From an uncultured virus (IMG/VR IMGVR_UViG_3300035680_001736) (Duplodnaviria; Heunggongvirae; Uroviricota; Caudoviricetes): a DNA stretch of 64,000 bases. The notes under the pieces are model-generated. The model saw nothing but the letters and a program-made list of their open reading frames with translations, was not told the origin of the DNA and made no database searches. Where the stretch lies: the IMG/VR virus record IMGVR_UViG_3300035680_001736; one strand, written 5' to 3'. Of this stretch, positions 1 to 64,000 are shown one piece after another (the stretch's first letter is position 1; each line of letters opens with the position of its first letter). Position numbers and translations under genes: made by a program.

Positions 1-2889
1 TGAGATTATTTCATATTCTCTAAAGAATTCGCCTCCTGATGCAGGTTTCTTATAAATCCATAATTTACCTAAATTTAATGAATCATCCCAATAATGGGCG
101 ACATCATAAGAATCGAACCAACCTGATGACGGTGTTATGTTATAAGAGGTATTTGCGGTAAAATCATAAATGTATAAGTCAGTGTCGGTATTAAAAATAA
201 TAATACATTCATAACCACAACTTGGAGCACCGCCATCACTAGTTTGAGTTGGAGTTTGAGTTCTTGTCGGAGTTTTAGTTTGAGTTCTTGTCGGAGTTGG
301 GCTTTTGGTTAAGCTTGGTGTTTGTGTTGATGTTTTGGTAACGGTTACAGATGGTGTGTTAGTTGGGGTCTGAGTTGAAGTTTTAGTATTTGTCGGTGTC
401 TGTGTTTTAGTTTGAGTATTTGTCGGTGTCGGAGTCTTTGTTTGTGAGGTAGTTGGAGTTGGGCTTAGGGTTTCTGGTGGAGTTGTATCCGGTGTTCTTG
501 TTTGTGTTGGTGTTTTGGTAGGTGTTTTAGATGGTGTTTTAGTAACCGTATTTGTTGGAGTGTTAGATGGTGTCTTTGTTGGAGTTTGAGTATTTGTTGG
601 AGTGTTAGATGGTGTTGGTGGAGGGCTAGTTGATGTTGGTGTTTTAGTAGGTGTTTTAGATGGTGTATTTGTTGGTGAAGTTGTATTACTTGGAGTTTGA
701 CTTGACGTTCTTGTCGGTGAAGGTGTTTTTGTTGAAGTTCTAGTTACAGTTGAGCTTGGAGTTTGACTCTTAGTTGGAGTATATGTTGGTTTTGGGGTTT
801 CGGGGGCACTAGAACTTGGAGTATTAGTTTTGGTTACTGTTGGAGTTTTTGTTGATGTCTTTGTTACAGTTGGTGTTTGAGTTGAGGTTTTAGTAACAGT
901 TCTAGTGGGGGTGTTCGATGGAGTATTTGTTTTTGTTGGAGTTTGTGTTTTTGTCGGAGTTCTTGACGGGTTTGGGGTTGGCGTATTTGTAATAGTTGAA
1001 GTATTTGAAGGTGTGTTTGATTTCGTTGGGGTGGGAGTTTTAGTTGGAGTTTTTGTCGCAGTGTTACTAGCGGTTTGTGTTTTTGTTTGTGTTGGAGTTG
1101 AAGTAGGTGATTTTGTTATAGTTTGTGTTGGAGTTTGAGTTTTAGTGGGGGTTTTGGTTGGAGTTTGAGTTTTAGTGGGGGTTTTGGTTGGAGTTTCACT
1201 AGGTATCGGTACTGGACAAGAAACTTCCGCAGTCCATGTAACATTAGAAATTGGAGAAATTACTTCTAATATTGCATTAGTTGGGAAACTTAACAATTTT
1301 GTAAATTGATATGAACCGTTACCAACATCAATTACCGATGGGTAACCCAATGAGTTTAATTGTGGATTATAGGATGGGTCACCCCAGAATTCACTATCAA
1401 TAACTACCAAATTATCATAATATAATATAAATCTATTTGGTACAATTCCTGAGTTAAATGTAAATGTTATAACTCCTGTCTGAGCTCCCAATTCAATATC
1501 ATAAGTGTATATCCCATTGTAACCATTAGAAACCGTGATTGGTATATCACAGTTAACATTACCTGAGAAATTCACAGGACTAGTGGTTGATGGTGTTGGC
1601 GTTTTTGTTGGTGTTTTAGTTTGAGTTGGTGTTTTAGATGGTGTTTTGGTAATAGTTTTAGTAGGTGTGTTCGAAGGTGTTTGTGTTTGTGTAGGAGTTT
1701 TAGTAGGAGTAGGAGTATCAAGTTTTGTCGGACAATCTAACACAACACTCCATACTGTACCAGGTAATGGAGCAACAACCACCACAGTTACGGTATCAGG
1801 TGTAGATGCCGATTTGAAAAAAGAATCCGTCCCTTGCCCTGTACCTGAAACAGGGGGATAACCTAAAGCAATTAATCTTGAATTTTGTGTAGGGTCTCCT
1901 CTAAATCCTGTATCAATTACTAAATCACCATCCCAATAAACTCTGAACCAATCAGGAACAAACTGAGCGTTGAAATAAAAAGGAACTTTCCCAATTTCAC
2001 TTCCTACAAAAACAGAATATGTAAATTGTCCTGGTCCGGCCAATGATACAGTTAAAGGTTCATCACATTCAGTACTTCCTGTTACTATGGCGAATGAAGT
2101 TTGAGTTAATGTTGGAGTTGGGGTTTGAGTTCTTGTTTGAGTTTTTGTAGGGGTTGGAGTTTTTGTTGCAGTTCTTGATGGATTTGGAGTATCGGTTGGA
2201 GTTGGAGTTTTAGTGTTTGTTGAAGTTTGAGATTTTGTAATGGTTGGAGTTTTTGTTGCGGTTCTCGATGGATTTGGAGTATCTGTTTGTGATGGAGTTT
2301 GAGTGTTTGTTGATGTTTGACTTTTCGTTATTGTAGGGGTCTTAGTTGGAGTTTTAGAAGGGAAATTGGTTCCGGTCTGTGTTTTGGTTACAGATGCAGT
2401 TAATGTTGAGGTTTTTGTATTTGTAGGTGTTTTGGTCGGGGTTTTAGTAATTGTTGGAGTTCGTGTATTAGACTGAGTTTGAGAGTTTGAAGGAGTATTT
2501 GTTTGAGTGGTGGTATTCGAAGGAGTATTAGTAGGTGTTTGAGTTCTTGTTTTGGTTGGGGTTTTTGTTGGGCATGGAGTTGACGTTGGTGTTAATGGTT
2601 GTGGAGTATTTGTAGGGGATGAAGTTGGTGAAGGGGTTTTGGTATTTGATGCGGTTAGAGTTGGAGTTGTTGGTAAAACATTTAATATATTAGAACAAGT
2701 CCCACCCGATGTTAAAACATTATAGGACCCATAAATATCTTTAGGTGGGGATAGTAAACCAGGATTAAATTCGTAAGGTAATATAACCTGACCTAAGTTA
2801 ATGACATCACTTTCACCTAGTGGGGTAAATAAAATGATAGCTAATTCACCATCGAAGTTAATACTTTCGATTACAATTTGTTGGGACAT
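1..2889 (-). CDS. Giant Thr/Pro-rich mosaic virion/fibre-like protein, 3'-partial (missing from the ORF track)
   Basis: ATG at 2889 (MSQQIVIESINFDGELAIILFTP...); same frame reads open at the segments translated, including position 1. Long TP linkers, two 'VID(T/S)xFxG..N..L..LGYP' modules (~1210-1570, ~1730-2070) and the start of a 'DVAH...KLW' propeller at the left edge. Confidence 0.85.
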   Translation of the reverse strand, partial: MSQQIVIESINFDGELAIILFTPLGESDVINLGQVILPYEFNPGLLSPPKDIYGSYNVLTSGGTCSNILNVLPTTPTLTASNTKTPSPTSSPTNTPQPLTPTSTPCPTKTPTKTRTQTPTNTPSNTTTQTNTPSNSQTQSNTRTPTITKTPTKTPTNTKTSTLTASVTKTQTGTNFPSKTPTKTPTITKSQTSTNTQTPSQTDTPNPSRTATKTPTITKSQTSTNTKTPTPTDTPNPSRTATKTPTPTKTQTRTQTPTPTLTQTSFAIVTGSTECDEPLTVSLAGPGQFTYSVFVGSEIGKVPFYFNAQFVPDWFRVYWDGDLVIDTGFRGDPTQNSRLIALGYPPVSGTGQGTDSFFKSASTPDTVTVVVVAPLPGTVWSVVLDCPTKLDTPTPTKTPTQTQTPSNTPTKTITKTPSKTPTQTKTPTKTPTPSTTSPVNFSGNVNCDIPITVSNGYNGIYTYDIELGAQTGVITFTFNSGIVPNRFILYYDNLVVIDSEFWGDPSYNPQLNSLGYPSVIDVGNGSYQFTKLLSFPTNAILEVISPISNVTWTAEVSCPVPIPSETPTKTPTKTQTPTKTPTKTQTPTQTITKSPTSTPTQTKTQTASNTATKTPTKTPTPTKSNTPSNTSTITNTPTPNPSRTPTKTQTPTKTNTPSNTPTRTVTKTSTQTPTVTKTSTKTPTVTKTNTPSSSAPETPKPTYTPTKSQTPSSTVTRTSTKTPSPTRTSSQTPSNTTSPTNTPSKTPTKTPTSTSPPPTPSNTPTNTQTPTKTPSNTPTNTVTKTPSKTPTKTPTQTRTPDTTPPETLSPTPTTSQTKTPTPTNTQTKTQTPTNTKTSTQTPTNTPSVTVTKTSTQTPSLTKSPTPTRTQTKTPTRTQTPTQTSDGGAPSCGYECIIIFNTDTDLYIYDFTANTSYNITPSSGWFDSYDVAHYWDDSLNLGKLWIYKKPASGGEFFREYEIIS
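1127..1196. repeat. Perfect 30-bp tandem repeat (2.3 copies) inside a TP linker
   Basis: gttggagtttgagttttagtgggggttttg repeated. Confidence 0.85.
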
Positions 2890-2957
2890 TATAAATTTTT
2901 AACCTTTTACTTTTAAATATAAATAGATTAAAAATTATTTAAATAACATAATAAGTT

Positions 2958-5900
2958 TTACTGAGCAACAAGTACTGTCCAGTTTTTAGGAGTACCTGTC
3001 AAAGTATTTCTACAACCTATTCCAATGGCTGATGGAGCTGAATTAACCGCGTCTCCAGTGCCATTTGAATTATCCAAGTATAATGTACCACCTACCACAG
3101 TAGTTGCGGATAAATTACATAGTATAAAGTCTACCGCAGTCTGTGTTAATTTACTATATCTTAATTCAATATTTTTAATATTAGGACAAGTAGGTAATAA
3201 AGGTATATTCCAATTACTAAAAGGATAAGAACCACCTACCGTTGCTACTACACCCGGACCAAAAATATTATTCATAGTCAACGCAGTAAGTCCTGGTGGT
3301 AGTGGAGTTAGATTTGAGGGTCCAGATGTAAAAATATTATTACTGATGTCTAAAGATTTTAATGTTGCGGATACTGAATTAAAATTAATAAACCCTGTAA
3401 AACTTTTTAAAGTAACACCACTTGAAAGGTAAGTCTGTTGGGAAATGTCTAATGAAACAATTCCAGGGAACAAACTTAAATCTAAGGTGGTAATGCGATT
3501 TCTATTATTAGCGGCGCCCGCAAAATCTACAGTTCTGATAGTATTTGGGAACTGTGTGGTCCACGAAGTTAACAAATTCGCATTTATTGTAAACGCCGAA
3601 ATTTGAGTTGTAGTTAGTGTGGATGAAAAAGTAGTTATACTATTTCTTTTCGCCACGTTGTTTTGACCCAAATCTAGTACTCTCAGGTTTGTTGGGAGTG
3701 GAAATGAGAAATTTCCTGAAAAATTGTTAGCCCCTAAATCTAAGGTTCTAACCGAATTAGGTAACGTTGGTAATGTAGAAATGTTATTTGTAGAAGCATC
3801 AATAGTTATCAAAGATGAACATGAGGATATTGATGAAGGTATACTTGGGATAACTTGATTATTACTGATATCTAATGTAGTTAAACTAGTCGCATTTGAA
3901 AAATTTGGAGTAAAATTACTAATTCTATTTCTCAAATCAGAGCTTGAAGTACTGTTATTATTCAAATTAATTATTTGAACATTTTGAGGGATGATTTCAC
4001 TAAAAGCGGATAGTCTATTATCAGTAATAGTGATTCCAGTTAAAGAGGTATATGTCAAGTTTAAGTTAAATGACATATTTTGTAGTGGTAATATTGATGT
4101 ATAATTCTTGTTAATTAGAATATTTTTTATAGTTGTTGGGAATGTAACATTTATTGAAGATAAGCTTCCTCCTCCAGAGGTTCCAAGACTTCCTAACACC
4201 TCGAACCATTCCAAAACAGTGTTGGAAAAATCCCAATTTATATTTTGTACGGAGGTTACAATGAAATAAATTTGTTTTAATCCGTTACCAATCGAGACAG
4301 GGTTAAAATTAAACACTCCCTGTACTAATTCGAACCTAATACTTTCAATACTATTAGGGAACGTTATTGGTATTTCATTTAATGTTGAAGCCGATATTGT
4401 TACAAATCTCAAAGAAGGGTAGTTTGTACTTGTGAATGTATTTAAAGGAATTATTTCACTTATTCTTTGTAATGTTATTGTGATTAACTGGCCTAGAGGA
4501 GCCGGTGGATTAAAGTTGCTAACTGTTGCGGTAAATGTACCCGGTCCATAAGTATTTGTCAATGTAGTATTGCTCGAAGCTCCTAAATTAAAATTTTGTA
4601 ATGGTAAGGCGTTACCCCAATCAACGGTACCATTCAATGCTCCCGTATTGTTACTACCTAATACAATATTCATCGGATTAACACCATCTCTATTTTTAAC
4701 TTGTAATTTCAAAACTTCAGGTACAAAAGTTTTTGTTGGTGTTTGAGTCTTTGTTTTAGTTGGGGTGTTAGTCGGAGTTTGAGTTGGTGATGTTGTAGGG
4801 TCAGGTGTTTTTGGGGGTGTTGATGTATTTGTTGGGGTTTTTGTTGGGGTTTTTGTTGGGGTTTCGGTAGGACTAGTTGTTGGGTCAGGGGTTGCTCCTA
4901 TGGTTTTGGTCGGAGTTGGGGTTTTAGTTTTAGTAGGGGTTATTGATGGTGTTTGAGTTTTAGTTGGTGTTTGAGTTGGAGTTTTAGTCGGTGTTTCAGT
5001 AGGACTAGTTGTTGGGTCAGGGCTTGACCCTGGGGTTTTAGTTTTTGTTGGGGTTGGTGTTGTGGTTTTAGTTTTTGTTGGGGTTGGTGTTTGAGAAGAA
5101 TCAGGAGCTTGGGATGTTTTAGTAGGTGTATTTGTTGCAAAATTTGTTTGTGAAGGAGTTGTAGTTGGTGCCGTTAATCCTGGTGTTTTAGTTTTGGTAG
5201 GGGTTCTTGTGTTAGTAGATGTATTTGTTGGTGTTTGTGTATTTGTTGGTGTTTGACTTGGGGGTAGTCCAGGAGTTGGTGTGGGGGTTTGAGTTCTTGT
5301 ATTTGTTGGAGTAACAGATGGAGTTCTTGTTTGTGTTGGGGTTTGAGTTCTTGTTGGTGTTGGTGTTTGTCTACTAGGTGTTCTGGTTCTTGTTGGGGTT
5401 GGTGTAGGTTCTACACCTGTTGGAGTTGGGGTTGGGCAATCAAAAATACTAGACGCTCCTCGTATATAATAAAAAGGACTTGATTCAATTTCAACTACAA
5501 AAGTAATTCCAAAGGGAGGAGTCTGTCTTATTTCATAAAGTTCTTGGGGACATTGATAACAAGATTGGAATGTAAAATATATTTTTCCGTACCACTCAAA
5601 CATACCTCCAGTATCCGCACCTGGAGCGTTTGTTAAAATTGTAAAATTGAAAGTATAACTCTGATTATATGGAGGAATGTTTTCAAAAACATATACTTCG
5701 GCAAAATAACTAAAGTTTCCGCCAGTCTGAACTCCTGCCATTACGAATATTTGTCCAAAAGATGAAACAACAATATCACCGGCATTACTTAAAGTTACAG
5801 ACGGTAATGCTCTCAAATCAATTATTATGATTTGGTCTTGAGTCATATCAAATATTGATAATCTATCATTTGATTGAAAAATTAATTGGGAACCCATTAA

Positions 5901-8900
5901 TTGTTGGTCATTACCAAAGTAGGCTAAAGATACCCCTAAATAATTAATACTGGTGGTAGGATAACCGTCAGGACCCAAAGTAGGGTTTTCTATTAAATAT
6001 GGTATAAATCTACTGAATGATAGAGTAAATGGTTGCCAATTAGTTATATCATATTCGTAAATTCCAGGGTAGTTAGTCGGAATAGACTGCCAGTTAGGTT
6101 GTGATGATACATTTGAAAAATTACTTTTCAAATACCACAATTTAGTTCTACTATGAGCAATGTCATCATATACTGAATAGGGAGGAAACGGAAAGCCAGT
6201 TCCTGCTATATATACGTATGAATTAATTGAGATATCATAATACATGATATTTTGGTAATATGTTTGTGACCCATTTGGACCAGTAACCCTTCTTTCAACG
6301 GACATCAATATGGATTGACATGGTAAAAATGTTTTTATGGGGGTTTTTGTTGGAGTAGTTGTTGGAAAAAATGATGTTTTTGTGGGGGTTATAGATTGGG
6401 TTGGGGGTGGGGTGTTAGTTGGAAATGTGCAACTACAATTATAAAAACTTAAAATACTGGCAGTACCGCTAACTAATGTTGCACTTTGAAAACACCCGTC
6501 AATATATTGTCCTGCGGATAACTGAAAATTTATAGGAAAAGTATCTTGACAAAGCAATATAGAAACAGTTCCTCCTTGAAATGTTGAGATTTCAAATCTA
6601 CTACAACATTTTGTTGGAGTTATAGTAGTTGTTGGTGTGGGGGTTATAGGCCCTTGTACTGTTTGTGTTGGGCTAGATGAAACTACGGGTGTTTGTGTCG
6701 GAGAATTAGTTACAAATGGAGTCTTAGTATTGGTAGGAGTCTTAGTATTGGTAGGAGTATTAGTTGGAGTTTTAGTCTGTGAAGATGTTGGGTCCGGTGA
6801 TAAAAATGGTGTTTTAGTCATTGAAGGAGTCCGAGTAATTGTTGGGGTTTTTGTCGGAGTATTAGTCATTGTTGGAGTTGGGGTAAGTGTTTCACAAGGA
6901 TTTAATCTGACGCAGTCATCAGCACAAGACCTATACACATAACCAACAGGACACGTATAACCACTTGGTAAGTCAATGCCCCCAAGAGTTTGGACCACAG
7001 TTGCTTCAGAAAAACCAGAAGTCGTAAAGATAATATTCAAATCATTTATAGAAGTGGCTCCTGTTAATTCTTGGATTGTGTTATCATAAATTTCACATCC
7101 AAATACCGCAGCATTTCCATCGTTTGCCCCCAAAACCGTAATAACATGATTTCCTGGTGATATATAGACAGGATATACGTGCCAATAAATGAATGATAAA
7201 TTTTGTAAAGGAGGATTTGCCGGAGTGTATGTACCAAAATAAGAATTTACTATTTCAGTACCATCTAAAGATATTCTATAATAATTGTCTCCAGCAATAC
7301 CCACCCAATATACTTTTCCAACTGTTATACCCGTAAAACAAGTCGAAAATCCTAACCATGTGTCTATTGGGAATCCAAAACCTGATGGTGCCCATATACC
7401 ACTTCGATTTAAAGGTCCTTGTTCTTGTCCGATAACCGTAATGGTATTCTTCCAAACGTTAGGAGTTTGAGAAGCTGCAAAGTTAGTTCCATTTCCTCCA
7501 AAATTATATCCATTTATGTAGAATATAGAACCTTGGTTTGAATATACACTGTTCCTAAATCTTGTTAGTGGTATTATAGTCTGAGGAGGTGTTACTGGTA
7601 CAGTTATGACTTGGTCGGCGCAAGGTATTGATGTCGGAGTTGGAGTCGCACACGGATGATTTTCTAAACACTGTTCACATTCAGTCTGATTATTAATACT
7701 AGGCGTTATTGATGGTGTTTGTGTCGGTGATGAAGTTGGGTCAGGACTTAAAAATGGTGTTTTAGTAACTGTTGGAGTTTTGGTGTTAGACGGTGTAACA
7801 GTCGGTGTTTTTGTTTTAGATGGGGTTATTGTTTTGGTTGGTGTATTAGTTGGTGTATTTGATGGGGTTGGTGGAGGGGTTGGGTCTACTGGAGGGCCAG
7901 AACAGGTAATACAGTCAAAATCATCATTTATAAAATCAATAATTCTTTGTCTTGGTATTGGACCAAAACCTAGCGCAAAACTAACTGGCGCTGCTCCGTT
8001 AGTATCGCAATAACTCATAATAGTTCCAAAACTTGGAACTGGGGGCACTCCACAACACCAATTTGGAGGGACACAGTTTAATCCGGCACATGAAGGAAAA
8101 GCGCTACAAAAACTAATGTTAGATAACGGTCTTCCATATCCTATTCCTCCTACACCATCAGGACACTCCAAATTTTGACCATTATTACAACCATCCAACA
8201 TTTGACAACCGAATGTGTCAGAACCAGGAGTCCAATTTGTTACATTCCAATAACAACCCTTAGTGTGAGGTGAGCCGAATACGTGACCTTGTTCGTGTGT
8301 TACAACTTTAACTGTACGACTATAAGAAACAGAACTTGGGGTTGCACCTGAATCACCAATCCTCATTTGTGTGTAAGAAAATCTACCGGTCTTTCCAGAA
8401 AGTGGTCCACTTGAAGGACCAAAAATACCTTGTCCACACATACTACCAATACTATTGGCAACTCCTCCACCGCTATTTGTAAGTCCAAAAGATAAATACA
8501 TTGCGGTATCTTCAACAATATTATTCTGTTGGACTCTATAATTAGTATAATTTAAAAGACTTTGTGTGGTGCTACTATTAAAAAGCCCTGATGGTCCTGA
8601 AGTAAAGAAATTTAAAGTTTGTAAATAAATTTGAATCCCTTCGTTTAAATATAATTGTTGAGTTGCATTGAATAGTGAGGTAATCCAGGACTGAGCTTGA
8701 GGTAATCCACCGAAGGTTTGTATTGCATTAAACTCAACATCCCACCTAACATTAATGCATTTTGTTGTTGATGTTAAACTATAACCTTGTTTGATTTTTC
8801 TATCAATAGACCTGTAATTTTCAGTATTATTAGGCATGTTAGATGGGTCAACACCGCATTCCCAAGGGTCAATTAAATTCTCGTGTTTGGTTAGAATAAA

Positions 8901-9254
8901 CGAACCATCTTCGTTTTTATCAAAACCATATTGAACAAAATCATCCTCAACTATGCCGTATATACCAAATTCACTGAATGATACGGCAACGAATGAACTG
9001 GCAGAACCTTCAACTTTACCCCCATAGTGTACACTATTGTCAATGTAAGATGAAATATTTTCATCAGTAGTGAATCTTAAATTAGATTTACTTAAATCAT
9101 TTCTATTTAATATAAGTTGTTTTTCAACACCTGATAATGGTACAGTCAACATAATTTGACTGTGTTTCATAGTCATTAATTCACTAAAAACATCATCATC
9201 TAATTGAAACTTTCCGTTGATGTTAAAACTCTTATGTAAACTTAATGACTTCAT
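2958..9254 (-). CDS. Reprolysin/M12-like zinc metalloprotease fused to TP-rich linkers, a PA14-like module, a propeller and C-terminal leucine-rich repeats
   Basis: [11 protein letters not shown] (8265-8297), Met-turn GTIMSY, prodomain Cys (WECGV); LxxLDxSxNxI repeats at the C-terminus. Confidence 0.85.
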
Positions 9255-9267
9255 ATTTTATATATAA

Positions 9268-12200
9268 TTATTGTGGTGTTATATTAATATACTCGAAAGA
9301 AAAATTTGCAGTGTTTAAATTCTCATTATATACCGCGCAATTTGAAAACCCGACAGCCTCCACAAAGTATGACTGACCGTTTACCAATGTATTAGCGACT
9401 TGAAAAGGGATTAGATATATTCTGATTGTATCAAATGGCTCACAACAACTTACAAAAAATTTACTGATAGCACAAGGGTGTAAATTAACACACTGAGCAC
9501 AACCTATATTAGTTGGTTGTGGTGTTGGTGTGATAGTGGGAGTTTGTGTTGGAGTTAAACTTGGTCCTCCAGGGATTAAATTAACTGTAGAGTTTAAATA
9601 AGTGTTTGACGCCCCGCTATAAAAATCGAATATAAGTGTATTCGTTTGAGTTAAATCATATGGAGGAGTTAGACCTACACTATATAATTCAGATGGTGAT
9701 GAATTTGTTAAAAAATATAAATTACCATTATCCTCAAAAAGGTATCTTTCTGCTAAAACATCACCTAAAATTTTAGTTATCTCAGGTCCTGCGGATAAAT
9801 TTGTAAAATCATATTGGTATATGTATTTATCTCTAAAATTAAAATCAACAACTATTACAAGTAATTTACCTGTAGTCGTTAAGACATAATCACCGAATGT
9901 CCTGAAACCAAACGGAAATTCTAATATAGTTGTAAACGTCGGGGTTGGTGAAGAAATATTTATCTGAACGATTCCATTGGGTATTGTGTTAGTATCAGTC
10001 GAGGTTAGAATAGTGGTATTGTTTATTGCAAACAAACCTGGATACTCACCAATTGGGTCGGGTAGTTCTACAAATTTTACAAATGTTAAACTAAATGGAT
10101 TAATAGTGTAATTCCATTCACCAATTGCACAAATTAAATTAGGGTCGTCGAAATCTATACCAACATACCCCTTAACAAAAATTTTGGAACTCGTATGGGT
10201 TATATCGTTGGATTCAAAAAATGGGGTTCCTGTAAAAGTTAAAGTACCAAAAAAAGTTTGGTTATTTGTAGATACTTGATACGTGTAAATGTCTAAACCA
10301 TAAAGTAATAAAACGCCCAAAGAAGGGACCACCGGAGTTTTAGTTCTAGTAGGTGTTGGGGTTGGGCTATTACATATACATCCAGGATATCTTATGTAAG
10401 TGCCTAAACCAGATATTTTAGAAACATTATTAGCACAATTTAAATCTTGGAAGGTTCCTGTTGGTACATTTATATTTTGTATGGTACCGTCACACAAAAC
10501 TACTAAAAAAGTAGTTCCACTTGTATCTGAAGGACTTGAGTCTAGCCTAAAACTACTACAACATGTTGGTGATGGGACACAAAATTTAAACGAAGTTCCA
10601 GCTCCATTCCAAAATTGGGAACCTCCGTTACCTTGAATTGTTAATCTTGTGTAACTTTGGGAATTATTAATTGTAATTTTACCTGTACCGGTGTTAAGAT
10701 TAGGCGAGCTCCATGTACTTCCGGAGCCGGCCACTAACACATTACCGTTTATTGTAGTTAGACACGTATATGTGGGTACAATTGATGGGGTACCTGTATT
10801 TGTGGTAAATGTAAATGTTTCAGTTAATGATGGGACACCAGAATTACCGGCACCCGCATATAGAATCTGAACATTATTTACGGGTACATCAAAATCAATA
10901 TTATAAGTAAATGGACCACTAACATTTATATTAGAATTCCAACCTAAGTTAGCGACCGTATCGGGGGCTAAAAAAGTTGGATTTGATTGACAATAACTTG
11001 AGGTACCTGTTGCGGTAATAATTGTTACGTTTTGGTCCCAAGAATGGGTTAAGGTTATTCCATTTAATATCCAAGATGCTCCGTTTCCAAAAGCAACTGA
11101 CGTTGGTTCTGTACATACATTATTTGGTATTCTCGTTGGTGTTGGAGTTTGAGTAGTTGTTGGTGTTAATGACGGTATTAGATTAGAAGTTTGTGTACGT
11201 GTCCGTGTAGGAGTTGGTGTTGATGTTACTGTACTTGTACGTGTACGTGTAGGGGTTGGTGTGACAAATCCAATGGTTGGTGTTTTAGTGGGTGTCTGAG
11301 TTCTTGTTGGGGTTGGTGTTGGTGTAACATTATCACATATGATAAAACACGGTTCAGGTAATAGAGTGTTTATATCAAAACAAACTTCACAGTTTAATGG
11401 AAATTCGAATGAAAGTCCAATTTTACCTGAGGTAAATAATGAGTTTGGCATAAAATTCCCAACTCCCCCATTTTGTTCCAATTCATTTATAAACACAGTA
11501 TCTGAAACCATTCCATCCCAAACCCACATTCTTGGATAAACCGTATTTAAATTTACAACTTGAATAGAATTTCCGGTTACTGTAAAAGTGAAATCGATAT
11601 CTCTTTGTATGGTTGGGCAAAGACAAGTTAGTTCATTAATAAAATTGACTATTCTCTGTTGTGGTTGGGGACCAAATCCATTTGCAAAATTTATACCTAC
11701 CGCAATTTGATGACAATAGGACATGATTGTACCTCCGTTTACAGGAAAACCATTGTCTATACATAATGGAAAGCTTCCATTAACACTGCAAAAAGAATAA
11801 GTGTTGTTTTCGAATCTACAACTGTCAATTCTTTCACAACCTATAGGTTCAGCGCCAGGAGTCCAATTAGTAACATTCCAATAACAACCAAAAGTATGTG
11901 GAGAATCAAACGCATGACCTTGTTCGTGTGTCACAACATTAACATTCCATGTATAAACTGTGGAACTTGGATTAGTTGTAATTTGACTCTGAAACAATTG
12001 ACTGAACACAACTGGAGAGTCAGCACTTCCAGTAGTGGTAGAGGTCGAAAATGGGTTACATAAAGTACCAAGACCGTCTGAGACACCTCCCGCTCCAAGT
12101 CCAGGTAATATAGGATATGATATAGCCAAAAGGTGTTTTAAATCACCTTGAAATTGCCAAGATTGTGCTCCTGGAGGTATATTACCGTCACCCCAATATT

Positions 12201-12966
12201 TTCTATAATTTCTAATTATTCCACCCAATCCACTGGCAGATGAGCCAGGTGTAACGGTTGAATAATAATTTATGTATGGTGAGGCAAATGAATCCCATCC
12301 ATATAAGGTAGATAAAACAACTTGTATACCATCGTTGGCAAAAAGAGTTGCCGATGCATTAAATAAAGCAAAAATTCTACACCAAGTACTTGTCCCGTAA
12401 GCTTGGAATATGTCATATTCTATCTCCCAATCTAATCTAACTAATTTTGTAGAGACTTCAGTAATATATGGGTTAATTGTTTTGGAGTTGATTTGTTTTT
12501 GTAAATCTTGTTTTTTTGTGTTTTTTCTAGACGTTTGTTTTTGTTTGGGTATTTCAGATTCATGTGATGTACCGCAGTTAAAGTCAGGTTGACCTTCTAC
12601 TAAGTCTGTTGAAAAAATTAGGTCACCGTGATGGTTAATATCAAATGTACCATCTTGTGAAACAATATGTCCATGAATTTGGTCATTGAAAAAACTAATA
12701 GACACTATAGAATTTTCGTCATCTACTAATTTACCTCTATAATGGGTACCCAAATCAACCCCGCAAACATCCCCACTTGATGATAACAGATTAAAATTAT
12801 CTGAAAAAATATTGGCCTTAGTAAGATTAATATCTTTAGTAACATTTCTTAAAGGTAAAGAAATAGTTACGTTTTTTTCATTCGAAAGTGATAGACTTCT
12901 AAGTTGAGTTCTATCAATCTCAAATGTGTTATTTAAATTTATATTTTTTAAAAGAGTATATTGCAT
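9268..12966 (-). CDS. Second reprolysin/M12-like metalloprotease with TP linkers and a propeller module
   Basis: HEQGHAFDSPH (11896-11928), GTIMSYC, prodomain FNCGT; shares [11 protein letters not shown] with the 2958..9254 gene. Confidence 0.85.
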   Translation of the reverse strand: MQYTLLKNINLNNTFEIDRTQLRSLSLSNEKNVTISLPLRNVTKDINLTKANIFSDNFNLLSSSGDVCGVDLGTHYRGKLVDDENSIVSISFFNDQIHGHIVSQDGTFDINHHGDLIFSTDLVEGQPDFNCGTSHESEIPKQKQTSRKNTKKQDLQKQINSKTINPYITEVSTKLVRLDWEIEYDIFQAYGTSTWCRIFALFNASATLFANDGIQVVLSTLYGWDSFASPYINYYSTVTPGSSASGLGGIIRNYRKYWGDGNIPPGAQSWQFQGDLKHLLAISYPILPGLGAGGVSDGLGTLCNPFSTSTTTGSADSPVVFSQLFQSQITTNPSSTVYTWNVNVVTHEQGHAFDSPHTFGCYWNVTNWTPGAEPIGCERIDSCRFENNTYSFCSVNGSFPLCIDNGFPVNGGTIMSYCHQIAVGINFANGFGPQPQQRIVNFINELTCLCPTIQRDIDFTFTVTGNSIQVVNLNTVYPRMWVWDGMVSDTVFINELEQNGGVGNFMPNSLFTSGKIGLSFEFPLNCEVCFDINTLLPEPCFIICDNVTPTPTPTRTQTPTKTPTIGFVTPTPTRTRTSTVTSTPTPTRTRTQTSNLIPSLTPTTTQTPTPTRIPNNVCTEPTSVAFGNGASWILNGITLTHSWDQNVTIITATGTSSYCQSNPTFLAPDTVANLGWNSNINVSGPFTYNIDFDVPVNNVQILYAGAGNSGVPSLTETFTFTTNTGTPSIVPTYTCLTTINGNVLVAGSGSTWSSPNLNTGTGKITINNSQSYTRLTIQGNGGSQFWNGAGTSFKFCVPSPTCCSSFRLDSSPSDTSGTTFLVVLCDGTIQNINVPTGTFQDLNCANNVSKISGLGTYIRYPGCICNSPTPTPTRTKTPVVPSLGVLLLYGLDIYTYQVSTNNQTFFGTLTFTGTPFFESNDITHTSSKIFVKGYVGIDFDDPNLICAIGEWNYTINPFSLTFVKFVELPDPIGEYPGLFAINNTTILTSTDTNTIPNGIVQINISSPTPTFTTILEFPFGFRTFGDYVLTTTGKLLVIVVDFNFRDKYIYQYDFTNLSAGPEITKILGDVLAERYLFEDNGNLYFLTNSSPSELYSVGLTPPYDLTQTNTLIFDFYSGASNTYLNSTVNLIPGGPSLTPTQTPTITPTPQPTNIGCAQCVNLHPCAISKFFVSCCEPFDTIRIYLIPFQVANTLVNGQSYFVEAVGFSNCAVYNENLNTANFSFEYINITPQ

Positions 12967-12973
12967 TTATATT

Positions 12974-15900
12974 TTAGGGGGTTTGAATGCTTATATAATC
13001 ATAATAGTAATTTACTGTTGATAAAAATGGAGAGTAGGTCGCACATCCTGAGAAACCTACCGCTTCTATGTAATAAGTAGTGTCAGAAACTAAACTTGAT
13101 AGAACATTCTGAGGTACATTGTACAATGAGAATATTCTATATGGGTCACAACACTCTATGAATGGTGTAAATGGTTCAGGTATAATTGTCGGAGTCGGTG
13201 TTTGTGTTACAGAAGGAGTGATGGTGATTTGTATTGGTGAGAAGAATGAGGTTACACATGAAGCCAACTGTGAAGTTCCTTTAGTATCTCTACCTAAGGC
13301 AACTGTTGATGATGTGTTGAATGGTGGGGTTAATTGTACGTTATAAATTATACCTGTAGATGTTCCATTTATTAAATAAATTCCGCCATTATTAACATAT
13401 AATCCATCAGGACTATCGATGTTAACAATAAATTCAAGTTCCTTACCTGTTGTTAAATAATTATATTGTTCAACATATTGGTTTATTCCGTCGGTTGTTG
13501 TTACAATTAGTTTATTATTTGTTGTCAACATAAAGTCACCCGTAACAATTCTTCCTTGAGTTAAATTGAATTGGAATGTTGATGTTGCATTAATATTAGT
13601 TATGTCGAGCTCAACAATTTGATTAGGAGTAGTGGTTGGGTTTGTTGCAATTAATGTTGTGTCATTTTTAGCGAATAAACCAAATCCTAATGGGTGTGGT
13701 GATGTAATCTGTCTATTATAAGTGGCCAAGAATGGAGATAAACTAATATTCCACTCCTCGATAATATTGTTAGAGTCCATTCTAGATAACCACAACTTAT
13801 TACTAGTATGGGCAATATCGTTAGCCAACATAGTATTTGGTACATTCAACTGAGATGTTTGATTATTTGTTGGATTGTAAGCGTAAACATCTTGACCGCT
13901 AACATAAAGAACTACACAATCTTGTAATGCAGGTCCAAGTCCTTGAGAAGGTGTAGGTGTTTTAGTTTGTGTAATACTTGGTGTAATTGTTTTTGTTGGA
14001 GTATTTGTTGGGGTTTTGGTTTTTGTTGGAGTATTTGTTGGGGTATTTGTTGGGGTTTTGGTTTTTGTTGGGGTTTCAGTTCTTGTTTGTGTTGGAGTTT
14101 GAGTTGGTTCAGGTGATGCAAATGGTGTTTTTGTGTTTGTAGGTGTTTTTGTGTTTGTAGGTGTAATGGTCGGAGTAACGGTATTTGAAGGAGTTTGAGT
14201 ATTTGTTGGTGTATTTGTTTGTGTATTTGTTGGAGTGATTGTTGATGTTCTACTTTGAGTAGGACTATTAGTTTGAGTTTTAGTTGGAGTTTGTGTTGCG
14301 GTATTTGTTGAAGTAATTGTCGATGTTGGAGTTTTGGTTCTTGTTGGTGTTGGAGTTTTGGTTGAGGTTGGTGTAACTGTTGGAGTTGGGGTTTTAGTTT
14401 TTGTTGGTGTCTTAGTTGGTGTTGTAGTTTTAGTTGGTGTCGTAGTTGGTGTTGTAGTTTTAGTTGGCGTTTTAGAAGGAGTTTGAGTTTGTGTCTCAGA
14501 CGGAGTAAAGGTTGGTGTTTTTGTTTTTGTTGGTGTAATTGTGGGAGTTTGTGTTGGTGTTTTTGTTTGAGTTTGGGTTGGAGTTTGTGTAGGACAAACA
14601 GAAATGGTTGCACATTCTGTACAATCTGTTTGAGCGGTAAACCCTTGATATGAGTATGAAAAGTCGTAGGACGTAAGTGCGGTGAGGTAAGTACCACAAC
14701 CTGAAAACCCTGTACTCTCAATGTAGTAAACTTGATTATCAGTAAGTCCTGTTTTAATTGATAATGGTACTGTAAATATTTGGTAATTATAATACGGGAT
14801 ACAACAACCACTAAAGTATATTATTTCTGGTGGGTAATAAGTTTGTGAAGGAGTAACTGTAGGTGTTTTAGTTGAAGTTTTCGTTGGGGTATTTGTCGGT
14901 GTTTTTGTTTTAGTAACTGTAGGTGTTTTAGTTGGAGTTTTTGTAACCGTGTTAGTGGGTGTCTCTGTTTTGGTAACTGTAGGTGTTTTAGTTGGAGTTT
15001 TTGTGGCCGTGTTAGTTGGTGTTTCAGTTCTAGTGACTGTAGGTGTTGGAGTATTACTTGAAGTTGATGTTTTGGTCGGTGTTGGTGTTTTGGATGCGGT
15101 TCTAGTCGGATTTGGTGTTTTAGTATTTGATGGAGTTTGTGTATTTGTTGCGGTATTTGTTTTCGTAACTGTTGGTGTTTTAGTTGGGGTCTTAGTAGAT
15201 GTGTTTGAAGGTGTATTTGTGGGAGTTTGACTTGGAGACTTAGTAACTGTACTAATAGGTGTTTTACTTTTAGTTGGGGTTTTGGTTAGGGTAGGTGTTT
15301 TTGTATTTGTGGGAGTTTGACTTGGAGATTTAGTAACTGTACTAATAGGCGTTTTACTCTTAGTTGGTGTTTTAGTTGGGGTTGGCGTTTTAGTATTAGT
15401 AGGAGTTTCTGTTTTCGTAATTGATGGTGTTGGAGAATTACTTTTTGTGATTGTTGGGGTTCTTGTAGGGGTGTTAGTTGGTTCTATAGTAGGCTCAATA
15501 ATAGGACAATTAGTAGGTGTTGGAGTTGAGGTTTCGGCTGGAGTAGGAGTTATAGTAGAAGTTGGGCTAACGGTAGGTCTTGGTGTTTTAGTATTTGATG
15601 GAGTTATAGTTATTGTTGCCGTAACTGATGGTGTTACTAATTGATAAGTAACTCCAGTAATTTCACACTCAGGTAATAAACAATCAGGACAATCAGGGTT
15701 AAACATATTAAACCTATCCTTCAGTAACTTGAAATTGTGTTTTACTTCAGGTGCCGATAACGGCTCAACATACATTCTGAATTGGGATATACCTCCATCA
15801 AAAGTACCGGCAAAATATTTTTCTAATAAAATATTAGTCTGAAGACCCTCAAATGTGGTCCCAACAAAATCGTTAGTTGGTAAATTTTCAGGGTCTTGTT

Positions 15901-16168
15901 TGTACGTTCCATCTAATATATAAGTCTTAGGACCTGGAGTTGGTTCGATATAAACAGGAAACGGATTTGATGAAGGTATTGTAAAGTTACAAGTATATTG
16001 GTCTGATGTAAAAATAAGTTCGTATGTACCAAAATAATAATCAGTTACATAATTATATGGTATAATTTGTTGACCTACATTTATAGTTCCACCCGTTTCA
16101 GGGTAAAATACTATATTTGCTGTTTGACCACTATAATTATTACTACCAATTTTAACAGTTGCCGGCAT
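12974..16168 (-). CDS. Mucin-like TP-rich mosaic protein (LamG C-terminal fragment, 6-Cys modules, DIAH propeller)
   Basis: Very long (T/S)PT(K/N/Q/R)T tracts; FDGGISQFRMYVEPLSAPEVKHNF; NDIAHTSNKLW. Confidence 0.8.
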   Translation of the reverse strand: MPATVKIGSNNYSGQTANIVFYPETGGTINVGQQIIPYNYVTDYYFGTYELIFTSDQYTCNFTIPSSNPFPVYIEPTPGPKTYILDGTYKQDPENLPTNDFVGTTFEGLQTNILLEKYFAGTFDGGISQFRMYVEPLSAPEVKHNFKLLKDRFNMFNPDCPDCLLPECEITGVTYQLVTPSVTATITITPSNTKTPRPTVSPTSTITPTPAETSTPTPTNCPIIEPTIEPTNTPTRTPTITKSNSPTPSITKTETPTNTKTPTPTKTPTKSKTPISTVTKSPSQTPTNTKTPTLTKTPTKSKTPISTVTKSPSQTPTNTPSNTSTKTPTKTPTVTKTNTATNTQTPSNTKTPNPTRTASKTPTPTKTSTSSNTPTPTVTRTETPTNTATKTPTKTPTVTKTETPTNTVTKTPTKTPTVTKTKTPTNTPTKTSTKTPTVTPSQTYYPPEIIYFSGCCIPYYNYQIFTVPLSIKTGLTDNQVYYIESTGFSGCGTYLTALTSYDFSYSYQGFTAQTDCTECATISVCPTQTPTQTQTKTPTQTPTITPTKTKTPTFTPSETQTQTPSKTPTKTTTPTTTPTKTTTPTKTPTKTKTPTPTVTPTSTKTPTPTRTKTPTSTITSTNTATQTPTKTQTNSPTQSRTSTITPTNTQTNTPTNTQTPSNTVTPTITPTNTKTPTNTKTPFASPEPTQTPTQTRTETPTKTKTPTNTPTNTPTKTKTPTNTPTKTITPSITQTKTPTPSQGLGPALQDCVVLYVSGQDVYAYNPTNNQTSQLNVPNTMLANDIAHTSNKLWLSRMDSNNIIEEWNISLSPFLATYNRQITSPHPLGFGLFAKNDTTLIATNPTTTPNQIVELDITNINATSTFQFNLTQGRIVTGDFMLTTNNKLIVTTTDGINQYVEQYNYLTTGKELEFIVNIDSPDGLYVNNGGIYLINGTSTGIIYNVQLTPPFNTSSTVALGRDTKGTSQLASCVTSFFSPIQITITPSVTQTPTPTIIPEPFTPFIECCDPYRIFSLYNVPQNVLSSLVSDTTYYIEAVGFSGCATYSPFLSTVNYYYDYISIQTP
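15212..15391. repeat. Near-perfect 90-bp tandem duplication in a TP linker
   Basis: [23 protein letters not shown] encoded twice with few substitutions. Confidence 0.8.
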
Positions 16169-16190
16169 CCAAAAACTTTATTTATAAATA

Positions 16191-16823
16191 TTAAAGTTGT
16201 TGGAAATACTTTTGTATTCTTTGACTTAATCTAACTCTTGGGTCATTTTCACTTCGACCCGTGACATTATATGGGACAATAAAACCAAAACTTAGAAAAA
16301 CTCTTCTTGAATTAAATTCATTTGTCCAATGCTTATAGAGAGACGCTTCAAACCCATAAAGGTCAGTTTGTTCAATATTAATTGAATCATCACCAATGAA
16401 TAAATCATAATTTTCAGATAAAACACTAATATTACATTTGTAATTAATGTAACCGTTAATAGATGCATCATAATGTGGATTAATTTTTCCACCCTTATTC
16501 ATATCTACCGCTTGTAGAAAAATATTATCTTTTGGAAAATTAAATTCCTTTGAGATTCGGTCAATTATATTGTAAATAAACTCAGGTAATGTATCTTGAG
16601 ATACATCTGAAATTGATTGGAATTTTGTGATGTAATTGGTAAGGGGTGTGTTTGAAATATCAAAAATGCAAGACTTTCCTTTTAGTTCTTTGGACAATTC
16701 TGATAAATGATAATTACTATCATTTCCTGTGTGATTAACAGAATCAATCCAATTTACTATTTGGTGTACTTCATCTTTTGAGATAAACTTTTTTTTTATC
16801 TTATAGGTTTCCGTGTTTTCCAA
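16191..16823 (-). CDS. 2OG-Fe(II) dioxygenase
   Basis: GGKINPHYD (HxD), distal H in YKHWT, then RRVFLSF: the DSBH facial triad plus the 2OG-binding Arg. Confidence 0.75.
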   Translation of the reverse strand: MENTETYKIKKKFISKDEVHQIVNWIDSVNHTGNDSNYHLSELSKELKGKSCIFDISNTPLTNYITKFQSISDVSQDTLPEFIYNIIDRISKEFNFPKDNIFLQAVDMNKGGKINPHYDASINGYINYKCNISVLSENYDLFIGDDSINIEQTDLYGFEASLYKHWTNEFNSRRVFLSFGFIVPYNVTGRSENDPRVRLSQRIQKYFQQL

Positions 16824-17061
16824 TCTTTTTCAAATTGTGTTTTGCCAAAAATTCCTTTGGGTTCATTGCCTCAATTATTGTTAGTTCGGCTGAGTCCATA
16901 AGTTCTTTTGCCCTTTCTTCGGGAACCGCCATAACACATAATTTGTGAGTTGCCGGCAATTCTCCTGTTGGTGATAAATCTATTTTTAAGATATTATCAT
17001 TTTTCATTTTTTCTCTTGCTTGTGAAACTTTTGATTCTTCACATAATATACATATTCTCAT
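16801..17061 (-). CDS. Hypothetical protein
   Basis: 86-aa ORF overlapping the oxygenase start; same operon orientation. Confidence 0.65.
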   Translation of the reverse strand: MRICILCEESKVSQAREKMKNDNILKIDLSPTGELPATHKLCVMAVPEERAKELMDSAELTIIEAMNPKEFLAKHNLKKIGKHGNL

Positions 17062-17073
17062 ATTATTTTATTT

Positions 17074-18039
17074 TTAATCTGAATAAACTTCAAAACTTAA
17101 TGTTCCTGTCGAACAGAATTGATTTGCTTTGTTTGTTGCAATTGATAGAAGAACTCCTCCGTCACCGGCATCCGAGTAAGTACCCAAAAACGCCGTAACT
17201 TCATTAGTATTTAATTGAGCAATTAACTCCGTTATATCATTTACCGTAGTGCCGTCACCAATAAAGTCTTCAATAAATGAACCGTCGCATTTTAACTCAA
17301 CACTAACATTATTAAAAGAATAACTTGACTCAACAGTTCCACTTACCACAATAGGTGTTGTGTTTGTATCTCGTTTAATTTTAATTTCTACGGGTGTGTA
17401 ATATAATCTGTTATCAGTTGGTTGACCTGAGTCTAAATCGGTAACAAGTACATAAACAATATCATCTTTTGTTACTAAAAACCCTGGTTGTGCGTAAACG
17501 GAAATTAAACTAACAGGTGCGGGGTAAAATGTCAATTGGGTAATTACCGATGTTTTATCTCTCTCAAAAGTATTATAAGTCGGCCCTGTAATATCGTTGT
17601 ATACAAAATAAACACCTGAGCCAGGCCCCGGATTCATATCCCAAGTTAAATCAAAACCAAGAGTATTTTCTAATACATCAACAACTAAATCACCACTTGA
17701 TACTAATTCAGAACCATTACTCCAAATCGAAGGAGTACTACCTGTAGCAATAAAAACACAATCAGTTTCGTTTATATTTCCACTAGTGACTTGTGCAACA
17801 TTACTAAAACTATCACCCGATACGTAATTTGTTATAGTATATTCTTCACCAATTATTAAAGAATAATTGAAATCAGTTATACTGGTTCCTGTTATTTGTT
17901 CGGTTTGAGTTAATAAAGCACTGTAGTTTACAAAACCTATATTAGTTGTTGTTCCTGTAACAACCAAGTTTCCATTGATAGTTATATCACCATTTATGGT
18001 TTGTCCCGATACGTTATTTACAATATATTTTGTTGTCAT
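17074..18039 (-). CDS. Putative tail-fibre-associated protein
   Basis: N-terminal GDITINGNLVVTG fibre-like motif; C-terminal domain paralogous to that of 18062..21712. Confidence 0.6.
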   Translation of the reverse strand: MTTKYIVNNVSGQTINGDITINGNLVVTGTTTNIGFVNYSALLTQTEQITGTSITDFNYSLIIGEEYTITNYVSGDSFSNVAQVTSGNINETDCVFIATGSTPSIWSNGSELVSSGDLVVDVLENTLGFDLTWDMNPGPGSGVYFVYNDITGPTYNTFERDKTSVITQLTFYPAPVSLISVYAQPGFLVTKDDIVYVLVTDLDSGQPTDNRLYYTPVEIKIKRDTNTTPIVVSGTVESSYSFNNVSVELKCDGSFIEDFIGDGTTVNDITELIAQLNTNEVTAFLGTYSDAGDGGVLLSIATNKANQFCSTGTLSFEVYSD

Positions 18040-18061
18040 TCTATTTTTATTTTTTTAGTTT

Positions 18062-21000
18062 TTAATCGTTAAATACATAAATTGAGTATGTTCCACTTGG
18101 ACAGTATTGTTGTTTTAATGGTGGGTTAATGTATAAACCAATAGTTCCATCATTATTATCAAAGAAATATCCAAATGACCTATAGTTACTATTAAAATAT
18201 GACACCAGTTCCTGCGCATTATCCGAGTTAAACCCGCTAGTGGCACCATTATTAGTATAGTTTCCATCACATTCAAACTCAAAACTTGAATTATTGAGGG
18301 GGAATGATATAGGTTGACTATACCCTGGAATATAACCTAAGATTTCATATACTGAATCAACATTTAAGATATCATCTTCATCATAAAAAGATACTCTTTT
18401 GTCACCTAATCTTCTTTCAAAAATTTGTTTGGTGTAATGTTGATAGAATGAAGAACCTGATGTTGTACCAGTTACTGTAATTACAATATCATCAGAATAA
18501 ATTGAGCTAACGGTTATTGTGATGTCATCAACGCCATCAACACCACCAAATACACTACCGTCAATGGTTAATACATCCCCAATCAAATATGAACTTCCTC
18601 CACCACTTAATGATATACTATCAACTAAATCATCAACAACAATAATATTAAAACTTCCGTTCTCACCCGCACCAGTACCTTGTGCAAATACATTATCATA
18701 TGTTCCAGTAGTTCCTGATTTACCGACAGCGTCACTTGAGAATCCATCAATAACACCGGTTACACCTCCAATTTGAGTTCCAAGTATTGTTAGTTCATCA
18801 TTATTTTGATACAATCTACCTTCACTGTTTCCACTAACACCAATTACTGTTCCACCTGAAACCTCAACATTAAATGATGCATCGACACCCATTGATTGAG
18901 TGGTGCCACATGCCTGTATTCCGGAATAAGTATTATTTGTTGCCCCTGTTCCTGCTGCGGTATAACTAAATCCTGTAATATTTCCGTAATTAAGTGTGAA
19001 ATAAGTAGTATCTATATTTGTGTTAATTACATTCCATTGGAAATAATTTCCAACTTCATTATCGTGAAAATTATCAGCAATTGTATTGTTATAGAAATAC
19101 TCACCTATTGTATTATCATAAAAATAATTACCTATGGTATTACCTTGTGGTGCGTTATATCCGTTTCCAAAACCTTCACCTATTATGTTACCACTAAAAC
19201 CGACACCGATATTGTTATTGGCAAAATTATTACCAATAGTGTTTGAAAAAACACCGCCTTTAAATGTATTTTGGTAAACATCACCCAAAAAGTCATTACT
19301 ATCAATCATGGGTCCGAAGGTATTCTCGCCACAATACCCACTAATTTGATTTCCTCCAAATCCCCAATCTAATCTATTTTTGTAAAAACTCTCATACGTT
19401 ATATTACCTTTAAATTCGTTGAATATTTGGTTATCATAAAAATCACCATATATTGTATTGTTTTCAAATTGTTCACCGATTCTATTTGTGGATGTCTCTC
19501 CACTTATTGAATTATTATTGAATCCAGAAGCAATTTCATTTTTATTGAAGTCATTTATAATTTCGTTATTTTGAAAATCAAAACCAATTTGATTATCTTC
19601 GAAATTATCACCTATGATATTATCCTCAAAATTATTACCAATTACATTATTTCTAAAATTATTACCATTATTTGTTTGTGTGTAAATTGAGTTCCATTCA
19701 GTATCCTGTGGTGAAACGCCAGAATTCCACGACCCTTCTGTTGCAATATTATAAATACCATCTGAATCACCTCTAGTTATTTCAACAACACCCTCAACAA
19801 TAATGTCAACTTCAGAACCTCCGTTTGTTTTGTTAAAAGTAATTGAATTACCTATAGGGCTACCGCTAAAATCAATTTCTTGTCTTTCATATTGGAATCC
19901 ACCTCCATTACCACTTGTCCATTGAGTAAATTTAATTTTAAAGTATTGTGATGTTGAAATTATTTTCATCACAAATTCTTTACCTAATACTTTATCATTA
20001 AAATCAGTGTCAATAGCGTCATAAAAAAGCTCGTAATTTCTTGTTGATACTGTTGATAAATTATTCCAACCAAATAGAGTATAGTTATAAGGTCTATTAT
20101 CTTGAAAATCTATCCCTACATTGTTTTCATTAAAATTATTGCTAATTATGTTATTGTAAAAATAATAATCTGTGCTATTATTTCTGAAATTATCATATAC
20201 ATTGTTATTATTGTACCCATTACCAATATTATTTAGAGCAAAATAATCACCAGTTTGATTATTATTAAAACCATTCAATATTGTATTACCAATAAATTCA
20301 CCATTTATAGTGTTATTATTGAAATTACTTCCTATTTGGTTATTTTGGAAATCATCTCTTATAATATTTTGATTAAAATTATTACGGATATAATTTCTGT
20401 AAAATTCATAATCATCTAAGTTACCAAAATCACCAATTACATTATCGTTAAAATTATCTAATATTTCATTTTTATAAAACCTAGAATAAATAATATTATT
20501 ATTAAAACCGTTACCAATTATGTTATCCTCAAAATCCTCACTATTTTCACCTAATAGTTGATTATTGTTAAAATTGTTACCAATATTATTTGAAGTTAAA
20601 TTAGTATTTATTAGGTTATCGTGAAAATAATGTCCAATAATATTAAAGTCAATATCATTCGTTGATACATTTTGATAACACCAATCTCCCCAAATATTAT
20701 TTTCATTATCAGTACCAAAAGTATTATTAAAACACCAATCACCAAATTTGTTACTTAAATAATGACCTTCTATAAACACATTGTTGGCTAATAAAAAAGT
20801 GTATGGTGGGTCAATATTTGTATGAATATTTGCAAAATTACCTATGTAGTTATTTTTAGCGAAACTTTCATCAATCGCATCACCAAATGTTGTATATTCA
20901 ATAAAATCATTTGTTTTAACATTTGTTCTTTTATAACTGAAATATCCACCACCATCGTTATTTTCGTCAACCGCTAAATAAAACGTTGAACCTGTTCCAG

Positions 21001-21712
21001 TAGTACCTATTGTATCGCCAGAAACTCTCATACTTGTGTTACCTGTTATACCAATAATTTCATAATAACTAGGGTCGGCATTAGGTATATAAACAACATC
21101 ACCAACGGTTAACGCAGTAAAAGATGTGCTAGTACCACTAACAATACCATTATTAAATAATTCTATAGTACCATTTAAACGTAGTCCTTCTCTATAGGTA
21201 TACAAACGATATCTTTTGAATAAAATCGTTCTATGGTCATAATCTGTTCTGTTATTGAACTCATCAATTCTTTCAGTAATTCTACCATAAGAAGTTCCTG
21301 AGGTAACCTCTGTCATATTCCACGTCCAATCATATTGAATTCTATCATTTGGATATAATGGTTGATAAGCCGTAGTACTAATTGTGTTTGCACTTGTTGC
21401 AAAAACTACAATAGGTTCAACATCTGATTGTTTATAATTACCAGTGGTGATTGGAGCACCATTAACATTAAAATCAGGTTGGTCATAACAAGTTCTAAAG
21501 TCGGTTATGATATAATAACTTCCTGTGTTTAATGTCTCACCAGTAATTTTATCAACAAGTTCAGAGTAAGTTACCTCAACTGTTGAGTTAGAAGTTATTG
21601 ATGAGAACTCAATATGATACGTTGCATCATTATATTCAACCGGAATTAAAGTATCCGCAGTTGGAGTTCCTAATAAGGTTAATTGGCCTATGGTTTTTCC
21701 TGTTAGTGACAT
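18062..21712 (-). CDS. Beta-helix repeat tail fibre/spike-like protein
   Basis: Dozens of ~11-aa NxIGxxFxxN repeats; N-terminal KTIGQL fibre-type motif. Confidence 0.75.
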   Translation of the reverse strand: MSLTGKTIGQLTLLGTPTADTLIPVEYNDATYHIEFSSITSNSTVEVTYSELVDKITGETLNTGSYYIITDFRTCYDQPDFNVNGAPITTGNYKQSDVEPIVVFATSANTISTTAYQPLYPNDRIQYDWTWNMTEVTSGTSYGRITERIDEFNNRTDYDHRTILFKRYRLYTYREGLRLNGTIELFNNGIVSGTSTSFTALTVGDVVYIPNADPSYYEIIGITGNTSMRVSGDTIGTTGTGSTFYLAVDENNDGGGYFSYKRTNVKTNDFIEYTTFGDAIDESFAKNNYIGNFANIHTNIDPPYTFLLANNVFIEGHYLSNKFGDWCFNNTFGTDNENNIWGDWCYQNVSTNDIDFNIIGHYFHDNLINTNLTSNNIGNNFNNNQLLGENSEDFEDNIIGNGFNNNIIYSRFYKNEILDNFNDNVIGDFGNLDDYEFYRNYIRNNFNQNIIRDDFQNNQIGSNFNNNTINGEFIGNTILNGFNNNQTGDYFALNNIGNGYNNNNVYDNFRNNSTDYYFYNNIISNNFNENNVGIDFQDNRPYNYTLFGWNNLSTVSTRNYELFYDAIDTDFNDKVLGKEFVMKIISTSQYFKIKFTQWTSGNGGGFQYERQEIDFSGSPIGNSITFNKTNGGSEVDIIVEGVVEITRGDSDGIYNIATEGSWNSGVSPQDTEWNSIYTQTNNGNNFRNNVIGNNFEDNIIGDNFEDNQIGFDFQNNEIINDFNKNEIASGFNNNSISGETSTNRIGEQFENNTIYGDFYDNQIFNEFKGNITYESFYKNRLDWGFGGNQISGYCGENTFGPMIDSNDFLGDVYQNTFKGGVFSNTIGNNFANNNIGVGFSGNIIGEGFGNGYNAPQGNTIGNYFYDNTIGEYFYNNTIADNFHDNEVGNYFQWNVINTNIDTTYFTLNYGNITGFSYTAAGTGATNNTYSGIQACGTTQSMGVDASFNVEVSGGTVIGVSGNSEGRLYQNNDELTILGTQIGGVTGVIDGFSSDAVGKSGTTGTYDNVFAQGTGAGENGSFNIIVVDDLVDSISLSGGGSSYLIGDVLTIDGSVFGGVDGVDDITITVSSIYSDDIVITVTGTTSGSSFYQHYTKQIFERRLGDKRVSFYDEDDILNVDSVYEILGYIPGYSQPISFPLNNSSFEFECDGNYTNNGATSGFNSDNAQELVSYFNSNYRSFGYFFDNNDGTIGLYINPPLKQQYCPSGTYSIYVFND

Positions 21713-21752
21713 GTTTTTTATTTTATAAATATCATTAGTTTATTATGTTGTT

Positions 21753-24700
21753 TTAACAAGTTCCAGAAAATGTTAATGGGAAATCACAATCAAATGAAAC
21801 CCCACCACCAGGTCCTGTAAATACGTATGTATAAGTTCCGTCTGAAGATACAATTCCAACAAAACTTGTTGCCCCAATATTATCTGTTATAACATCATTC
21901 ACTTGTATTTGTAAAGTTTCTGAAGTCTGAGTTAATTGAAGTGTATTACTGTTTATACTAGTTGCCCCATTCCATAATGTTGGAACAACTATTTGACGAA
22001 CACAATTTGGGGTTAATGACGGAGTTGGGGTTATTGTTGTAGTTGGAGTTATTGATGGAGTTATCGTAGGTGTAGGTGTTGGAATCTCTTCATATTGAGG
22101 GGTAATACTCGAGCCACCTGTAAAATTCATTGAAAAAGTCCAAGTGTTTCCTGACAAGAACTCAAATGAAACACCGCCAATACTACCCCATCCAGTTAAT
22201 ATATATCCTGGAGACGGTACCCCATCAATAAGATAAGGAGTATTAATTAAAATGTTTACAGTAGTATTTGCCGTATAAGTTATTCCTTCAAATATAACTG
22301 ACTCACCTCCACTCATTGATTGAATGTTTATGGTAAGAGGATATAATGGTTCTGATGGACTTGGGGTTGGTGTGGGTGTTGGTGTTTCAGTATTTGTAGG
22401 GGTCTGGGTTACAGTTGGAGTTGTTGTAGGTGTTACACAATTATAATAATAATATTCTGCAATAATTCCTGATGAATTTCCTGGTGGCAAAGGAGACCAA
22501 GTTCCTGTCCCTAATTGAGAGGTATTCCAAGCAACATTTCCAGCAGGTCCTGAATTGACATACCATGCATCCCCACCAAAAAATATAACGCCAGTTCCGC
22601 TCAATTGAGTAAAAACTGATGAAGAGTTATTTCTTGCATAAGTTCCATTAGTGGCGACATATGAACCATTAGAAATAATGATAGTATTAATAAATGGTAT
22701 ACAAGTAGGGGTTGGTGTTTGAGTAAACGTTGGGGTTGGAGTATTACTTGGGGGTGGTATTGGTGATGGGTTAATATATTTTAAATAAAGGGAATTGCCA
22801 ACAATTATATATTCATCATTATCCGTTAGTATCGGATTATCTAAAACTTCAGGGTCAATGAATTTCAAGTAAAACCCATTTCCAACATCGATGTATTCAA
22901 CTTCATTAGTTATTATCGCATCTGTTATAACCTGCTCAGGGGTTGGTGTGAATGTTGGGGTAGGAGTTGGAGTTTCAGTATTTGTTGGGGTAGGAGTTGG
23001 AGTTTCAGTTTGTGTTGGAGTTGTGGTAGGAGTAACCGGTGGAGTTGGTGTTGGGGTAGGTGATAAAAATATAACATCAGAAACAACATCAAAATTTGAT
23101 ATAATTGTTTTTGGGAACACCTCGACATTAAGGTAATATCCCGTTCCATCCAAATCATTAAAGTTTTCATTTAAAGTTTCATATGTAACTCCTGAAATTC
23201 CAAAAGGAGGTATAATAACTTTACTATCAATCTCATAATGACCACCATTCTTTCTATTAAGAATATTTCTAAAACTTACTTGTATTTCATCTTTATATGG
23301 TAATCCTGATGTTAAAACATACTGAGCATTTATTGAACCTTCACTAATAAAACCTGATAATAATAAATCTACTTCAATACCAAATACAATGTCACAAGCC
23401 GGCTTAGGGTTAAATGTTAAATTTTCTCTCAATCCTTGTGTTCCACCACCCCATGATACGTTAAATGGAACCCCGACTTGTTTTTCTTTATCGGTATTAA
23501 GAGCTCTTGGTATTATCTCTTCAAAATCCTCAATGGTGTAAAAGAGTTTACCATTAATATAGATTTTTAACCTACCTTTTCTAAAATTTTCTTCAAGTAA
23601 CCATTTTTCGTTTAAACTTACAATATCAATTTCTAAAGTGGACTTAGGGTCCATTCTTGTATGAGAAGAATCAATTAAAGAAACCGAATTGTTTGCCAGT
23701 GATTCTAAATAAACCTTTTTTGTAATATCTCCCAATCCTCCTCTATACCATAAATCACAAGTATCTAACCATGTATATCTTTCCCAAACCGCATCAAGTT
23801 GGAACCAATGTTCTTGTTCTATGAACGAATAATTTATATTTTGACAATATTCATATATTGGTGGTGTGCAGTAATCTAATATCGTATAACCTGTGGTATA
23901 TGTAATTCCTGAAGTTTCGCAAGAACCCGTTGTCTCACATCCCCCTGTAAATTTAATTGCTCTTATTCCAATACCCGGATTTTTTGGGTCTCCACAAAGT
24001 CTAAATGAAATATTGTTTGATAACACATCCATTTTTGGGTCAACTTCACAAGTATTTTCAATCGATGAAAATCCTGTATAAACACAATCAACACAATCTG
24101 TACAGTTTGAACATGTATTACATGTTGGGGTACAAACTGGAGGTAATATACAATTACTTAGGGTTGAGGTTGGTGTTGGGGTGGGAGTTGGTGTAACTTC
24201 TACTATAACCGCACATTCGTGAATTTGACATTCCCATCCACATGTTGCACATGCGATTTTATCGCAACCACATCCACATGTTGCTTGGGTCATTTTATCC
24301 GAACCACATTTGTCACATCCATAATTAACGTGGGTATCGTGAACTCCATTTTTAGAACGTGGTGGATAAACATATATACATCTACTATTTGTTACAGTTC
24401 TGTTACAACAAGCACAAGTTGATATTCCGGTTAAAGGTGATGTAAATCTTGTATAACCTGTAAAACAATTTGGGGTTCCGTCAGCGTGGTGGTAGAATTT
24501 ATTTTCTGCTCTTGTCCCTAAATAAAAGAATGTATTTGCATTCTCAGGATATAATAAGTTTAGTGTTGTTTCGTTAGGTCCGGGGAAATATTCACTAACT
24601 AATCTAGGTTTTAATAATAACTCTATTGTCCAACCCTTATTTACTCTTTCAGGGAAAATATCATAATCATAATCAAATAACCGATAAAAACCTTGATAGA

Positions 24701-25268
24701 AACCACCATACAATTCGTGATATAATCCTTCGGTTTGACCGTATTTACTTACAACTTCATATAAAACAGTATTTGGAAACCCTGAAAATCTAACATTTGG
24801 TGAGTTGGTATTAGCGGTTACTTGAAATAACTTTAATCTTCTATCAAAATATAATCTTTCAAATTTTAATCCGTCTGAAAATAAACCCTTTGTAAATGTA
24901 ATTGAATATCCTGTCATTCCCGTAACGAGTCCATTATCGATACCCGTTAACCCAATATCACAAGATGTCTGAGCAGAATAACAAGTTAAATCCTCATTAT
25001 TTATGTTATAATAATTTTCAGAAACAAAAATATTATTTCTGTTATACTCTTTATAATTTAAAGTAAATTTTTGGTTAGTTATTGAACTATTAATATCAAA
25101 ATAGAATGGAAGTCTATTACCATAAGTTTGGGCAATCAAATACGGAGAAAACACTACCTCCATATTAAAACCTCTTTCATCAGAGGTTAAAGACATATCA
25201 TAACTCTCTAACGCTAACTTCGGATTTAAATTTGGGTAAACGTATTGATTAATATTCTGACCCGCCAT
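21753..25268 (-). CDS. Virion structural protein with an incomplete LamG/ConA-like domain, a Cys-rich insert and TP linkers
   Basis: GWTIELLLKP...HWFQLDAVW...LKIYINGKL...FNVSWGGG matches the LamG pattern but lacks its last strands. Confidence 0.7.
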   Translation of the reverse strand: MAGQNINQYVYPNLNPKLALESYDMSLTSDERGFNMEVVFSPYLIAQTYGNRLPFYFDINSSITNQKFTLNYKEYNRNNIFVSENYYNINNEDLTCYSAQTSCDIGLTGIDNGLVTGMTGYSITFTKGLFSDGLKFERLYFDRRLKLFQVTANTNSPNVRFSGFPNTVLYEVVSKYGQTEGLYHELYGGFYQGFYRLFDYDYDIFPERVNKGWTIELLLKPRLVSEYFPGPNETTLNLLYPENANTFFYLGTRAENKFYHHADGTPNCFTGYTRFTSPLTGISTCACCNRTVTNSRCIYVYPPRSKNGVHDTHVNYGCDKCGSDKMTQATCGCGCDKIACATCGWECQIHECAVIVEVTPTPTPTPTSTLSNCILPPVCTPTCNTCSNCTDCVDCVYTGFSSIENTCEVDPKMDVLSNNISFRLCGDPKNPGIGIRAIKFTGGCETTGSCETSGITYTTGYTILDYCTPPIYEYCQNINYSFIEQEHWFQLDAVWERYTWLDTCDLWYRGGLGDITKKVYLESLANNSVSLIDSSHTRMDPKSTLEIDIVSLNEKWLLEENFRKGRLKIYINGKLFYTIEDFEEIIPRALNTDKEKQVGVPFNVSWGGGTQGLRENLTFNPKPACDIVFGIEVDLLLSGFISEGSINAQYVLTSGLPYKDEIQVSFRNILNRKNGGHYEIDSKVIIPPFGISGVTYETLNENFNDLDGTGYYLNVEVFPKTIISNFDVVSDVIFLSPTPTPTPPVTPTTTPTQTETPTPTPTNTETPTPTPTFTPTPEQVITDAIITNEVEYIDVGNGFYLKFIDPEVLDNPILTDNDEYIIVGNSLYLKYINPSPIPPPSNTPTPTFTQTPTPTCIPFINTIIISNGSYVATNGTYARNNSSSVFTQLSGTGVIFFGGDAWYVNSGPAGNVAWNTSQLGTGTWSPLPPGNSSGIIAEYYYYNCVTPTTTPTVTQTPTNTETPTPTPTPSPSEPLYPLTINIQSMSGGESVIFEGITYTANTTVNILINTPYLIDGVPSPGYILTGWGSIGGVSFEFLSGNTWTFSMNFTGGSSITPQYEEIPTPTPTITPSITPTTTITPTPSLTPNCVRQIVVPTLWNGATSINSNTLQLTQTSETLQIQVNDVITDNIGATSFVGIVSSDGTYTYVFTGPGGGVSFDCDFPLTFSGTC

Positions 25269-25279
25269 TCTTTTTTATT

Positions 25280-25308
25280 GATAAATACATTGTAACGAAG
25301 TATTTATT
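25280..25308. promoter_or_regulatory. Divergent pair of TATTTAT motifs (candidate phage late promoters)
   Basis: ataaatac-N11-gtatttat inverted repeat between the divergent starts at 25268(-) and 25319(+). Confidence 0.6.
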
Positions 25309-25318
25309 GTAAAAAGAT

Positions 25319-26152
25319 ATGATTAATTACAATACCGAATATTTTAGTAATGGTCGTTATTTCTTCTTGAAAGATAGAGGAGAGACAATTTCTTTATATT
25401 ATACAATCGCAGAAACTTTAACAGAATCACGAAAAAAAGATGAAAAAAAAGTGTTTAATAAAAAACATGAAAATAAGTTGAAAAAAACTATCGAGAAAAT
25501 TTTAAACTCAAGACAAAAATTGAGTAAAAAAAATGTAGATAATGCTTTAAAATCAATTGAGAAAGATGGTGAGATTGATGAGATAATTGATGCAGATGGA
25601 ACAATGTTAGGTTCTAAGATACCACCACTAGATATGACATTACATCCAAGAAAAACTTTGGACCAAACAATTGGTATGTCAAGAGTAACCAATGACCCTG
25701 TAACAAGAGGTTATCGTGTATATTATGGAGAAAGTGAAGAAAAGGATGACAATGTTGTTTCTGAGGTGAATATGGAAGACGCTTTTGGATATGAAGAAAC
25801 AAAAGACAAAGATTATCAAGGAACAGTGAACACTTTAAAAGATATGGGAGTTGATAATCCCGTAGAGAGAACAAAACAATTTGGAAAGTTAAAAGACGTT
25901 AAAAGAAAGAACGGCAAATTAAAACAAAGAATTGTTGAGAAAGAAAAGTTGTCAGAGGTACAAAAACAAAAAATGGTTAAAATGGTTGAGGACATTATTA
26001 CCAAAAAATCCAAGGATGACTCTGAGGTGGTAGGTAAAGATTCTTCACTTAGCAAAATTTTAATGAATAATTTAAAATCCATTAAAAAATTGGCGGAAAA
26101 AGAAGGTATTAGTTTAACACAATTAATGAAGGCGTTAAAGAATCATGAATAA
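25319..26152 (+). CDS. Hypothetical (putative head-associated) protein
   Basis: 277-aa charged ORF preceded by the TATTTAT motif. Confidence 0.7.
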   Translation: MINYNTEYFSNGRYFFLKDRGETISLYYTIAETLTESRKKDEKKVFNKKHENKLKKTIEKILNSRQKLSKKNVDNALKSIEKDGEIDEIIDADGTMLGSKIPPLDMTLHPRKTLDQTIGMSRVTNDPVTRGYRVYYGESEEKDDNVVSEVNMEDAFGYEETKDKDYQGTVNTLKDMGVDNPVERTKQFGKLKDVKRKNGKLKQRIVEKEKLSEVQKQKMVKMVEDIITKKSKDDSEVVGKDSSLSKILMNNLKSIKKLAEKEGISLTQLMKALKNHE

Positions 26153-26615
26153 GGATTTATACGGACATAAAGTACCACTACCTGAAGACGTGGTTGGTTA
26201 CCTTGAACAATGTTACGGGGCGGCAGAAGGCGCAAATGAAACAACCGAAGGATATCGTAGAAATATTGAATTAAGGGATTCAAAAGAAGTTACATACCAA
26301 CAATTAAAAAGAATGAAAAACTTCTTCGATAATTTTAGTGGTCGAGAAAATGACTTACCTTTTATATTAAACGGAGGTCATTATGTTAAAGAATGGGTAA
26401 ATAGAACTTTAGGTTCAATGAGAACTGATGTTGATTTGGGAAAAAAAGTAAAATCTGAAGTTTTACCAAATCAATACATACAAACACATGAAAAAGATGG
26501 TTTGAATAGTTCAAACAGACCTAGTAAAAGTCACAAATCAAATGTTGAATTTTATGATTTGGAAGTTACCGAGAGTCTAAAAAGAATAAACGATTTAATA
26601 AAAAAAATAATTTAA
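26145..26615 (+). CDS. Hypothetical phage protein
   Basis: TYQQLKRMKNFFD...NGG...WV pattern; C-terminal VTESLKRINDLIKKII tag. Confidence 0.7.
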   Translation: MNKDLYGHKVPLPEDVVGYLEQCYGAAEGANETTEGYRRNIELRDSKEVTYQQLKRMKNFFDNFSGRENDLPFILNGGHYVKEWVNRTLGSMRTDVDLGKKVKSEVLPNQYIQTHEKDGLNSSNRPSKSHKSNVEFYDLEVTESLKRINDLIKKII

Positions 26616-26619
26616 AGTT

Positions 26620-26913
26620 ATGGCACAAGTAGAACCTTTAGTTTTTGAACAACCAAATAATGAGTTGTCATCAATTGCGGATATCGAAAGAAAAAAATTA
26701 TTAACAAAAAATGATTTTAATAAACAATATGAATATTCTTCAGTAAATCCTGACGCTTTAGCTGACGGTGACGAACAAGGTAAAGGTACCGGTGTATTCT
26801 TAGATGTTTATAATCAACAAGCCGGAGCAATTCAAGACATAGTTGAAAGAAAGGCGGAAATAAAGGTTAATGAATATCAACCAAATAATCCATACACGAC
26901 TCCATCGGCGTAA
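26620..26913 (+). CDS. Hypothetical protein
   Basis: 97-aa ORF, coupled to the next gene by a TAATG overlap. Confidence 0.7.
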   Translation: MAQVEPLVFEQPNNELSSIADIERKKLLTKNDFNKQYEYSSVNPDALADGDEQGKGTGVFLDVYNQQAGAIQDIVERKAEIKVNEYQPNNPYTTPSA

Positions 26914-27314
26914 TGAAACTTTACAACGTTGCAAAGTCTCTTATTTTAGAAATAGCGTCAATTGACTCTATTGTTGATGCTATTAACAAAAGAAATAAGA
27001 TTATAATCTACTATGATGGTGATGAACCAGGTGGTAGAGGTCTTAGAGAGATTGAACCTGTTTGTTTTGGTTATAGTAAGGCGGATAACCCCGTATTAAG
27101 AGCGTGGGATTATCAAGGAGCCTCACATACCGCGTATAAAGGAGAACAACCTTTACCTGGTTGGAGGTTATTCAGAGTTGACAAGATTCTATCCTTTAAA
27201 CCAACAAACGAAAAGTTCAATACTCCAAGACCAAATTATAATCCAAATGGAGATAAAAGTATGGTAAGAGTTATTGTTAACGCAAGATTTGATAATAGTG
27301 AATTTACCCAATAA
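26913..27314 (+). CDS. Stand-alone WYL-domain protein
   Basis: IIIYY...REIEP...VLRAW...WRLFRVDKI matches the WYL signature (RxxxP...RxFRxDRI). Confidence 0.8.
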   Translation: MKLYNVAKSLILEIASIDSIVDAINKRNKIIIYYDGDEPGGRGLREIEPVCFGYSKADNPVLRAWDYQGASHTAYKGEQPLPGWRLFRVDKILSFKPTNEKFNTPRPNYNPNGDKSMVRVIVNARFDNSEFTQ

Positions 27315-27323
27315 GTTTAATTT

Positions 27324-27923
27324 ATGACAAACGAGAACGACTTAATACAAAAATTGATGATTTCCAAAAAGATAATGGAAAAACACAATGCAATACCACG
27401 TAGAGCAGATGCCTTACCTGATATTAATACTCCCACGGTAGAGTCGTATGACGCTCCAGCCGCCAAATATAACTTACCACAAGAATTAGTTCAAGAGAGT
27501 ACGTATCAATCAAAACCACAACAACCTGTTACCCAAGATAAAATTTTATCGTCTAAATTACCCGATGAAATTAAGAAGTTAATGATTGAGCATCCAATTG
27601 CTCAACCAAATGGACCAACAGGTCCAACATTATCAAATGAACTTGTGGATAAGGCGGCTCGTCTTATGAGTATAGGTTCTGACGGTAATGGATATCAAGG
27701 TAAGGGTATTGTTAAAGAAACAACATCTCAAAGACAATCTCAAGGACAAAATGTTTTAGACAACCAAAATCTTAGAAGTTTGTTAAAGGAAGTTGTTAAA
27801 GAAGTATTATCTGAAAATGGTATGATAACAGAATCAACCTCAAAAACAAATGACACATTCTCATTTAAAGTGGGGAAACATATATTCGAAGGAAAGGTCA
27901 CGAAAGTGAAAAAAATACAGTAG
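27324..27923 (+). CDS. Hypothetical phage protein
   Basis: 199-aa ORF; LRSLLKEVVKEVLSE tag; C-terminal FKVGKHIFEGKV. Confidence 0.7.
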   Translation: MTNENDLIQKLMISKKIMEKHNAIPRRADALPDINTPTVESYDAPAAKYNLPQELVQESTYQSKPQQPVTQDKILSSKLPDEIKKLMIEHPIAQPNGPTGPTLSNELVDKAARLMSIGSDGNGYQGKGIVKETTSQRQSQGQNVLDNQNLRSLLKEVVKEVLSENGMITESTSKTNDTFSFKVGKHIFEGKVTKVKKIQ

Positions 27924-27928
27924 TATTT

Positions 27929-27956
27929 AACCCTCACAAATGTGGGGGTTTTTTAT
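27929..27956 (+). terminator. Intrinsic terminator
   Basis: aaccctcaca-aa-tgtgggggtt hairpin followed by a T run, just after the 27923 stop. Confidence 0.75.
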
Positions 27957-27965
27957 TTATCATAG

Positions 27966-27994
27966 TTGATAAAATATAATTTTGGTCGTATACT
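27966..27994 (+). promoter_or_regulatory. Candidate host-RNAP promoter of the glycosylation operon
   Basis: TTGATA-N17-TATACT; also contains TAATTTTG (Bacteroidota -7-like); ATG at 28014. Confidence 0.5.
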
Positions 27995-28013
27995 TTCATT
28001 ATTATTTTTAATT

Positions 28014-29234
28014 ATGAAAGAAAAAATCAAAGTATTAGTTCTCCCATCGGACCGTACCGGCGTCGGAAAATTTCGTTCTCTAGACCCCCATGTCATGTTA
28101 CAAAATCTTTATCCTGATGATTTCCATGTGGATATTGATTATGAACCAAAAATAAATGATGTTAACTATTGGAAACAATACCAAATAGTTCACGCTCACA
28201 GAAGTATTGGACAAAACTATGATATTGTACCTCAACTTATCAAACAACTTAAATCATTAGGTATTGTAGTTGTAGTCGACATTGACGATTATTGGTTACC
28301 CACAAGAGAACACCCGATTCATCAATTAATTGTAAATCATAAATTAAACGAAAAGATTGTTGCAAATTTACGGGAGGCAAGTTATGTCACTACTACTACA
28401 ACAATTTTTGCGGATGAAATTAAGAAAATAAACAAAAATGTCATTATTTTTCCAAACGCTATCGACCCAACCGAACCTCAATTTAAACAACCAACCTTAG
28501 AATCAGAAAGAATTAGAGTTGGTTGGCTCGGAGGTTCATCTCACCTTCATGATTTGTTGTTACTCGATGGAATGGTTGAAAAGAACGGAAAGGAAATCAA
28601 CGATAAAATTCAATATGTGATTTGTGGTTTTGATACTCGTGGTACTATGACGGAAATTAATCCAAAAACAGGAGAAGAAAAACGTAGAGACATACTTCCT
28701 CATGAAACCGTTTGGGTTAGATATGAAGAAATTTTTACAAACAATTATGCAGTTGTTGGTGACGAGTATAAGAAATTTTTGATGGAATTTAAAGATGTTG
28801 AATTCCCAAATGAAACTAGTTTACCATATCGTAGAGTTTGGACAAAACCTGTAACTACATACGCAATGAACTACTCTAAGTTGGATATTTCATTGGCCCC
28901 AATTAAGAACCATATCTTTAACAGAATGAAATCTCAATTGAAGGTTATTGAGGCAGGTTTTTATAAGAAGGCACTTATTGCTTCCGAAATTGGTCCATAC
29001 ACTATTGATTTAAAACATAGTTTAAATAATGGTAACTTTGTTGATGGGAACGCCTTATTAGTTGACGAACACAAAAATCACAGTGATTGGTCAAAATACG
29101 TTAAAAAACTCATTCAAAATCCAAATATGATAACCGATATGGGTGAGCGTCTTTATGAAACTGTTAAAGACACTTATGATTTGAGAAATGTTACAAAAAA
29201 TAGAGCAGAATGGTATAAAACTTTGGTACAATGA
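28014..29234 (+). CDS. GT-B fold glycosyltransferase
   Basis: VVVDIDDYW, RVGWLGGSSH, DISLAP...FN..KSQLKVIEAG..KALIAS; start moved to ATG 28014. Confidence 0.85.
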   Translation: MKEKIKVLVLPSDRTGVGKFRSLDPHVMLQNLYPDDFHVDIDYEPKINDVNYWKQYQIVHAHRSIGQNYDIVPQLIKQLKSLGIVVVVDIDDYWLPTREHPIHQLIVNHKLNEKIVANLREASYVTTTTTIFADEIKKINKNVIIFPNAIDPTEPQFKQPTLESERIRVGWLGGSSHLHDLLLLDGMVEKNGKEINDKIQYVICGFDTRGTMTEINPKTGEEKRRDILPHETVWVRYEEIFTNNYAVVGDEYKKFLMEFKDVEFPNETSLPYRRVWTKPVTTYAMNYSKLDISLAPIKNHIFNRMKSQLKVIEAGFYKKALIASEIGPYTIDLKHSLNNGNFVDGNALLVDEHKNHSDWSKYVKKLIQNPNMITDMGERLYETVKDTYDLRNVTKNRAEWYKTLVQ

Positions 29235-29959
29235 TAAAAATCCCTATCACCAAAATATTATTCATTGATATTGAAACGGTTGGGGGATGTCCTGATTTCA
29301 CTACATGTCAGGCATTAAATCCTAAAGTAGCAACTCAATTTATAAATTACTATGATTGGTTTTTAAAAAGATTTCCTGAAGATGATAATACGGTAAGTAA
29401 TATAGAACAGGAGGAAAAAAAACGAGATAGAATATTCGCAAAAAGAGCTGCTTTAGTTCCCGAATTTGCAAAGATTATTTGTGTTAGTGTTGCGTTTGTT
29501 ACAGATAAAGATGAAACAAAAATGCAAACATTTTCAGGTGACGATGAATTGGAACTATTGAAAGATGTTCAAAAATTATTGGACAGATGTGGTAAATTGG
29601 ATTTTCACTTATGTGGTCATAATCTTAAAAATTTTGATATACCCATGTTAGCGAAACGTATGGTTATCAATGGTCTAATGCCTCCATCAATTCTACCTTC
29701 ATATGACACAAAACCTTGGGAAATTAAAGCAATCGATACTAAAGAGATATGGCAATACGGAGCATATAGTTCAATAGGGTCATTAGATTTACTTTGTTCT
29801 TGTATGGATATACCAACATCAAAGGAAGGTGAAATAACGGGAGATATGGTTCATGATTCATATTGGGTTGATAGAAAGTTAAAAGAAATTAGTGAATATT
29901 GTGAACGTGATGTTCAAGTATTAATTGATATTATAAAAAAATTAAAAGAATTACAATGA
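29231..29959 (+). CDS. PolB-related 3'-5' exonuclease (DEDD/RNase H-like)
   Basis: FIDIET, GHNLKNFDIP, IDT, YCERDV motifs. Confidence 0.85.
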   Translation: MIKIPITKILFIDIETVGGCPDFTTCQALNPKVATQFINYYDWFLKRFPEDDNTVSNIEQEEKKRDRIFAKRAALVPEFAKIICVSVAFVTDKDETKMQTFSGDDELELLKDVQKLLDRCGKLDFHLCGHNLKNFDIPMLAKRMVINGLMPPSILPSYDTKPWEIKAIDTKEIWQYGAYSSIGSLDLLCSCMDIPTSKEGEITGDMVHDSYWVDRKLKEISEYCERDVQVLIDIIKKLKELQ

Positions 29960-30552
29960 ATTTAGACTTTTTTGGAATGTCAAAAGAAGAATCTGAAAAA
30001 ATTAAAGAATTACTTTCTGATAATAGTTACGATTTTGATTATGACGAAATTTTAAAAGTTACTGGTGTAGATGTTAAAGAACTTGAAAATGATATGCTCA
30101 ATTATAAACCAAAATTAGAATTAGGGTTTATAAAATTGGTAGATGATGCAGTTTCTCCATCCTATAATTACCCATCAGATTCCGGGTTTGATTTATATTC
30201 AACCGAAGAAGTAACAATACCTCCATTTGGTAGGGTTTTGGTTCCAACAGGACTATCCTTTGATATTAAAGATGGATATGAAATTCAAGTTAGGTCAAAA
30301 AGCGGTTTGGCAATTAAACAAGGTTTAATGGTTCTTAATTCACCTGGAACTGTTGATAACGGATATACCGGAGAAGTACAAGTTATAATTTTTAATACAA
30401 ATAATCACGAGGTTCAAATACCGAAAGGAATGAAGGTGGGTCAAGCGGTTCTTTGTCCAGTTGTTAATGGCGCTTGGGTTAATTTGGTTGAACATAAAAA
30501 TGTTACCTCTAAAGATAGGGGAGATAACGGTTTTGGGAGTACAGGAATATGA
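29956..30552 (+). CDS. dut: Trimeric dUTPase with acidic N-terminal extension
   Basis: DSGFDL, RSKSGLA, GTVDNGYTGE, RGDNGFGSTG. Confidence 0.95.
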   Translation: MNLDFFGMSKEESEKIKELLSDNSYDFDYDEILKVTGVDVKELENDMLNYKPKLELGFIKLVDDAVSPSYNYPSDSGFDLYSTEEVTIPPFGRVLVPTGLSFDIKDGYEIQVRSKSGLAIKQGLMVLNSPGTVDNGYTGEVQVIIFNTNNHEVQIPKGMKVGQAVLCPVVNGAWVNLVEHKNVTSKDRGDNGFGSTGI

Positions 30553-31967
30553 TTACAATAGGATATAGTACAAGACATTCAAATCCACAATATATTGAGA
30601 TATTGAAAAAATCTTGTGGATTAAAAAATGTTGAGGTTATTGAGGTTGTTAATAATGATGAAAAGTCACTACCCCAAACTTATAATGAAATTTTAGAAAA
30701 ATCACAACATGACATTATAGTGTTGTGTCACGATGATTTAGAATTTGATACGGATAATTGGGGTAAAAAAATAATTAAACACTTTAATAAAAACCCTGAA
30801 TTTGGTGTGATTGGTCTTGCCGGCTCAAAATATTTACCCGACTCGGGTAAATGGTGGGAAGTATCTCAAACAATGTATGGTATTGTAAACCATAAACATG
30901 AAGGCAAAAAATGGACCAGCACCTATTCAAAACCAATTAGTAATGTTGAAGAAGTGGTATTGATTGATGGATTATTTATGGTTTTGGATAAAACAAAAAT
31001 CAAACACAAATTTGATGAAGAATTTGATGGATTCCATTTTTACGATTTGTCGTTTTGTGTTCCAAATTATTTAGATGGTGTTAAAATAGGAATTGTTACA
31101 GATGTTAGAGTCACTCACTTATCTGTTGGTATGATAAATGATAAATGGGAAAATAATCGAATATTTTTCTCAGAAAAATTTAAAAATAATTTACCTTTAG
31201 ATATTACTAACAATAATGTTTGTGAAACTTTCATATTTTGTCACGACCAAGATATTATAATTGATTATGAAAAATCAGGTAAATTTAGTAATTTAAAAAA
31301 ATATAGATATGTTTTTTTAGGTAATAGACCTGTTGATAAAATAGAGGATAATTCAAATATTATTATAGCTCGTAATTTACCATTTAATTTAGAGGAGTAC
31401 CCAAATATAAATGCATACACAGGATGGTATGCTTTATGGAAGAACAACTTAATAAAAACTCCATATATAAATCTATTTGAGTATGATGTTATTTTAAATA
31501 AAAATTTAGAGCAAATCATAGATAAATTTATGTATGAAAATCAAAATATGATTGGTTACATACCATTCCCTTGTTCTAATTATCATTTTATAGATAATAA
31601 AAATTGGGTTGAGGAATTATTTGGGGCAATCAAACAGGTTTATAAAGTCGACCTTGAAAAAACGATTAGATTTTATATGAGACAAAACCCTAAGTTGGTT
31701 TGGTCCACTACTAGTAATTGTACTATGAAAGTGTCGTTCTTTAATGATTATATGAAATGGTTTGAACCTCTTGCAGATTCGATTAAACACTCCAAAACCG
31801 CAGGTCATGGTCATGAGAGGTCCACAACTTTTTATTGTTTAATGTACAAACATAATCCATTTATTACTCAGGGTTTAATAAAACATTATCAAATGAACTC
31901 ACATGGAACTCAAGACCATTATGTTGATTTTGATGAAAAAATAAATGAACTAATAAATAATCAATAA
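30549..31967 (+). CDS. Two-domain glycosyltransferase (GT-A/GT2-like N-terminus plus a second GT-like domain)
   Basis: YNEIL...VLCHDD, IDGLFM, FDEEFDGFHFYD; C-terminal INLFEYD and GHGHER. Confidence 0.8.
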   Translation: MITIGYSTRHSNPQYIEILKKSCGLKNVEVIEVVNNDEKSLPQTYNEILEKSQHDIIVLCHDDLEFDTDNWGKKIIKHFNKNPEFGVIGLAGSKYLPDSGKWWEVSQTMYGIVNHKHEGKKWTSTYSKPISNVEEVVLIDGLFMVLDKTKIKHKFDEEFDGFHFYDLSFCVPNYLDGVKIGIVTDVRVTHLSVGMINDKWENNRIFFSEKFKNNLPLDITNNNVCETFIFCHDQDIIIDYEKSGKFSNLKKYRYVFLGNRPVDKIEDNSNIIIARNLPFNLEEYPNINAYTGWYALWKNNLIKTPYINLFEYDVILNKNLEQIIDKFMYENQNMIGYIPFPCSNYHFIDNKNWVEELFGAIKQVYKVDLEKTIRFYMRQNPKLVWSTTSNCTMKVSFFNDYMKWFEPLADSIKHSKTAGHGHERSTTFYCLMYKHNPFITQGLIKHYQMNSHGTQDHYVDFDEKINELINNQ

Positions 31968-32023
31968 TTTTTTTATTTACTAAAATAAAAAATTAAATAA
32001 ACTATTGTTATTAACTTAAAAAT

Positions 32024-32650
32024 ATGCTATTCAATTTATACGAACTATTAAATAAATATGAGGTAAACCCAAAAGGGGTTATACAAATTGGGGCTCATTA
32101 CGGTCAAGAAAATAAAGTGTATGAAAAATTAAACATTAAACATAGAGTTTTTTTTGAGCCAATTCGTTCAAATTTTGATATATTAAAAAAAGTTGTTGGA
32201 GAAAGTCATCAACTTTTTAACTTTGCTTTAGGTAATGTTGAAAGTAAAATGGAAATGTATGTCGAGACAATAAATCAAGGACAATCTTGCTCTATATTAA
32301 AACCTTCTAAGCACCTTATTCAGCATCCCCACATAAAATTTAATTTGAAGGAAGAGGTAGAAGTAAAAAGATTAGATGATGTAGACATTAATGTGGACAA
32401 TTTTAATATGATAATAATAGATGTTCAAGGATATGAGTTAGAAGTTTTTAAGGGTGCAAAAAAAACATTAGAGTCTATTGATTTTATTGTTTCAGAAATT
32501 AACAGAGATGAAGTTTATGAAAACTGTACTAAAATTGACGAATTAATTGGTTTTCTTTCACAATATGGTTTCGAATTAAAAGAATATCATTGGTTAGGAG
32601 GTACATATGGTGATGGATTATTCATAAAAAACAAAAAAAATAAAAAATGA
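32024..32650 (+). CDS. FkbM-family methyltransferase
   Basis: IQIGAHYG, FFEP, FALG, RLDD, IDVQGYELEV. Confidence 0.9.
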   Translation: MLFNLYELLNKYEVNPKGVIQIGAHYGQENKVYEKLNIKHRVFFEPIRSNFDILKKVVGESHQLFNFALGNVESKMEMYVETINQGQSCSILKPSKHLIQHPHIKFNLKEEVEVKRLDDVDINVDNFNMIIIDVQGYELEVFKGAKKTLESIDFIVSEINRDEVYENCTKIDELIGFLSQYGFELKEYHWLGGTYGDGLFIKNKKNKK

Positions 32651-33276
32651 ATTTAATTTTTGATATTGGAGCCAATAGAGGTCTCTTTACAGATAAATGT
32701 TTGTCCATGTATAATGATATTGAAATTATATTAATTGAGGCAAATCCTGATTTAATAGACTTTTTGGAGTCCAAATACATAGATAACAAGAAGGTTAAGA
32801 TTTTAAATTGTTTAATATCCAATGAATCTGATAAAATGATTGACTTTTATATAAGTAAAAATTATGATGTGGTCTCAACAGCTTCTTTAGGTTGGATTAA
32901 CGAATCCAGATTCACAAATAATTGTAAGTGGGACAAAGTTATAAAAGTAAAATCAAAAACTATCGATGATTTAATTTATGAATTTGGAAATCCTGATTTG
33001 ATTAAAATTGATGTGGAGGGGTACGAGTATGAAGTAATTCAAGGACTAACTAAAAAACAAAAAGACATTTGTTTTGAATGGGCCGAAGAAAAATATGATG
33101 ACGCCAACGATTGTTGTAATTACTTAGAAAAATTAGGATACGAAAATTTTGGATATATCTTTAGCGATAACTACATGGTCAAACCAAACGTATTCAGTAG
33201 ATGGTCTGAATCCTCATTTCATAAAATGATTAATAAAGATAGAAAGCTAAACTGGGGCATGATATGGGTTAATTAA
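32647..33276 (+). CDS. FkbM-family methyltransferase
   Basis: IFDIGANRG, IEANP, TIDD, IKIDVEGYE. Confidence 0.9.
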   Translation: MNLIFDIGANRGLFTDKCLSMYNDIEIILIEANPDLIDFLESKYIDNKKVKILNCLISNESDKMIDFYISKNYDVVSTASLGWINESRFTNNCKWDKVIKVKSKTIDDLIYEFGNPDLIKIDVEGYEYEVIQGLTKKQKDICFEWAEEKYDDANDCCNYLEKLGYENFGYIFSDNYMVKPNVFSRWSESSFHKMINKDRKLNWGMIWVN

Positions 33277-33281
33277 ATACT

Positions 33282-34001
33282 ATGAGTAACATTTTTTTAG
33301 TCAAAAATTTATACAATTATGAAAAAGTAATACCTCCACCGGTTAATCTTAAAACGGGAATGACTACTGTGTATATTACCGATTCTGATTATAATTGTGA
33401 AATCGCAAAATCTTTGGGGTGGGACATTGTTAAAAAAACTGATTTATTTTTAAATACTGTTGATAAGTTTAAGAGAAGAGTCCATGTTGGGTTTATAAAC
33501 ACTTTTCCTCATAAAATTGTACCTGAAATATTAGATTTTAAATTAACGTTCGTATGTGATAGTAATATCGTTTCTTTATTTAATGGATATAATAAATTTA
33601 TGGATTCTTGTAGCGAAGATAATGCATTATTTGTAACATCAGGGTATTATTCAGGTCAAAGAGATAACATGATTGAGGAATGTAAGGCATCATTATATGG
33701 TAGGTGGTCCTACAACCAAGAAGGTATTTTAAAATCAACCCAAGATTACATAGATATATTAAATTTTAAAAAAATTAACCCTTTATCGTTAAGTGTCGTG
33801 TCTGGAAAATTTTTAGGGTGGAATTTTAATCATAACAAATATGAAGAATTATCAAATTTTTTATATAAAGAATACTGTAGAAGTTTACAAGGAAATATAA
33901 TCTTAACATATATGAGTGGTTTATTTAAGGAGTCTATTTATAATCATGTTGAAAAGGATTACTCCGGTATTATTTTAAATCCTCATAATTTTGTGGCATA
34001 A
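33282..34001 (+). CDS. Hypothetical protein, possibly GT-A-like
   Basis: VYITD, PH..., VCDSN pattern loosely resembles GT-A enzymes; lies inside the glycan operon. Confidence 0.5.
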   Translation: MSNIFLVKNLYNYEKVIPPPVNLKTGMTTVYITDSDYNCEIAKSLGWDIVKKTDLFLNTVDKFKRRVHVGFINTFPHKIVPEILDFKLTFVCDSNIVSLFNGYNKFMDSCSEDNALFVTSGYYSGQRDNMIEECKASLYGRWSYNQEGILKSTQDYIDILNFKKINPLSLSVVSGKFLGWNFNHNKYEELSNFLYKEYCRSLQGNIILTYMSGLFKESIYNHVEKDYSGIILNPHNFVA

Positions 34002-34035
34002 AATCAAAACTAAATGAGGAAATTAAAAACAAAAA

Positions 34036-35013
34036 ATGAAAAAAGCTCTTATAACCGGTATTAATGGGCAAGACGGTTCATACCTTTCAGAATTTTTAAT
34101 AGAAAAAGGATATGAAGTTCATGGTATACTTAAAAGAAACTCGGTCGCGGAGAATCAGACCGCTAGATTGGATAATGTTTACGATAAAATACAATTACAT
34201 TATGGCGATTTGACCGATATGTCTTCCTTGATTTCGGTAATACAAAAAGTAATGCCTGACGAAATATATAATTTGGCAGCTCAATCTCACGTTAGAATCT
34301 CTTTTGACCAACCAATCTATACATCTCAAGTTACAGGTATTGGTACTTTAAATCTACTCGAGGCGGTTAAATTAATTAACCCGAATACTAAAATATATCA
34401 AGCATCTTCATCAGAAATGTTTGGTAATTCAATTGACATTGATGGATTCCAACGAGAATCCACTCCCATGAATCCTGTCTCACCATACGGATGTGCAAAA
34501 GTTTTTAGTTACAATATTTGTCGTAACTATAGAAATTCTTATGGAATGTTTATCTCAAATGGTATTTTGTTTAACCATGAATCACCAAGAAGAGGAACTA
34601 ATTTTGTAACAAACAAAGTATGTAAAGAGGCGGTTAAAATTAAATTAGGATTATCTAATGAATTAAAATTGGGTAATTTAGACGCTACTCGTGACTGGGG
34701 ACATGCTAAAGATTACGTAAAGGCAATGTGGGAAATTTTACAATTAGATGAGCCTGATGATTTTGTTTGTTCTACAGGGGTTTCCCATTCTGTAAGAGAA
34801 CTTGTAAATTATGTTTTTACTAGATTAGGATTACATTGGTCTGAGTATGTTAAACAAGATGAAAAGTTTTTAAGACCTGAAGAATTACATGATTTAAAAG
34901 GGGATAGCTCTAAACTTGTCAAAAAAACTGGATGGACTCACGATTACACATTTGAGTCAATGCTTGATGAGATGATTGACTATTGGATAGATTATTATAA
35001 AATTAATATATGA
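34036..35013 (+). CDS. gmd: GDP-mannose 4,6-dehydratase
   Basis: ALITGINGQDGSYL, YNLAAQSHV, YQASSSEMFG, PYGCAK, NHESPRRG, RDWGHAKDYV. Confidence 0.97.
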   Translation: MKKALITGINGQDGSYLSEFLIEKGYEVHGILKRNSVAENQTARLDNVYDKIQLHYGDLTDMSSLISVIQKVMPDEIYNLAAQSHVRISFDQPIYTSQVTGIGTLNLLEAVKLINPNTKIYQASSSEMFGNSIDIDGFQRESTPMNPVSPYGCAKVFSYNICRNYRNSYGMFISNGILFNHESPRRGTNFVTNKVCKEAVKIKLGLSNELKLGNLDATRDWGHAKDYVKAMWEILQLDEPDDFVCSTGVSHSVRELVNYVFTRLGLHWSEYVKQDEKFLRPEELHDLKGDSSKLVKKTGWTHDYTFESMLDEMIDYWIDYYKINI

Positions 35014-35732
35014 CAAGAAAAAAACCTATTTCAGTTCAAGAAGAACAGAAAAAAAATGTGAGTAGGAAAGACCAAATCACTGAAATAATTAAGAAAAAAT
35101 CAAAAGAAAAATTTCTATCCGAAAATCAAAAAAAATATTACGATTTATTAGTCAATAACCAAATAACCATTTGTTCCGGACCTGCGGGTGTTGGTAAAAG
35201 TTATATAGCAATGAAAGCCGCTTTAGATTTATTATCTGACCCTGAAACGGCATATGAAAAAATTATAATTGTAAGACCGGCCGTTGAGGCTGAAGAAAAA
35301 TTAGGTTCGTTACCTGGTAATGTTGAAGAAAAATTAGACCCTTATATTTTCCCATCTTATTACCTAATGAATAAAATCATAGGTAAGGAGGCTCGTGAAA
35401 AATTAAAACAAATAGACGTTATTGAGGTTTTCGCACTAGCTTATATGAGAGGTATGAATATCGATAATTCAATCCTTATTTTTGAGGAAGCTCAAAATTC
35501 AACGCCAAATCAAATGAAACTTTTATTGACAAGAATTGGATTCAATAGTAAATTTTTTATATCGGGAGATTTAGAACAAACCGATAGATACAAAGATAAA
35601 AGACAATCAGGTCTTTGGGACGCGATTGAAAAATTTAAAGAACTAAATGATGTTGGTGTTTTTGAATTTGATAATAAGGACATAGTTAGAAATCCTTTAA
35701 TAAGTAAAATCCTTAAAAGATACGAATCATGA
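35010..35732 (+). CDS. phoH: PhoH-like ATPase
   Basis: GPAGVGKS, RPAVE, LGSLPG, YMRG, EEAQN, TRIG, GDLEQ. Confidence 0.95.
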   Translation: MTRKKPISVQEEQKKNVSRKDQITEIIKKKSKEKFLSENQKKYYDLLVNNQITICSGPAGVGKSYIAMKAALDLLSDPETAYEKIIIVRPAVEAEEKLGSLPGNVEEKLDPYIFPSYYLMNKIIGKEAREKLKQIDVIEVFALAYMRGMNIDNSILIFEEAQNSTPNQMKLLLTRIGFNSKFFISGDLEQTDRYKDKRQSGLWDAIEKFKELNDVGVFEFDNKDIVRNPLISKILKRYES

Positions 35733-36331
35733 GAATTGGTATTGAGGTAAACGGGGTTTTGAGAAATACTTTGGGTAAAATCGAACAAACTTATCAAAAA
35801 TTCATGATTGATAAGACGGATGGGATTGAGTATGAAGATGATTTCAAATACGAAATAACTTACCCAATAGAGAATTTGGAGATTAAAAAACATTTTAATT
35901 TTAGAGATGATGATGAAATGTATTCTTTTTTATATGAAGAATTCCCTATGGAAATTTTTGGTCACTCTCAGTCATCCGAATACACGACATTTAATGATTT
36001 AAATGAAATCTATCTTAATTTAAGAGATAGTCATGAGTTATTAATTGTGTCGGATGAGATAGGTAAATCAAAACCCGCAACACTATTTTTTCTATCTAAA
36101 TTTGGATGTTTAGTTGAGAAAATTAAATTTTACAGTAATATTACTATGAACTCGATGTGGAATGAGGTGGATGTTTTACTTACATCCAACCCATCTCTAT
36201 TATTAGAGTGTCCTAAAGACAAAATAGTTATAAAATTCGAAACAGAATATAATAAAAACGTCGATTCTTTATATACTATCAGGTCTGTAAAAGAGTTCGA
36301 AGAAAAATTAAAACAAATAGTACAATGCTAA
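35729..36331 (+). CDS. HAD/5'(3')-deoxyribonucleotidase-like protein with a degenerate motif I
   Basis: MRIGIEVNGVL where DxDGVL is expected; C-terminal YN motif. Confidence 0.6.
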   Translation: MRIGIEVNGVLRNTLGKIEQTYQKFMIDKTDGIEYEDDFKYEITYPIENLEIKKHFNFRDDDEMYSFLYEEFPMEIFGHSQSSEYTTFNDLNEIYLNLRDSHELLIVSDEIGKSKPATLFFLSKFGCLVEKIKFYSNITMNSMWNEVDVLLTSNPSLLLECPKDKIVIKFETEYNKNVDSLYTIRSVKEFEEKLKQIVQC

Positions 36332-36585
36332 AAGTATTAAATGAAAATTATTATCTAGATTTAGATGAAATCGATAACTACATAAGTATACCAAATGACA
36401 CTGGTACTTCAGAAAATCATATAAGTGTAGTTAAGTACGAAATGGTCAAGTTATTGACTGAGATATTATTAACTGAAAAAGATGAAGTTGATGAAACATT
36501 AGGACCAAAAAGTTCAGACCTATCAATTCCATTTAAATTATCATTTAATACATTACTAAATAAAGGATTATTAAACAAATATTAA
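36325..36585 (+). CDS. Hypothetical protein
   Basis: 86-aa ORF coupled to its neighbours. Confidence 0.7.
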   Translation: MLKVLNENYYLDLDEIDNYISIPNDTGTSENHISVVKYEMVKLLTEILLTEKDEVDETLGPKSSDLSIPFKLSFNTLLNKGLLNKY

Positions 36586-36586
36586 T

Positions 36587-37648
36587 ATGACACAAGAACA
36601 AATTTCAAAATTAGAAAACTCAATCGAGAACATAAAGAACAAAAAATCAAGAATATACTTTATTGTTCAAGACACAAAAGGAAATGCTAAGGCTTCTGTT
36701 GCGTACATTTATAGACTTGCAATGTCACTTTTAAATTCGGGGTATAACCCAATTATATTACACGAAAAAAATGATTATACGGGAGTTTCAGGGTGGTTGG
36801 GGTCTGAATACGATGAAAAATTACCACACAGGTCAATTGAAGGTCAAAACTTAGAAGTGTCTCCAGAGGACTTTATTGTTGTACCTGAAATATTTGGTTT
36901 TATTATGAGTCAGGTTACAAAATTACCATGTGGTAAAATAGTTTTATCTCAGGCTTATGACCATGTATTGGAAACATTACAGCCAGGCGAAAATTGGAAC
37001 CAATTAGGTTTTTATAAGTGTGTTACAACATCGGAAACCCAAAAAGAATATTTGGAAAATATTATGAGAAATGTCTCTTATGATATTTTACCTCCATATA
37101 TTTCAGAAAATTTTGTGTCTCAAAAATACCCACCTAAGCCAATTATAGCCATTCATTCTAGAGAACATAGAGATAGTATCAATTTAATTAAAAACTTTTA
37201 TGTTAAGTTTCCGCAGTATAGATGGATAACATTTAAAGACATGAGAGGATTACCTGAAAAAGAATTTGCCAACACATTCCAAGATTGTTTTTTATCGGTT
37301 TGGATTGACGAAACTAGTGCTTACGGTACTTTCCCGTTAGAATCAATGAAATGTGGAGTCCCTGTGTTAGGACTAACTCCTAACTTAGTACCACAATGGA
37401 TGAACTCTGATAATGGTTTATGGGTAAATAACAAAATTCAAATGGTTGATTTTATAGCCGACTTTTTACAAAATTGGTTAGAGGATAACGTGAAAGAAGA
37501 ACTTTACACAGAAATGTTAAAAACGGTTGAAAATCTACCAACAAAAAAATATTTTGAAGAAAGGTCAGTTTCTTTATTTGAAGGGTTTATCAATACCAGA
37601 CTTATTTCATTTGAAGAACAATTAAATAAACTTATAACTGTTGAATAA
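36587..37648 (+). CDS. GT-B fold glycosyltransferase
   Basis: DFIVVPE, GTFPLESMKCGVPV (GT4-like E-x7-E region). Confidence 0.8.
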   Translation: MTQEQISKLENSIENIKNKKSRIYFIVQDTKGNAKASVAYIYRLAMSLLNSGYNPIILHEKNDYTGVSGWLGSEYDEKLPHRSIEGQNLEVSPEDFIVVPEIFGFIMSQVTKLPCGKIVLSQAYDHVLETLQPGENWNQLGFYKCVTTSETQKEYLENIMRNVSYDILPPYISENFVSQKYPPKPIIAIHSREHRDSINLIKNFYVKFPQYRWITFKDMRGLPEKEFANTFQDCFLSVWIDETSAYGTFPLESMKCGVPVLGLTPNLVPQWMNSDNGLWVNNKIQMVDFIADFLQNWLEDNVKEELYTEMLKTVENLPTKKYFEERSVSLFEGFINTRLISFEEQLNKLITVE

Positions 37649-37657
37649 TTTAAAATT

Positions 37658-38461
37658 ATGGAAAAATTTGACGTATCAGTAATATTACCAATAAAATCAT
37701 CTTCAGCTCCATGGTTTGATGATTATTTTAAAAAATGTGTGGAATCTATAAAAAATCAAAAAGTTCAAATAAATGAATTAGTTATAGTTCATTCGGATGA
37801 AACGTCTTTGGTTGAATTTTTAAATTCGTTTGATTTTGGAGACTTAAATGTACTCAAAGTTAAATGGAACGATGAACCTAATTATGCAAAACAAATAAAT
37901 CTTGGGGTACGGTCTAGTTCGTCCCAATGGATTTCACTATTTGAGTTTGACGATGAGTATTCATCTATTTGGTTTAAAAATGTAAAAAAATACTCGGAAA
38001 TTTATAAAGACGTTGATGCTTTTTTACCGGTTGTGATTGACACCGATGAAAAAGGTTTATTTGTTGGTTTTACCAATGAAGCAACTTTCGCACTTAATAT
38101 GACTTCAGAAATTGGTTATTTAAGTAACGATACATTACATCAATTCCAAAATTTCCAAACTTCAGGTATGGTAATTAAGAAAAGTGTCTTCGTAGATTAC
38201 GGTTTGATGAAACCATCATTTAAGCTGACATTTGGATATGAATTCTTTTTAAGAATGACGTATAATTCAGTTAAAATTATGACCATACCAAAGATTGGTT
38301 ATAAACATACAAATTTTAGAACAGGTTCTATTTTTTGGAACTACAAGAATGGTGAGACAAGTTTAGTTGAGGACGAAGTTAAATTTTGGATAGAATCGGC
38401 AAAAAAGGAATATTTCTTTATCAATGACAGAGCCATAAAATATGAGTCAACCAATTCTTGA
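37658..38461 (+). CDS. GT2-like glycosyltransferase
   Basis: VSVILP, ESIKNQ, INLG, FEFDDEY. Confidence 0.8.
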   Translation: MEKFDVSVILPIKSSSAPWFDDYFKKCVESIKNQKVQINELVIVHSDETSLVEFLNSFDFGDLNVLKVKWNDEPNYAKQINLGVRSSSSQWISLFEFDDEYSSIWFKNVKKYSEIYKDVDAFLPVVIDTDEKGLFVGFTNEATFALNMTSEIGYLSNDTLHQFQNFQTSGMVIKKSVFVDYGLMKPSFKLTFGYEFFLRMTYNSVKIMTIPKIGYKHTNFRTGSIFWNYKNGETSLVEDEVKFWIESAKKEYFFINDRAIKYESTNS

Positions 38462-39210
38462 TGACCGAAGAATTCAACAACGATGGAACTGCAAATATCG
38501 AGTTGAAGAAGAAAGGAAGGAAACCAAAACAAGCGAACTACTTTGATGTAAGAGAAGAAATGGCGGTTATAAGATTTTTATCCGCCGATACATTTGAGGA
38601 GAAAAACCAAATTTATAACGAATACCTAAGAAAACCTTTAGATAAGATGATATCTTCGATAATAAGGAGATATAAACTTTACCGAAAAGATATGAATTTT
38701 ACAGAAATTCATATTGATACACACTCGTTTTTAATGACCAAAATAGATAAGTTTAAGCCGGCTAAAGAAAAAAAGGCTTATTCATATTTTGGTACAATCT
38801 GTAAAAATTATCTTATGGGTCAAATTATAAAAGACCAAAAAGATATGAACAGAAAGATATCTTATGAAGACATCTCAACTGATTTGGAAAATAACCCGAG
38901 TTTTTCATACAGTATTGATAATGATTCATTGGATTCAGAAACGATTATCAAAAATTTTATAACTCAAATAGAGTTATTAATTGAGGATGAAACATTAAAT
39001 GAAAATGAGTTAAAATTAGGTCACGCTTTATATGAAATTTTTCAAAATTATGATGATATATTCATAGGGACTTCAAATAATAAGTTTAATAAAAATATTA
39101 TTTTATTATCACTTAGGGAAATGACTAATTTGAGTACCAAAGAAATTAGAAGCTCTATGAAAAAATATAAAGTTATCTATTATGGGTTGGTTCAAGGTAT
39201 GTTAAAATAA
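38458..39210 (+). CDS. Phage sigma-factor-like protein (T4 gp55-like region 2)
   Basis: NYF...; KIDKFKPAKEKKAYSYFGTICKNYL resembles the sigma region 2.3-2.4 F-D-P...F/Y-x-Y-F pattern. Confidence 0.6.
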   Translation: MMTEEFNNDGTANIELKKKGRKPKQANYFDVREEMAVIRFLSADTFEEKNQIYNEYLRKPLDKMISSIIRRYKLYRKDMNFTEIHIDTHSFLMTKIDKFKPAKEKKAYSYFGTICKNYLMGQIIKDQKDMNRKISYEDISTDLENNPSFSYSIDNDSLDSETIIKNFITQIELLIEDETLNENELKLGHALYEIFQNYDDIFIGTSNNKFNKNIILLSLREMTNLSTKEIRSSMKKYKVIYYGLVQGMLK

Positions 39211-39235
39211 AAAATACGTTTAGATATTTATTATC

Positions 39236-39610
39236 ATGGCCAGACCACAAAAAAAAGAAATTAATTTAACTCAAGAATCTATACTTGCTCTTATGCAAGA
39301 AATCTACAATGAATTAGTAGAACAAAGAAATACCGCTATTAGAATTCAAAACAAAATGCTTTCGTTAATGAAGGAGACCGAGGACATGACAGTTCTTGGT
39401 CCTATCATTAAAGAACAACAAAAAATCATAAATGATTGTGTTGAGAAAAAACTAAGTTTATCAAAATTACAGTCAAGTATCTGGGAAAAAACTAGCGCTT
39501 CTAAAGAATCTTTTACCTTATCAGATATAGATGTTGACGATGAGGTAATTCAAAGTTTAATGGAGAAGGATTTATCTAAAATGGATGAACCATATAAAAT
39601 GAAAAAATAA
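39236..39610 (+). CDS. Hypothetical helical protein
   Basis: 124-aa ORF with GATATTTAT immediately upstream. Confidence 0.7.
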   Translation: MARPQKKEINLTQESILALMQEIYNELVEQRNTAIRIQNKMLSLMKETEDMTVLGPIIKEQQKIINDCVEKKLSLSKLQSSIWEKTSASKESFTLSDIDVDDEVIQSLMEKDLSKMDEPYKMKK

Positions 39611-39615
39611 TTATT

Positions 39616-41529
39616 ATGGCATCAGTTGATGTAAATGTTGACTATAAAAAGGTTCAAGATAAAATCAAGGCCAATAAATCGTATAATTCATTAAAAACTG
39701 ATTACGATAACATAACAAAAAAGGCGGGTGATAGTTTTGAACAGAATAAGTCAGATGTTACGACTTCTTTAAATGATGTTAAAAACCAAGTTAACAGATA
39801 TCAAAGAGAAGTCAAAACCCAATTTTCCCAACTTTTAGACATAAATAATTTATCGTCTCCATATGGTTCAAACACAGTCAATTATTTAAAAAAACAATTA
39901 ATTAGAGCATTAAAAAATTGTGAACCACAAATTAAAGAGTTACTTTTAGAGGAAAGTTTTAACATGGTTGGGTGTAACCAAGACCAAGAGTATGTTGCAC
40001 AAGACATTTATATAAAGGTTAATTCAATAGATATTGGTAAAATTTTACTTAACTACACCCCATTAGAAAAACCTGGAAAAATTTTATATGAGAAAGAACC
40101 GGCAAATGCTCCACAGTTATATCCATTTTCTATGAACCGTGAACTTTGGAATAGGATTCAGAGTTCGTCTTCGTATTTTGGTGATTATGGAGCATATTAT
40201 AAGGGAGCATCAGGTCAAGATTTGTTTGATATTCAGTATGTTGAAACTAACGCAATTGGAGAGACGGGACCCTATTTCAAAGTTACTTTACAGGATAGGA
40301 ATTCATCAATAAATAAAGTTAAAGAATTCATGGTTGATTATTTTCAATCAATTAAAATCTTTGATTTTAATGTAACGATGGCTCAAATAATGAACTCATT
40401 AAGTGGCGCTATAAGTATTAAAGCAAACATAGGTATTGTTGAGGTTACTGACCAAAAAAAGTTTGAGAGGATATTACAAAGAATTTTGGGATTGTGTTTT
40501 GATAATAAACAACAAATTGATGTTAGTGGAATTGCTAAAATAGGTGAATTAGATAATATTGATGAATCTTTTTTTGAATTCACTGATTTGGATTTAAGAA
40601 CAATCGAACAAGAAGTTGAGAATGTTAAAAAAGGAGTTGTTGAATATTTGGACTGTACCGATGTAAAACTACCTGTGGATGCCTCGTCTATTATAGATTC
40701 ATTGGACCAAATGAATTTCATACCTGACGATAATTTAGTTGATGCCGCAAACAATGTGACAGATTCTTTAATTAATAATCCCGAGTGGTCAAAAATTGGT
40801 TTACGAGGAAACATACAAGCATCGGTTAATCTCAACTTTATTAAACTAATCTCTCAAGGATTAGTTTCAGGAATGATGGTACCAAAAATACTACTTCCAA
40901 TAATGGTAATGTTAAAATCAATCGGTAATAATATTGATGATAGAATTAATAGTCTGATGGACTTTTTAAGAGAATTTAAAAGTAGAGCGATAGATTTTAT
41001 CTCTAAGGTGGGGGCAATTTTTGTAAAAGAATTATTTAATATAATTAAAAAAGATATCAAAAATTTAATTCAACAAATCGTATTGGATTTGGCTAGAGAA
41101 AAGGTCGACAAAAGAATTATAATGATTTTAAAATTGATTCAACTATTAATAACGGTAGCTCAATTTATTAGGGATTGGAGGGAATGTAAAAGTGTTGTTG
41201 ATGAATTACTTAGTTTATTACAAATTGCAACAACCGGATGGGGAGGAGAAATTCCTTTACCGTTAGCTCTCGCTAGTAGACTTTTGGATGGTTATTCTTC
41301 TACAAGAGCGTTTATTGGAACTATAGAAGAATTACAAAAAATGGGTATCCCTACCGGTCCTATGCCAGATGGTAGTCCTAATCTAACCGTATTAAGTATG
41401 TTGGGTCAAATGAAAGCCATGTCAGTCGAGGAAGCTGAAAATGGAAAAGTTCAAATAGCCATAGGCCCTTTGGCGATAACACCCGCCGGATTAACTGTAC
41501 CTTCATCCGCCTTTGGTAAAAAAATATAA
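39616..41529 (+). CDS. Hypothetical virion (baseplate-region) protein
   Basis: 637-aa ORF upstream of the spike gene. Confidence 0.65.
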   Translation: MASVDVNVDYKKVQDKIKANKSYNSLKTDYDNITKKAGDSFEQNKSDVTTSLNDVKNQVNRYQREVKTQFSQLLDINNLSSPYGSNTVNYLKKQLIRALKNCEPQIKELLLEESFNMVGCNQDQEYVAQDIYIKVNSIDIGKILLNYTPLEKPGKILYEKEPANAPQLYPFSMNRELWNRIQSSSSYFGDYGAYYKGASGQDLFDIQYVETNAIGETGPYFKVTLQDRNSSINKVKEFMVDYFQSIKIFDFNVTMAQIMNSLSGAISIKANIGIVEVTDQKKFERILQRILGLCFDNKQQIDVSGIAKIGELDNIDESFFEFTDLDLRTIEQEVENVKKGVVEYLDCTDVKLPVDASSIIDSLDQMNFIPDDNLVDAANNVTDSLINNPEWSKIGLRGNIQASVNLNFIKLISQGLVSGMMVPKILLPIMVMLKSIGNNIDDRINSLMDFLREFKSRAIDFISKVGAIFVKELFNIIKKDIKNLIQQIVLDLAREKVDKRIIMILKLIQLLITVAQFIRDWRECKSVVDELLSLLQIATTGWGGEIPLPLALASRLLDGYSSTRAFIGTIEELQKMGIPTGPMPDGSPNLTVLSMLGQMKAMSVEEAENGKVQIAIGPLAITPAGLTVPSSAFGKKI

Positions 41530-41531
41530 CT

Positions 41532-41747
41532 ATGATTGATATGAAAGATTCGGAAAAAACAAGTAGGATTATAAAAGAATATAAATCGTCATCAAATAAG
41601 GATTTAACATTTGCGATGGATTTTATTCAAAAAGATTTTAATTTTACTAAAGAAAGAATTATAGAATTAACTAATCATTTAGATAAATTAGAAGTTTTAT
41701 ACAACAAACTTTTATCAGAACATCAAGATAGAACCAAAACAAAATGA
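41532..41747 (+). CDS. Small coiled-coil protein
   Basis: 71-aa ORF, ATGA overlap with the next gene. Confidence 0.65.
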   Translation: MIDMKDSEKTSRIIKEYKSSSNKDLTFAMDFIQKDFNFTKERIIELTNHLDKLEVLYNKLLSEHQDRTKTK

Positions 41748-43357
41748 ACATAAATAAAAATAATGAACATCAAATAATATTTCCTGGTGAGGTAATAAGT
41801 AGGTATGACCCTAAAATGTTAGGTAGGGTAAGAGCAAAACCCATTTACAGTGAATATGTTTCTGAGATGTTAAAATCTGTTGATAAAACTTATTTACGTG
41901 ATGATGAGAAAGATTTAAAAACAGAGTTTTGGTGGGGAGAAAATGACATTTTTATACTTTTACCTTTATTACCGTTCTACATAAGTCAAGTTCCTGATGA
42001 AGGGGAATATGTCCATATCATTTATCAAAATAAAAAGTTTTTATTTGGTAATCAGTTCTATATTCAAGGACCTTTTTCGTCCCCAATGAATTCTGATTTT
42101 GAGACTAGACCTTCATCTGAATCTATTTTATCGGCGGGCGATAGATATAAATTAGGTATTAATTTAAAAGATAATTTTAACGTATATAATGATGATGTAA
42201 GTTCCGGAATATTTCCCGAGCCAGGAGATAACGCTTTATTAGGTAGGGGTAGTGCCGATGTTATTGTTAAACCTGAGGAGGTTTTAATAAGAGCAGGTAA
42301 AACTGTCACTAGTGACTTAACACCTCAAGATTATCCTAAATCTAAAAATAGCAGAGCCTTTCTACAACTTTCTAATTTTTTATCATCCGCAGTCCAAGGG
42401 GAAACTGAAACCAGTTTTGATGTTAGTAAAGTTATAACTAAATTAAAAAGAATTATAATTTGGAATATTGATAGTGGTGTATTAGGAAACTCGGCCAATA
42501 ATTTTTCAGGTAGTATAACACTCCATAGAATGTTAGAGACTACAAGTGCAACCACTGATAATTTTAAATTGGGGTCAATTAGTACTTTAACTTCAGGTAC
42601 CGATTATGGGAATGAAATAGAGGGTATTAGGTTTTCAAATAAAACAATCGAGGAGGTAATATATACATTTAATACATTTATAGATAGTGTATTTGATGGT
42701 ACTGTGTTATATAATGATAGTGTTGTAAATAGTAGGTCTAATTTCCAAGATGCCGATAGATTTCCGTTTGCGGTATCTCCATCTAAAATTACATATCAAG
42801 AAGGTCTAACATTATCAGAACATGTTGACCCAAGTGACGTTCAAGAAAGTGTTAATTATTTCAAATTACAAAAAGGGATTAAAGTTAAATCAAACAATTT
42901 TCAAACGGGTTGTTTTGTCGTATCAAATAATACAAATAATGTCCCAACTATTGGTCCTTCTACTAAAACTAACAGAAGACAAGATACTAAAATTGATGTT
43001 TTTTCTAGTCCGGTTACTTATTCCGTATTGGGAGGACAAAAACTATATTTATTATCTCATAATATTACAGGACCTAAAGGAAGAATTGATTTAACAAATA
43101 CCATATATGGTATACCCGATATTGAATTTACTAAACCTGGTGGAATACAAGAAAAAACATACCCAACAGTTAGAGGTGATGAATTAATTAAACTACTTAG
43201 GAAGATATTTGAATTTGTTAAAGGTCACGTTCATCCTGTGGCTCCAAGTCCTCCAGTACCTGTTTCATCAGGTAACGGACAAACAACTTTAGAGATAGAC
43301 CAATTACTTGCCGATGCTGAAAATACTATTCTGAATCAAGAAATCAGAATCAATTGA
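41744..43357 (+). CDS. Baseplate central spike (gp5/gpV-like)
   Basis: N-terminal OB-fold motif DPKMLGRVRA...P..GEYV; GDNALLGRG; C-terminal VRGDEL...HVHP (HxH apex motif). Confidence 0.7.
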   Translation: MNINKNNEHQIIFPGEVISRYDPKMLGRVRAKPIYSEYVSEMLKSVDKTYLRDDEKDLKTEFWWGENDIFILLPLLPFYISQVPDEGEYVHIIYQNKKFLFGNQFYIQGPFSSPMNSDFETRPSSESILSAGDRYKLGINLKDNFNVYNDDVSSGIFPEPGDNALLGRGSADVIVKPEEVLIRAGKTVTSDLTPQDYPKSKNSRAFLQLSNFLSSAVQGETETSFDVSKVITKLKRIIIWNIDSGVLGNSANNFSGSITLHRMLETTSATTDNFKLGSISTLTSGTDYGNEIEGIRFSNKTIEEVIYTFNTFIDSVFDGTVLYNDSVVNSRSNFQDADRFPFAVSPSKITYQEGLTLSEHVDPSDVQESVNYFKLQKGIKVKSNNFQTGCFVVSNNTNNVPTIGPSTKTNRRQDTKIDVFSSPVTYSVLGGQKLYLLSHNITGPKGRIDLTNTIYGIPDIEFTKPGGIQEKTYPTVRGDELIKLLRKIFEFVKGHVHPVAPSPPVPVSSGNGQTTLEIDQLLADAENTILNQEIRIN

Positions 43358-43379
43358 TATTTATTGATAAAACATTTTA

Positions 43380-44843
43380 ATGTCAATTAATAATTCTTAT
43401 TTCAGTAAAAACGATACCATTATATATAGAAGTTATGTTAACACGGGAAGAAATCCTGTTACAGAACTATTCTATGGGTCAACCACCATTAGTCAATATC
43501 CTCAAGGGTTCAGCCGATTTATTTTTGATTTAGACCTGTCTTTATTGAAGGAAAAAGTTACCGATGGGGTCATTACATTAGATTGTAATGATAGTGTTAG
43601 ACATGTTTTAAGAATGACAAATACAGGGTTTTTTGGTGGTGACGACTTATTAAACCAAAACACATCACAAAACAGAAAAAGAGCAACGTCATTTGATTTA
43701 ATATTATTTAGAATACCTACAAACCAAATTTGGGATGAGGGTGTTGGATATGATTACGGGGATTTGGTTTACGAATTTAGTGAATTTGATGAATCTTACT
43801 CAATAAGACCTACCAATTGGTATCAAAGAACCACTATTGATTTATGGTCTGAGTCAGGAATTTACAATAACAAAAATCAGGGTTCGGTTAATTACAGCGG
43901 ATTGACCATTATTGACACACAACATTTTCAATTTGGTAATGAAAACATTAGTTTTGATATGACCAATGAAATTAATTCAATTTTAAATGGTTCATTAAGT
44001 GGTGTTTCAGGATGGGGAATTGCATACGTACCCGAAATTGAGAATTTAGAAGGTTTAACCGATGCATATGAAACTCAATTCTTTACAAGACACACCCAAA
44101 CTTTTTACGAACCGTTTTTGGAAACAACATATGATGATTTAATTCAAGACGATAGAAATGAATTTGTATTAGGTAAAGTTAATAAATTATATCTATATCT
44201 ATTCGATAATGGAAATCCAATAAATTTGGATGTCAATCCTACTGTATCAATTTTAGACCCTTATGGTAGAGGTATTGTTGGATTAACAGGTTTAACTTCG
44301 TGTAGAAGAACTAAGGGTGTTTATGAAATCACATTACCTCCTTTAGCCGGTTATAAAACTCCATGTATGTTTACTGACAAATGGACAAATCTAATTTTAA
44401 ATGGATTTGATATTGGTGATGTGACCAACACTTTTTCGGTATACCCGATGAAAAAATCAATCCAAATTGGACCAAAATCTCAAGACCCAAAATTATATGG
44501 ATTTGATTTCTATGGATTAAAACAAGATGAAAAGATTTATAATACAGACATTAGAAAAGTAGGTGTTATAATAAAACAAGCCTATACCACTCAAAAACTA
44601 TTACCAAACGTTGACGCTTATTACCGAGTTTATGTTAGGGAAGGTCAAACCGAAGTTCAAGTACAGGATTGGACAAAACTAAATAGAACTCCAAACGAAT
44701 ATTATTTCATATTTGATACTCGTGATAAAATACCAAATGAATATTTTGTCGATATGAAAGTTGAAAGTAGTGGGGAAATAAACACATATAAAAGAACCAT
44801 CAAATTTCAAATAGTCAACTTGAAATATTTTGAGGATTTATGA
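43380..44843 (+). CDS. Putative baseplate/virion structural protein
   Basis: Beta-rich 487-aa ORF after the spike; preceded by GATATTTAT. Confidence 0.65.
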   Translation: MSINNSYFSKNDTIIYRSYVNTGRNPVTELFYGSTTISQYPQGFSRFIFDLDLSLLKEKVTDGVITLDCNDSVRHVLRMTNTGFFGGDDLLNQNTSQNRKRATSFDLILFRIPTNQIWDEGVGYDYGDLVYEFSEFDESYSIRPTNWYQRTTIDLWSESGIYNNKNQGSVNYSGLTIIDTQHFQFGNENISFDMTNEINSILNGSLSGVSGWGIAYVPEIENLEGLTDAYETQFFTRHTQTFYEPFLETTYDDLIQDDRNEFVLGKVNKLYLYLFDNGNPINLDVNPTVSILDPYGRGIVGLTGLTSCRRTKGVYEITLPPLAGYKTPCMFTDKWTNLILNGFDIGDVTNTFSVYPMKKSIQIGPKSQDPKLYGFDFYGLKQDEKIYNTDIRKVGVIIKQAYTTQKLLPNVDAYYRVYVREGQTEVQVQDWTKLNRTPNEYYFIFDTRDKIPNEYFVDMKVESSGEINTYKRTIKFQIVNLKYFEDL

Positions 44844-44865
44844 TATTTATAATAAAATATTTTTC

Positions 44866-45690
44866 ATGAAAAATTTATTTGTAATAACAGAAGAAGAAAA
44901 AAATAGAATAATAGGTCTTCACGAGTCAGCAACTAAAAATCATTATTTGATTAATGAGGTATCATACGGTACTGGAAATTGGGTTGAGGTGGATTTAAAT
45001 GCTAAAACTTTAATTTTGAATAACTACCTAGAAATGGAACGAGCGGATGGTACTATGAACCGTGAATTAAAGTTAAACAAAGGTACTAAATTTGTTAAAG
45101 GTTCCTCTAAATTTTTAATATCAAAGGGTATTCCGTATCAATTGGTTGATGACTTGACTGGTATAGTTTTAGAGAACTTAACCGGAGATGTTTATTATTA
45201 CTGTGATTCAAAAAGGTTTGGAACTAATAAGGATAATATTCAATACTTTGGGGAAAATTTTCAATCTGCGGTTCAAAAAGCCTTTGACGATTTATGTGGG
45301 GTATTAGATAAAGAACAACAACTTGTTGTTGCGGATAGGGACCAATTAGAAAAATGGAATAATTACCAATGTGTTATTAATCATCCTAACGCTAAACAAG
45401 TAAAAAATCCATCCGGTTCTATAGTTTATACAATTAATGGTGAAACTTATTTTAATAATGGTCGTAAGCGTCTTGCTGATGGAACCATGATGAACTATAC
45501 TTGTAATGATGAAATTTTTAAAGTTCAGACCAAAACAGAAACAGATGGAACTGGTGGTTTAAAAGGTGGCCAAGAAAATCCAAATGTTACAAGAATTAAA
45601 GATTTACAAACTAAGGTAGGGGTGGAAAAAGTTGATGGAATTTTAGGACCAAAAACATTAAAAGCGATAATGGATAAACTCTCTCAATAA
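44866..45690 (+). CDS. Protein with a C-terminal peptidoglycan-binding-like motif
   Basis: IKDLQTKVG...VDGILGPKTLKAI; start moved to ATG 44866. Confidence 0.7.
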   Translation: MKNLFVITEEEKNRIIGLHESATKNHYLINEVSYGTGNWVEVDLNAKTLILNNYLEMERADGTMNRELKLNKGTKFVKGSSKFLISKGIPYQLVDDLTGIVLENLTGDVYYYCDSKRFGTNKDNIQYFGENFQSAVQKAFDDLCGVLDKEQQLVVADRDQLEKWNNYQCVINHPNAKQVKNPSGSIVYTINGETYFNNGRKRLADGTMMNYTCNDEIFKVQTKTETDGTGGLKGGQENPNVTRIKDLQTKVGVEKVDGILGPKTLKAIMDKLSQ

Positions 45691-45700
45691 TATAAAAAAA

Positions 45701-46354
45701 ATGAACAAAAGATTTATTTTAACAGAAGAAGATAAAAATGAAATAGTGAGTTTATACTCTCAAAAAAATATTGTTTTAGAACAAGCTGCGGAAAAACCAG
45801 TAACTCTCATTGATGTTCAGAATAAACTAGTTGAATTAGGTCATGATTTAGGTAAGACAGGTGCTGACGGTAAGTTTGGTAAAATGACTTATTCAGCAAT
45901 AACTCAAGCGATTAGTGATATAGAACAAAGAAAACAATCTCAAAAAGGTAAAGAAGCGATTACCCCAATGGCAACAAGAGACGTGAAATTGGAGTTACCA
46001 ACTAATACAGATGTTAAACTTCAGATTCCAACAACATCTCCTTTATCCAATTTGAACAAAGACATTAAAACACAATACGATGCCACCCAGGCGATTGAAA
46101 TGGCGAAATTAGAAGCGGATAAAGTTAAACAACAAGGTAAGGCCGATAAAGAAATGTGTAGAACGATAGGTAGAGCTGTCAATCCAATAAATCCATTTTC
46201 TAAAAGTGTTGCTAGTCAATCGCTATGTGACGCTCTTAGAAATTGTATGAAAAATGATATGTTAGTTAGAGATGATTCTGTTTATACCGCTTGTAACGCA
46301 TATCCTGAACAGAAACCAGTACAGTCTACTGTTAACCCACAAACAACTGCGTAG
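45701..46354 (+). CDS. Protein with an N-terminal peptidoglycan-binding-like motif
   Basis: VQNKLVELGHDLG..GADGKFGKMTYSAI. Confidence 0.7.
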   Translation: MNKRFILTEEDKNEIVSLYSQKNIVLEQAAEKPVTLIDVQNKLVELGHDLGKTGADGKFGKMTYSAITQAISDIEQRKQSQKGKEAITPMATRDVKLELPTNTDVKLQIPTTSPLSNLNKDIKTQYDATQAIEMAKLEADKVKQQGKADKEMCRTIGRAVNPINPFSKSVASQSLCDALRNCMKNDMLVRDDSVYTACNAYPEQKPVQSTVNPQTTA

Positions 46355-46356
46355 GT

Positions 46357-46596
46357 TTAACTATTTTCGGTAGGTTCTTCAGTACTTTTCGAAATAACTC
46401 GTATTGCTTTAGATATTACCTCAGTTTCTCCTATAGAATAAGTACCCAAATGATGGGCATGCTTAACCGCTTGTACCAATAGATAAATTGCCTCTTTTTG
46501 AGACATTGTTGTTAATATTAACTCCAAATGTTCCTCACTTATTAATGAAACTGAGTTAAATAATTTACCAAATTCTTTGTTTTCACTATTTTCCAT
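46357..46596 (-). CDS. Hypothetical protein
   Basis: 79-aa ATG ORF filling the intergenic gap. Confidence 0.6.
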   Translation of the reverse strand: MENSENKEFGKLFNSVSLISEEHLELILTTMSQKEAIYLLVQAVKHAHHLGTYSIGETEVISKAIRVISKSTEEPTENS

Positions 46597-46647
46597 TTTA
46601 CTGTAATTAGATATTTATAATTATAGTCAATAAAAAACACATTGTTA

Positions 46648-47367
46648 ATGGATTTAAAAAATAAAATTATACAATACTTAAAAGAGGCCACTTCTGAAAG
46701 TGGTAGTAGAGGTTCTTACAGTTTACCGTTACAACCAGGATTAAAAAAATTTGATAAAAATCAATTATCCCCATTTTCAATTCAAGTTTCAAAATACGAC
46801 AATGCCGAGTTAAACTATGATAGTTTAGACGGACACATGGATGAACCTAAAAAAAAGATTAAAAAAATGGAAAAAAAATCCAATAAAATATCTAACTATA
46901 AAAAAAATCATCCCACTATTAATGACGATGACGGAGATATAATTAACCCAACACCTGGTAAACTTAATGAATGGATTGAGATTACTGAAAGTACTGTATT
47001 AGAGGATTTAGGGGTATGGTTTGGTACTAAAAAGAAACCTAAAGGAAGTAAACAACCAAAGGGTCCATGGGTTAATATATGTCGTAAAAAAGAAGGTGGT
47101 GGTCATCCGCCTTGTGGTAGACCTGATGCTGATTCTAAGGGTTATCCAAAATGCAGAGCTGCGGGTGTTGCCTCTAAAATGACAGACGCTCAAAAAAGGT
47201 CCGCTTGTCAACAAAAAAGAAAAGCCGAAAAAAGTAACCCAAAATCAGGAACTGGTAATTCACCAACTATGGTTTCATACAAACCAAAAAAACAAAACGA
47301 ACAAATTAAACTTACTGAGAGTCAAATCAAGAGACTTATCAATACGGTTTTAAACAACGGTCTTTGA
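46648..47367 (+). CDS. Basic Cys-containing protein (DUF5872-like WF...WV...CGR...YPKC domain)
   Basis: LGVWFG...WVNIC...CGR...GYPKCR; C-terminal KLTESQIKRLI tag. Confidence 0.6.
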   Translation: MDLKNKIIQYLKEATSESGSRGSYSLPLQPGLKKFDKNQLSPFSIQVSKYDNAELNYDSLDGHMDEPKKKIKKMEKKSNKISNYKKNHPTINDDDGDIINPTPGKLNEWIEITESTVLEDLGVWFGTKKKPKGSKQPKGPWVNICRKKEGGGHPPCGRPDADSKGYPKCRAAGVASKMTDAQKRSACQQKRKAEKSNPKSGTGNSPTMVSYKPKKQNEQIKLTESQIKRLINTVLNNGL

Positions 47368-47772
47368 TTCATACGAACTTATAGTTGTGAATATCTTATC
47401 TAAAGAGTGTTTAATTTGACCTTCTAATTCACGTTCCATAATCTTAGCCCTAATCTCCATTTCTTTAAAGAAGAAATTGTTTAACTTTTCGGATTGATTT
47501 GGGCTCAATTTAATGAAATAACTATAGGTGTGGTTAGTAATTGTAACCTCGTGTCCATCTTTAGTTATGAATATACCTAATTCTTGGTTTTTAATATACA
47601 TCTTTTCAGAAATTGGCGCAATTAACAATTCTGAATTTTTGTCATGAATTAATTTACGACAAATAAATGTACATTGACTTGTGTTAACTTTCGATAACTC
47701 AGATTCCATAGATGTAAATCTATTTATTTTTCTGAGAAATAACTTGTAGCGGATTATTAACTTTTTTAACAT
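47350..47772 (-). CDS. Hypothetical protein
   Basis: Likely start ATG 47772 (MLKKLIIRY), directly downstream of a host-type promoter. Confidence 0.65.
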   Translation of the reverse strand: MLKKLIIRYKLFLRKINRFTSMESELSKVNTSQCTFICRKLIHDKNSELLIAPISEKMYIKNQELGIFITKDGHEVTITNHTYSYFIKLSPNQSEKLNNFFFKEMEIRAKIMERELEGQIKHSLDKIFTTISSYESKTVV

Positions 47773-47790
47773 ATTAGGTGTTTTGTGGTA

Positions 47791-47821
47791 CAAATATACG
47801 ACAAAACTCCAATCCCACAAA
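47791..47821 (-). promoter_or_regulatory. Bacteroidota-type primary sigma promoter
   Basis: Minus strand TTTG-N19-TATATTTG matches the -33/-7 consensus TTTG/TAnnTTTG. Confidence 0.7.
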
Positions 47822-47822
47822 A

Positions 47823-48350
47823 TTATTTATTTTTTTTAGGTGTTAAAATATAACCTAACTCGACTGCCGCTCCAACGGCTAATGCAGGTAACCACGCTCC
47901 AGTAACAACCGCGGCTACGGCTCCAACAGCGACAATACTAGTACTTACCGTTGCCCTTTTCCACCTGACTTTCTTTTTTTGTTCTTGTGATATTTTTTCT
48001 TGAGCCTGTTCTAATTGGCTTTCCAAATTCTGATTTTTTAATGCAGAATTCATCGCCTCTTCTTCCAAATCTTTGTAGTTATCAAATAAACCAAAAAACG
48101 CATCTCTTGATAATAAGAGAGCGTCTGTACAATCACTTGAGTATTTGAAAATCGAGTCTATCTCACTTTTGTAAGAATCCCTCAACGCTAATCTCTTTAA
48201 TACTTCTCCCTCCTGTCTTTTGGTTAAGAATATCCCAGTGTCCCCTTGGAACACTATCCTCTTGGGACGTATAGTCTGACCAAATCCTGTCCCTATCATG
48301 GTCAACATAAGTACCAATAGAAGGAGTGACTTTTGTAATATTTGTCTCAT
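47823..48350 (-). CDS. Secreted coiled-coil protein with a C-terminal hydrophobic anchor (spanin-like partner)
   Basis: Signal peptide ...GTGFG/Q, coiled coil, C-terminal Ala/Val/Gly-rich hydrophobic segment; 188-nt overlap with the upstream gene. Confidence 0.6.
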   Translation of the reverse strand: MRQILQKSLLLLVLMLTMIGTGFGQTIRPKRIVFQGDTGIFLTKRQEGEVLKRLALRDSYKSEIDSIFKYSSDCTDALLLSRDAFFGLFDNYKDLEEEAMNSALKNQNLESQLEQAQEKISQEQKKKVRWKRATVSTSIVAVGAVAAVVTGAWLPALAVGAAVELGYILTPKKNK

Positions 48351-48591
48351 AATTTATTATAGTTTCATCTTGATAATCACGTTCTCTTTGTAAAAATGAA
48401 AGTAATAATTCTCTATTTGATAATCTTAGTATACTAATAGAATCTCTTAATTGGTTAATTTGATGTGATGTATTAACCTCTTTAGTTGATTCAACTTTAT
48501 GTTTAAAATTATCTTTCAAAAAGAAAATATATGCCAAAAGTAATATAATGGCAAAAATAAAGATATAATCCTTTAATTTACTCTTATTCAT
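48163..48591 (-). CDS. N-terminally anchored membrane protein (i-spanin-like)
   Basis: YIFIFAIILLLAYIFF TM helix, then a coiled coil; overlapped in another frame by the next gene. Confidence 0.55.
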   Translation of the reverse strand: MNKSKLKDYIFIFAIILLLAYIFFLKDNFKHKVESTKEVNTSHQINQLRDSISILRLSNRELLLSFLQRERDYQDETIINYETNITKVTPSIGTYVDHDRDRIWSDYTSQEDSVPRGHWDILNQKTGGRSIKEISVEGFLQK

Positions 48592-49099
48592 TATCTAATA
48601 ATAAGGATAATTTGTTAAAATTCAAGAGACTAATAAATTCAATCCAAGTTTCTAAATCATTTTCATTTCTACCTATGTTTGCAGAGTAGCAACAAAGAAC
48701 TACGTTATCTTTCGTATAACCTTTATTTCTATCTAATCTATCTATTGATGGTTGTTGGGGGTGTTTAGACTTACTTGAAGGGATTAATGGTATTTTAAAC
48801 CAATAGCAAAGTCCTTTTTGATTTTCAAACATTTCATTTATATCATCAACAGTTAATGTATTTTCTATATTTCTGTGTTTAGAATCGTTTATTAGTGTAT
48901 TTTGCCAAAGTCTAACTCTTCTTTCCTTTTGTTTTTGACCTTCGATTTTTCTAAATTCGGAATCTTTCCTTTTGCTTCTTTTATATTCTCTTGTTGATTC
49001 TAATACGCACGTTTTACATCTTAAACCTCTTTGTGATTTATAAAATTCGTCCAAAAATTTTACTTCATTACAAATTTTACATTTTTTTTGTGTGCCCAT
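48584..49099 (-). CDS. Free-standing His-Me finger (HNH/His-Cys-like) endonuclease
   Basis: N-terminal CxxC...CxxC zinc finger; QKGLCY...SIDRLDRNKGYTKDNVVLCC...N; start ATG 49099. Confidence 0.75.
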   Translation of the reverse strand: MGTQKKCKICNEVKFLDEFYKSQRGLRCKTCVLESTREYKRSKRKDSEFRKIEGQKQKERRVRLWQNTLINDSKHRNIENTLTVDDINEMFENQKGLCYWFKIPLIPSSKSKHPQQPSIDRLDRNKGYTKDNVVLCCYSANIGRNENDLETWIEFISLLNFNKLSLLLDNE

Positions 49100-49128
49100 A
49101 TTTATAAATATATGGGTAAACACAAAAA
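49085..49128 (-). promoter_or_regulatory. Hairpin sequestering the endonuclease start codon, with the TATTTAT motif at its apex
   Basis: TTTTTGTGT-tta-CCCATAT-atttataa-ATATGGG-c-ACACAAAAA. Confidence 0.7.
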
Positions 49129-49145
49129 GTTAAAAAAAAGAAGAA

Positions 49146-49625
49146 TTATTTCTTCTTTTTTGAACCACAATATGGTGGTGAACAACGTTTTTTACCGTCT
49201 AATCCTGGCATTCTACCTTTACAGACTTGAACTCCGTAGCCTGAGCTATATGCTGAGGGAAATACTTTAAACTTTGCCTTTGCGGCAGCGTAACCTCTTG
49301 AGCACAATTTTGTACCCGCTTTTTTACGACCTTCCATCATAACCATTTCTTCTTCATCTGATTGGTCATCTAAATCACTTTCATCAGAAGTTTCGTTCAT
49401 TAAAAAATCAAATACTTGGTCCATATTATTCTTTGCCTCGGCAATATGGTCTTGAGCCCAATCGTGACCGTTGTCCAAAATAGAATCAATTTCATCTCTA
49501 TTTTCACTTAACAATATATCACATTGTCTTCTTATTTGTTCTAAATTAGAAAAGAACATGTATCTATCAGAAGTTTGTTCTTCTAAAACTTTTTTAATTA
49601 GATTTTCTAGTTTGTTGTTTTTCAT
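49146..49625 (-). CDS. Hypothetical protein with a basic C-terminal AKxKF..PSAY domain
   Basis: KLENLIKKVLEE tag; DWAQDHI; CSRGYAAAKAKFKVFPSAY. Confidence 0.7.
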   Translation of the reverse strand: MKNNKLENLIKKVLEEQTSDRYMFFSNLEQIRRQCDILLSENRDEIDSILDNGHDWAQDHIAEAKNNMDQVFDFLMNETSDESDLDDQSDEEEMVMMEGRKKAGTKLCSRGYAAAKAKFKVFPSAYSSGYGVQVCKGRMPGLDGKKRCSPPYCGSKKKK

Positions 49626-49626
49626 T

Positions 49627-50130
49627 TTAAACCGTTTCGTTTCCTTTTATTTCTTCGCATACATTATCTAAAAAATACTCAACCTCATGTTCCAAACCTT
49701 CATATTTTTCAAATAAATTTACACCGTCGCCATCCTCAAAATTACATGTTGAGTACGTTCCATCTGTGTCACAATAAATTTCACCATAGAACTCATCGTT
49801 ATTAATTTCCAAATAACCACTGTGAATCATTTCATCAGGAGTATCCTCAGTTGACTCATATTTGAAGGTCATATCAACTCCATCTATTTTATTTGAAAAC
49901 TTATGTTCATAATCAAATGATTGAGACCTTGTTACAAGCTCTTCATCATCTTTAAATTCACCAGTTTCAGAATAATGTCTAAGATAAGATTGTTCTTTTG
50001 GGGTTAATCCCTCAAATCCAACACGGTTTATCTTATCCAAAATTGAATCAATTTCAGACTGACCTTCTGTGATAATACGTTTAATAACGTTAATTAATTC
50101 TGATTCTGTTAATCTAACTACTTTCTTCAT
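49627..50130 (-). CDS. Hypothetical protein with a DUF6576-like helical motif
   Basis: RLTESELINVIKRII tag; IDSILDKINRVGFEGLTPKEQSYL. Confidence 0.65.
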   Translation of the reverse strand: MKKVVRLTESELINVIKRIITEGQSEIDSILDKINRVGFEGLTPKEQSYLRHYSETGEFKDDEELVTRSQSFDYEHKFSNKIDGVDMTFKYESTEDTPDEMIHSGYLEINNDEFYGEIYCDTDGTYSTCNFEDGDGVNLFEKYEGLEHEVEYFLDNVCEEIKGNETV

Positions 50131-50136
50131 AATTAA

Positions 50137-50352
50137 TTATCCGTTTAAACCAAATGGGCCTCCCAAAACAACTGCGTCTAACATGACCACCGCCTTTCCA
50201 CCTAAGTTTGTCCATACAGGATGAGGAGGTGCAACTGATACAACTGATTGGTCACATTGCTCTAAACATATTACATTTGGGGTTCCGGCTGACAGGGGGG
50301 CATTTGCGCCGGCAATGTCACCGTAATAATAAATTGGATTAATATCTGCCAT
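50137..50352 (-). CDS. Small hypothetical virion-associated protein
   Basis: 71-aa ATG ORF in the operon; PPHPVWT motif. Confidence 0.6.
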   Translation of the reverse strand: MADINPIYYYGDIAGANAPLSAGTPNVICLEQCDQSVVSVAPPHPVWTNLGGKAVVMLDAVVLGGPFGLNG

Positions 50353-50374
50353 TTTATTTTATTTTTTAATTTTT

Positions 50375-51247
50375 TTATGTTGTTAAGACTAAAATACTAT
50401 CAGATTCTGAGTCTCCTACATATAAATATTGTGTCTCTGTTGAATAAAATCCAAATACTCCAGTATCACCACCACCACCTATAACTGCTCCGGAATAAAT
50501 AAGGTTTTCACTGAGTATTGTATTATTTGCACATCTAATTGTCGTAATAACAAAGTCATTAGTACCACCTGTTACATTTCCAACATAAATATAATCTTTG
50601 TCAGGATTAAAAACAAAAAATGGGGTGTTTCCAGTCAAATTTATATTGGCCTCATTACCCCATCCAGAAGGGTCCCATACTCTAATTCTAACGGTAGGTG
50701 TCCAAGTGTAAACAAAACTATTATTTGTGTTATATATGACTTTTCTGTTAAGAACCGCCCCATCCCCAATATTAATAGTATCTGCAGTCACACCGCTGAT
50801 AATATCTACCTTTGTCATAACATCACTGTGACCCCCGACTACATAACAATAACCATTATTATCTGATGCTATATCACCTTTATAACTGGTGGCAACATCA
50901 ATCGTACTTACAACTGTATTTGTAGATGCGTCTACAACTTTAACAACATTATCAAATACGCCAGATACATCAATTAATGCAACCAAATCATTGGTATTAT
51001 CGACAGCTATTCCAAAAGTGGACCCAGATACGTTTATTACTGTTTTAGTATTACCTGAATCATAAATAGTTAAACCTGTAAAGTTAGCAGATGGCCCTGC
51101 AAATATTTTTTGGTAATTGATGTTGTAAACTGAATTAATTAGGTTTATGTCACCCCCACTAACCGCTTGTAATGTATCAACACCGCTATAATCAGATGCG
51201 TCATAGACCTCTGTAGAACCTGTACTAAATGTATAAATAAATGGCAT
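50375..51247 (-). CDS. YncE/YVTN-like beta-propeller protein
   Basis: GIAVD, VKVVDASTNTVVSTIDV, FNPDKDYIYVGN blades. Confidence 0.7.
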   Translation of the reverse strand: MPFIYTFSTGSTEVYDASDYSGVDTLQAVSGGDINLINSVYNINYQKIFAGPSANFTGLTIYDSGNTKTVINVSGSTFGIAVDNTNDLVALIDVSGVFDNVVKVVDASTNTVVSTIDVATSYKGDIASDNNGYCYVVGGHSDVMTKVDIISGVTADTINIGDGAVLNRKVIYNTNNSFVYTWTPTVRIRVWDPSGWGNEANINLTGNTPFFVFNPDKDYIYVGNVTGGTNDFVITTIRCANNTILSENLIYSGAVIGGGGDTGVFGFYSTETQYLYVGDSESDSILVLTT

Positions 51248-51273
51248 ATTTTTTTGTTTTTTAAATTTTTATT

Positions 51274-54200
51274 TTATTTTATTATAACACCCTTTAAATT
51301 TTGATTATTAGGGTCAGTTAATGTATAAATTATCGTAAGTGGTGGTATGGTTGCATTTGTTGGTGTAGGTGTTGGAGTTTTAGTAGGTGTTGGGGTTTTA
51401 GTTGGAGTTTTACTATTGGTTGGAGTTTTAGTTTTGGTAGGTGTTGGGGACGGGAATGGTTTAGGACAATTTACAGTAACACTCCATAACGCCGCTTCTA
51501 TTGGTGAATTAACAATTAACATAGCCGTATTCGTAATTGGAGATGAAACTGTTTTATCAAATGTAACGAACCCGTTACCCGCTCCTTCAACATCAGGATA
51601 TCCTAATGAATTCAGTTGAGAGTTATAAGTTGAACTTCCTCTAAATCCGGTGTCAATTACCGTACTTCCGTTCCAAATAAGTTGATAGCTATCAGGTATA
51701 CTATAAGAGTTATAATTTAACTGAACTACGCCAATACCACTTCCTAATATAATTAAATACTCATGAATTCCTGGTTGAGAATTTACATAAATAGGTTGGT
51801 CACATGCCGAAAAGCCGGTATAAACAATAGGCCTTGTTTTTGTTGGTGTGTTTGTTGGAGTTGGAGTTTTAGTTTTTGTCGGAGTAACAGATGGTAATGG
51901 TCCAGGTTGACAAGGATTTGTTATTGTATAACAATTTGAATTACATGGGTCATAAATATAACCTGTAGGACATGTATATCCGCTTGACAAATATTGTCCA
52001 GATATATTTTGAACGGTGGTTGCACTTGTTTGCCCACTAGAAGAGAATAATATATTCAAGTCAGATACGGTAGTTGCTCCCGTTAATTCATCAATTGTAT
52101 TATTATAAATTTCACATCCAAAAGACGCTATACTTAAATTATCTCTATTTAAACCGTATAATTCTATTACGTGATTTCCAGCACCAAGAGTTACAGGGTA
52201 AACATGCCAATATATAAATGAAATGTTAGTATCGTTATCATACAACCCATCATAAGGTCCATTGATTGTGTTTACAATATCAGTACCATCGACAACAATT
52301 CTAAAATTATTATCCGCTCCCAAACCAATCCAGTATGTTTTTGTTTCAGGTGCATTAACACATACGCTATACCCTAACCAAGTATTAATAGGGAAATTTA
52401 AATCAGTACTCCATTTTCCAGTTCTGTTTAAAGGACCATTAGTATAATTAGCTCTTCTCCATACAACAGGGGTAGTTGAAAGATATAGGTAATCATTATT
52501 AGGACTCGTTCCATTTAAATTAAATGGACTATGGAATACGGTTCCCATCATTGTATAAGTACCATACGTAACTCCTGTTAAATTTACAATTGATTGTGAG
52601 GATGGGGTGGTTGCCGAAGTTATTATTTGTGTGTCAGAACAATTGGTTGGGGTTTGAGTTCTTGTAGGTGTTTGAGTTTTAGTAACAGTTGGTGTTTGAG
52701 TTCTTGTAGGAGTTTGAGTTCTTGTAGGAGTTTGAGTTTTTGTTTTTGTAGGAGTAATTGATTTTGTTGGAGTGTTTGTTGGAGTAATTGATTTTGTTGG
52801 AGTGTTTGTTGGGGTTTGAGTTTGAGTTGGGGTTTTTGTAGGAGTTTGAGTTTTTGTTGGAGTTGGAGTATCCTTAGGGCAATCGGTGAAACAAGAACCT
52901 GAATCACAAGATTGAATAGGTCCATTAATACCATTGAATATGTAATTGTACAACGATGTTCCAGACGTTGAAACTTTTGCACATCCTATAAATCCACTAC
53001 TATTAATCTCCCAAATAGTTCCACCTGTTAAATATTCGAAAACTGAAGGTGGTATTTGGTATAATGCGAATATCTCATTAGATATTGAACTACAACATGG
53101 TTCAAAAATAACCTGTAAATTAGATGTTAAAGTTGGAGTTGCGGTAGGTCTTATTGTTCTAGTTACTGTCTTAGTAACGGTAACCGATGGGGTAACTGAT
53201 GGTGTTCTTGTAGGTGTTTTAGTTTTTGTTGGAGTAACACTAGATGTTTTTGTTGGAGTATTATAAGGTGTTACTGTTTTAGTTGGAGTTGGGGTATTAG
53301 TTGGAGTTATTGTAGGTGTATTTGTTGAAGTTTTTGTTCTAGTTGGGGTATTTGTTCTAGTTGGAGTATTTGTTGGAGTTCTAGATGGGGTTCTTGTAGG
53401 TGTTTGAGTTTTTGTTACAGTTTTTGTTACTGTATTGGTTGGAGTTATTGATGGTGTTTGATTTGGTGTGTTAAATGGGGTTTTTGTGTTTGTAGTCGTT
53501 GAAGTCTTAGTAGGAGTATTTGTAGGGGTTGGTGATTTAGTTTTAGTTTTAGTTGGGGTACCGGTTTTAGTTGGTGTTGGTGAAACATAATTAGAAGTGT
53601 TTGTTCTAGTTACTGTTGGTGTTTTAGTTTTAGTTGGAGTTTTAGTCGGTACATTAGTTGAGGTTGCGGTTGGAGTTGCAGCTGTATACCCATTTGTTTC
53701 AGTAGGGGTTGTAGAAGGCTGTGGTGTTGGTTGTATAAAATTAATAGTAGAACAAGAATATAATGTAAAATAATCAGAAGATATACCATTAAAATTAGAA
53801 GCGGCTGTGCTAATTGTGTAAGGTGGGTTTAAACTAACACTTTTAACCAATTGAACGTACCACTCGGTATTATAATCAACATATGTAAAATACAATTGAC
53901 CACTAAATTCAAAAATTGAAGTTACTGAAATTTCATTATCTGATGAAATATAGATACTTAATTCTGATGAATTGCCGTTAGGGTTAGTATAGTCGTATTG
54001 ATTTATATAGTAAGAATTGTTAAATGTATTTTTTACTAAAACTAAAATTTTATTTGTTGAAGTAATAATAAAATCTATTATTAATAGATTTACCGGTAAC
54101 GTTATTAAATCAGTTGTTAAGCTATTATTTAAAACACCATTTTGGAATGTATATTGTCTAATATAATTGTTTGTTGATATGAAATTAACGCCTTCATAAT

Positions 54201-57200
54201 ATGAAACAAATATTATGTTGTTACTTATTGCAAAAATCGAAGTTGCATTATCAGTAGAACTAATATCAAATGTATCAGAGAATGTAACATTTAATGGAGG
54301 ACTTGTTAAATTATATTTAGTTATTTGGGTTGCAAAAATGTTTCCGTTAGATGTCAGATTTTTGACTGAATATAAACTATTTTCAGCCAATGTGAATTTT
54401 GTGGCCGAATTATAAATGAAATTAGGCTCCATCAAATAACTGTTTGAATTTTGTAGGTTAAACAAATACAAACTATTGTTAAGAATATAATATATTGGAC
54501 AATCAGGATATAAAGTTGGTATTGTTTGAGTAGGGGTTTTTGTTGGTGTTGGGGTGGGAGTTACAAAATTACAAGTTACTTGTTCATTTGTTAAAATATC
54601 AATACAATATACACAAGAGAAATTTTGTGGATAAGTAATAATTGCAAAAATCGCGGTATTATTTTCAAAATAAGATAATGGTAAGATAGTACTTTGTCCG
54701 TTACTTATGGAGGTTATAATTTGATATGTTGATGTTATTTGTATTAAATCATATCCAGATTCATTATTAACGAATCTATAATCACCTCCTGATATTTCAA
54801 TATCAGAAATAGTAACACCGGTTAAACTCGGGCAATTACTTAGGACTGTTGAACTTGGAGTAAACGACGGAGTAGGAGTTATTGCACTAAAACTTAATGA
54901 CTTTGAACCTACAACGCTCGAACCCAACCAATAATCTAAAATTTCATATATTTCAGGCCCTCCAGTTGAGAATATTGGCCCATCAGATAAAATTTTATCT
55001 ATTTGAGTTTTATCCATTCCTTTTAAGAACACTCTATCTTGTTTTCCTTTTTCTCTAACTAATAATTTTACTTGGTAAGTTTCTGAACACTCAGTACAAC
55101 TACTATATTTTATTTTAGCATCAGTAGTATAGATTATAGTGTCTCCTGATGTAACCTCAGAACCTATGGTACCACAAACTACTTCAGTTTTATTTACATA
55201 GGCTAAAACTATAGAACCAATTTCAGTATTTACCGGAGCATAAGTGAATCCGGTAATACCATCACAAGTCAGAAATTCATAAAGTCTTTCATTAGAACCT
55301 AAACTAACTTTAACTAAATTTTCAACAGGGGAAGTAAATGAACCTCCAAAAATCAAAGTTTTTTCTTCACAACTTTGTAACTGTGGTTGAGTTGTTAACT
55401 TTTTTACAGAAACTAATGGATTAGAACCACTTGTACTTCTACATCTAATATTTTCATTAATAAATGGGTTATCAGTTAAATTAGTACAAATTTGTCTATC
55501 TTGAGACCCTACAATTTCACTATTGTTTACGTATGTAACATTAGGCCCAACTGTTATTAATCTTTTTGTACATATTTTTTCGGTACCTACAAATTTAACG
55601 GTTTTTGTTGGGTATGAACGTAAAGGTGCATATGTTGTCAAATATTCAGGGTCTGTTATGCAACTGACATAACTTACTATTTGAGGGGTAGTTCCACTAT
55701 TATATAAGGTATAACAATCACAAGGGAAATTAAAAGTTACCTCGTTAACTGAAGTTATTCCATCTACACATGTGAAAGTAACTATAAATGTTATTGTTTG
55801 CACCCATTCAGAAAGATAACCGGTCAACCCAACATTATGAGGTATCCATGTATCTCCAGGTTCAATTCCAACATATTCAGAATTCTCACCTACTAAATAC
55901 AATTGGAATCCTCCTGGTCTTTCAACCTTAATTGAAGATATGTTTTCATCCAATGGTTGCTCAAAATAAATCTTAAATTGATTAGTTGGACCCACGTATT
56001 CAATATTAGAAACTGAATAGTTACATAAACTTCTATTTTTTGTTAAAGAAAGTACAGCATTAACCTGACCGTCAAGTGATAAATCGTTTGCAAATCCAGT
56101 ATCACAAATACCTTCATTACTAATTCTTAATACGTTGTTTAATCCGCAATTATTACCATTGGTGTCTTCATAACAATCAAAGTCACCAGTAATCACTATT
56201 TTTCCATCACAATCAGTTGTTATTGAATATGCGGAGCCATCTAAACCAGTTGTCGCTGAAAACTTGGTATCTAAAATACCTCTTGAATCTATTCTAACAA
56301 TATTTGTTGGAATTGGTTGTTTTTTAAATGAGGTAATCCACGAACTTAGATTATCTCCTCCTCCAATAACTATTAATGAATTATCTAATAATATTTCAAT
56401 ACCAGTAACATTTGGCGTCAGACCTGATAAATTAAACCCTCCTTCAAAATTGTCATATATTGTACCATCGGTATTTAATATAATGATACCTCTAGCTGTT
56501 TGACCATTATATTGAGAGAAATTACCACCAATTATAATAGTATTATTTATATATTTTTTTATTATATTTACAGGTCCGTTAAATCCTTCACCTGAATTTT
56601 TAAAGAACTTATTATCTATTTGCCCTAAACTATTTATTTTTACAATGTTATCTGATGGTGTTTGAGTTATTGGACATTTTCCATTAACACAATTACCAAG
56701 TAAAGTTTGAGAAATATTTGTTCCTAAAGATAATACATTTTGAACGCATAATTTTTTGGTTCCTTTAAATTTAATTTTTTTAGTTGTTGATGCACAATCA
56801 ACATATGTCATACCTTGAGCCGTACTTCCGCTATTATAGAATTTATAACACTGGCAAGGTTCAGGAGGTCGAACTAAATACGAAAAGATATTACAATCCT
56901 TCAAAGATGATGCCCCGACAAATGTTCTTTGGGGATGATGAGTTATGTTTGATTGATTGGCTGATTGTATATTATAAACAAATGGAATAAATCCTATATT
57001 AGGGTCATTAATTTTAAATATAAACTCATTGTTAGATGGTGAGTCATAAAAATCGTTTGGATGACGCGTAAATGTAAGATACCAATAATTTTGAAAAGAA
57101 AACAACCCTCCAACTTCTAACCTAATGTCAATACCTCCATCATCTATATATTGCACAGGTGTTGTTGCTGAAAATACTACACCCCCACTTACAATATCAA

Positions 57201-59280
57201 TTTCATAAATAGTTGTATATGCGCTTTGTCCTAAAGACTCTCTCTCCGAAAAGGCGTAAACTATAGTATTATTATCTGTAACTAATACGTCAGAGTAAAA
57301 TCTTGGGTTTGCGGGGTAATTAGAAAATATATCGGGATTTATACCCTCTATTGGAATTGGATTTACCGTTACATTTCCGACGCTATTTATAGGAATTTTT
57401 ACAAAAGAAATATCATAGAAACTGTTAAATAATGTTGATATCAAATTTTCGCTATCAAATACTGCCAATCCTCTTCCTAAACCTACGAACTCTTCAGGCT
57501 CGGCTATGGTTATAGTTCTTACTAATTCTGAAACATCGTAGTTAGAATTTAAAATGTTATACTCATATATTGTTTTAGCATGTGTTCCAGTTCCTGGCGA
57601 TTTGTAAAGTATCCAAATCTTACCTGTATTTGTATTATAATTAAAAGTATGTGCAATATCAACCGCCTGTTCACCCACCGCTGCTTGCAAATTATTTTCG
57701 CTTTCGAATATAACTCTAGCCGTATTGGTTAAAATATTATAAGATACTATATTGAATCTTTTTTCAGCCGGGTCTCCTGGTAACACCACTCCTGGTATAG
57801 TGTTATATATGACATTTTCATGTTCTACAAACAAAATGTGTCTATCGCATGTGCTTGATTTTAAATCACCACCAACAAATATCGAATCTTTATCTGTGGA
57901 TAAAATAGTTTTAACCTCTCCGCTTATATATAAATTATCTGAAAAAGTTAAATCTTGGATTCCGTTTTTGTCTAGTTTAACTAATGGACAAACCATTCTA
58001 TCATTATAATAATTAAAATCTCCACCTACCAAAATACTATCACCAAATTCAACAATGGTATTTACAGAAGCTCCAGAAACTAATAAATCTTTAGTGAAAC
58101 CATTTTTATTTATTATTGGTGAATTTTTAAATTGAGTGTTATTTTTATTAATATTTGCAAAATCAAATATGACTGAACTTTCCGTATTAGTTAAAAAAGT
58201 TTCAGTATATGATGAAGTTCCATCACTTATACCGCCAAGTCTATTAACAGTTCCTGTGAAAGGATTAGACTCAATATTTAAAACAAATTTATTCGGGTTA
58301 TTCAAATAAAATTCGTAACTATATATTAAAGGTGAAGTATCATCGGCACAAGATACTGATGTTGACCACTTACCTCCATTTTCGGCCGTTATTACAACAA
58401 AAATGAACTTAGGACCGGTACCGTCCAAATAAATAGAATTATCAATAGAGCTTCCTAAATCTGACATTCTCGTATCGGTATCATCTAATGTGAAAGTAAA
58501 ATCAGGAGAGTTAGGATACAATGAGCTATAATAAACGTCAAAAGTAACCGGAAAACCTAATGATGGGTCAATTTCCGTATCCAAATAAACTAATCCTTTT
58601 GGTGTGTTTTCTTTTTGTTCACATAACTGTATTGTTGTATAAGAAATTACCGATTGATTTATATTTTGTTCAACTCCGCATTTTTCTGAATTACAAAAAC
58701 AAGTATTATTAAGTACAACTTGTGGTAACTCTTCATTACAATTAACTTTTTCAAAATAAACGTAATCTCCTAAAAATGATGTATTTGATTTATCACCTTG
58801 TCTGTAATTTATATTATAACATGTGCTTTCATAACTTTGATATGAGTCAGCATTGGTGTCAATTCTTATAATACCAGTTGTAAACTCTATTAATGGAAAG
58901 GTTTTAGTTTGTCCTATTTTAACGTTTAATCCAGTCCAACCATTTGAACCATCATATATATAAATGGTATTTTTTGTTAAGTTTTTTACATAAATTGTTG
59001 GTCCTTGGAACCCGTTTGGTCCTACTGTTACTTCGGCCAATTCTTCTGCAGGGCGGTTTGTTCTAGTTGGAGTATTTGTTGGAGTAATTCCAGAAGTTTT
59101 AGTAGGGGTTTTAGTATTAGTTGGAGTTTTAGTATTTGTAGGACTATTAGTTGGTGTTGGATTAACGAACCCGCTGCTAGGCGTTTTAGTTGGGGTTGGA
59201 GTGTTACTTGGTGTAGGTGTATTTGTTGGAAACGGGGTTAACACAAATCCCAAAGGAGGATTATAATTTTGACTTTCCAT
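51274..59280 (-). CDS. Giant (2668 aa) TP-rich mosaic protein: delta-60 propeller, DIAH propellers, 6-Cys, PA14-like and VIDTGFRG modules
   Basis: ILVGGDFNYYN...LDKNGIQDLTF repeats; modules shared with the genes at 1-16168. Confidence 0.85.
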   Translation of the reverse strand: MESQNYNPPLGFVLTPFPTNTPTPSNTPTPTKTPSSGFVNPTPTNSPTNTKTPTNTKTPTKTSGITPTNTPTRTNRPAEELAEVTVGPNGFQGPTIYVKNLTKNTIYIYDGSNGWTGLNVKIGQTKTFPLIEFTTGIIRIDTNADSYQSYESTCYNINYRQGDKSNTSFLGDYVYFEKVNCNEELPQVVLNNTCFCNSEKCGVEQNINQSVISYTTIQLCEQKENTPKGLVYLDTEIDPSLGFPVTFDVYYSSLYPNSPDFTFTLDDTDTRMSDLGSSIDNSIYLDGTGPKFIFVVITAENGGKWSTSVSCADDTSPLIYSYEFYLNNPNKFVLNIESNPFTGTVNRLGGISDGTSSYTETFLTNTESSVIFDFANINKNNTQFKNSPIINKNGFTKDLLVSGASVNTIVEFGDSILVGGDFNYYNDRMVCPLVKLDKNGIQDLTFSDNLYISGEVKTILSTDKDSIFVGGDLKSSTCDRHILFVEHENVIYNTIPGVVLPGDPAEKRFNIVSYNILTNTARVIFESENNLQAAVGEQAVDIAHTFNYNTNTGKIWILYKSPGTGTHAKTIYEYNILNSNYDVSELVRTITIAEPEEFVGLGRGLAVFDSENLISTLFNSFYDISFVKIPINSVGNVTVNPIPIEGINPDIFSNYPANPRFYSDVLVTDNNTIVYAFSERESLGQSAYTTIYEIDIVSGGVVFSATTPVQYIDDGGIDIRLEVGGLFSFQNYWYLTFTRHPNDFYDSPSNNEFIFKINDPNIGFIPFVYNIQSANQSNITHHPQRTFVGASSLKDCNIFSYLVRPPEPCQCYKFYNSGSTAQGMTYVDCASTTKKIKFKGTKKLCVQNVLSLGTNISQTLLGNCVNGKCPITQTPSDNIVKINSLGQIDNKFFKNSGEGFNGPVNIIKKYINNTIIIGGNFSQYNGQTARGIIILNTDGTIYDNFEGGFNLSGLTPNVTGIEILLDNSLIVIGGGDNLSSWITSFKKQPIPTNIVRIDSRGILDTKFSATTGLDGSAYSITTDCDGKIVITGDFDCYEDTNGNNCGLNNVLRISNEGICDTGFANDLSLDGQVNAVLSLTKNRSLCNYSVSNIEYVGPTNQFKIYFEQPLDENISSIKVERPGGFQLYLVGENSEYVGIEPGDTWIPHNVGLTGYLSEWVQTITFIVTFTCVDGITSVNEVTFNFPCDCYTLYNSGTTPQIVSYVSCITDPEYLTTYAPLRSYPTKTVKFVGTEKICTKRLITVGPNVTYVNNSEIVGSQDRQICTNLTDNPFINENIRCRSTSGSNPLVSVKKLTTQPQLQSCEEKTLIFGGSFTSPVENLVKVSLGSNERLYEFLTCDGITGFTYAPVNTEIGSIVLAYVNKTEVVCGTIGSEVTSGDTIIYTTDAKIKYSSCTECSETYQVKLLVREKGKQDRVFLKGMDKTQIDKILSDGPIFSTGGPEIYEILDYWLGSSVVGSKSLSFSAITPTPSFTPSSTVLSNCPSLTGVTISDIEISGGDYRFVNNESGYDLIQITSTYQIITSISNGQSTILPLSYFENNTAIFAIITYPQNFSCVYCIDILTNEQVTCNFVTPTPTPTKTPTQTIPTLYPDCPIYYILNNSLYLFNLQNSNSYLMEPNFIYNSATKFTLAENSLYSVKNLTSNGNIFATQITKYNLTSPPLNVTFSDTFDISSTDNATSIFAISNNIIFVSYYEGVNFISTNNYIRQYTFQNGVLNNSLTTDLITLPVNLLIIDFIITSTNKILVLVKNTFNNSYYINQYDYTNPNGNSSELSIYISSDNEISVTSIFEFSGQLYFTYVDYNTEWYVQLVKSVSLNPPYTISTAASNFNGISSDYFTLYSCSTINFIQPTPQPSTTPTETNGYTAATPTATSTNVPTKTPTKTKTPTVTRTNTSNYVSPTPTKTGTPTKTKTKSPTPTNTPTKTSTTTNTKTPFNTPNQTPSITPTNTVTKTVTKTQTPTRTPSRTPTNTPTRTNTPTRTKTSTNTPTITPTNTPTPTKTVTPYNTPTKTSSVTPTKTKTPTRTPSVTPSVTVTKTVTRTIRPTATPTLTSNLQVIFEPCCSSISNEIFALYQIPPSVFEYLTGGTIWEINSSGFIGCAKVSTSGTSLYNYIFNGINGPIQSCDSGSCFTDCPKDTPTPTKTQTPTKTPTQTQTPTNTPTKSITPTNTPTKSITPTKTKTQTPTRTQTPTRTQTPTVTKTQTPTRTQTPTNCSDTQIITSATTPSSQSIVNLTGVTYGTYTMMGTVFHSPFNLNGTSPNNDYLYLSTTPVVWRRANYTNGPLNRTGKWSTDLNFPINTWLGYSVCVNAPETKTYWIGLGADNNFRIVVDGTDIVNTINGPYDGLYDNDTNISFIYWHVYPVTLGAGNHVIELYGLNRDNLSIASFGCEIYNNTIDELTGATTVSDLNILFSSSGQTSATTVQNISGQYLSSGYTCPTGYIYDPCNSNCYTITNPCQPGPLPSVTPTKTKTPTPTNTPTKTRPIVYTGFSACDQPIYVNSQPGIHEYLIILGSGIGVVQLNYNSYSIPDSYQLIWNGSTVIDTGFRGSSTYNSQLNSLGYPDVEGAGNGFVTFDKTVSSPITNTAMLIVNSPIEAALWSVTVNCPKPFPSPTPTKTKTPTNSKTPTKTPTPTKTPTPTPTNATIPPLTIIYTLTDPNNQNLKGVIIK
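52751..52812. repeat. Perfect 30-bp tandem repeat
   Basis: ggagtaattgattttgttggagtgtttgtt twice. Confidence 0.85.
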
Positions 59281-59351
59281 TTACTTATATTTTTTTAATA
59301 GTGTATTCTAAATACAATTATTTATAGTTTTTATATAAATATCAATAAATT

Positions 59352-59379
59352 AAAAAGGAGGTTAAATAACCTCCTTTTT
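59352..59379. terminator. Bidirectional intrinsic terminator
   Basis: aaaaaggaggtta-aa-taacctccttttt perfect inverted repeat downstream of the 59402 stop. Confidence 0.85.
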
Positions 59380-59401
59380 TAATAATTATTTTTTTGTAAT
59401 A

Positions 59402-62400
59402 TCAATATACATAGTTTGGGTCACTAAAAGTTACCACACCATTTACGTAGGTAAGAATCAAAATTGGTGTGTTTTGCCATATACCATTAACTATAGGATA
59501 AGCGTAAATGTTAAAATCTACTGTGTTACTATCTATAATCTCAAGTCTATATTTATACATATAGTAATCAACTATATTGGGGAAATACGTATTAAACATT
59601 CCTACAAAATTAGTGCAAGTTGTTGAAGAAAATTCAGGTAAACTTTCATTTTGAGAATAGAATGGCAATGTGGCATTACTGATTAAATTAGTATCAAACA
59701 AACCTGCTATATTATAAGAAACCCGTGGATTACATGACGTTAGATAAACACGTCTTGAGGTAGTGAATGGTGATTCAAATATTGCTCCTGTTTGTGAAGT
59801 AAATTGAACATCGTCACTGTAATATGAATTATTTATAAAATTAATGATATTAATACCAAAATTAGGTGAAGTAGAACAAGTGAATGTATTTGATTCTAAA
59901 AATCCATAGTTCTCAATTTTTAAATAAAACTCTAAACCATCCATTGTTCCTGTAGTTACTACAGCTGAAACGTGGATTTGGAATTTTAAAGCCGTGTCGG
60001 TAGTATTGCCAACAGTACCTGTTGAACCTCCAGTATCTCCCCCAAGAATTTCCCCACATAAAGTATTACCTGATGCGGTAGGAATACCAAATTCAATACT
60101 TCTATAATATCTATAATCTGTTGGGTCAGAATATGATGGTATACCATTGATTGACGTTCCTCCACTAAATGGACAAGTCTGCCCAACAACACCTGGAAAA
60201 TCTTGATTACAATCCATATATCCGCAATATGAGATTTCATTCATCGCATTTAAGTATGATTGGTACATATAATCGATTGGAATATTGGAGTTTGAGGTGA
60301 CCTCGATAATCCAATAATCACCGTCAACATATTTGTTATAAGATATTGTGCTAGTTTGAGATAATGAAAGACAATTATATGGTTGATTTCCAGGATTTAA
60401 TTGTATGGTTTTTAAACCATCTAAAGTTAATTGTTCATTACCTCCAAATAAAACTGTGTCATTTGGTGGAAAATTACATAACGCATAACCTTTAGGACCC
60501 GTGTAAGGCGAAAACGCATATGGATAATAATTGAAAAGTGTCTGAGGTATTGATACTGTAGAACAGTCTTCATCACACACTTTTATACCCAAAACAACTT
60601 TACTATAACAAGATGCTGAAAAATCTATAGGTTGATTATTACCATCATATGAGGTTGTACTTATACTACTTGAATCAATTTTATACTTGTTTTCAATTTC
60701 CTGATTTTGAGGACAATTTTCACAATCAAATGTTTCCATACAATCATATTTTAAAATCCAATTGCTCGCACCTGATGGGGAGGTAATTTGGAAAATAATA
60801 TTTTCAAACCCTGGACTTCTTAATAAACCAGTTAATGACGTGACTTTACTAAAAGATGGGGCGGCAACGTCTATTTCGTAATTTGTCCACATTGTTCCCA
60901 TTGGAATCAGGGTACTACCTATGTTAAAATTGGCTAAAATAACTGGTTGTGTGTAGTTATTTCCATTATATATAATCTTAATATTATCATAAGCCGCAAA
61001 TCCTGTGAATGCCCAAGCAATATGATTAACTGTAGATGGTAGAGACAAACAAGTTTGGAACGGTGGTGTTTGAGTTCCTACAATCGCACCATCGAATGAA
61101 AATTCATATGAATAAATAGGGTCATCAGAATTTCCATTTAAACAATCAGCACATGTAACTTCAATTGATTCAAAACAAGACAAGTTTGTGGCAATACTAC
61201 CATTTGACCCATCTTGTGAATAAATAACACCACCTAAGTTGATTCTATCAATCACAGGTAAATATTCCCCTGATAATACAATTGGAGATTGTTCACCTGT
61301 TAATGGATGAGGATAATCATAAATAAATTGATTTCCTAAACCGCTGGTAAACGCAATTTCTGTTGTACTATTTGGTCCGTACCAATTAATAACATAATCT
61401 GAAATATTACCCTGACATGTCGACAATAAGTTGCCGGCTACTATGTAACCTATGTTACCGGTTTCAATTATGTCAAAATAAAAACCACATTCTTCACACA
61501 AATCAGTAGTTAAAGCTATAGGTTCGCATAGTTGTAAAGATTCGGCGGTTGAATTTATTGAAGAAACTCCGTGAGGTCCAGTAACTCCATTGAATGTTAA
61601 TCCTTGGTAGACAGAAGAAACACCATTTGGGAACGAAGTTTCATATTCAAATACAGACCAGTTAGTGTTTTCATTTCTAATCAAATAAACACCATTTTCC
61701 ATTGTCATTGGGAAGTGCGAAACTGCGGGTTGGGTATAATTAGGACCTATTTCTTGAATCAACGATGGTGTAGCCCCAATCACATATGGATATTCTAAAA
61801 TATACATTGGTGACGCTGAGACTAAAGTACTACCGTATTTTGCGGTGATAATCAGGCTATTATCCATAAAATACATACCTGACCAAACAAGTAAGTTAGT
61901 AGTTCCATTGTAATTCACACTTCCAACAACCGGAAGATTAAACATCACAGTACAGTTAGTAAACGTAATGCTATTATTTGTAATATTAACTTGTAAAATA
62001 ACCCCTCTACAAGACGCTGTTGGACAACCGGCCCATCCTCCACCTACTATTGCTCCCATGGCAAGTGTGTTTGGAGAGATATACGCCATACCTTGGTCAA
62101 TTCTTGAAATCACTCCGTTATTATTTGAAGTATTAAGTGTGATTAATCTACTCCAAGTTAAATTATAGTATTCATCATTAATTGTCCATTCATTTATATA
62201 CGTAACATTAGTGTTGGCGACTTTCTTAATCCATAAAAATCCGGTATTTGTTATAAAATCAAATGAATGTGCAATATCTAATGTTTCAACTAAAGAGCCT
62301 AATCCTAAAATATTAGGATTGTAACTAGTACCTAAATTTAAGAAAGTAGGTTCTCCAAGACCTAATGCGTATCTTGATACTCTTAATCTATGTGTTTGAC

Positions 62401-64000
62401 TAGTAGGCGCCAACCATAACATCAAAGGATTACACAGTGATTGGAATGAGAAAGATGAACAGGATGGAGAGCTGGCCGCACCTGACACTCTACCCAAACC
62501 AGTGTCGGAATAAACCGATGTGGTATTACCATATATGTCAACTTCATAAATGTCAGACACATTTGATGAATTACTTGCATATGACGCGGCAATGTACAAT
62601 CTATTTTGGTCGGTTAAAAATAAATCAATTCCACTACCGTAATCGGTTGACTCAGGAAAATTAAAAATAGTCACAGTTTCTTCAATCACCGCGTTAGTAA
62701 AACTACCATCCAAATAAATTTGTTTAATCATCCATCTAGTAGGATTAGTTACACCATAACCAATCAACATTCTATTATTATTTACAACCGCAATATCCGT
62801 TGGGCTTTCATCGACGGGTAAAGTCAAAATAGCCGGAGTTATGAATTGCTGACTCACAGTATCAAATCTTCTAATAGACCATGTGTTAGAATTTGAAGGT
62901 CTGGTTGATAAAAACACATTGAGTCCGTCCTCACTTACCCCTAATGCCGCAGCAAATAGTCCAGGGTTTCCATTAACAAGTGGTTCTGGATTTTGTAGAG
63001 TTACTGAGGTTGGGTTTGGAGTTATAACAAATCCTGATATGAAATCAACATTCCACCATGTTAATCTTACATCAGTTGTTTGATTACTACCATGTAATAA
63101 ATAAAGTCTTTGACTTACTGAATTATAGGCAATATCCCAAAATCTATCATTTGTAATAGTAGGTATATTTGGTAACTCAATTTCAATTGACTCATTATCA
63201 TTAACATTATAATAAAAAACCCTGTTAGGATTTAAATCATTATTATCGGCTCTTGTGACAAAAAACACAGGACAAGTAGGTAATATAGTTGTTACTATTA
63301 AATTTGGTGTAAAAGTTAATGGATTACACAAGGCTATCGCTTCAGGACTTGAGTTTATTGAAGACGCTCCAAAAGGTCCTCGTCCGTTTGGGGGAGTCCA
63401 AAATTCATCAATATTTGAGCCAGTGACAAGGTAATTAGTTGGACTAAATAAAAGTTGACTGAAAGCATTTCCAAAACCAGGAGCATTATTTGTTAATCTT
63501 ATTGACCTTATTTCGTCTAAGAATGTTGCAATAAAATTTGTAACACCATTTCCCGGATTCTGAGGGTCAGGATATGGGAAATATACTTCAGGGAATGCAA
63601 AAAAGTTAGGATTTGTACTTTGGACGTACTCATATTGTAAAAGATATTTTATACCCGTCTGAGACAAATTGGTAGAATCTCTAGCAAATATTACTAATTT
63701 ATTATCAGGACCTAAATAAAAATTACTATAAATAACAGTTGAGCGTGTTCCGGTATATATCGAATCTCCTTGTGCCGGTAATCTGAACATTAATGTCATA
63801 TTATTCACCAAAGATAAGTTATTACCTAATGCCGGAGTAATATCCAACTGACCAATAAACTCACGGTAATTCTGCTGATTATTATAGGGGCCAGTACCAC
63901 CTGACCAAGTTTCAATTATCAAGGTATTTCTGTCTAATGAAGCAATTCCAAGGTTGTGTCTAAAAGTAGTACCTGATGCAGAAACGTTAATTACTCTATT
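59402..64000 (-). CDS. Giant multi-propeller Cys-rich virion-like protein, 5'-partial
   Basis: Frame is open from 63922 to the window edge; tandem DIA(Y/H)...G(A/V)SS..C propeller modules. Confidence 0.8.
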   Translation of the reverse strand, partial: NRVINVSASGTTFRHNLGIASLDRNTLIIETWSGGTGPYNNQQNYREFIGQLDITPALGNNLSLVNNMTLMFRLPAQGDSIYTGTRSTVIYSNFYLGPDNKLVIFARDSTNLSQTGIKYLLQYEYVQSTNPNFFAFPEVYFPYPDPQNPGNGVTNFIATFLDEIRSIRLTNNAPGFGNAFSQLLFSPTNYLVTGSNIDEFWTPPNGRGPFGASSINSSPEAIALCNPLTFTPNLIVTTILPTCPVFFVTRADNNDLNPNRVFYYNVNDNESIEIELPNIPTITNDRFWDIAYNSVSQRLYLLHGSNQTTDVRLTWWNVDFISGFVITPNPTSVTLQNPEPLVNGNPGLFAAALGVSEDGLNVFLSTRPSNSNTWSIRRFDTVSQQFITPAILTLPVDESPTDIAVVNNNRMLIGYGVTNPTRWMIKQIYLDGSFTNAVIEETVTIFNFPESTDYGSGIDLFLTDQNRLYIAASYASNSSNVSDIYEVDIYGNTTSVYSDTGLGRVSGAASSPSCSSFSFQSLCNPLMLWLAPTSQTHRLRVSRYALGLGEPTFLNLGTSYNPNILGLGSLVETLDIAHSFDFITNTGFLWIKKVANTNVTYINEWTINDEYYNLTWSRLITLNTSNNNGVISRIDQGMAYISPNTLAMGAIVGGGWAGCPTASCRGVILQVNITNNSITFTNCTVMFNLPVVGSVNYNGTTNLLVWSGMYFMDNSLIITAKYGSTLVSASPMYILEYPYVIGATPSLIQEIGPNYTQPAVSHFPMTMENGVYLIRNENTNWSVFEYETSFPNGVSSVYQGLTFNGVTGPHGVSSINSTAESLQLCEPIALTTDLCEECGFYFDIIETGNIGYIVAGNLLSTCQGNISDYVINWYGPNSTTEIAFTSGLGNQFIYDYPHPLTGEQSPIVLSGEYLPVIDRINLGGVIYSQDGSNGSIATNLSCFESIEVTCADCLNGNSDDPIYSYEFSFDGAIVGTQTPPFQTCLSLPSTVNHIAWAFTGFAAYDNIKIIYNGNNYTQPVILANFNIGSTLIPMGTMWTNYEIDVAAPSFSKVTSLTGLLRSPGFENIIFQITSPSGASNWILKYDCMETFDCENCPQNQEIENKYKIDSSSISTTSYDGNNQPIDFSASCYSKVVLGIKVCDEDCSTVSIPQTLFNYYPYAFSPYTGPKGYALCNFPPNDTVLFGGNEQLTLDGLKTIQLNPGNQPYNCLSLSQTSTISYNKYVDGDYWIIEVTSNSNIPIDYMYQSYLNAMNEISYCGYMDCNQDFPGVVGQTCPFSGGTSINGIPSYSDPTDYRYYRSIEFGIPTASGNTLCGEILGGDTGGSTGTVGNTTDTALKFQIHVSAVVTTGTMDGLEFYLKIENYGFLESNTFTCSTSPNFGINIINFINNSYYSDDVQFTSQTGAIFESPFTTSRRVYLTSCNPRVSYNIAGLFDTNLISNATLPFYSQNESLPEFSSTTCTNFVGMFNTYFPNIVDYYMYKYRLEIIDSNTVDFNIYAYPIVNGIWQNTPILILTYVNGVVTFSDPNYVY

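What the first reader, a model, noticed from the sequence alone, without database searches (positions are those of the whole stretch)
7650..14820. A 6-Cys module is split across three consecutive genes in gene order, suggesting a daisy-chain of giant proteins
Seen: the intact module occurs at 14594-14820 (F..CC...YYIExxGFSGC..Y...Y.Y..FTA-QTDCTECATISVC) and at ~52879-53110. The 12974 gene ends after only the first half (FIECC...GFSGCATY...DYISIQTP*). The next gene (9268) carries an orphan second half CAQCVNLHPC (9472-9501) and then ends with a new first half (FVSCC...GFSNCAVY...YINITPQ*). The gene after that (2958) carries an orphan second half [13 protein letters not shown] (7650-7688). Both orphan second halves keep the CxxCxxxxxC spacing of the 14594 copy, and joining YINITP to QTECEQC recreates YQGFTA-QTDCTEC. 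Each break is followed by a new start and a reprolysin domain. Inference: either protease cassettes were inserted twice at the same point of an ancestral mega-gene, or the halves reassemble in trans (donor-strand/disulfide complementation) and link proteins head-to-tail into a long appendage. Retention of all the Cys suggests selection.
Basis: partly seen in the sequence, partly recalled or inferred. Interest (0 to 1): 0.88.

Follow-up and report, generated by a model that had tools for sequence, protein, structure and literature searches.

The report
Split cysteine module across phage genes
In an uncultured giant T4-like phage, a small disulfide-stapled barrel domain is cut at the same point at two successive gene borders, so neighbouring giant proteins carry open barrels and spare cap helices that may clip the proteins together, though binding is untested.

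Summary
The ~83-aa six-Cys module (CC…GC…CxxCx5C) folds confidently (AF2 pLDDT 90) as a five-stranded barrel closed by a Cys-bearing C-terminal helix.

In the window, P0001 ends in an uncapped barrel. P0002 (metzincin head) ends in cap + 8 residues + uncapped barrel. P0003 (metzincin head) has a lone cap between Pro/Thr linkers. A complete 321-kb relative has the same grammar with one more middle gene (3 uncapped barrels, 3 spare caps), and a third lineage shows at least two breaks.

- All 8 P0001-type relatives and all 11 middle-type proteins stop at the same point. No unsplit form was found.
- All 18 aligned uncapped barrels form one clade, which suggests a single ancient split spread by unit duplication, not two insertions.
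- In intact modules Cys1 and Cys4 are lost only together (4 of 50), which suggests a barrel-to-cap disulfide. Uncapped barrels keep Cys1 (18 of 18).

My best reading is that caps dock in trans onto the preceding protein's barrel (about 0.4). Rivals are cis capping or a barrel that stands alone. The complex predictor was unavailable, so binding is untested.

The parts
12974..16168 (-). P0001, 1064 aa. First protein of the run: small N-terminal domain, Pro/Thr linkers, one intact module, a propeller-like domain, and a C-terminal uncapped barrel.
   Evidence: Orthologues P0007, P0008, P0015, P0019 and the L042 ORF have the same architecture.
14588..14842 (-). Intact six-Cys module of P0001 (aa 443-527): barrel plus cap helix. 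The cap CTECATISVC is at 14594-14623.
   Evidence: AF2 pLDDT 90, strands 6-12, 19-25, 38-44, 46-53, 61-71, helix 74-80.
12977..13180 (-). Class-a uncapped barrel: the C-terminal 68 aa of P0001, ending right after strand 5, with no cap anywhere downstream in the protein.
   Evidence: All three Cys are invariant in 8 of 8 rows of A5.
12967..12973 (-). 7-nt gap between the P0001 stop (TAA) and the P0002 ATG. It is out of frame and shows no Shine-Dalgarno-like motif.
9268..12966 (-). P0002, 1232 aa. Middle protein: metzincin head, linkers and other modules, then cap + barrel at the C-terminus.
11896..11928 (-). Zinc motif HEQGHAFDSPH of P0002 (aa 347-357). The Met-turn GTIMSY is at aa 412.
   Evidence: Pfam Reprolysin_5 24.1 bits, below the 27-bit cut-off
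9472..9501 (-). Cap motif CAQCVNLHPC of P0002 (aa 1156-1165), preceded by a Pro/Thr linker and followed after 8 residues by the CC of its own barrel.
   Evidence: C, C, P, C are invariant and L, H at least 90% conserved in 10 rows of A3.
9271..9471 (-). Class-b uncapped barrel: the C-terminal 67 aa of P0002.
9255..9267 (-). 13-nt gap between the P0002 stop and the P0003 ATG.
2958..9254 (-). P0003, 2098 aa. Last protein of the run: metzincin head, linker, lone cap, a ~230-aa Cys domain without a Pfam match, a second type of CC module, a propeller-like domain, a long linker and C-terminal leucine-rich repeats.
8265..8297 (-). Zinc motif [11 protein letters not shown] of P0003 (aa 320-330). The Met-turn is at aa 410.
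   Evidence: Pfam Reprolysin_5 41.6 bits, above the cut-off
7650..7688 (-). Lone cap [13 protein letters not shown] of P0003 (aa 523-535), with Pro/Thr linker on both sides.
   Evidence: The counterparts CKNCTDQHPC in P0018 and CSNCTDQYPC in P0108 keep C..C...[HY]PC while the other residues differ.
52873..53127 (-). Second intact module in the window (P0005 aa 2052-2136). It is not part of the split run.

Best explanation
Setting. The window is a fragment of an uncultured T4-like jumbo phage.

The module. It is a small extracellular-type domain: a five-stranded barrel whose C-terminal helix carries CxxCx5C and is probably tied to the barrel by at least one disulfide (Cys1 of the CC pair to the first Cys of the helix).

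Evolution (inferred from the tree and the anatomy).
- Once in this lineage, a gene border (stop, then a few bases, then the start of a metzincin-headed gene) came to lie exactly between barrel and helix.
- The unit [barrel-stop | protease head - linkers - cap] was then duplicated.
- The result is a run of genes: X-barrel* | head-...-cap-barrel* | (more of these) | head-cap-Y.

Mechanism (inferred, not shown).
- The cap helix of each protease-headed protein docks onto the open barrel at the C-terminus of the protein encoded just upstream.
- The joint is locked by disulfide once the proteins meet oxidising conditions outside the cell.
- Because cap and barrel in the middle proteins have exactly the spacing seen between two covalently tandem modules, docking would rebuild a tandem module array.
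- P0001, P0002 and P0003 would then be joined into one branched, protease-bearing assembly, probably a fibre or other virion appendage.
For: Anatomy.
- AF2 on a 50-row alignment gives a confident fold in which all strands lie before the break and the cap is a helix at residues 74-80.

Conservation of the split.
- The stop lies at the same module position in 8 of 8 P0001-type proteins and 11 of 11 middle-type proteins.
- I saw no unsplit form of this clade among the full-length matches in the fetched proteins of the 87 profile hits.
- The lone cap keeps C..C...[HY]PC in 3 of 3 last-type proteins while neighbouring residues change.
- The cap in middle proteins is better conserved than caps of intact modules.

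Genome-wide grammar.
- The complete relative G001 has 3 uncapped barrels and 3 spare caps, all in four consecutive genes.
- Protease heads occur only in these genes: 3 in G001 and 2 in the window's record.
- Heads have been swapped between tail types in the two lineages, yet the grammar is kept.

Disulfide logic.
- In 50 intact modules, Cys1 and Cys4 are present together in 46 and absent together in 4, never singly.
- The uncapped barrels keep Cys1 in 18 of 18, although class-a barrels have no cap in cis.

Tandem-junction spacing.
- Covalent tandem modules (P0022, P0036) have the last cap Cys, 8 residues, then CC. That is the same spacing as in all 10 middle-type rows.

Expression and cis test.
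- Gaps of 5-16 nt suggest co-expression.
- AF2 did not pack the middle protein's cap onto its own barrel: residues 1-13 have pLDDT below 50.
Against: - No binding test of any kind was possible.
- The barrel holds all its strands, so it may fold and function uncapped.
- 9 of 50 intact modules carry a seventh Cys, so an odd Cys count is tolerated in this family.
- The 4 modules that lack Cys1 and Cys4 are close relatives, so they may reflect one event.
- The balance of barrels and caps would arise automatically from duplication or loss of whole units and needs no selection.
- In the middle proteins the cap sits next to its own barrel, so cis capping (circular permutation) is geometrically possible. 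The low-confidence AF2 run rests on only 10 sequences.
- The lone cap of P0003 precedes a domain that in other proteins (P0022, P0042, P0114) has its own N-terminal CxxC...C extension, so it may serve that domain in cis.
- Only three lineages with gene context were found.
- That these are virion proteins is assumed, not shown.
Confidence: 0.4

Rival explanations
1. Mixed cis and trans. The middle proteins are circular permutants whose cap folds back on their own barrel. Only the first protein's barrel and the last protein's lone cap are true split partners. P0001 and P0003 are then joined, and P0002-type proteins stay free.
For: - The cap is always exactly 8 residues before its own barrel's CC (10 of 10 rows). 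A cap meant for another protein would not need that adjacency.
- If Cys4 pairs with Cys1, a helix-turn-strand hairpin of this length could bring them together (inference from the secondary structure).
- One bare barrel and one lone cap are left over in each of the two genomes.
Against: - AF2 left the cap of the permuted segment unstructured: pLDDT about 29 over the first 10 residues, mean 58.5. The alignment was shallow.
- The same 8-residue spacing occurs at junctions of covalent tandem modules, where the cap belongs to the upstream barrel.
Confidence: 0.2
2. No docking at all. The split is an evolutionary scar. The barrel is a self-sufficient C-terminal domain, for example an anchor or binding domain. 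The cap in middle proteins is a leftover of a tandem junction or a cis element. The lone cap of P0003 is an N-terminal Cys element of the following domain.
For: - All five strands are in the barrel.
- Modules with an odd Cys count exist (9 of 50).
- Helical Cys caps of similar pattern also end other domain types here, for example [14 protein letters not shown] in P0003 and TNCAQCISETEC in a G001 protein.
- Relatives of the domain after the lone cap carry their own CxxC...C N-extension.
- The barrel/cap balance follows from unit duplication alone.
Against: - A leftover would decay, yet the spare caps keep all three Cys plus [HY]P in 13 of 13 proteins across lineages with 30-45% identical heads.
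- Class-a barrels keep Cys1, although in intact modules Cys1 disappears whenever its partner Cys4 does.
- The stop is fixed at the same residue position in all 19 proteins.
Confidence: 0.3
3. The three genes are really read as one protein, by read-through, frameshift or an assembly error.
For: The module pieces follow each other in gene order.
Against: - Each border has a stop and a full new gene start with a ~450-aa protease head between barrel and cap.
- The gaps are 7, 13, 5, 16 and 11 nt, with no constant frame relation.
- The same borders are present in independent assemblies from four collections.
Confidence: 0.02

Closest known systems
T4 long tail fibre, gp34-gp35-gp36-gp37 (recalled from textbook knowledge, not from a call)
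   Same: Both are in a T4-like phage (Gp23-type capsid protein in the window's record and in G001). In both, consecutive genes would give proteins that join end to end in gene order into one long appendage.
   Different: - No sequence relation to the T4 fibre proteins was seen (no Pfam or PHROG fibre family).
- The proposed joint here is a split globular Cys module, not trimeric fibre ends.
- The partners carry protease heads.
- Attachment to the particle is not shown.
Donor-strand complementation of chaperone-usher pili (recalled)
   Same: An incomplete fold at the end of one subunit is completed by a short segment of the next, giving head-to-tail chains.
   Different: Here the missing element is a C-terminal helix, not a beta strand. 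The barrel is complete in strands. A disulfide lock is proposed. No chaperone or usher is present.
Cohesin-dockerin assembly of cellulosomes (recalled)
   Same: In both, enzyme heads are joined through Pro/Thr-rich linkers to a short docking element that plugs into a small beta domain on another modular protein. Middle proteins with both elements resemble adaptor scaffoldins.
   Different: No dockerin or cohesin family match. The docking pair here derives from one split domain. A disulfide is proposed rather than a calcium-dependent contact.
OB-fold domains with a C-terminal helix (Stn1, Ten1, RPA32/RPA14, SSB, PriB)
   Same: The best structural matches of the intact-module model are OB folds: 6lbu_A Z 4.9, rmsd 3.0 over 66 residues, and 8oej_B Z 4.6. 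In several of them the alignment spans the whole model, helix included.
   Different: Z is below 5, identity is 3-10%, and Foldseek finds nothing at E <= 0.001. This shows only a common arrangement, not membership. Those proteins have no disulfides.
Bacteroidota secreted reprolysin-like (M12) metallopeptidases with type-IX secretion C-terminal domains
   Same: The protease heads hit Reprolysin_5/2/3. Their nearest full-length database relatives (25-27% identity) carry PF13688 with PF18962. The zinc motif and Met-turn are intact.
   Different: The phage proteins have no secretion C-terminal domain and no evident signal peptide. They are fused through Pro/Thr linkers to phage modules and to the cap element.

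Membership tests
Six-Cys barrel-plus-cap module (unnamed family defined here by profile A2/A4) | Full-length match to the profile, with CC, GC and a C-terminal CxxCx(2-9)C | tested here: met
   P0001 aa 444-527 (E 7.9e-39) and P0005 aa 2052-2136 (E 1.5e-29) match profile positions 1-83. 42 of 50 aligned modules have all six Cys in register.
Six-Cys barrel-plus-cap module (unnamed family defined here by profile A2/A4) | The same features in the C-terminal copies of P0001 and P0002 | tested here: not met
   The matches stop at profile positions 68-69 of 83, at the protein's last residue. The cap is absent downstream.
Metzincin / reprolysin-like M12 peptidase (heads of P0002 and P0003) | Zinc motif HExxHxxGxxH | tested here: met
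   [11 protein letters not shown] in P0003. P0002 has HEQGHAFDSPH, with D in place of G.
Metzincin / reprolysin-like M12 peptidase (heads of P0002 and P0003) | Met-turn downstream of the zinc motif | tested here: met
   GTIMSY in P0002, P0003, P0016, P0017 and P0018. That this is the Met-turn is my reading of the motif.
Metzincin / reprolysin-like M12 peptidase (heads of P0002 and P0003) | Pfam score above the gathering cut-off | tested here: inconclusive
   P0003 scores 41.6 bits against a cut-off of 27. P0002 scores 24.1 bits, below it.
Metzincin / reprolysin-like M12 peptidase (heads of P0002 and P0003) | Latency prodomain (cysteine switch) and proteolytic activity | not tested
   About 170-300 residues precede the catalytic motif, but no prodomain family matched.
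Donor-strand complementation joints | The incomplete subunit lacks a beta strand, which the next subunit supplies | tested here: not met
   In the AF2 model all five strands precede the break. The missing piece is the helix at residues 74-80.
OB fold | Five-stranded closed barrel with clear structural similarity to solved OB folds | tested here: inconclusive
   Best Z 4.9, none at 5 or above. The top rows are OB proteins. No Foldseek match at E <= 0.001.
Circularly permuted module (C-terminus of P0002) | The upstream cap packs on the protein's own barrel | tested here: inconclusive
   AF2 mean pLDDT 58.5, with cap residues 1-13 below 50, from a 10-row alignment.
Split domain reassembled in trans | Physical binding, or a disulfide, between the barrel of one protein and the cap of another | not testable with these tools
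Cohesin-dockerin | Sequence match to dockerin or cohesin families | tested here: not met
   No such Pfam family among the hits of P0001-P0006.

The most novel reading that the evidence does not exclude
The open barrel and the ~13-residue Cys helix form a natural, genetically portable plug-and-socket pair that locks by disulfide. It would be a phage counterpart of cohesin-dockerin or of engineered tag/catcher pairs. With it, a T4-like jumbo phage would build a branched fibre from separately made giant proteins and hang zinc proteases on it. The number of middle units (cap + barrel) would set how many proteases are mounted.
Probability: 0.3. Interest if true: 0.8.

Novelty: new variant of a known kind. 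Interest (0 to 1): 0.6.

Why it matters
If the caps really dock in trans, three things follow.
- This would be a new kind of joint between phage appendage proteins: one small domain split at a gene border, with the fold and a disulfide restored between two polypeptides.
- It would explain how modular giant proteins of uncultured jumbo phages are put together and how enzymes are mounted on them.
- It would offer a compact natural protein-ligation pair, an ~70-aa socket with an ~13-aa plug.

Even if no docking occurs, two results stand. The module is a widespread family with no Pfam or PHROG match (full-length matches in more than 50 proteins fetched from the 87 profile hits, some of which are spurious repeat proteins). 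The locus is also a clean example of gene fission inside a domain that has been stably inherited and duplicated.

Tried and rejected
- **Complex prediction** (P0001 barrel alignment A5 with lone-cap alignment A6) was not available, so there is no verdict on binding.
- **IMG/VR scans.** A scan with whole P0002 found nothing. Scans with A1, A3 and A5 found only the same three near-identical contigs. L040 is an unrelated baseplate and giant-fibre locus.
Whether bacteria carry the module was therefore not tested.
- **INPHARED phages.** No DNA match at megablast level and no tblastn match of the P0002 C-terminus.
- **P0003 head search.** The head (aa 1-470) found only distant (25-27%) bacterial-type reprolysin proteins among proteins of similar length.
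- **Fold searches.** Foldseek against the PDB gave no match at E <= 0.001. A weak row for the metallopeptidase inhibitor potempin A (E 4.1, TM 0.31) was judged noise.
- **Read-through or frameshift** across the borders was rejected, because the gaps and frames vary.
- **Zinc binding by the CxxCxxxHPC cap** was considered. Intact-module caps lack the His, so I did not pursue it.
- **Model coordinates** are not given to the script machine, so Cys-Cys distances and the disulfide map could not be read from the AF2 model.
- **Literature.** Three full-text searches found no description of this module or of a split-domain joint of this kind. These three searches are the only basis for saying that I did not find it in print.

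Full report
**What the window is**

Places 237-64000 of the window lie on a 107,982-base IMG/VR virus record, rated 37% complete.
- The record has a T4-type major capsid gene (Pfam Gp23, E 1.8e-64).
- The window carries PhoH, dUTPase, an exonuclease, an endonuclease VII-like gene and a sugar-modification cluster.
- No phage in the INPHARED collection matches at the DNA level.
- The finding lies in a run of minus-strand genes for giant proteins made of small modules joined by Pro/Thr-rich linkers: P0001 (12974-16168), P0002 (9268-12966), P0003 (2958-9254) and P0004 (1-2889, cut by the record's end).

**The observation**

All the sequence statements hold.
- P0001 has an intact module at aa 443-527 (CC ... 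GFSGC ... CTECATISVC). It ends with a second copy that stops right before the CxxCx5C part.
- P0002 has CAQCVNLHPC after a linker, then 8 residues, then a further copy that again stops at the same point.
- P0003 has [13 protein letters not shown] between two linkers.
- P0005 holds another intact copy, with a different cap spacing.
- P0002 and P0003 start 7 and 13 nt after the preceding stop.
- Both open with a metzincin head: HEQGHxxxxPH and GTIMSY. The Reprolysin_5 match is over the Pfam cut-off for P0003 and just under it for P0002.
- CxxCx5C occurs 3 times in the three proteins, against 0.03 expected from shuffles.

**What the module is**

A profile of seven intact copies (A2) was run against 1.84 billion representative proteins. 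It found 87 proteins at E <= 0.001.
- Some of these are multi-stretch partial matches to unrelated repeat proteins.
- Re-scanning the fetched proteins gave full-length modules in more than 50 proteins, nearly all flanked by Pro/Thr linkers.
- Neither Pfam nor PHROGs names the module.

AlphaFold2 on a 50-row alignment (A4) gave mean pLDDT 90.0 and pTM 0.77.
- Strands lie at residues 6-12, 19-25, 38-44, 46-53 and 61-71. A short helix lies at 27-30 and a C-terminal helix at 74-80.
- The CC pair sits at 13-14, the GC Cys at 49, and the cap Cys at 74, 77 and 83.

Fold searches were weak.
- Foldseek found nothing at E <= 0.001 in the PDB.
- The wide VIA search gave best Z 4.9, with no match at 5 or above. 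The top rows are OB folds such as Stn1, Ten1, RPA, SSB and PriB.
- This shows only a common arrangement.

**Cysteine logic**

In the 50 aligned intact modules:
- 42 have all six Cys in register;
- 4 have the fifth Cys shifted by alignment;
- 4 lack both the first Cys of CC and the first Cys of the cap;
- none lacks only one of those two.

This points to a disulfide between the barrel's first Cys and the cap. The 4 are close relatives, so this may be a single event. Nine of 50 have a seventh Cys, so odd counts are tolerated. The full disulfide map could not be read, because model coordinates are not handed to scripts.

**Relatives and gene context**

Orthologues of P0001 from other collections (P0007, P0008, P0019, P0028, P0033) end at the same residue position.

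IMG/VR holds three near-identical relatives. One is a complete 321,403-base genome with terminal repeats, G001. The run there has four genes:
- P0015: intact module ... uncapped barrel.
- P0016: head, linker, cap + barrel.
- P0017: head, linker, other module, cap + barrel.
- P0018: head, linker, lone cap CKNCTDQHPC, long body.

A motif scan of the whole of G001 found exactly three uncapped C-terminal barrels and three caps without an upstream barrel, all in these genes. It also found intact modules and unrelated Cys clusters elsewhere.

A JGI contig (L042) shows a third variant with at least two breaks.

Database proteins with both ends present add further middle-type proteins (P0027, P0029, P0034, P0039). 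Their middles vary, but the head and the cap-8-residues-barrel tail are constant. A third last-type protein is P0108, with lone cap CSNCTDQYPC.

Totals are 8 bare barrels (class a) and 11 cap + barrel tails (class b), with no exception and no unsplit form seen.

Protease heads occur only in the run: 2 in the window's record and 3 in G001. Heads and tails have been exchanged between lineages:
- the head of P0002 is closest to that of P0018 (43%);
- the head of P0003 is closest to those of P0017 and P0029 (41% and 40%).

**Origin**

A tree was built on the barrel part only, from 68 rows and 64 columns with the quick method.
- All 18 uncapped barrels fall in one clade (SH-aLRT 96).
- That clade sits next to the intact modules of the P0001-type proteins (SH-aLRT 90 for the joint clade).
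- Class a is a well-supported long branch (SH-aLRT 100).

This fits one split followed by duplication of a unit [barrel-stop | head-linkers-cap]. It does not fit two insertions at the same point.

Covalent tandem modules without a linker exist elsewhere (P0022, P0036). They have the last cap Cys, 8 residues, then CC, which is the spacing of every class-b tail. The run therefore looks like a tandem array h1-h2-h1-h2 read with the gene borders shifted by one element: h1 | h2-h1 | h2.

**How it most likely works**

*Shown:* the anatomy, its conservation, the single origin, and the confinement of heads, open barrels and spare caps to one tight gene run.

*Inferred:* the cap of each protease-headed protein docks on the open barrel of the protein encoded upstream and is locked by disulfide outside the cell. 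This would rebuild a tandem module pair and tie P0001, P0002 and P0003 into one branched assembly with two protease arms.

The arguments for docking are:
- the conservation of the spare caps, with all Cys plus [HY]P in 13 of 13, stronger than in intact modules;
- the retention of the first Cys in 18 of 18 open barrels, although it is lost whenever its partner is lost in intact modules;
- the tandem-junction spacing;
- the failure of AF2 to pack the P0002 cap on its own barrel (10 rows, pLDDT 58.5, so this is weak evidence).

I put trans docking of some kind at about 0.45-0.5 and the full head-to-tail chain at about 0.4.

**Rivals**

1. The middle proteins are circular permutants capped in cis, and only P0001 and P0003 pair (0.2). 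The strict adjacency of cap and own barrel favours this.
2. There is no docking (0.3).
   - The barrel stands alone.
   - The lone cap of P0003 serves the next domain, whose relatives often carry their own N-terminal CxxC...C piece.
   - Similar Cys caps end other domain types.
   - The barrel/cap balance is a by-product of unit duplication.
3. Read-through is excluded by the variable gaps and frames and by the 450-aa heads in between.

**Comparison with what is known**

By function, the proposal resembles three systems, all recalled from general knowledge:
- the end-to-end joining of the T4 long tail fibre proteins encoded by consecutive genes;
- donor-strand complementation in pili;
- cohesin-dockerin mounting of enzymes on scaffolds.

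It is a member of none of them. The missing element is a helix, not a strand. No dockerin, cohesin or fibre family matches.

The heads belong with reprolysin-like M12 peptidases of Bacteroidota-type proteins. The AT-rich gene starts without a Shine-Dalgarno-like motif fit such a host, but that is an inference.

It agrees with the context found here. Other notes (e1-5983114, e1-6056255) propose split 'plug-and-socket' joints in other phage fibres. These are unchecked AI notes and do not count as support.

Three full-text searches found no description of this module or joint. From I saw only the listing and the start of the abstract of PMC12002296 (cyanopodophage A4), and I did not read it.

**Verdict**

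The evolutionary reading is refined: one split, with the unit then duplicated. The structural reading is corrected: a barrel plus a cap helix, not two halves and not a donor strand. The functional claim of a daisy chain remains a reasonable but untested hypothesis. I rate it a new variant of a known kind, with interest 0.6.

Noticed in passing
window 27966-39210 (+): A sugar-modification cluster lies near the genes for the Thr/Pro-rich giant proteins. It holds several glycosyltransferases, two FkbM-type methyltransferases and a GDP-mannose 4,6-dehydratase. It may glycosylate their linkers.
   Followed up: no
window 9268-12966 and 2958-9254; L008 15095-23289: A second type of six-Cys module (CCS.F ... 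C ... C ... C.C, about 65 aa) recurs in P0002, P0003, P0017, P0018 and many database relatives. It has no Pfam match.
   Followed up: no
window 6894-6926 and P0005 near its C-terminus; G001 152630-155188: Other domain types also end in a Cys cap before the next linker, such as [14 protein letters not shown] and TNCAQCISETEC. A stapled C-terminal cap may be a general building rule of these modules.
   Followed up: partly
window 12974-16168 and 1-2889: P0001 and P0004 share a ~65-aa N-terminal domain (..SNNYSGQTANIVFYPETGG..PY.Y..). It also occurs inside P0029 and P0030 and at the start of P0070. Its function is unknown.
   Followed up: no
window 2958-4400 (C-terminal third of P0003): P0003 has C-terminal leucine-rich repeats (Pfam LRR_4, E 1.8e-4, below the cut-off). 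This is a possible binding tip of the last protein of the run.
   Followed up: no
window 9268-12966 against L008 17125-23289; window 2958-9254 against L008 15095-17113: Protease heads have swapped tails between the two lineages. The head of the window's middle protein is closest to the head of the relative's last protein, and vice versa.
   Followed up: yes
window 13912-14811 (-) and antisense frames of all linker regions: Long spurious ORFs, rich in Cys, Trp or Ser, appear in other frames of the Pro/Thr-linker coding DNA. They can mislead ORF lists and motif scans.
   Followed up: partly
window 1-236: These bases lie off the end of the virus record that holds the rest of the window, so P0004 is cut by the record's end.
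   Followed up: no
protein P0053 (database, 120 aa): A short protein ends in an uncapped barrel of a different subtype (FVDCCDSS..GFNGC..YEYISLVKQTIKI). It may be an independent loss of the cap or a gene-calling artefact.
   Followed up: no
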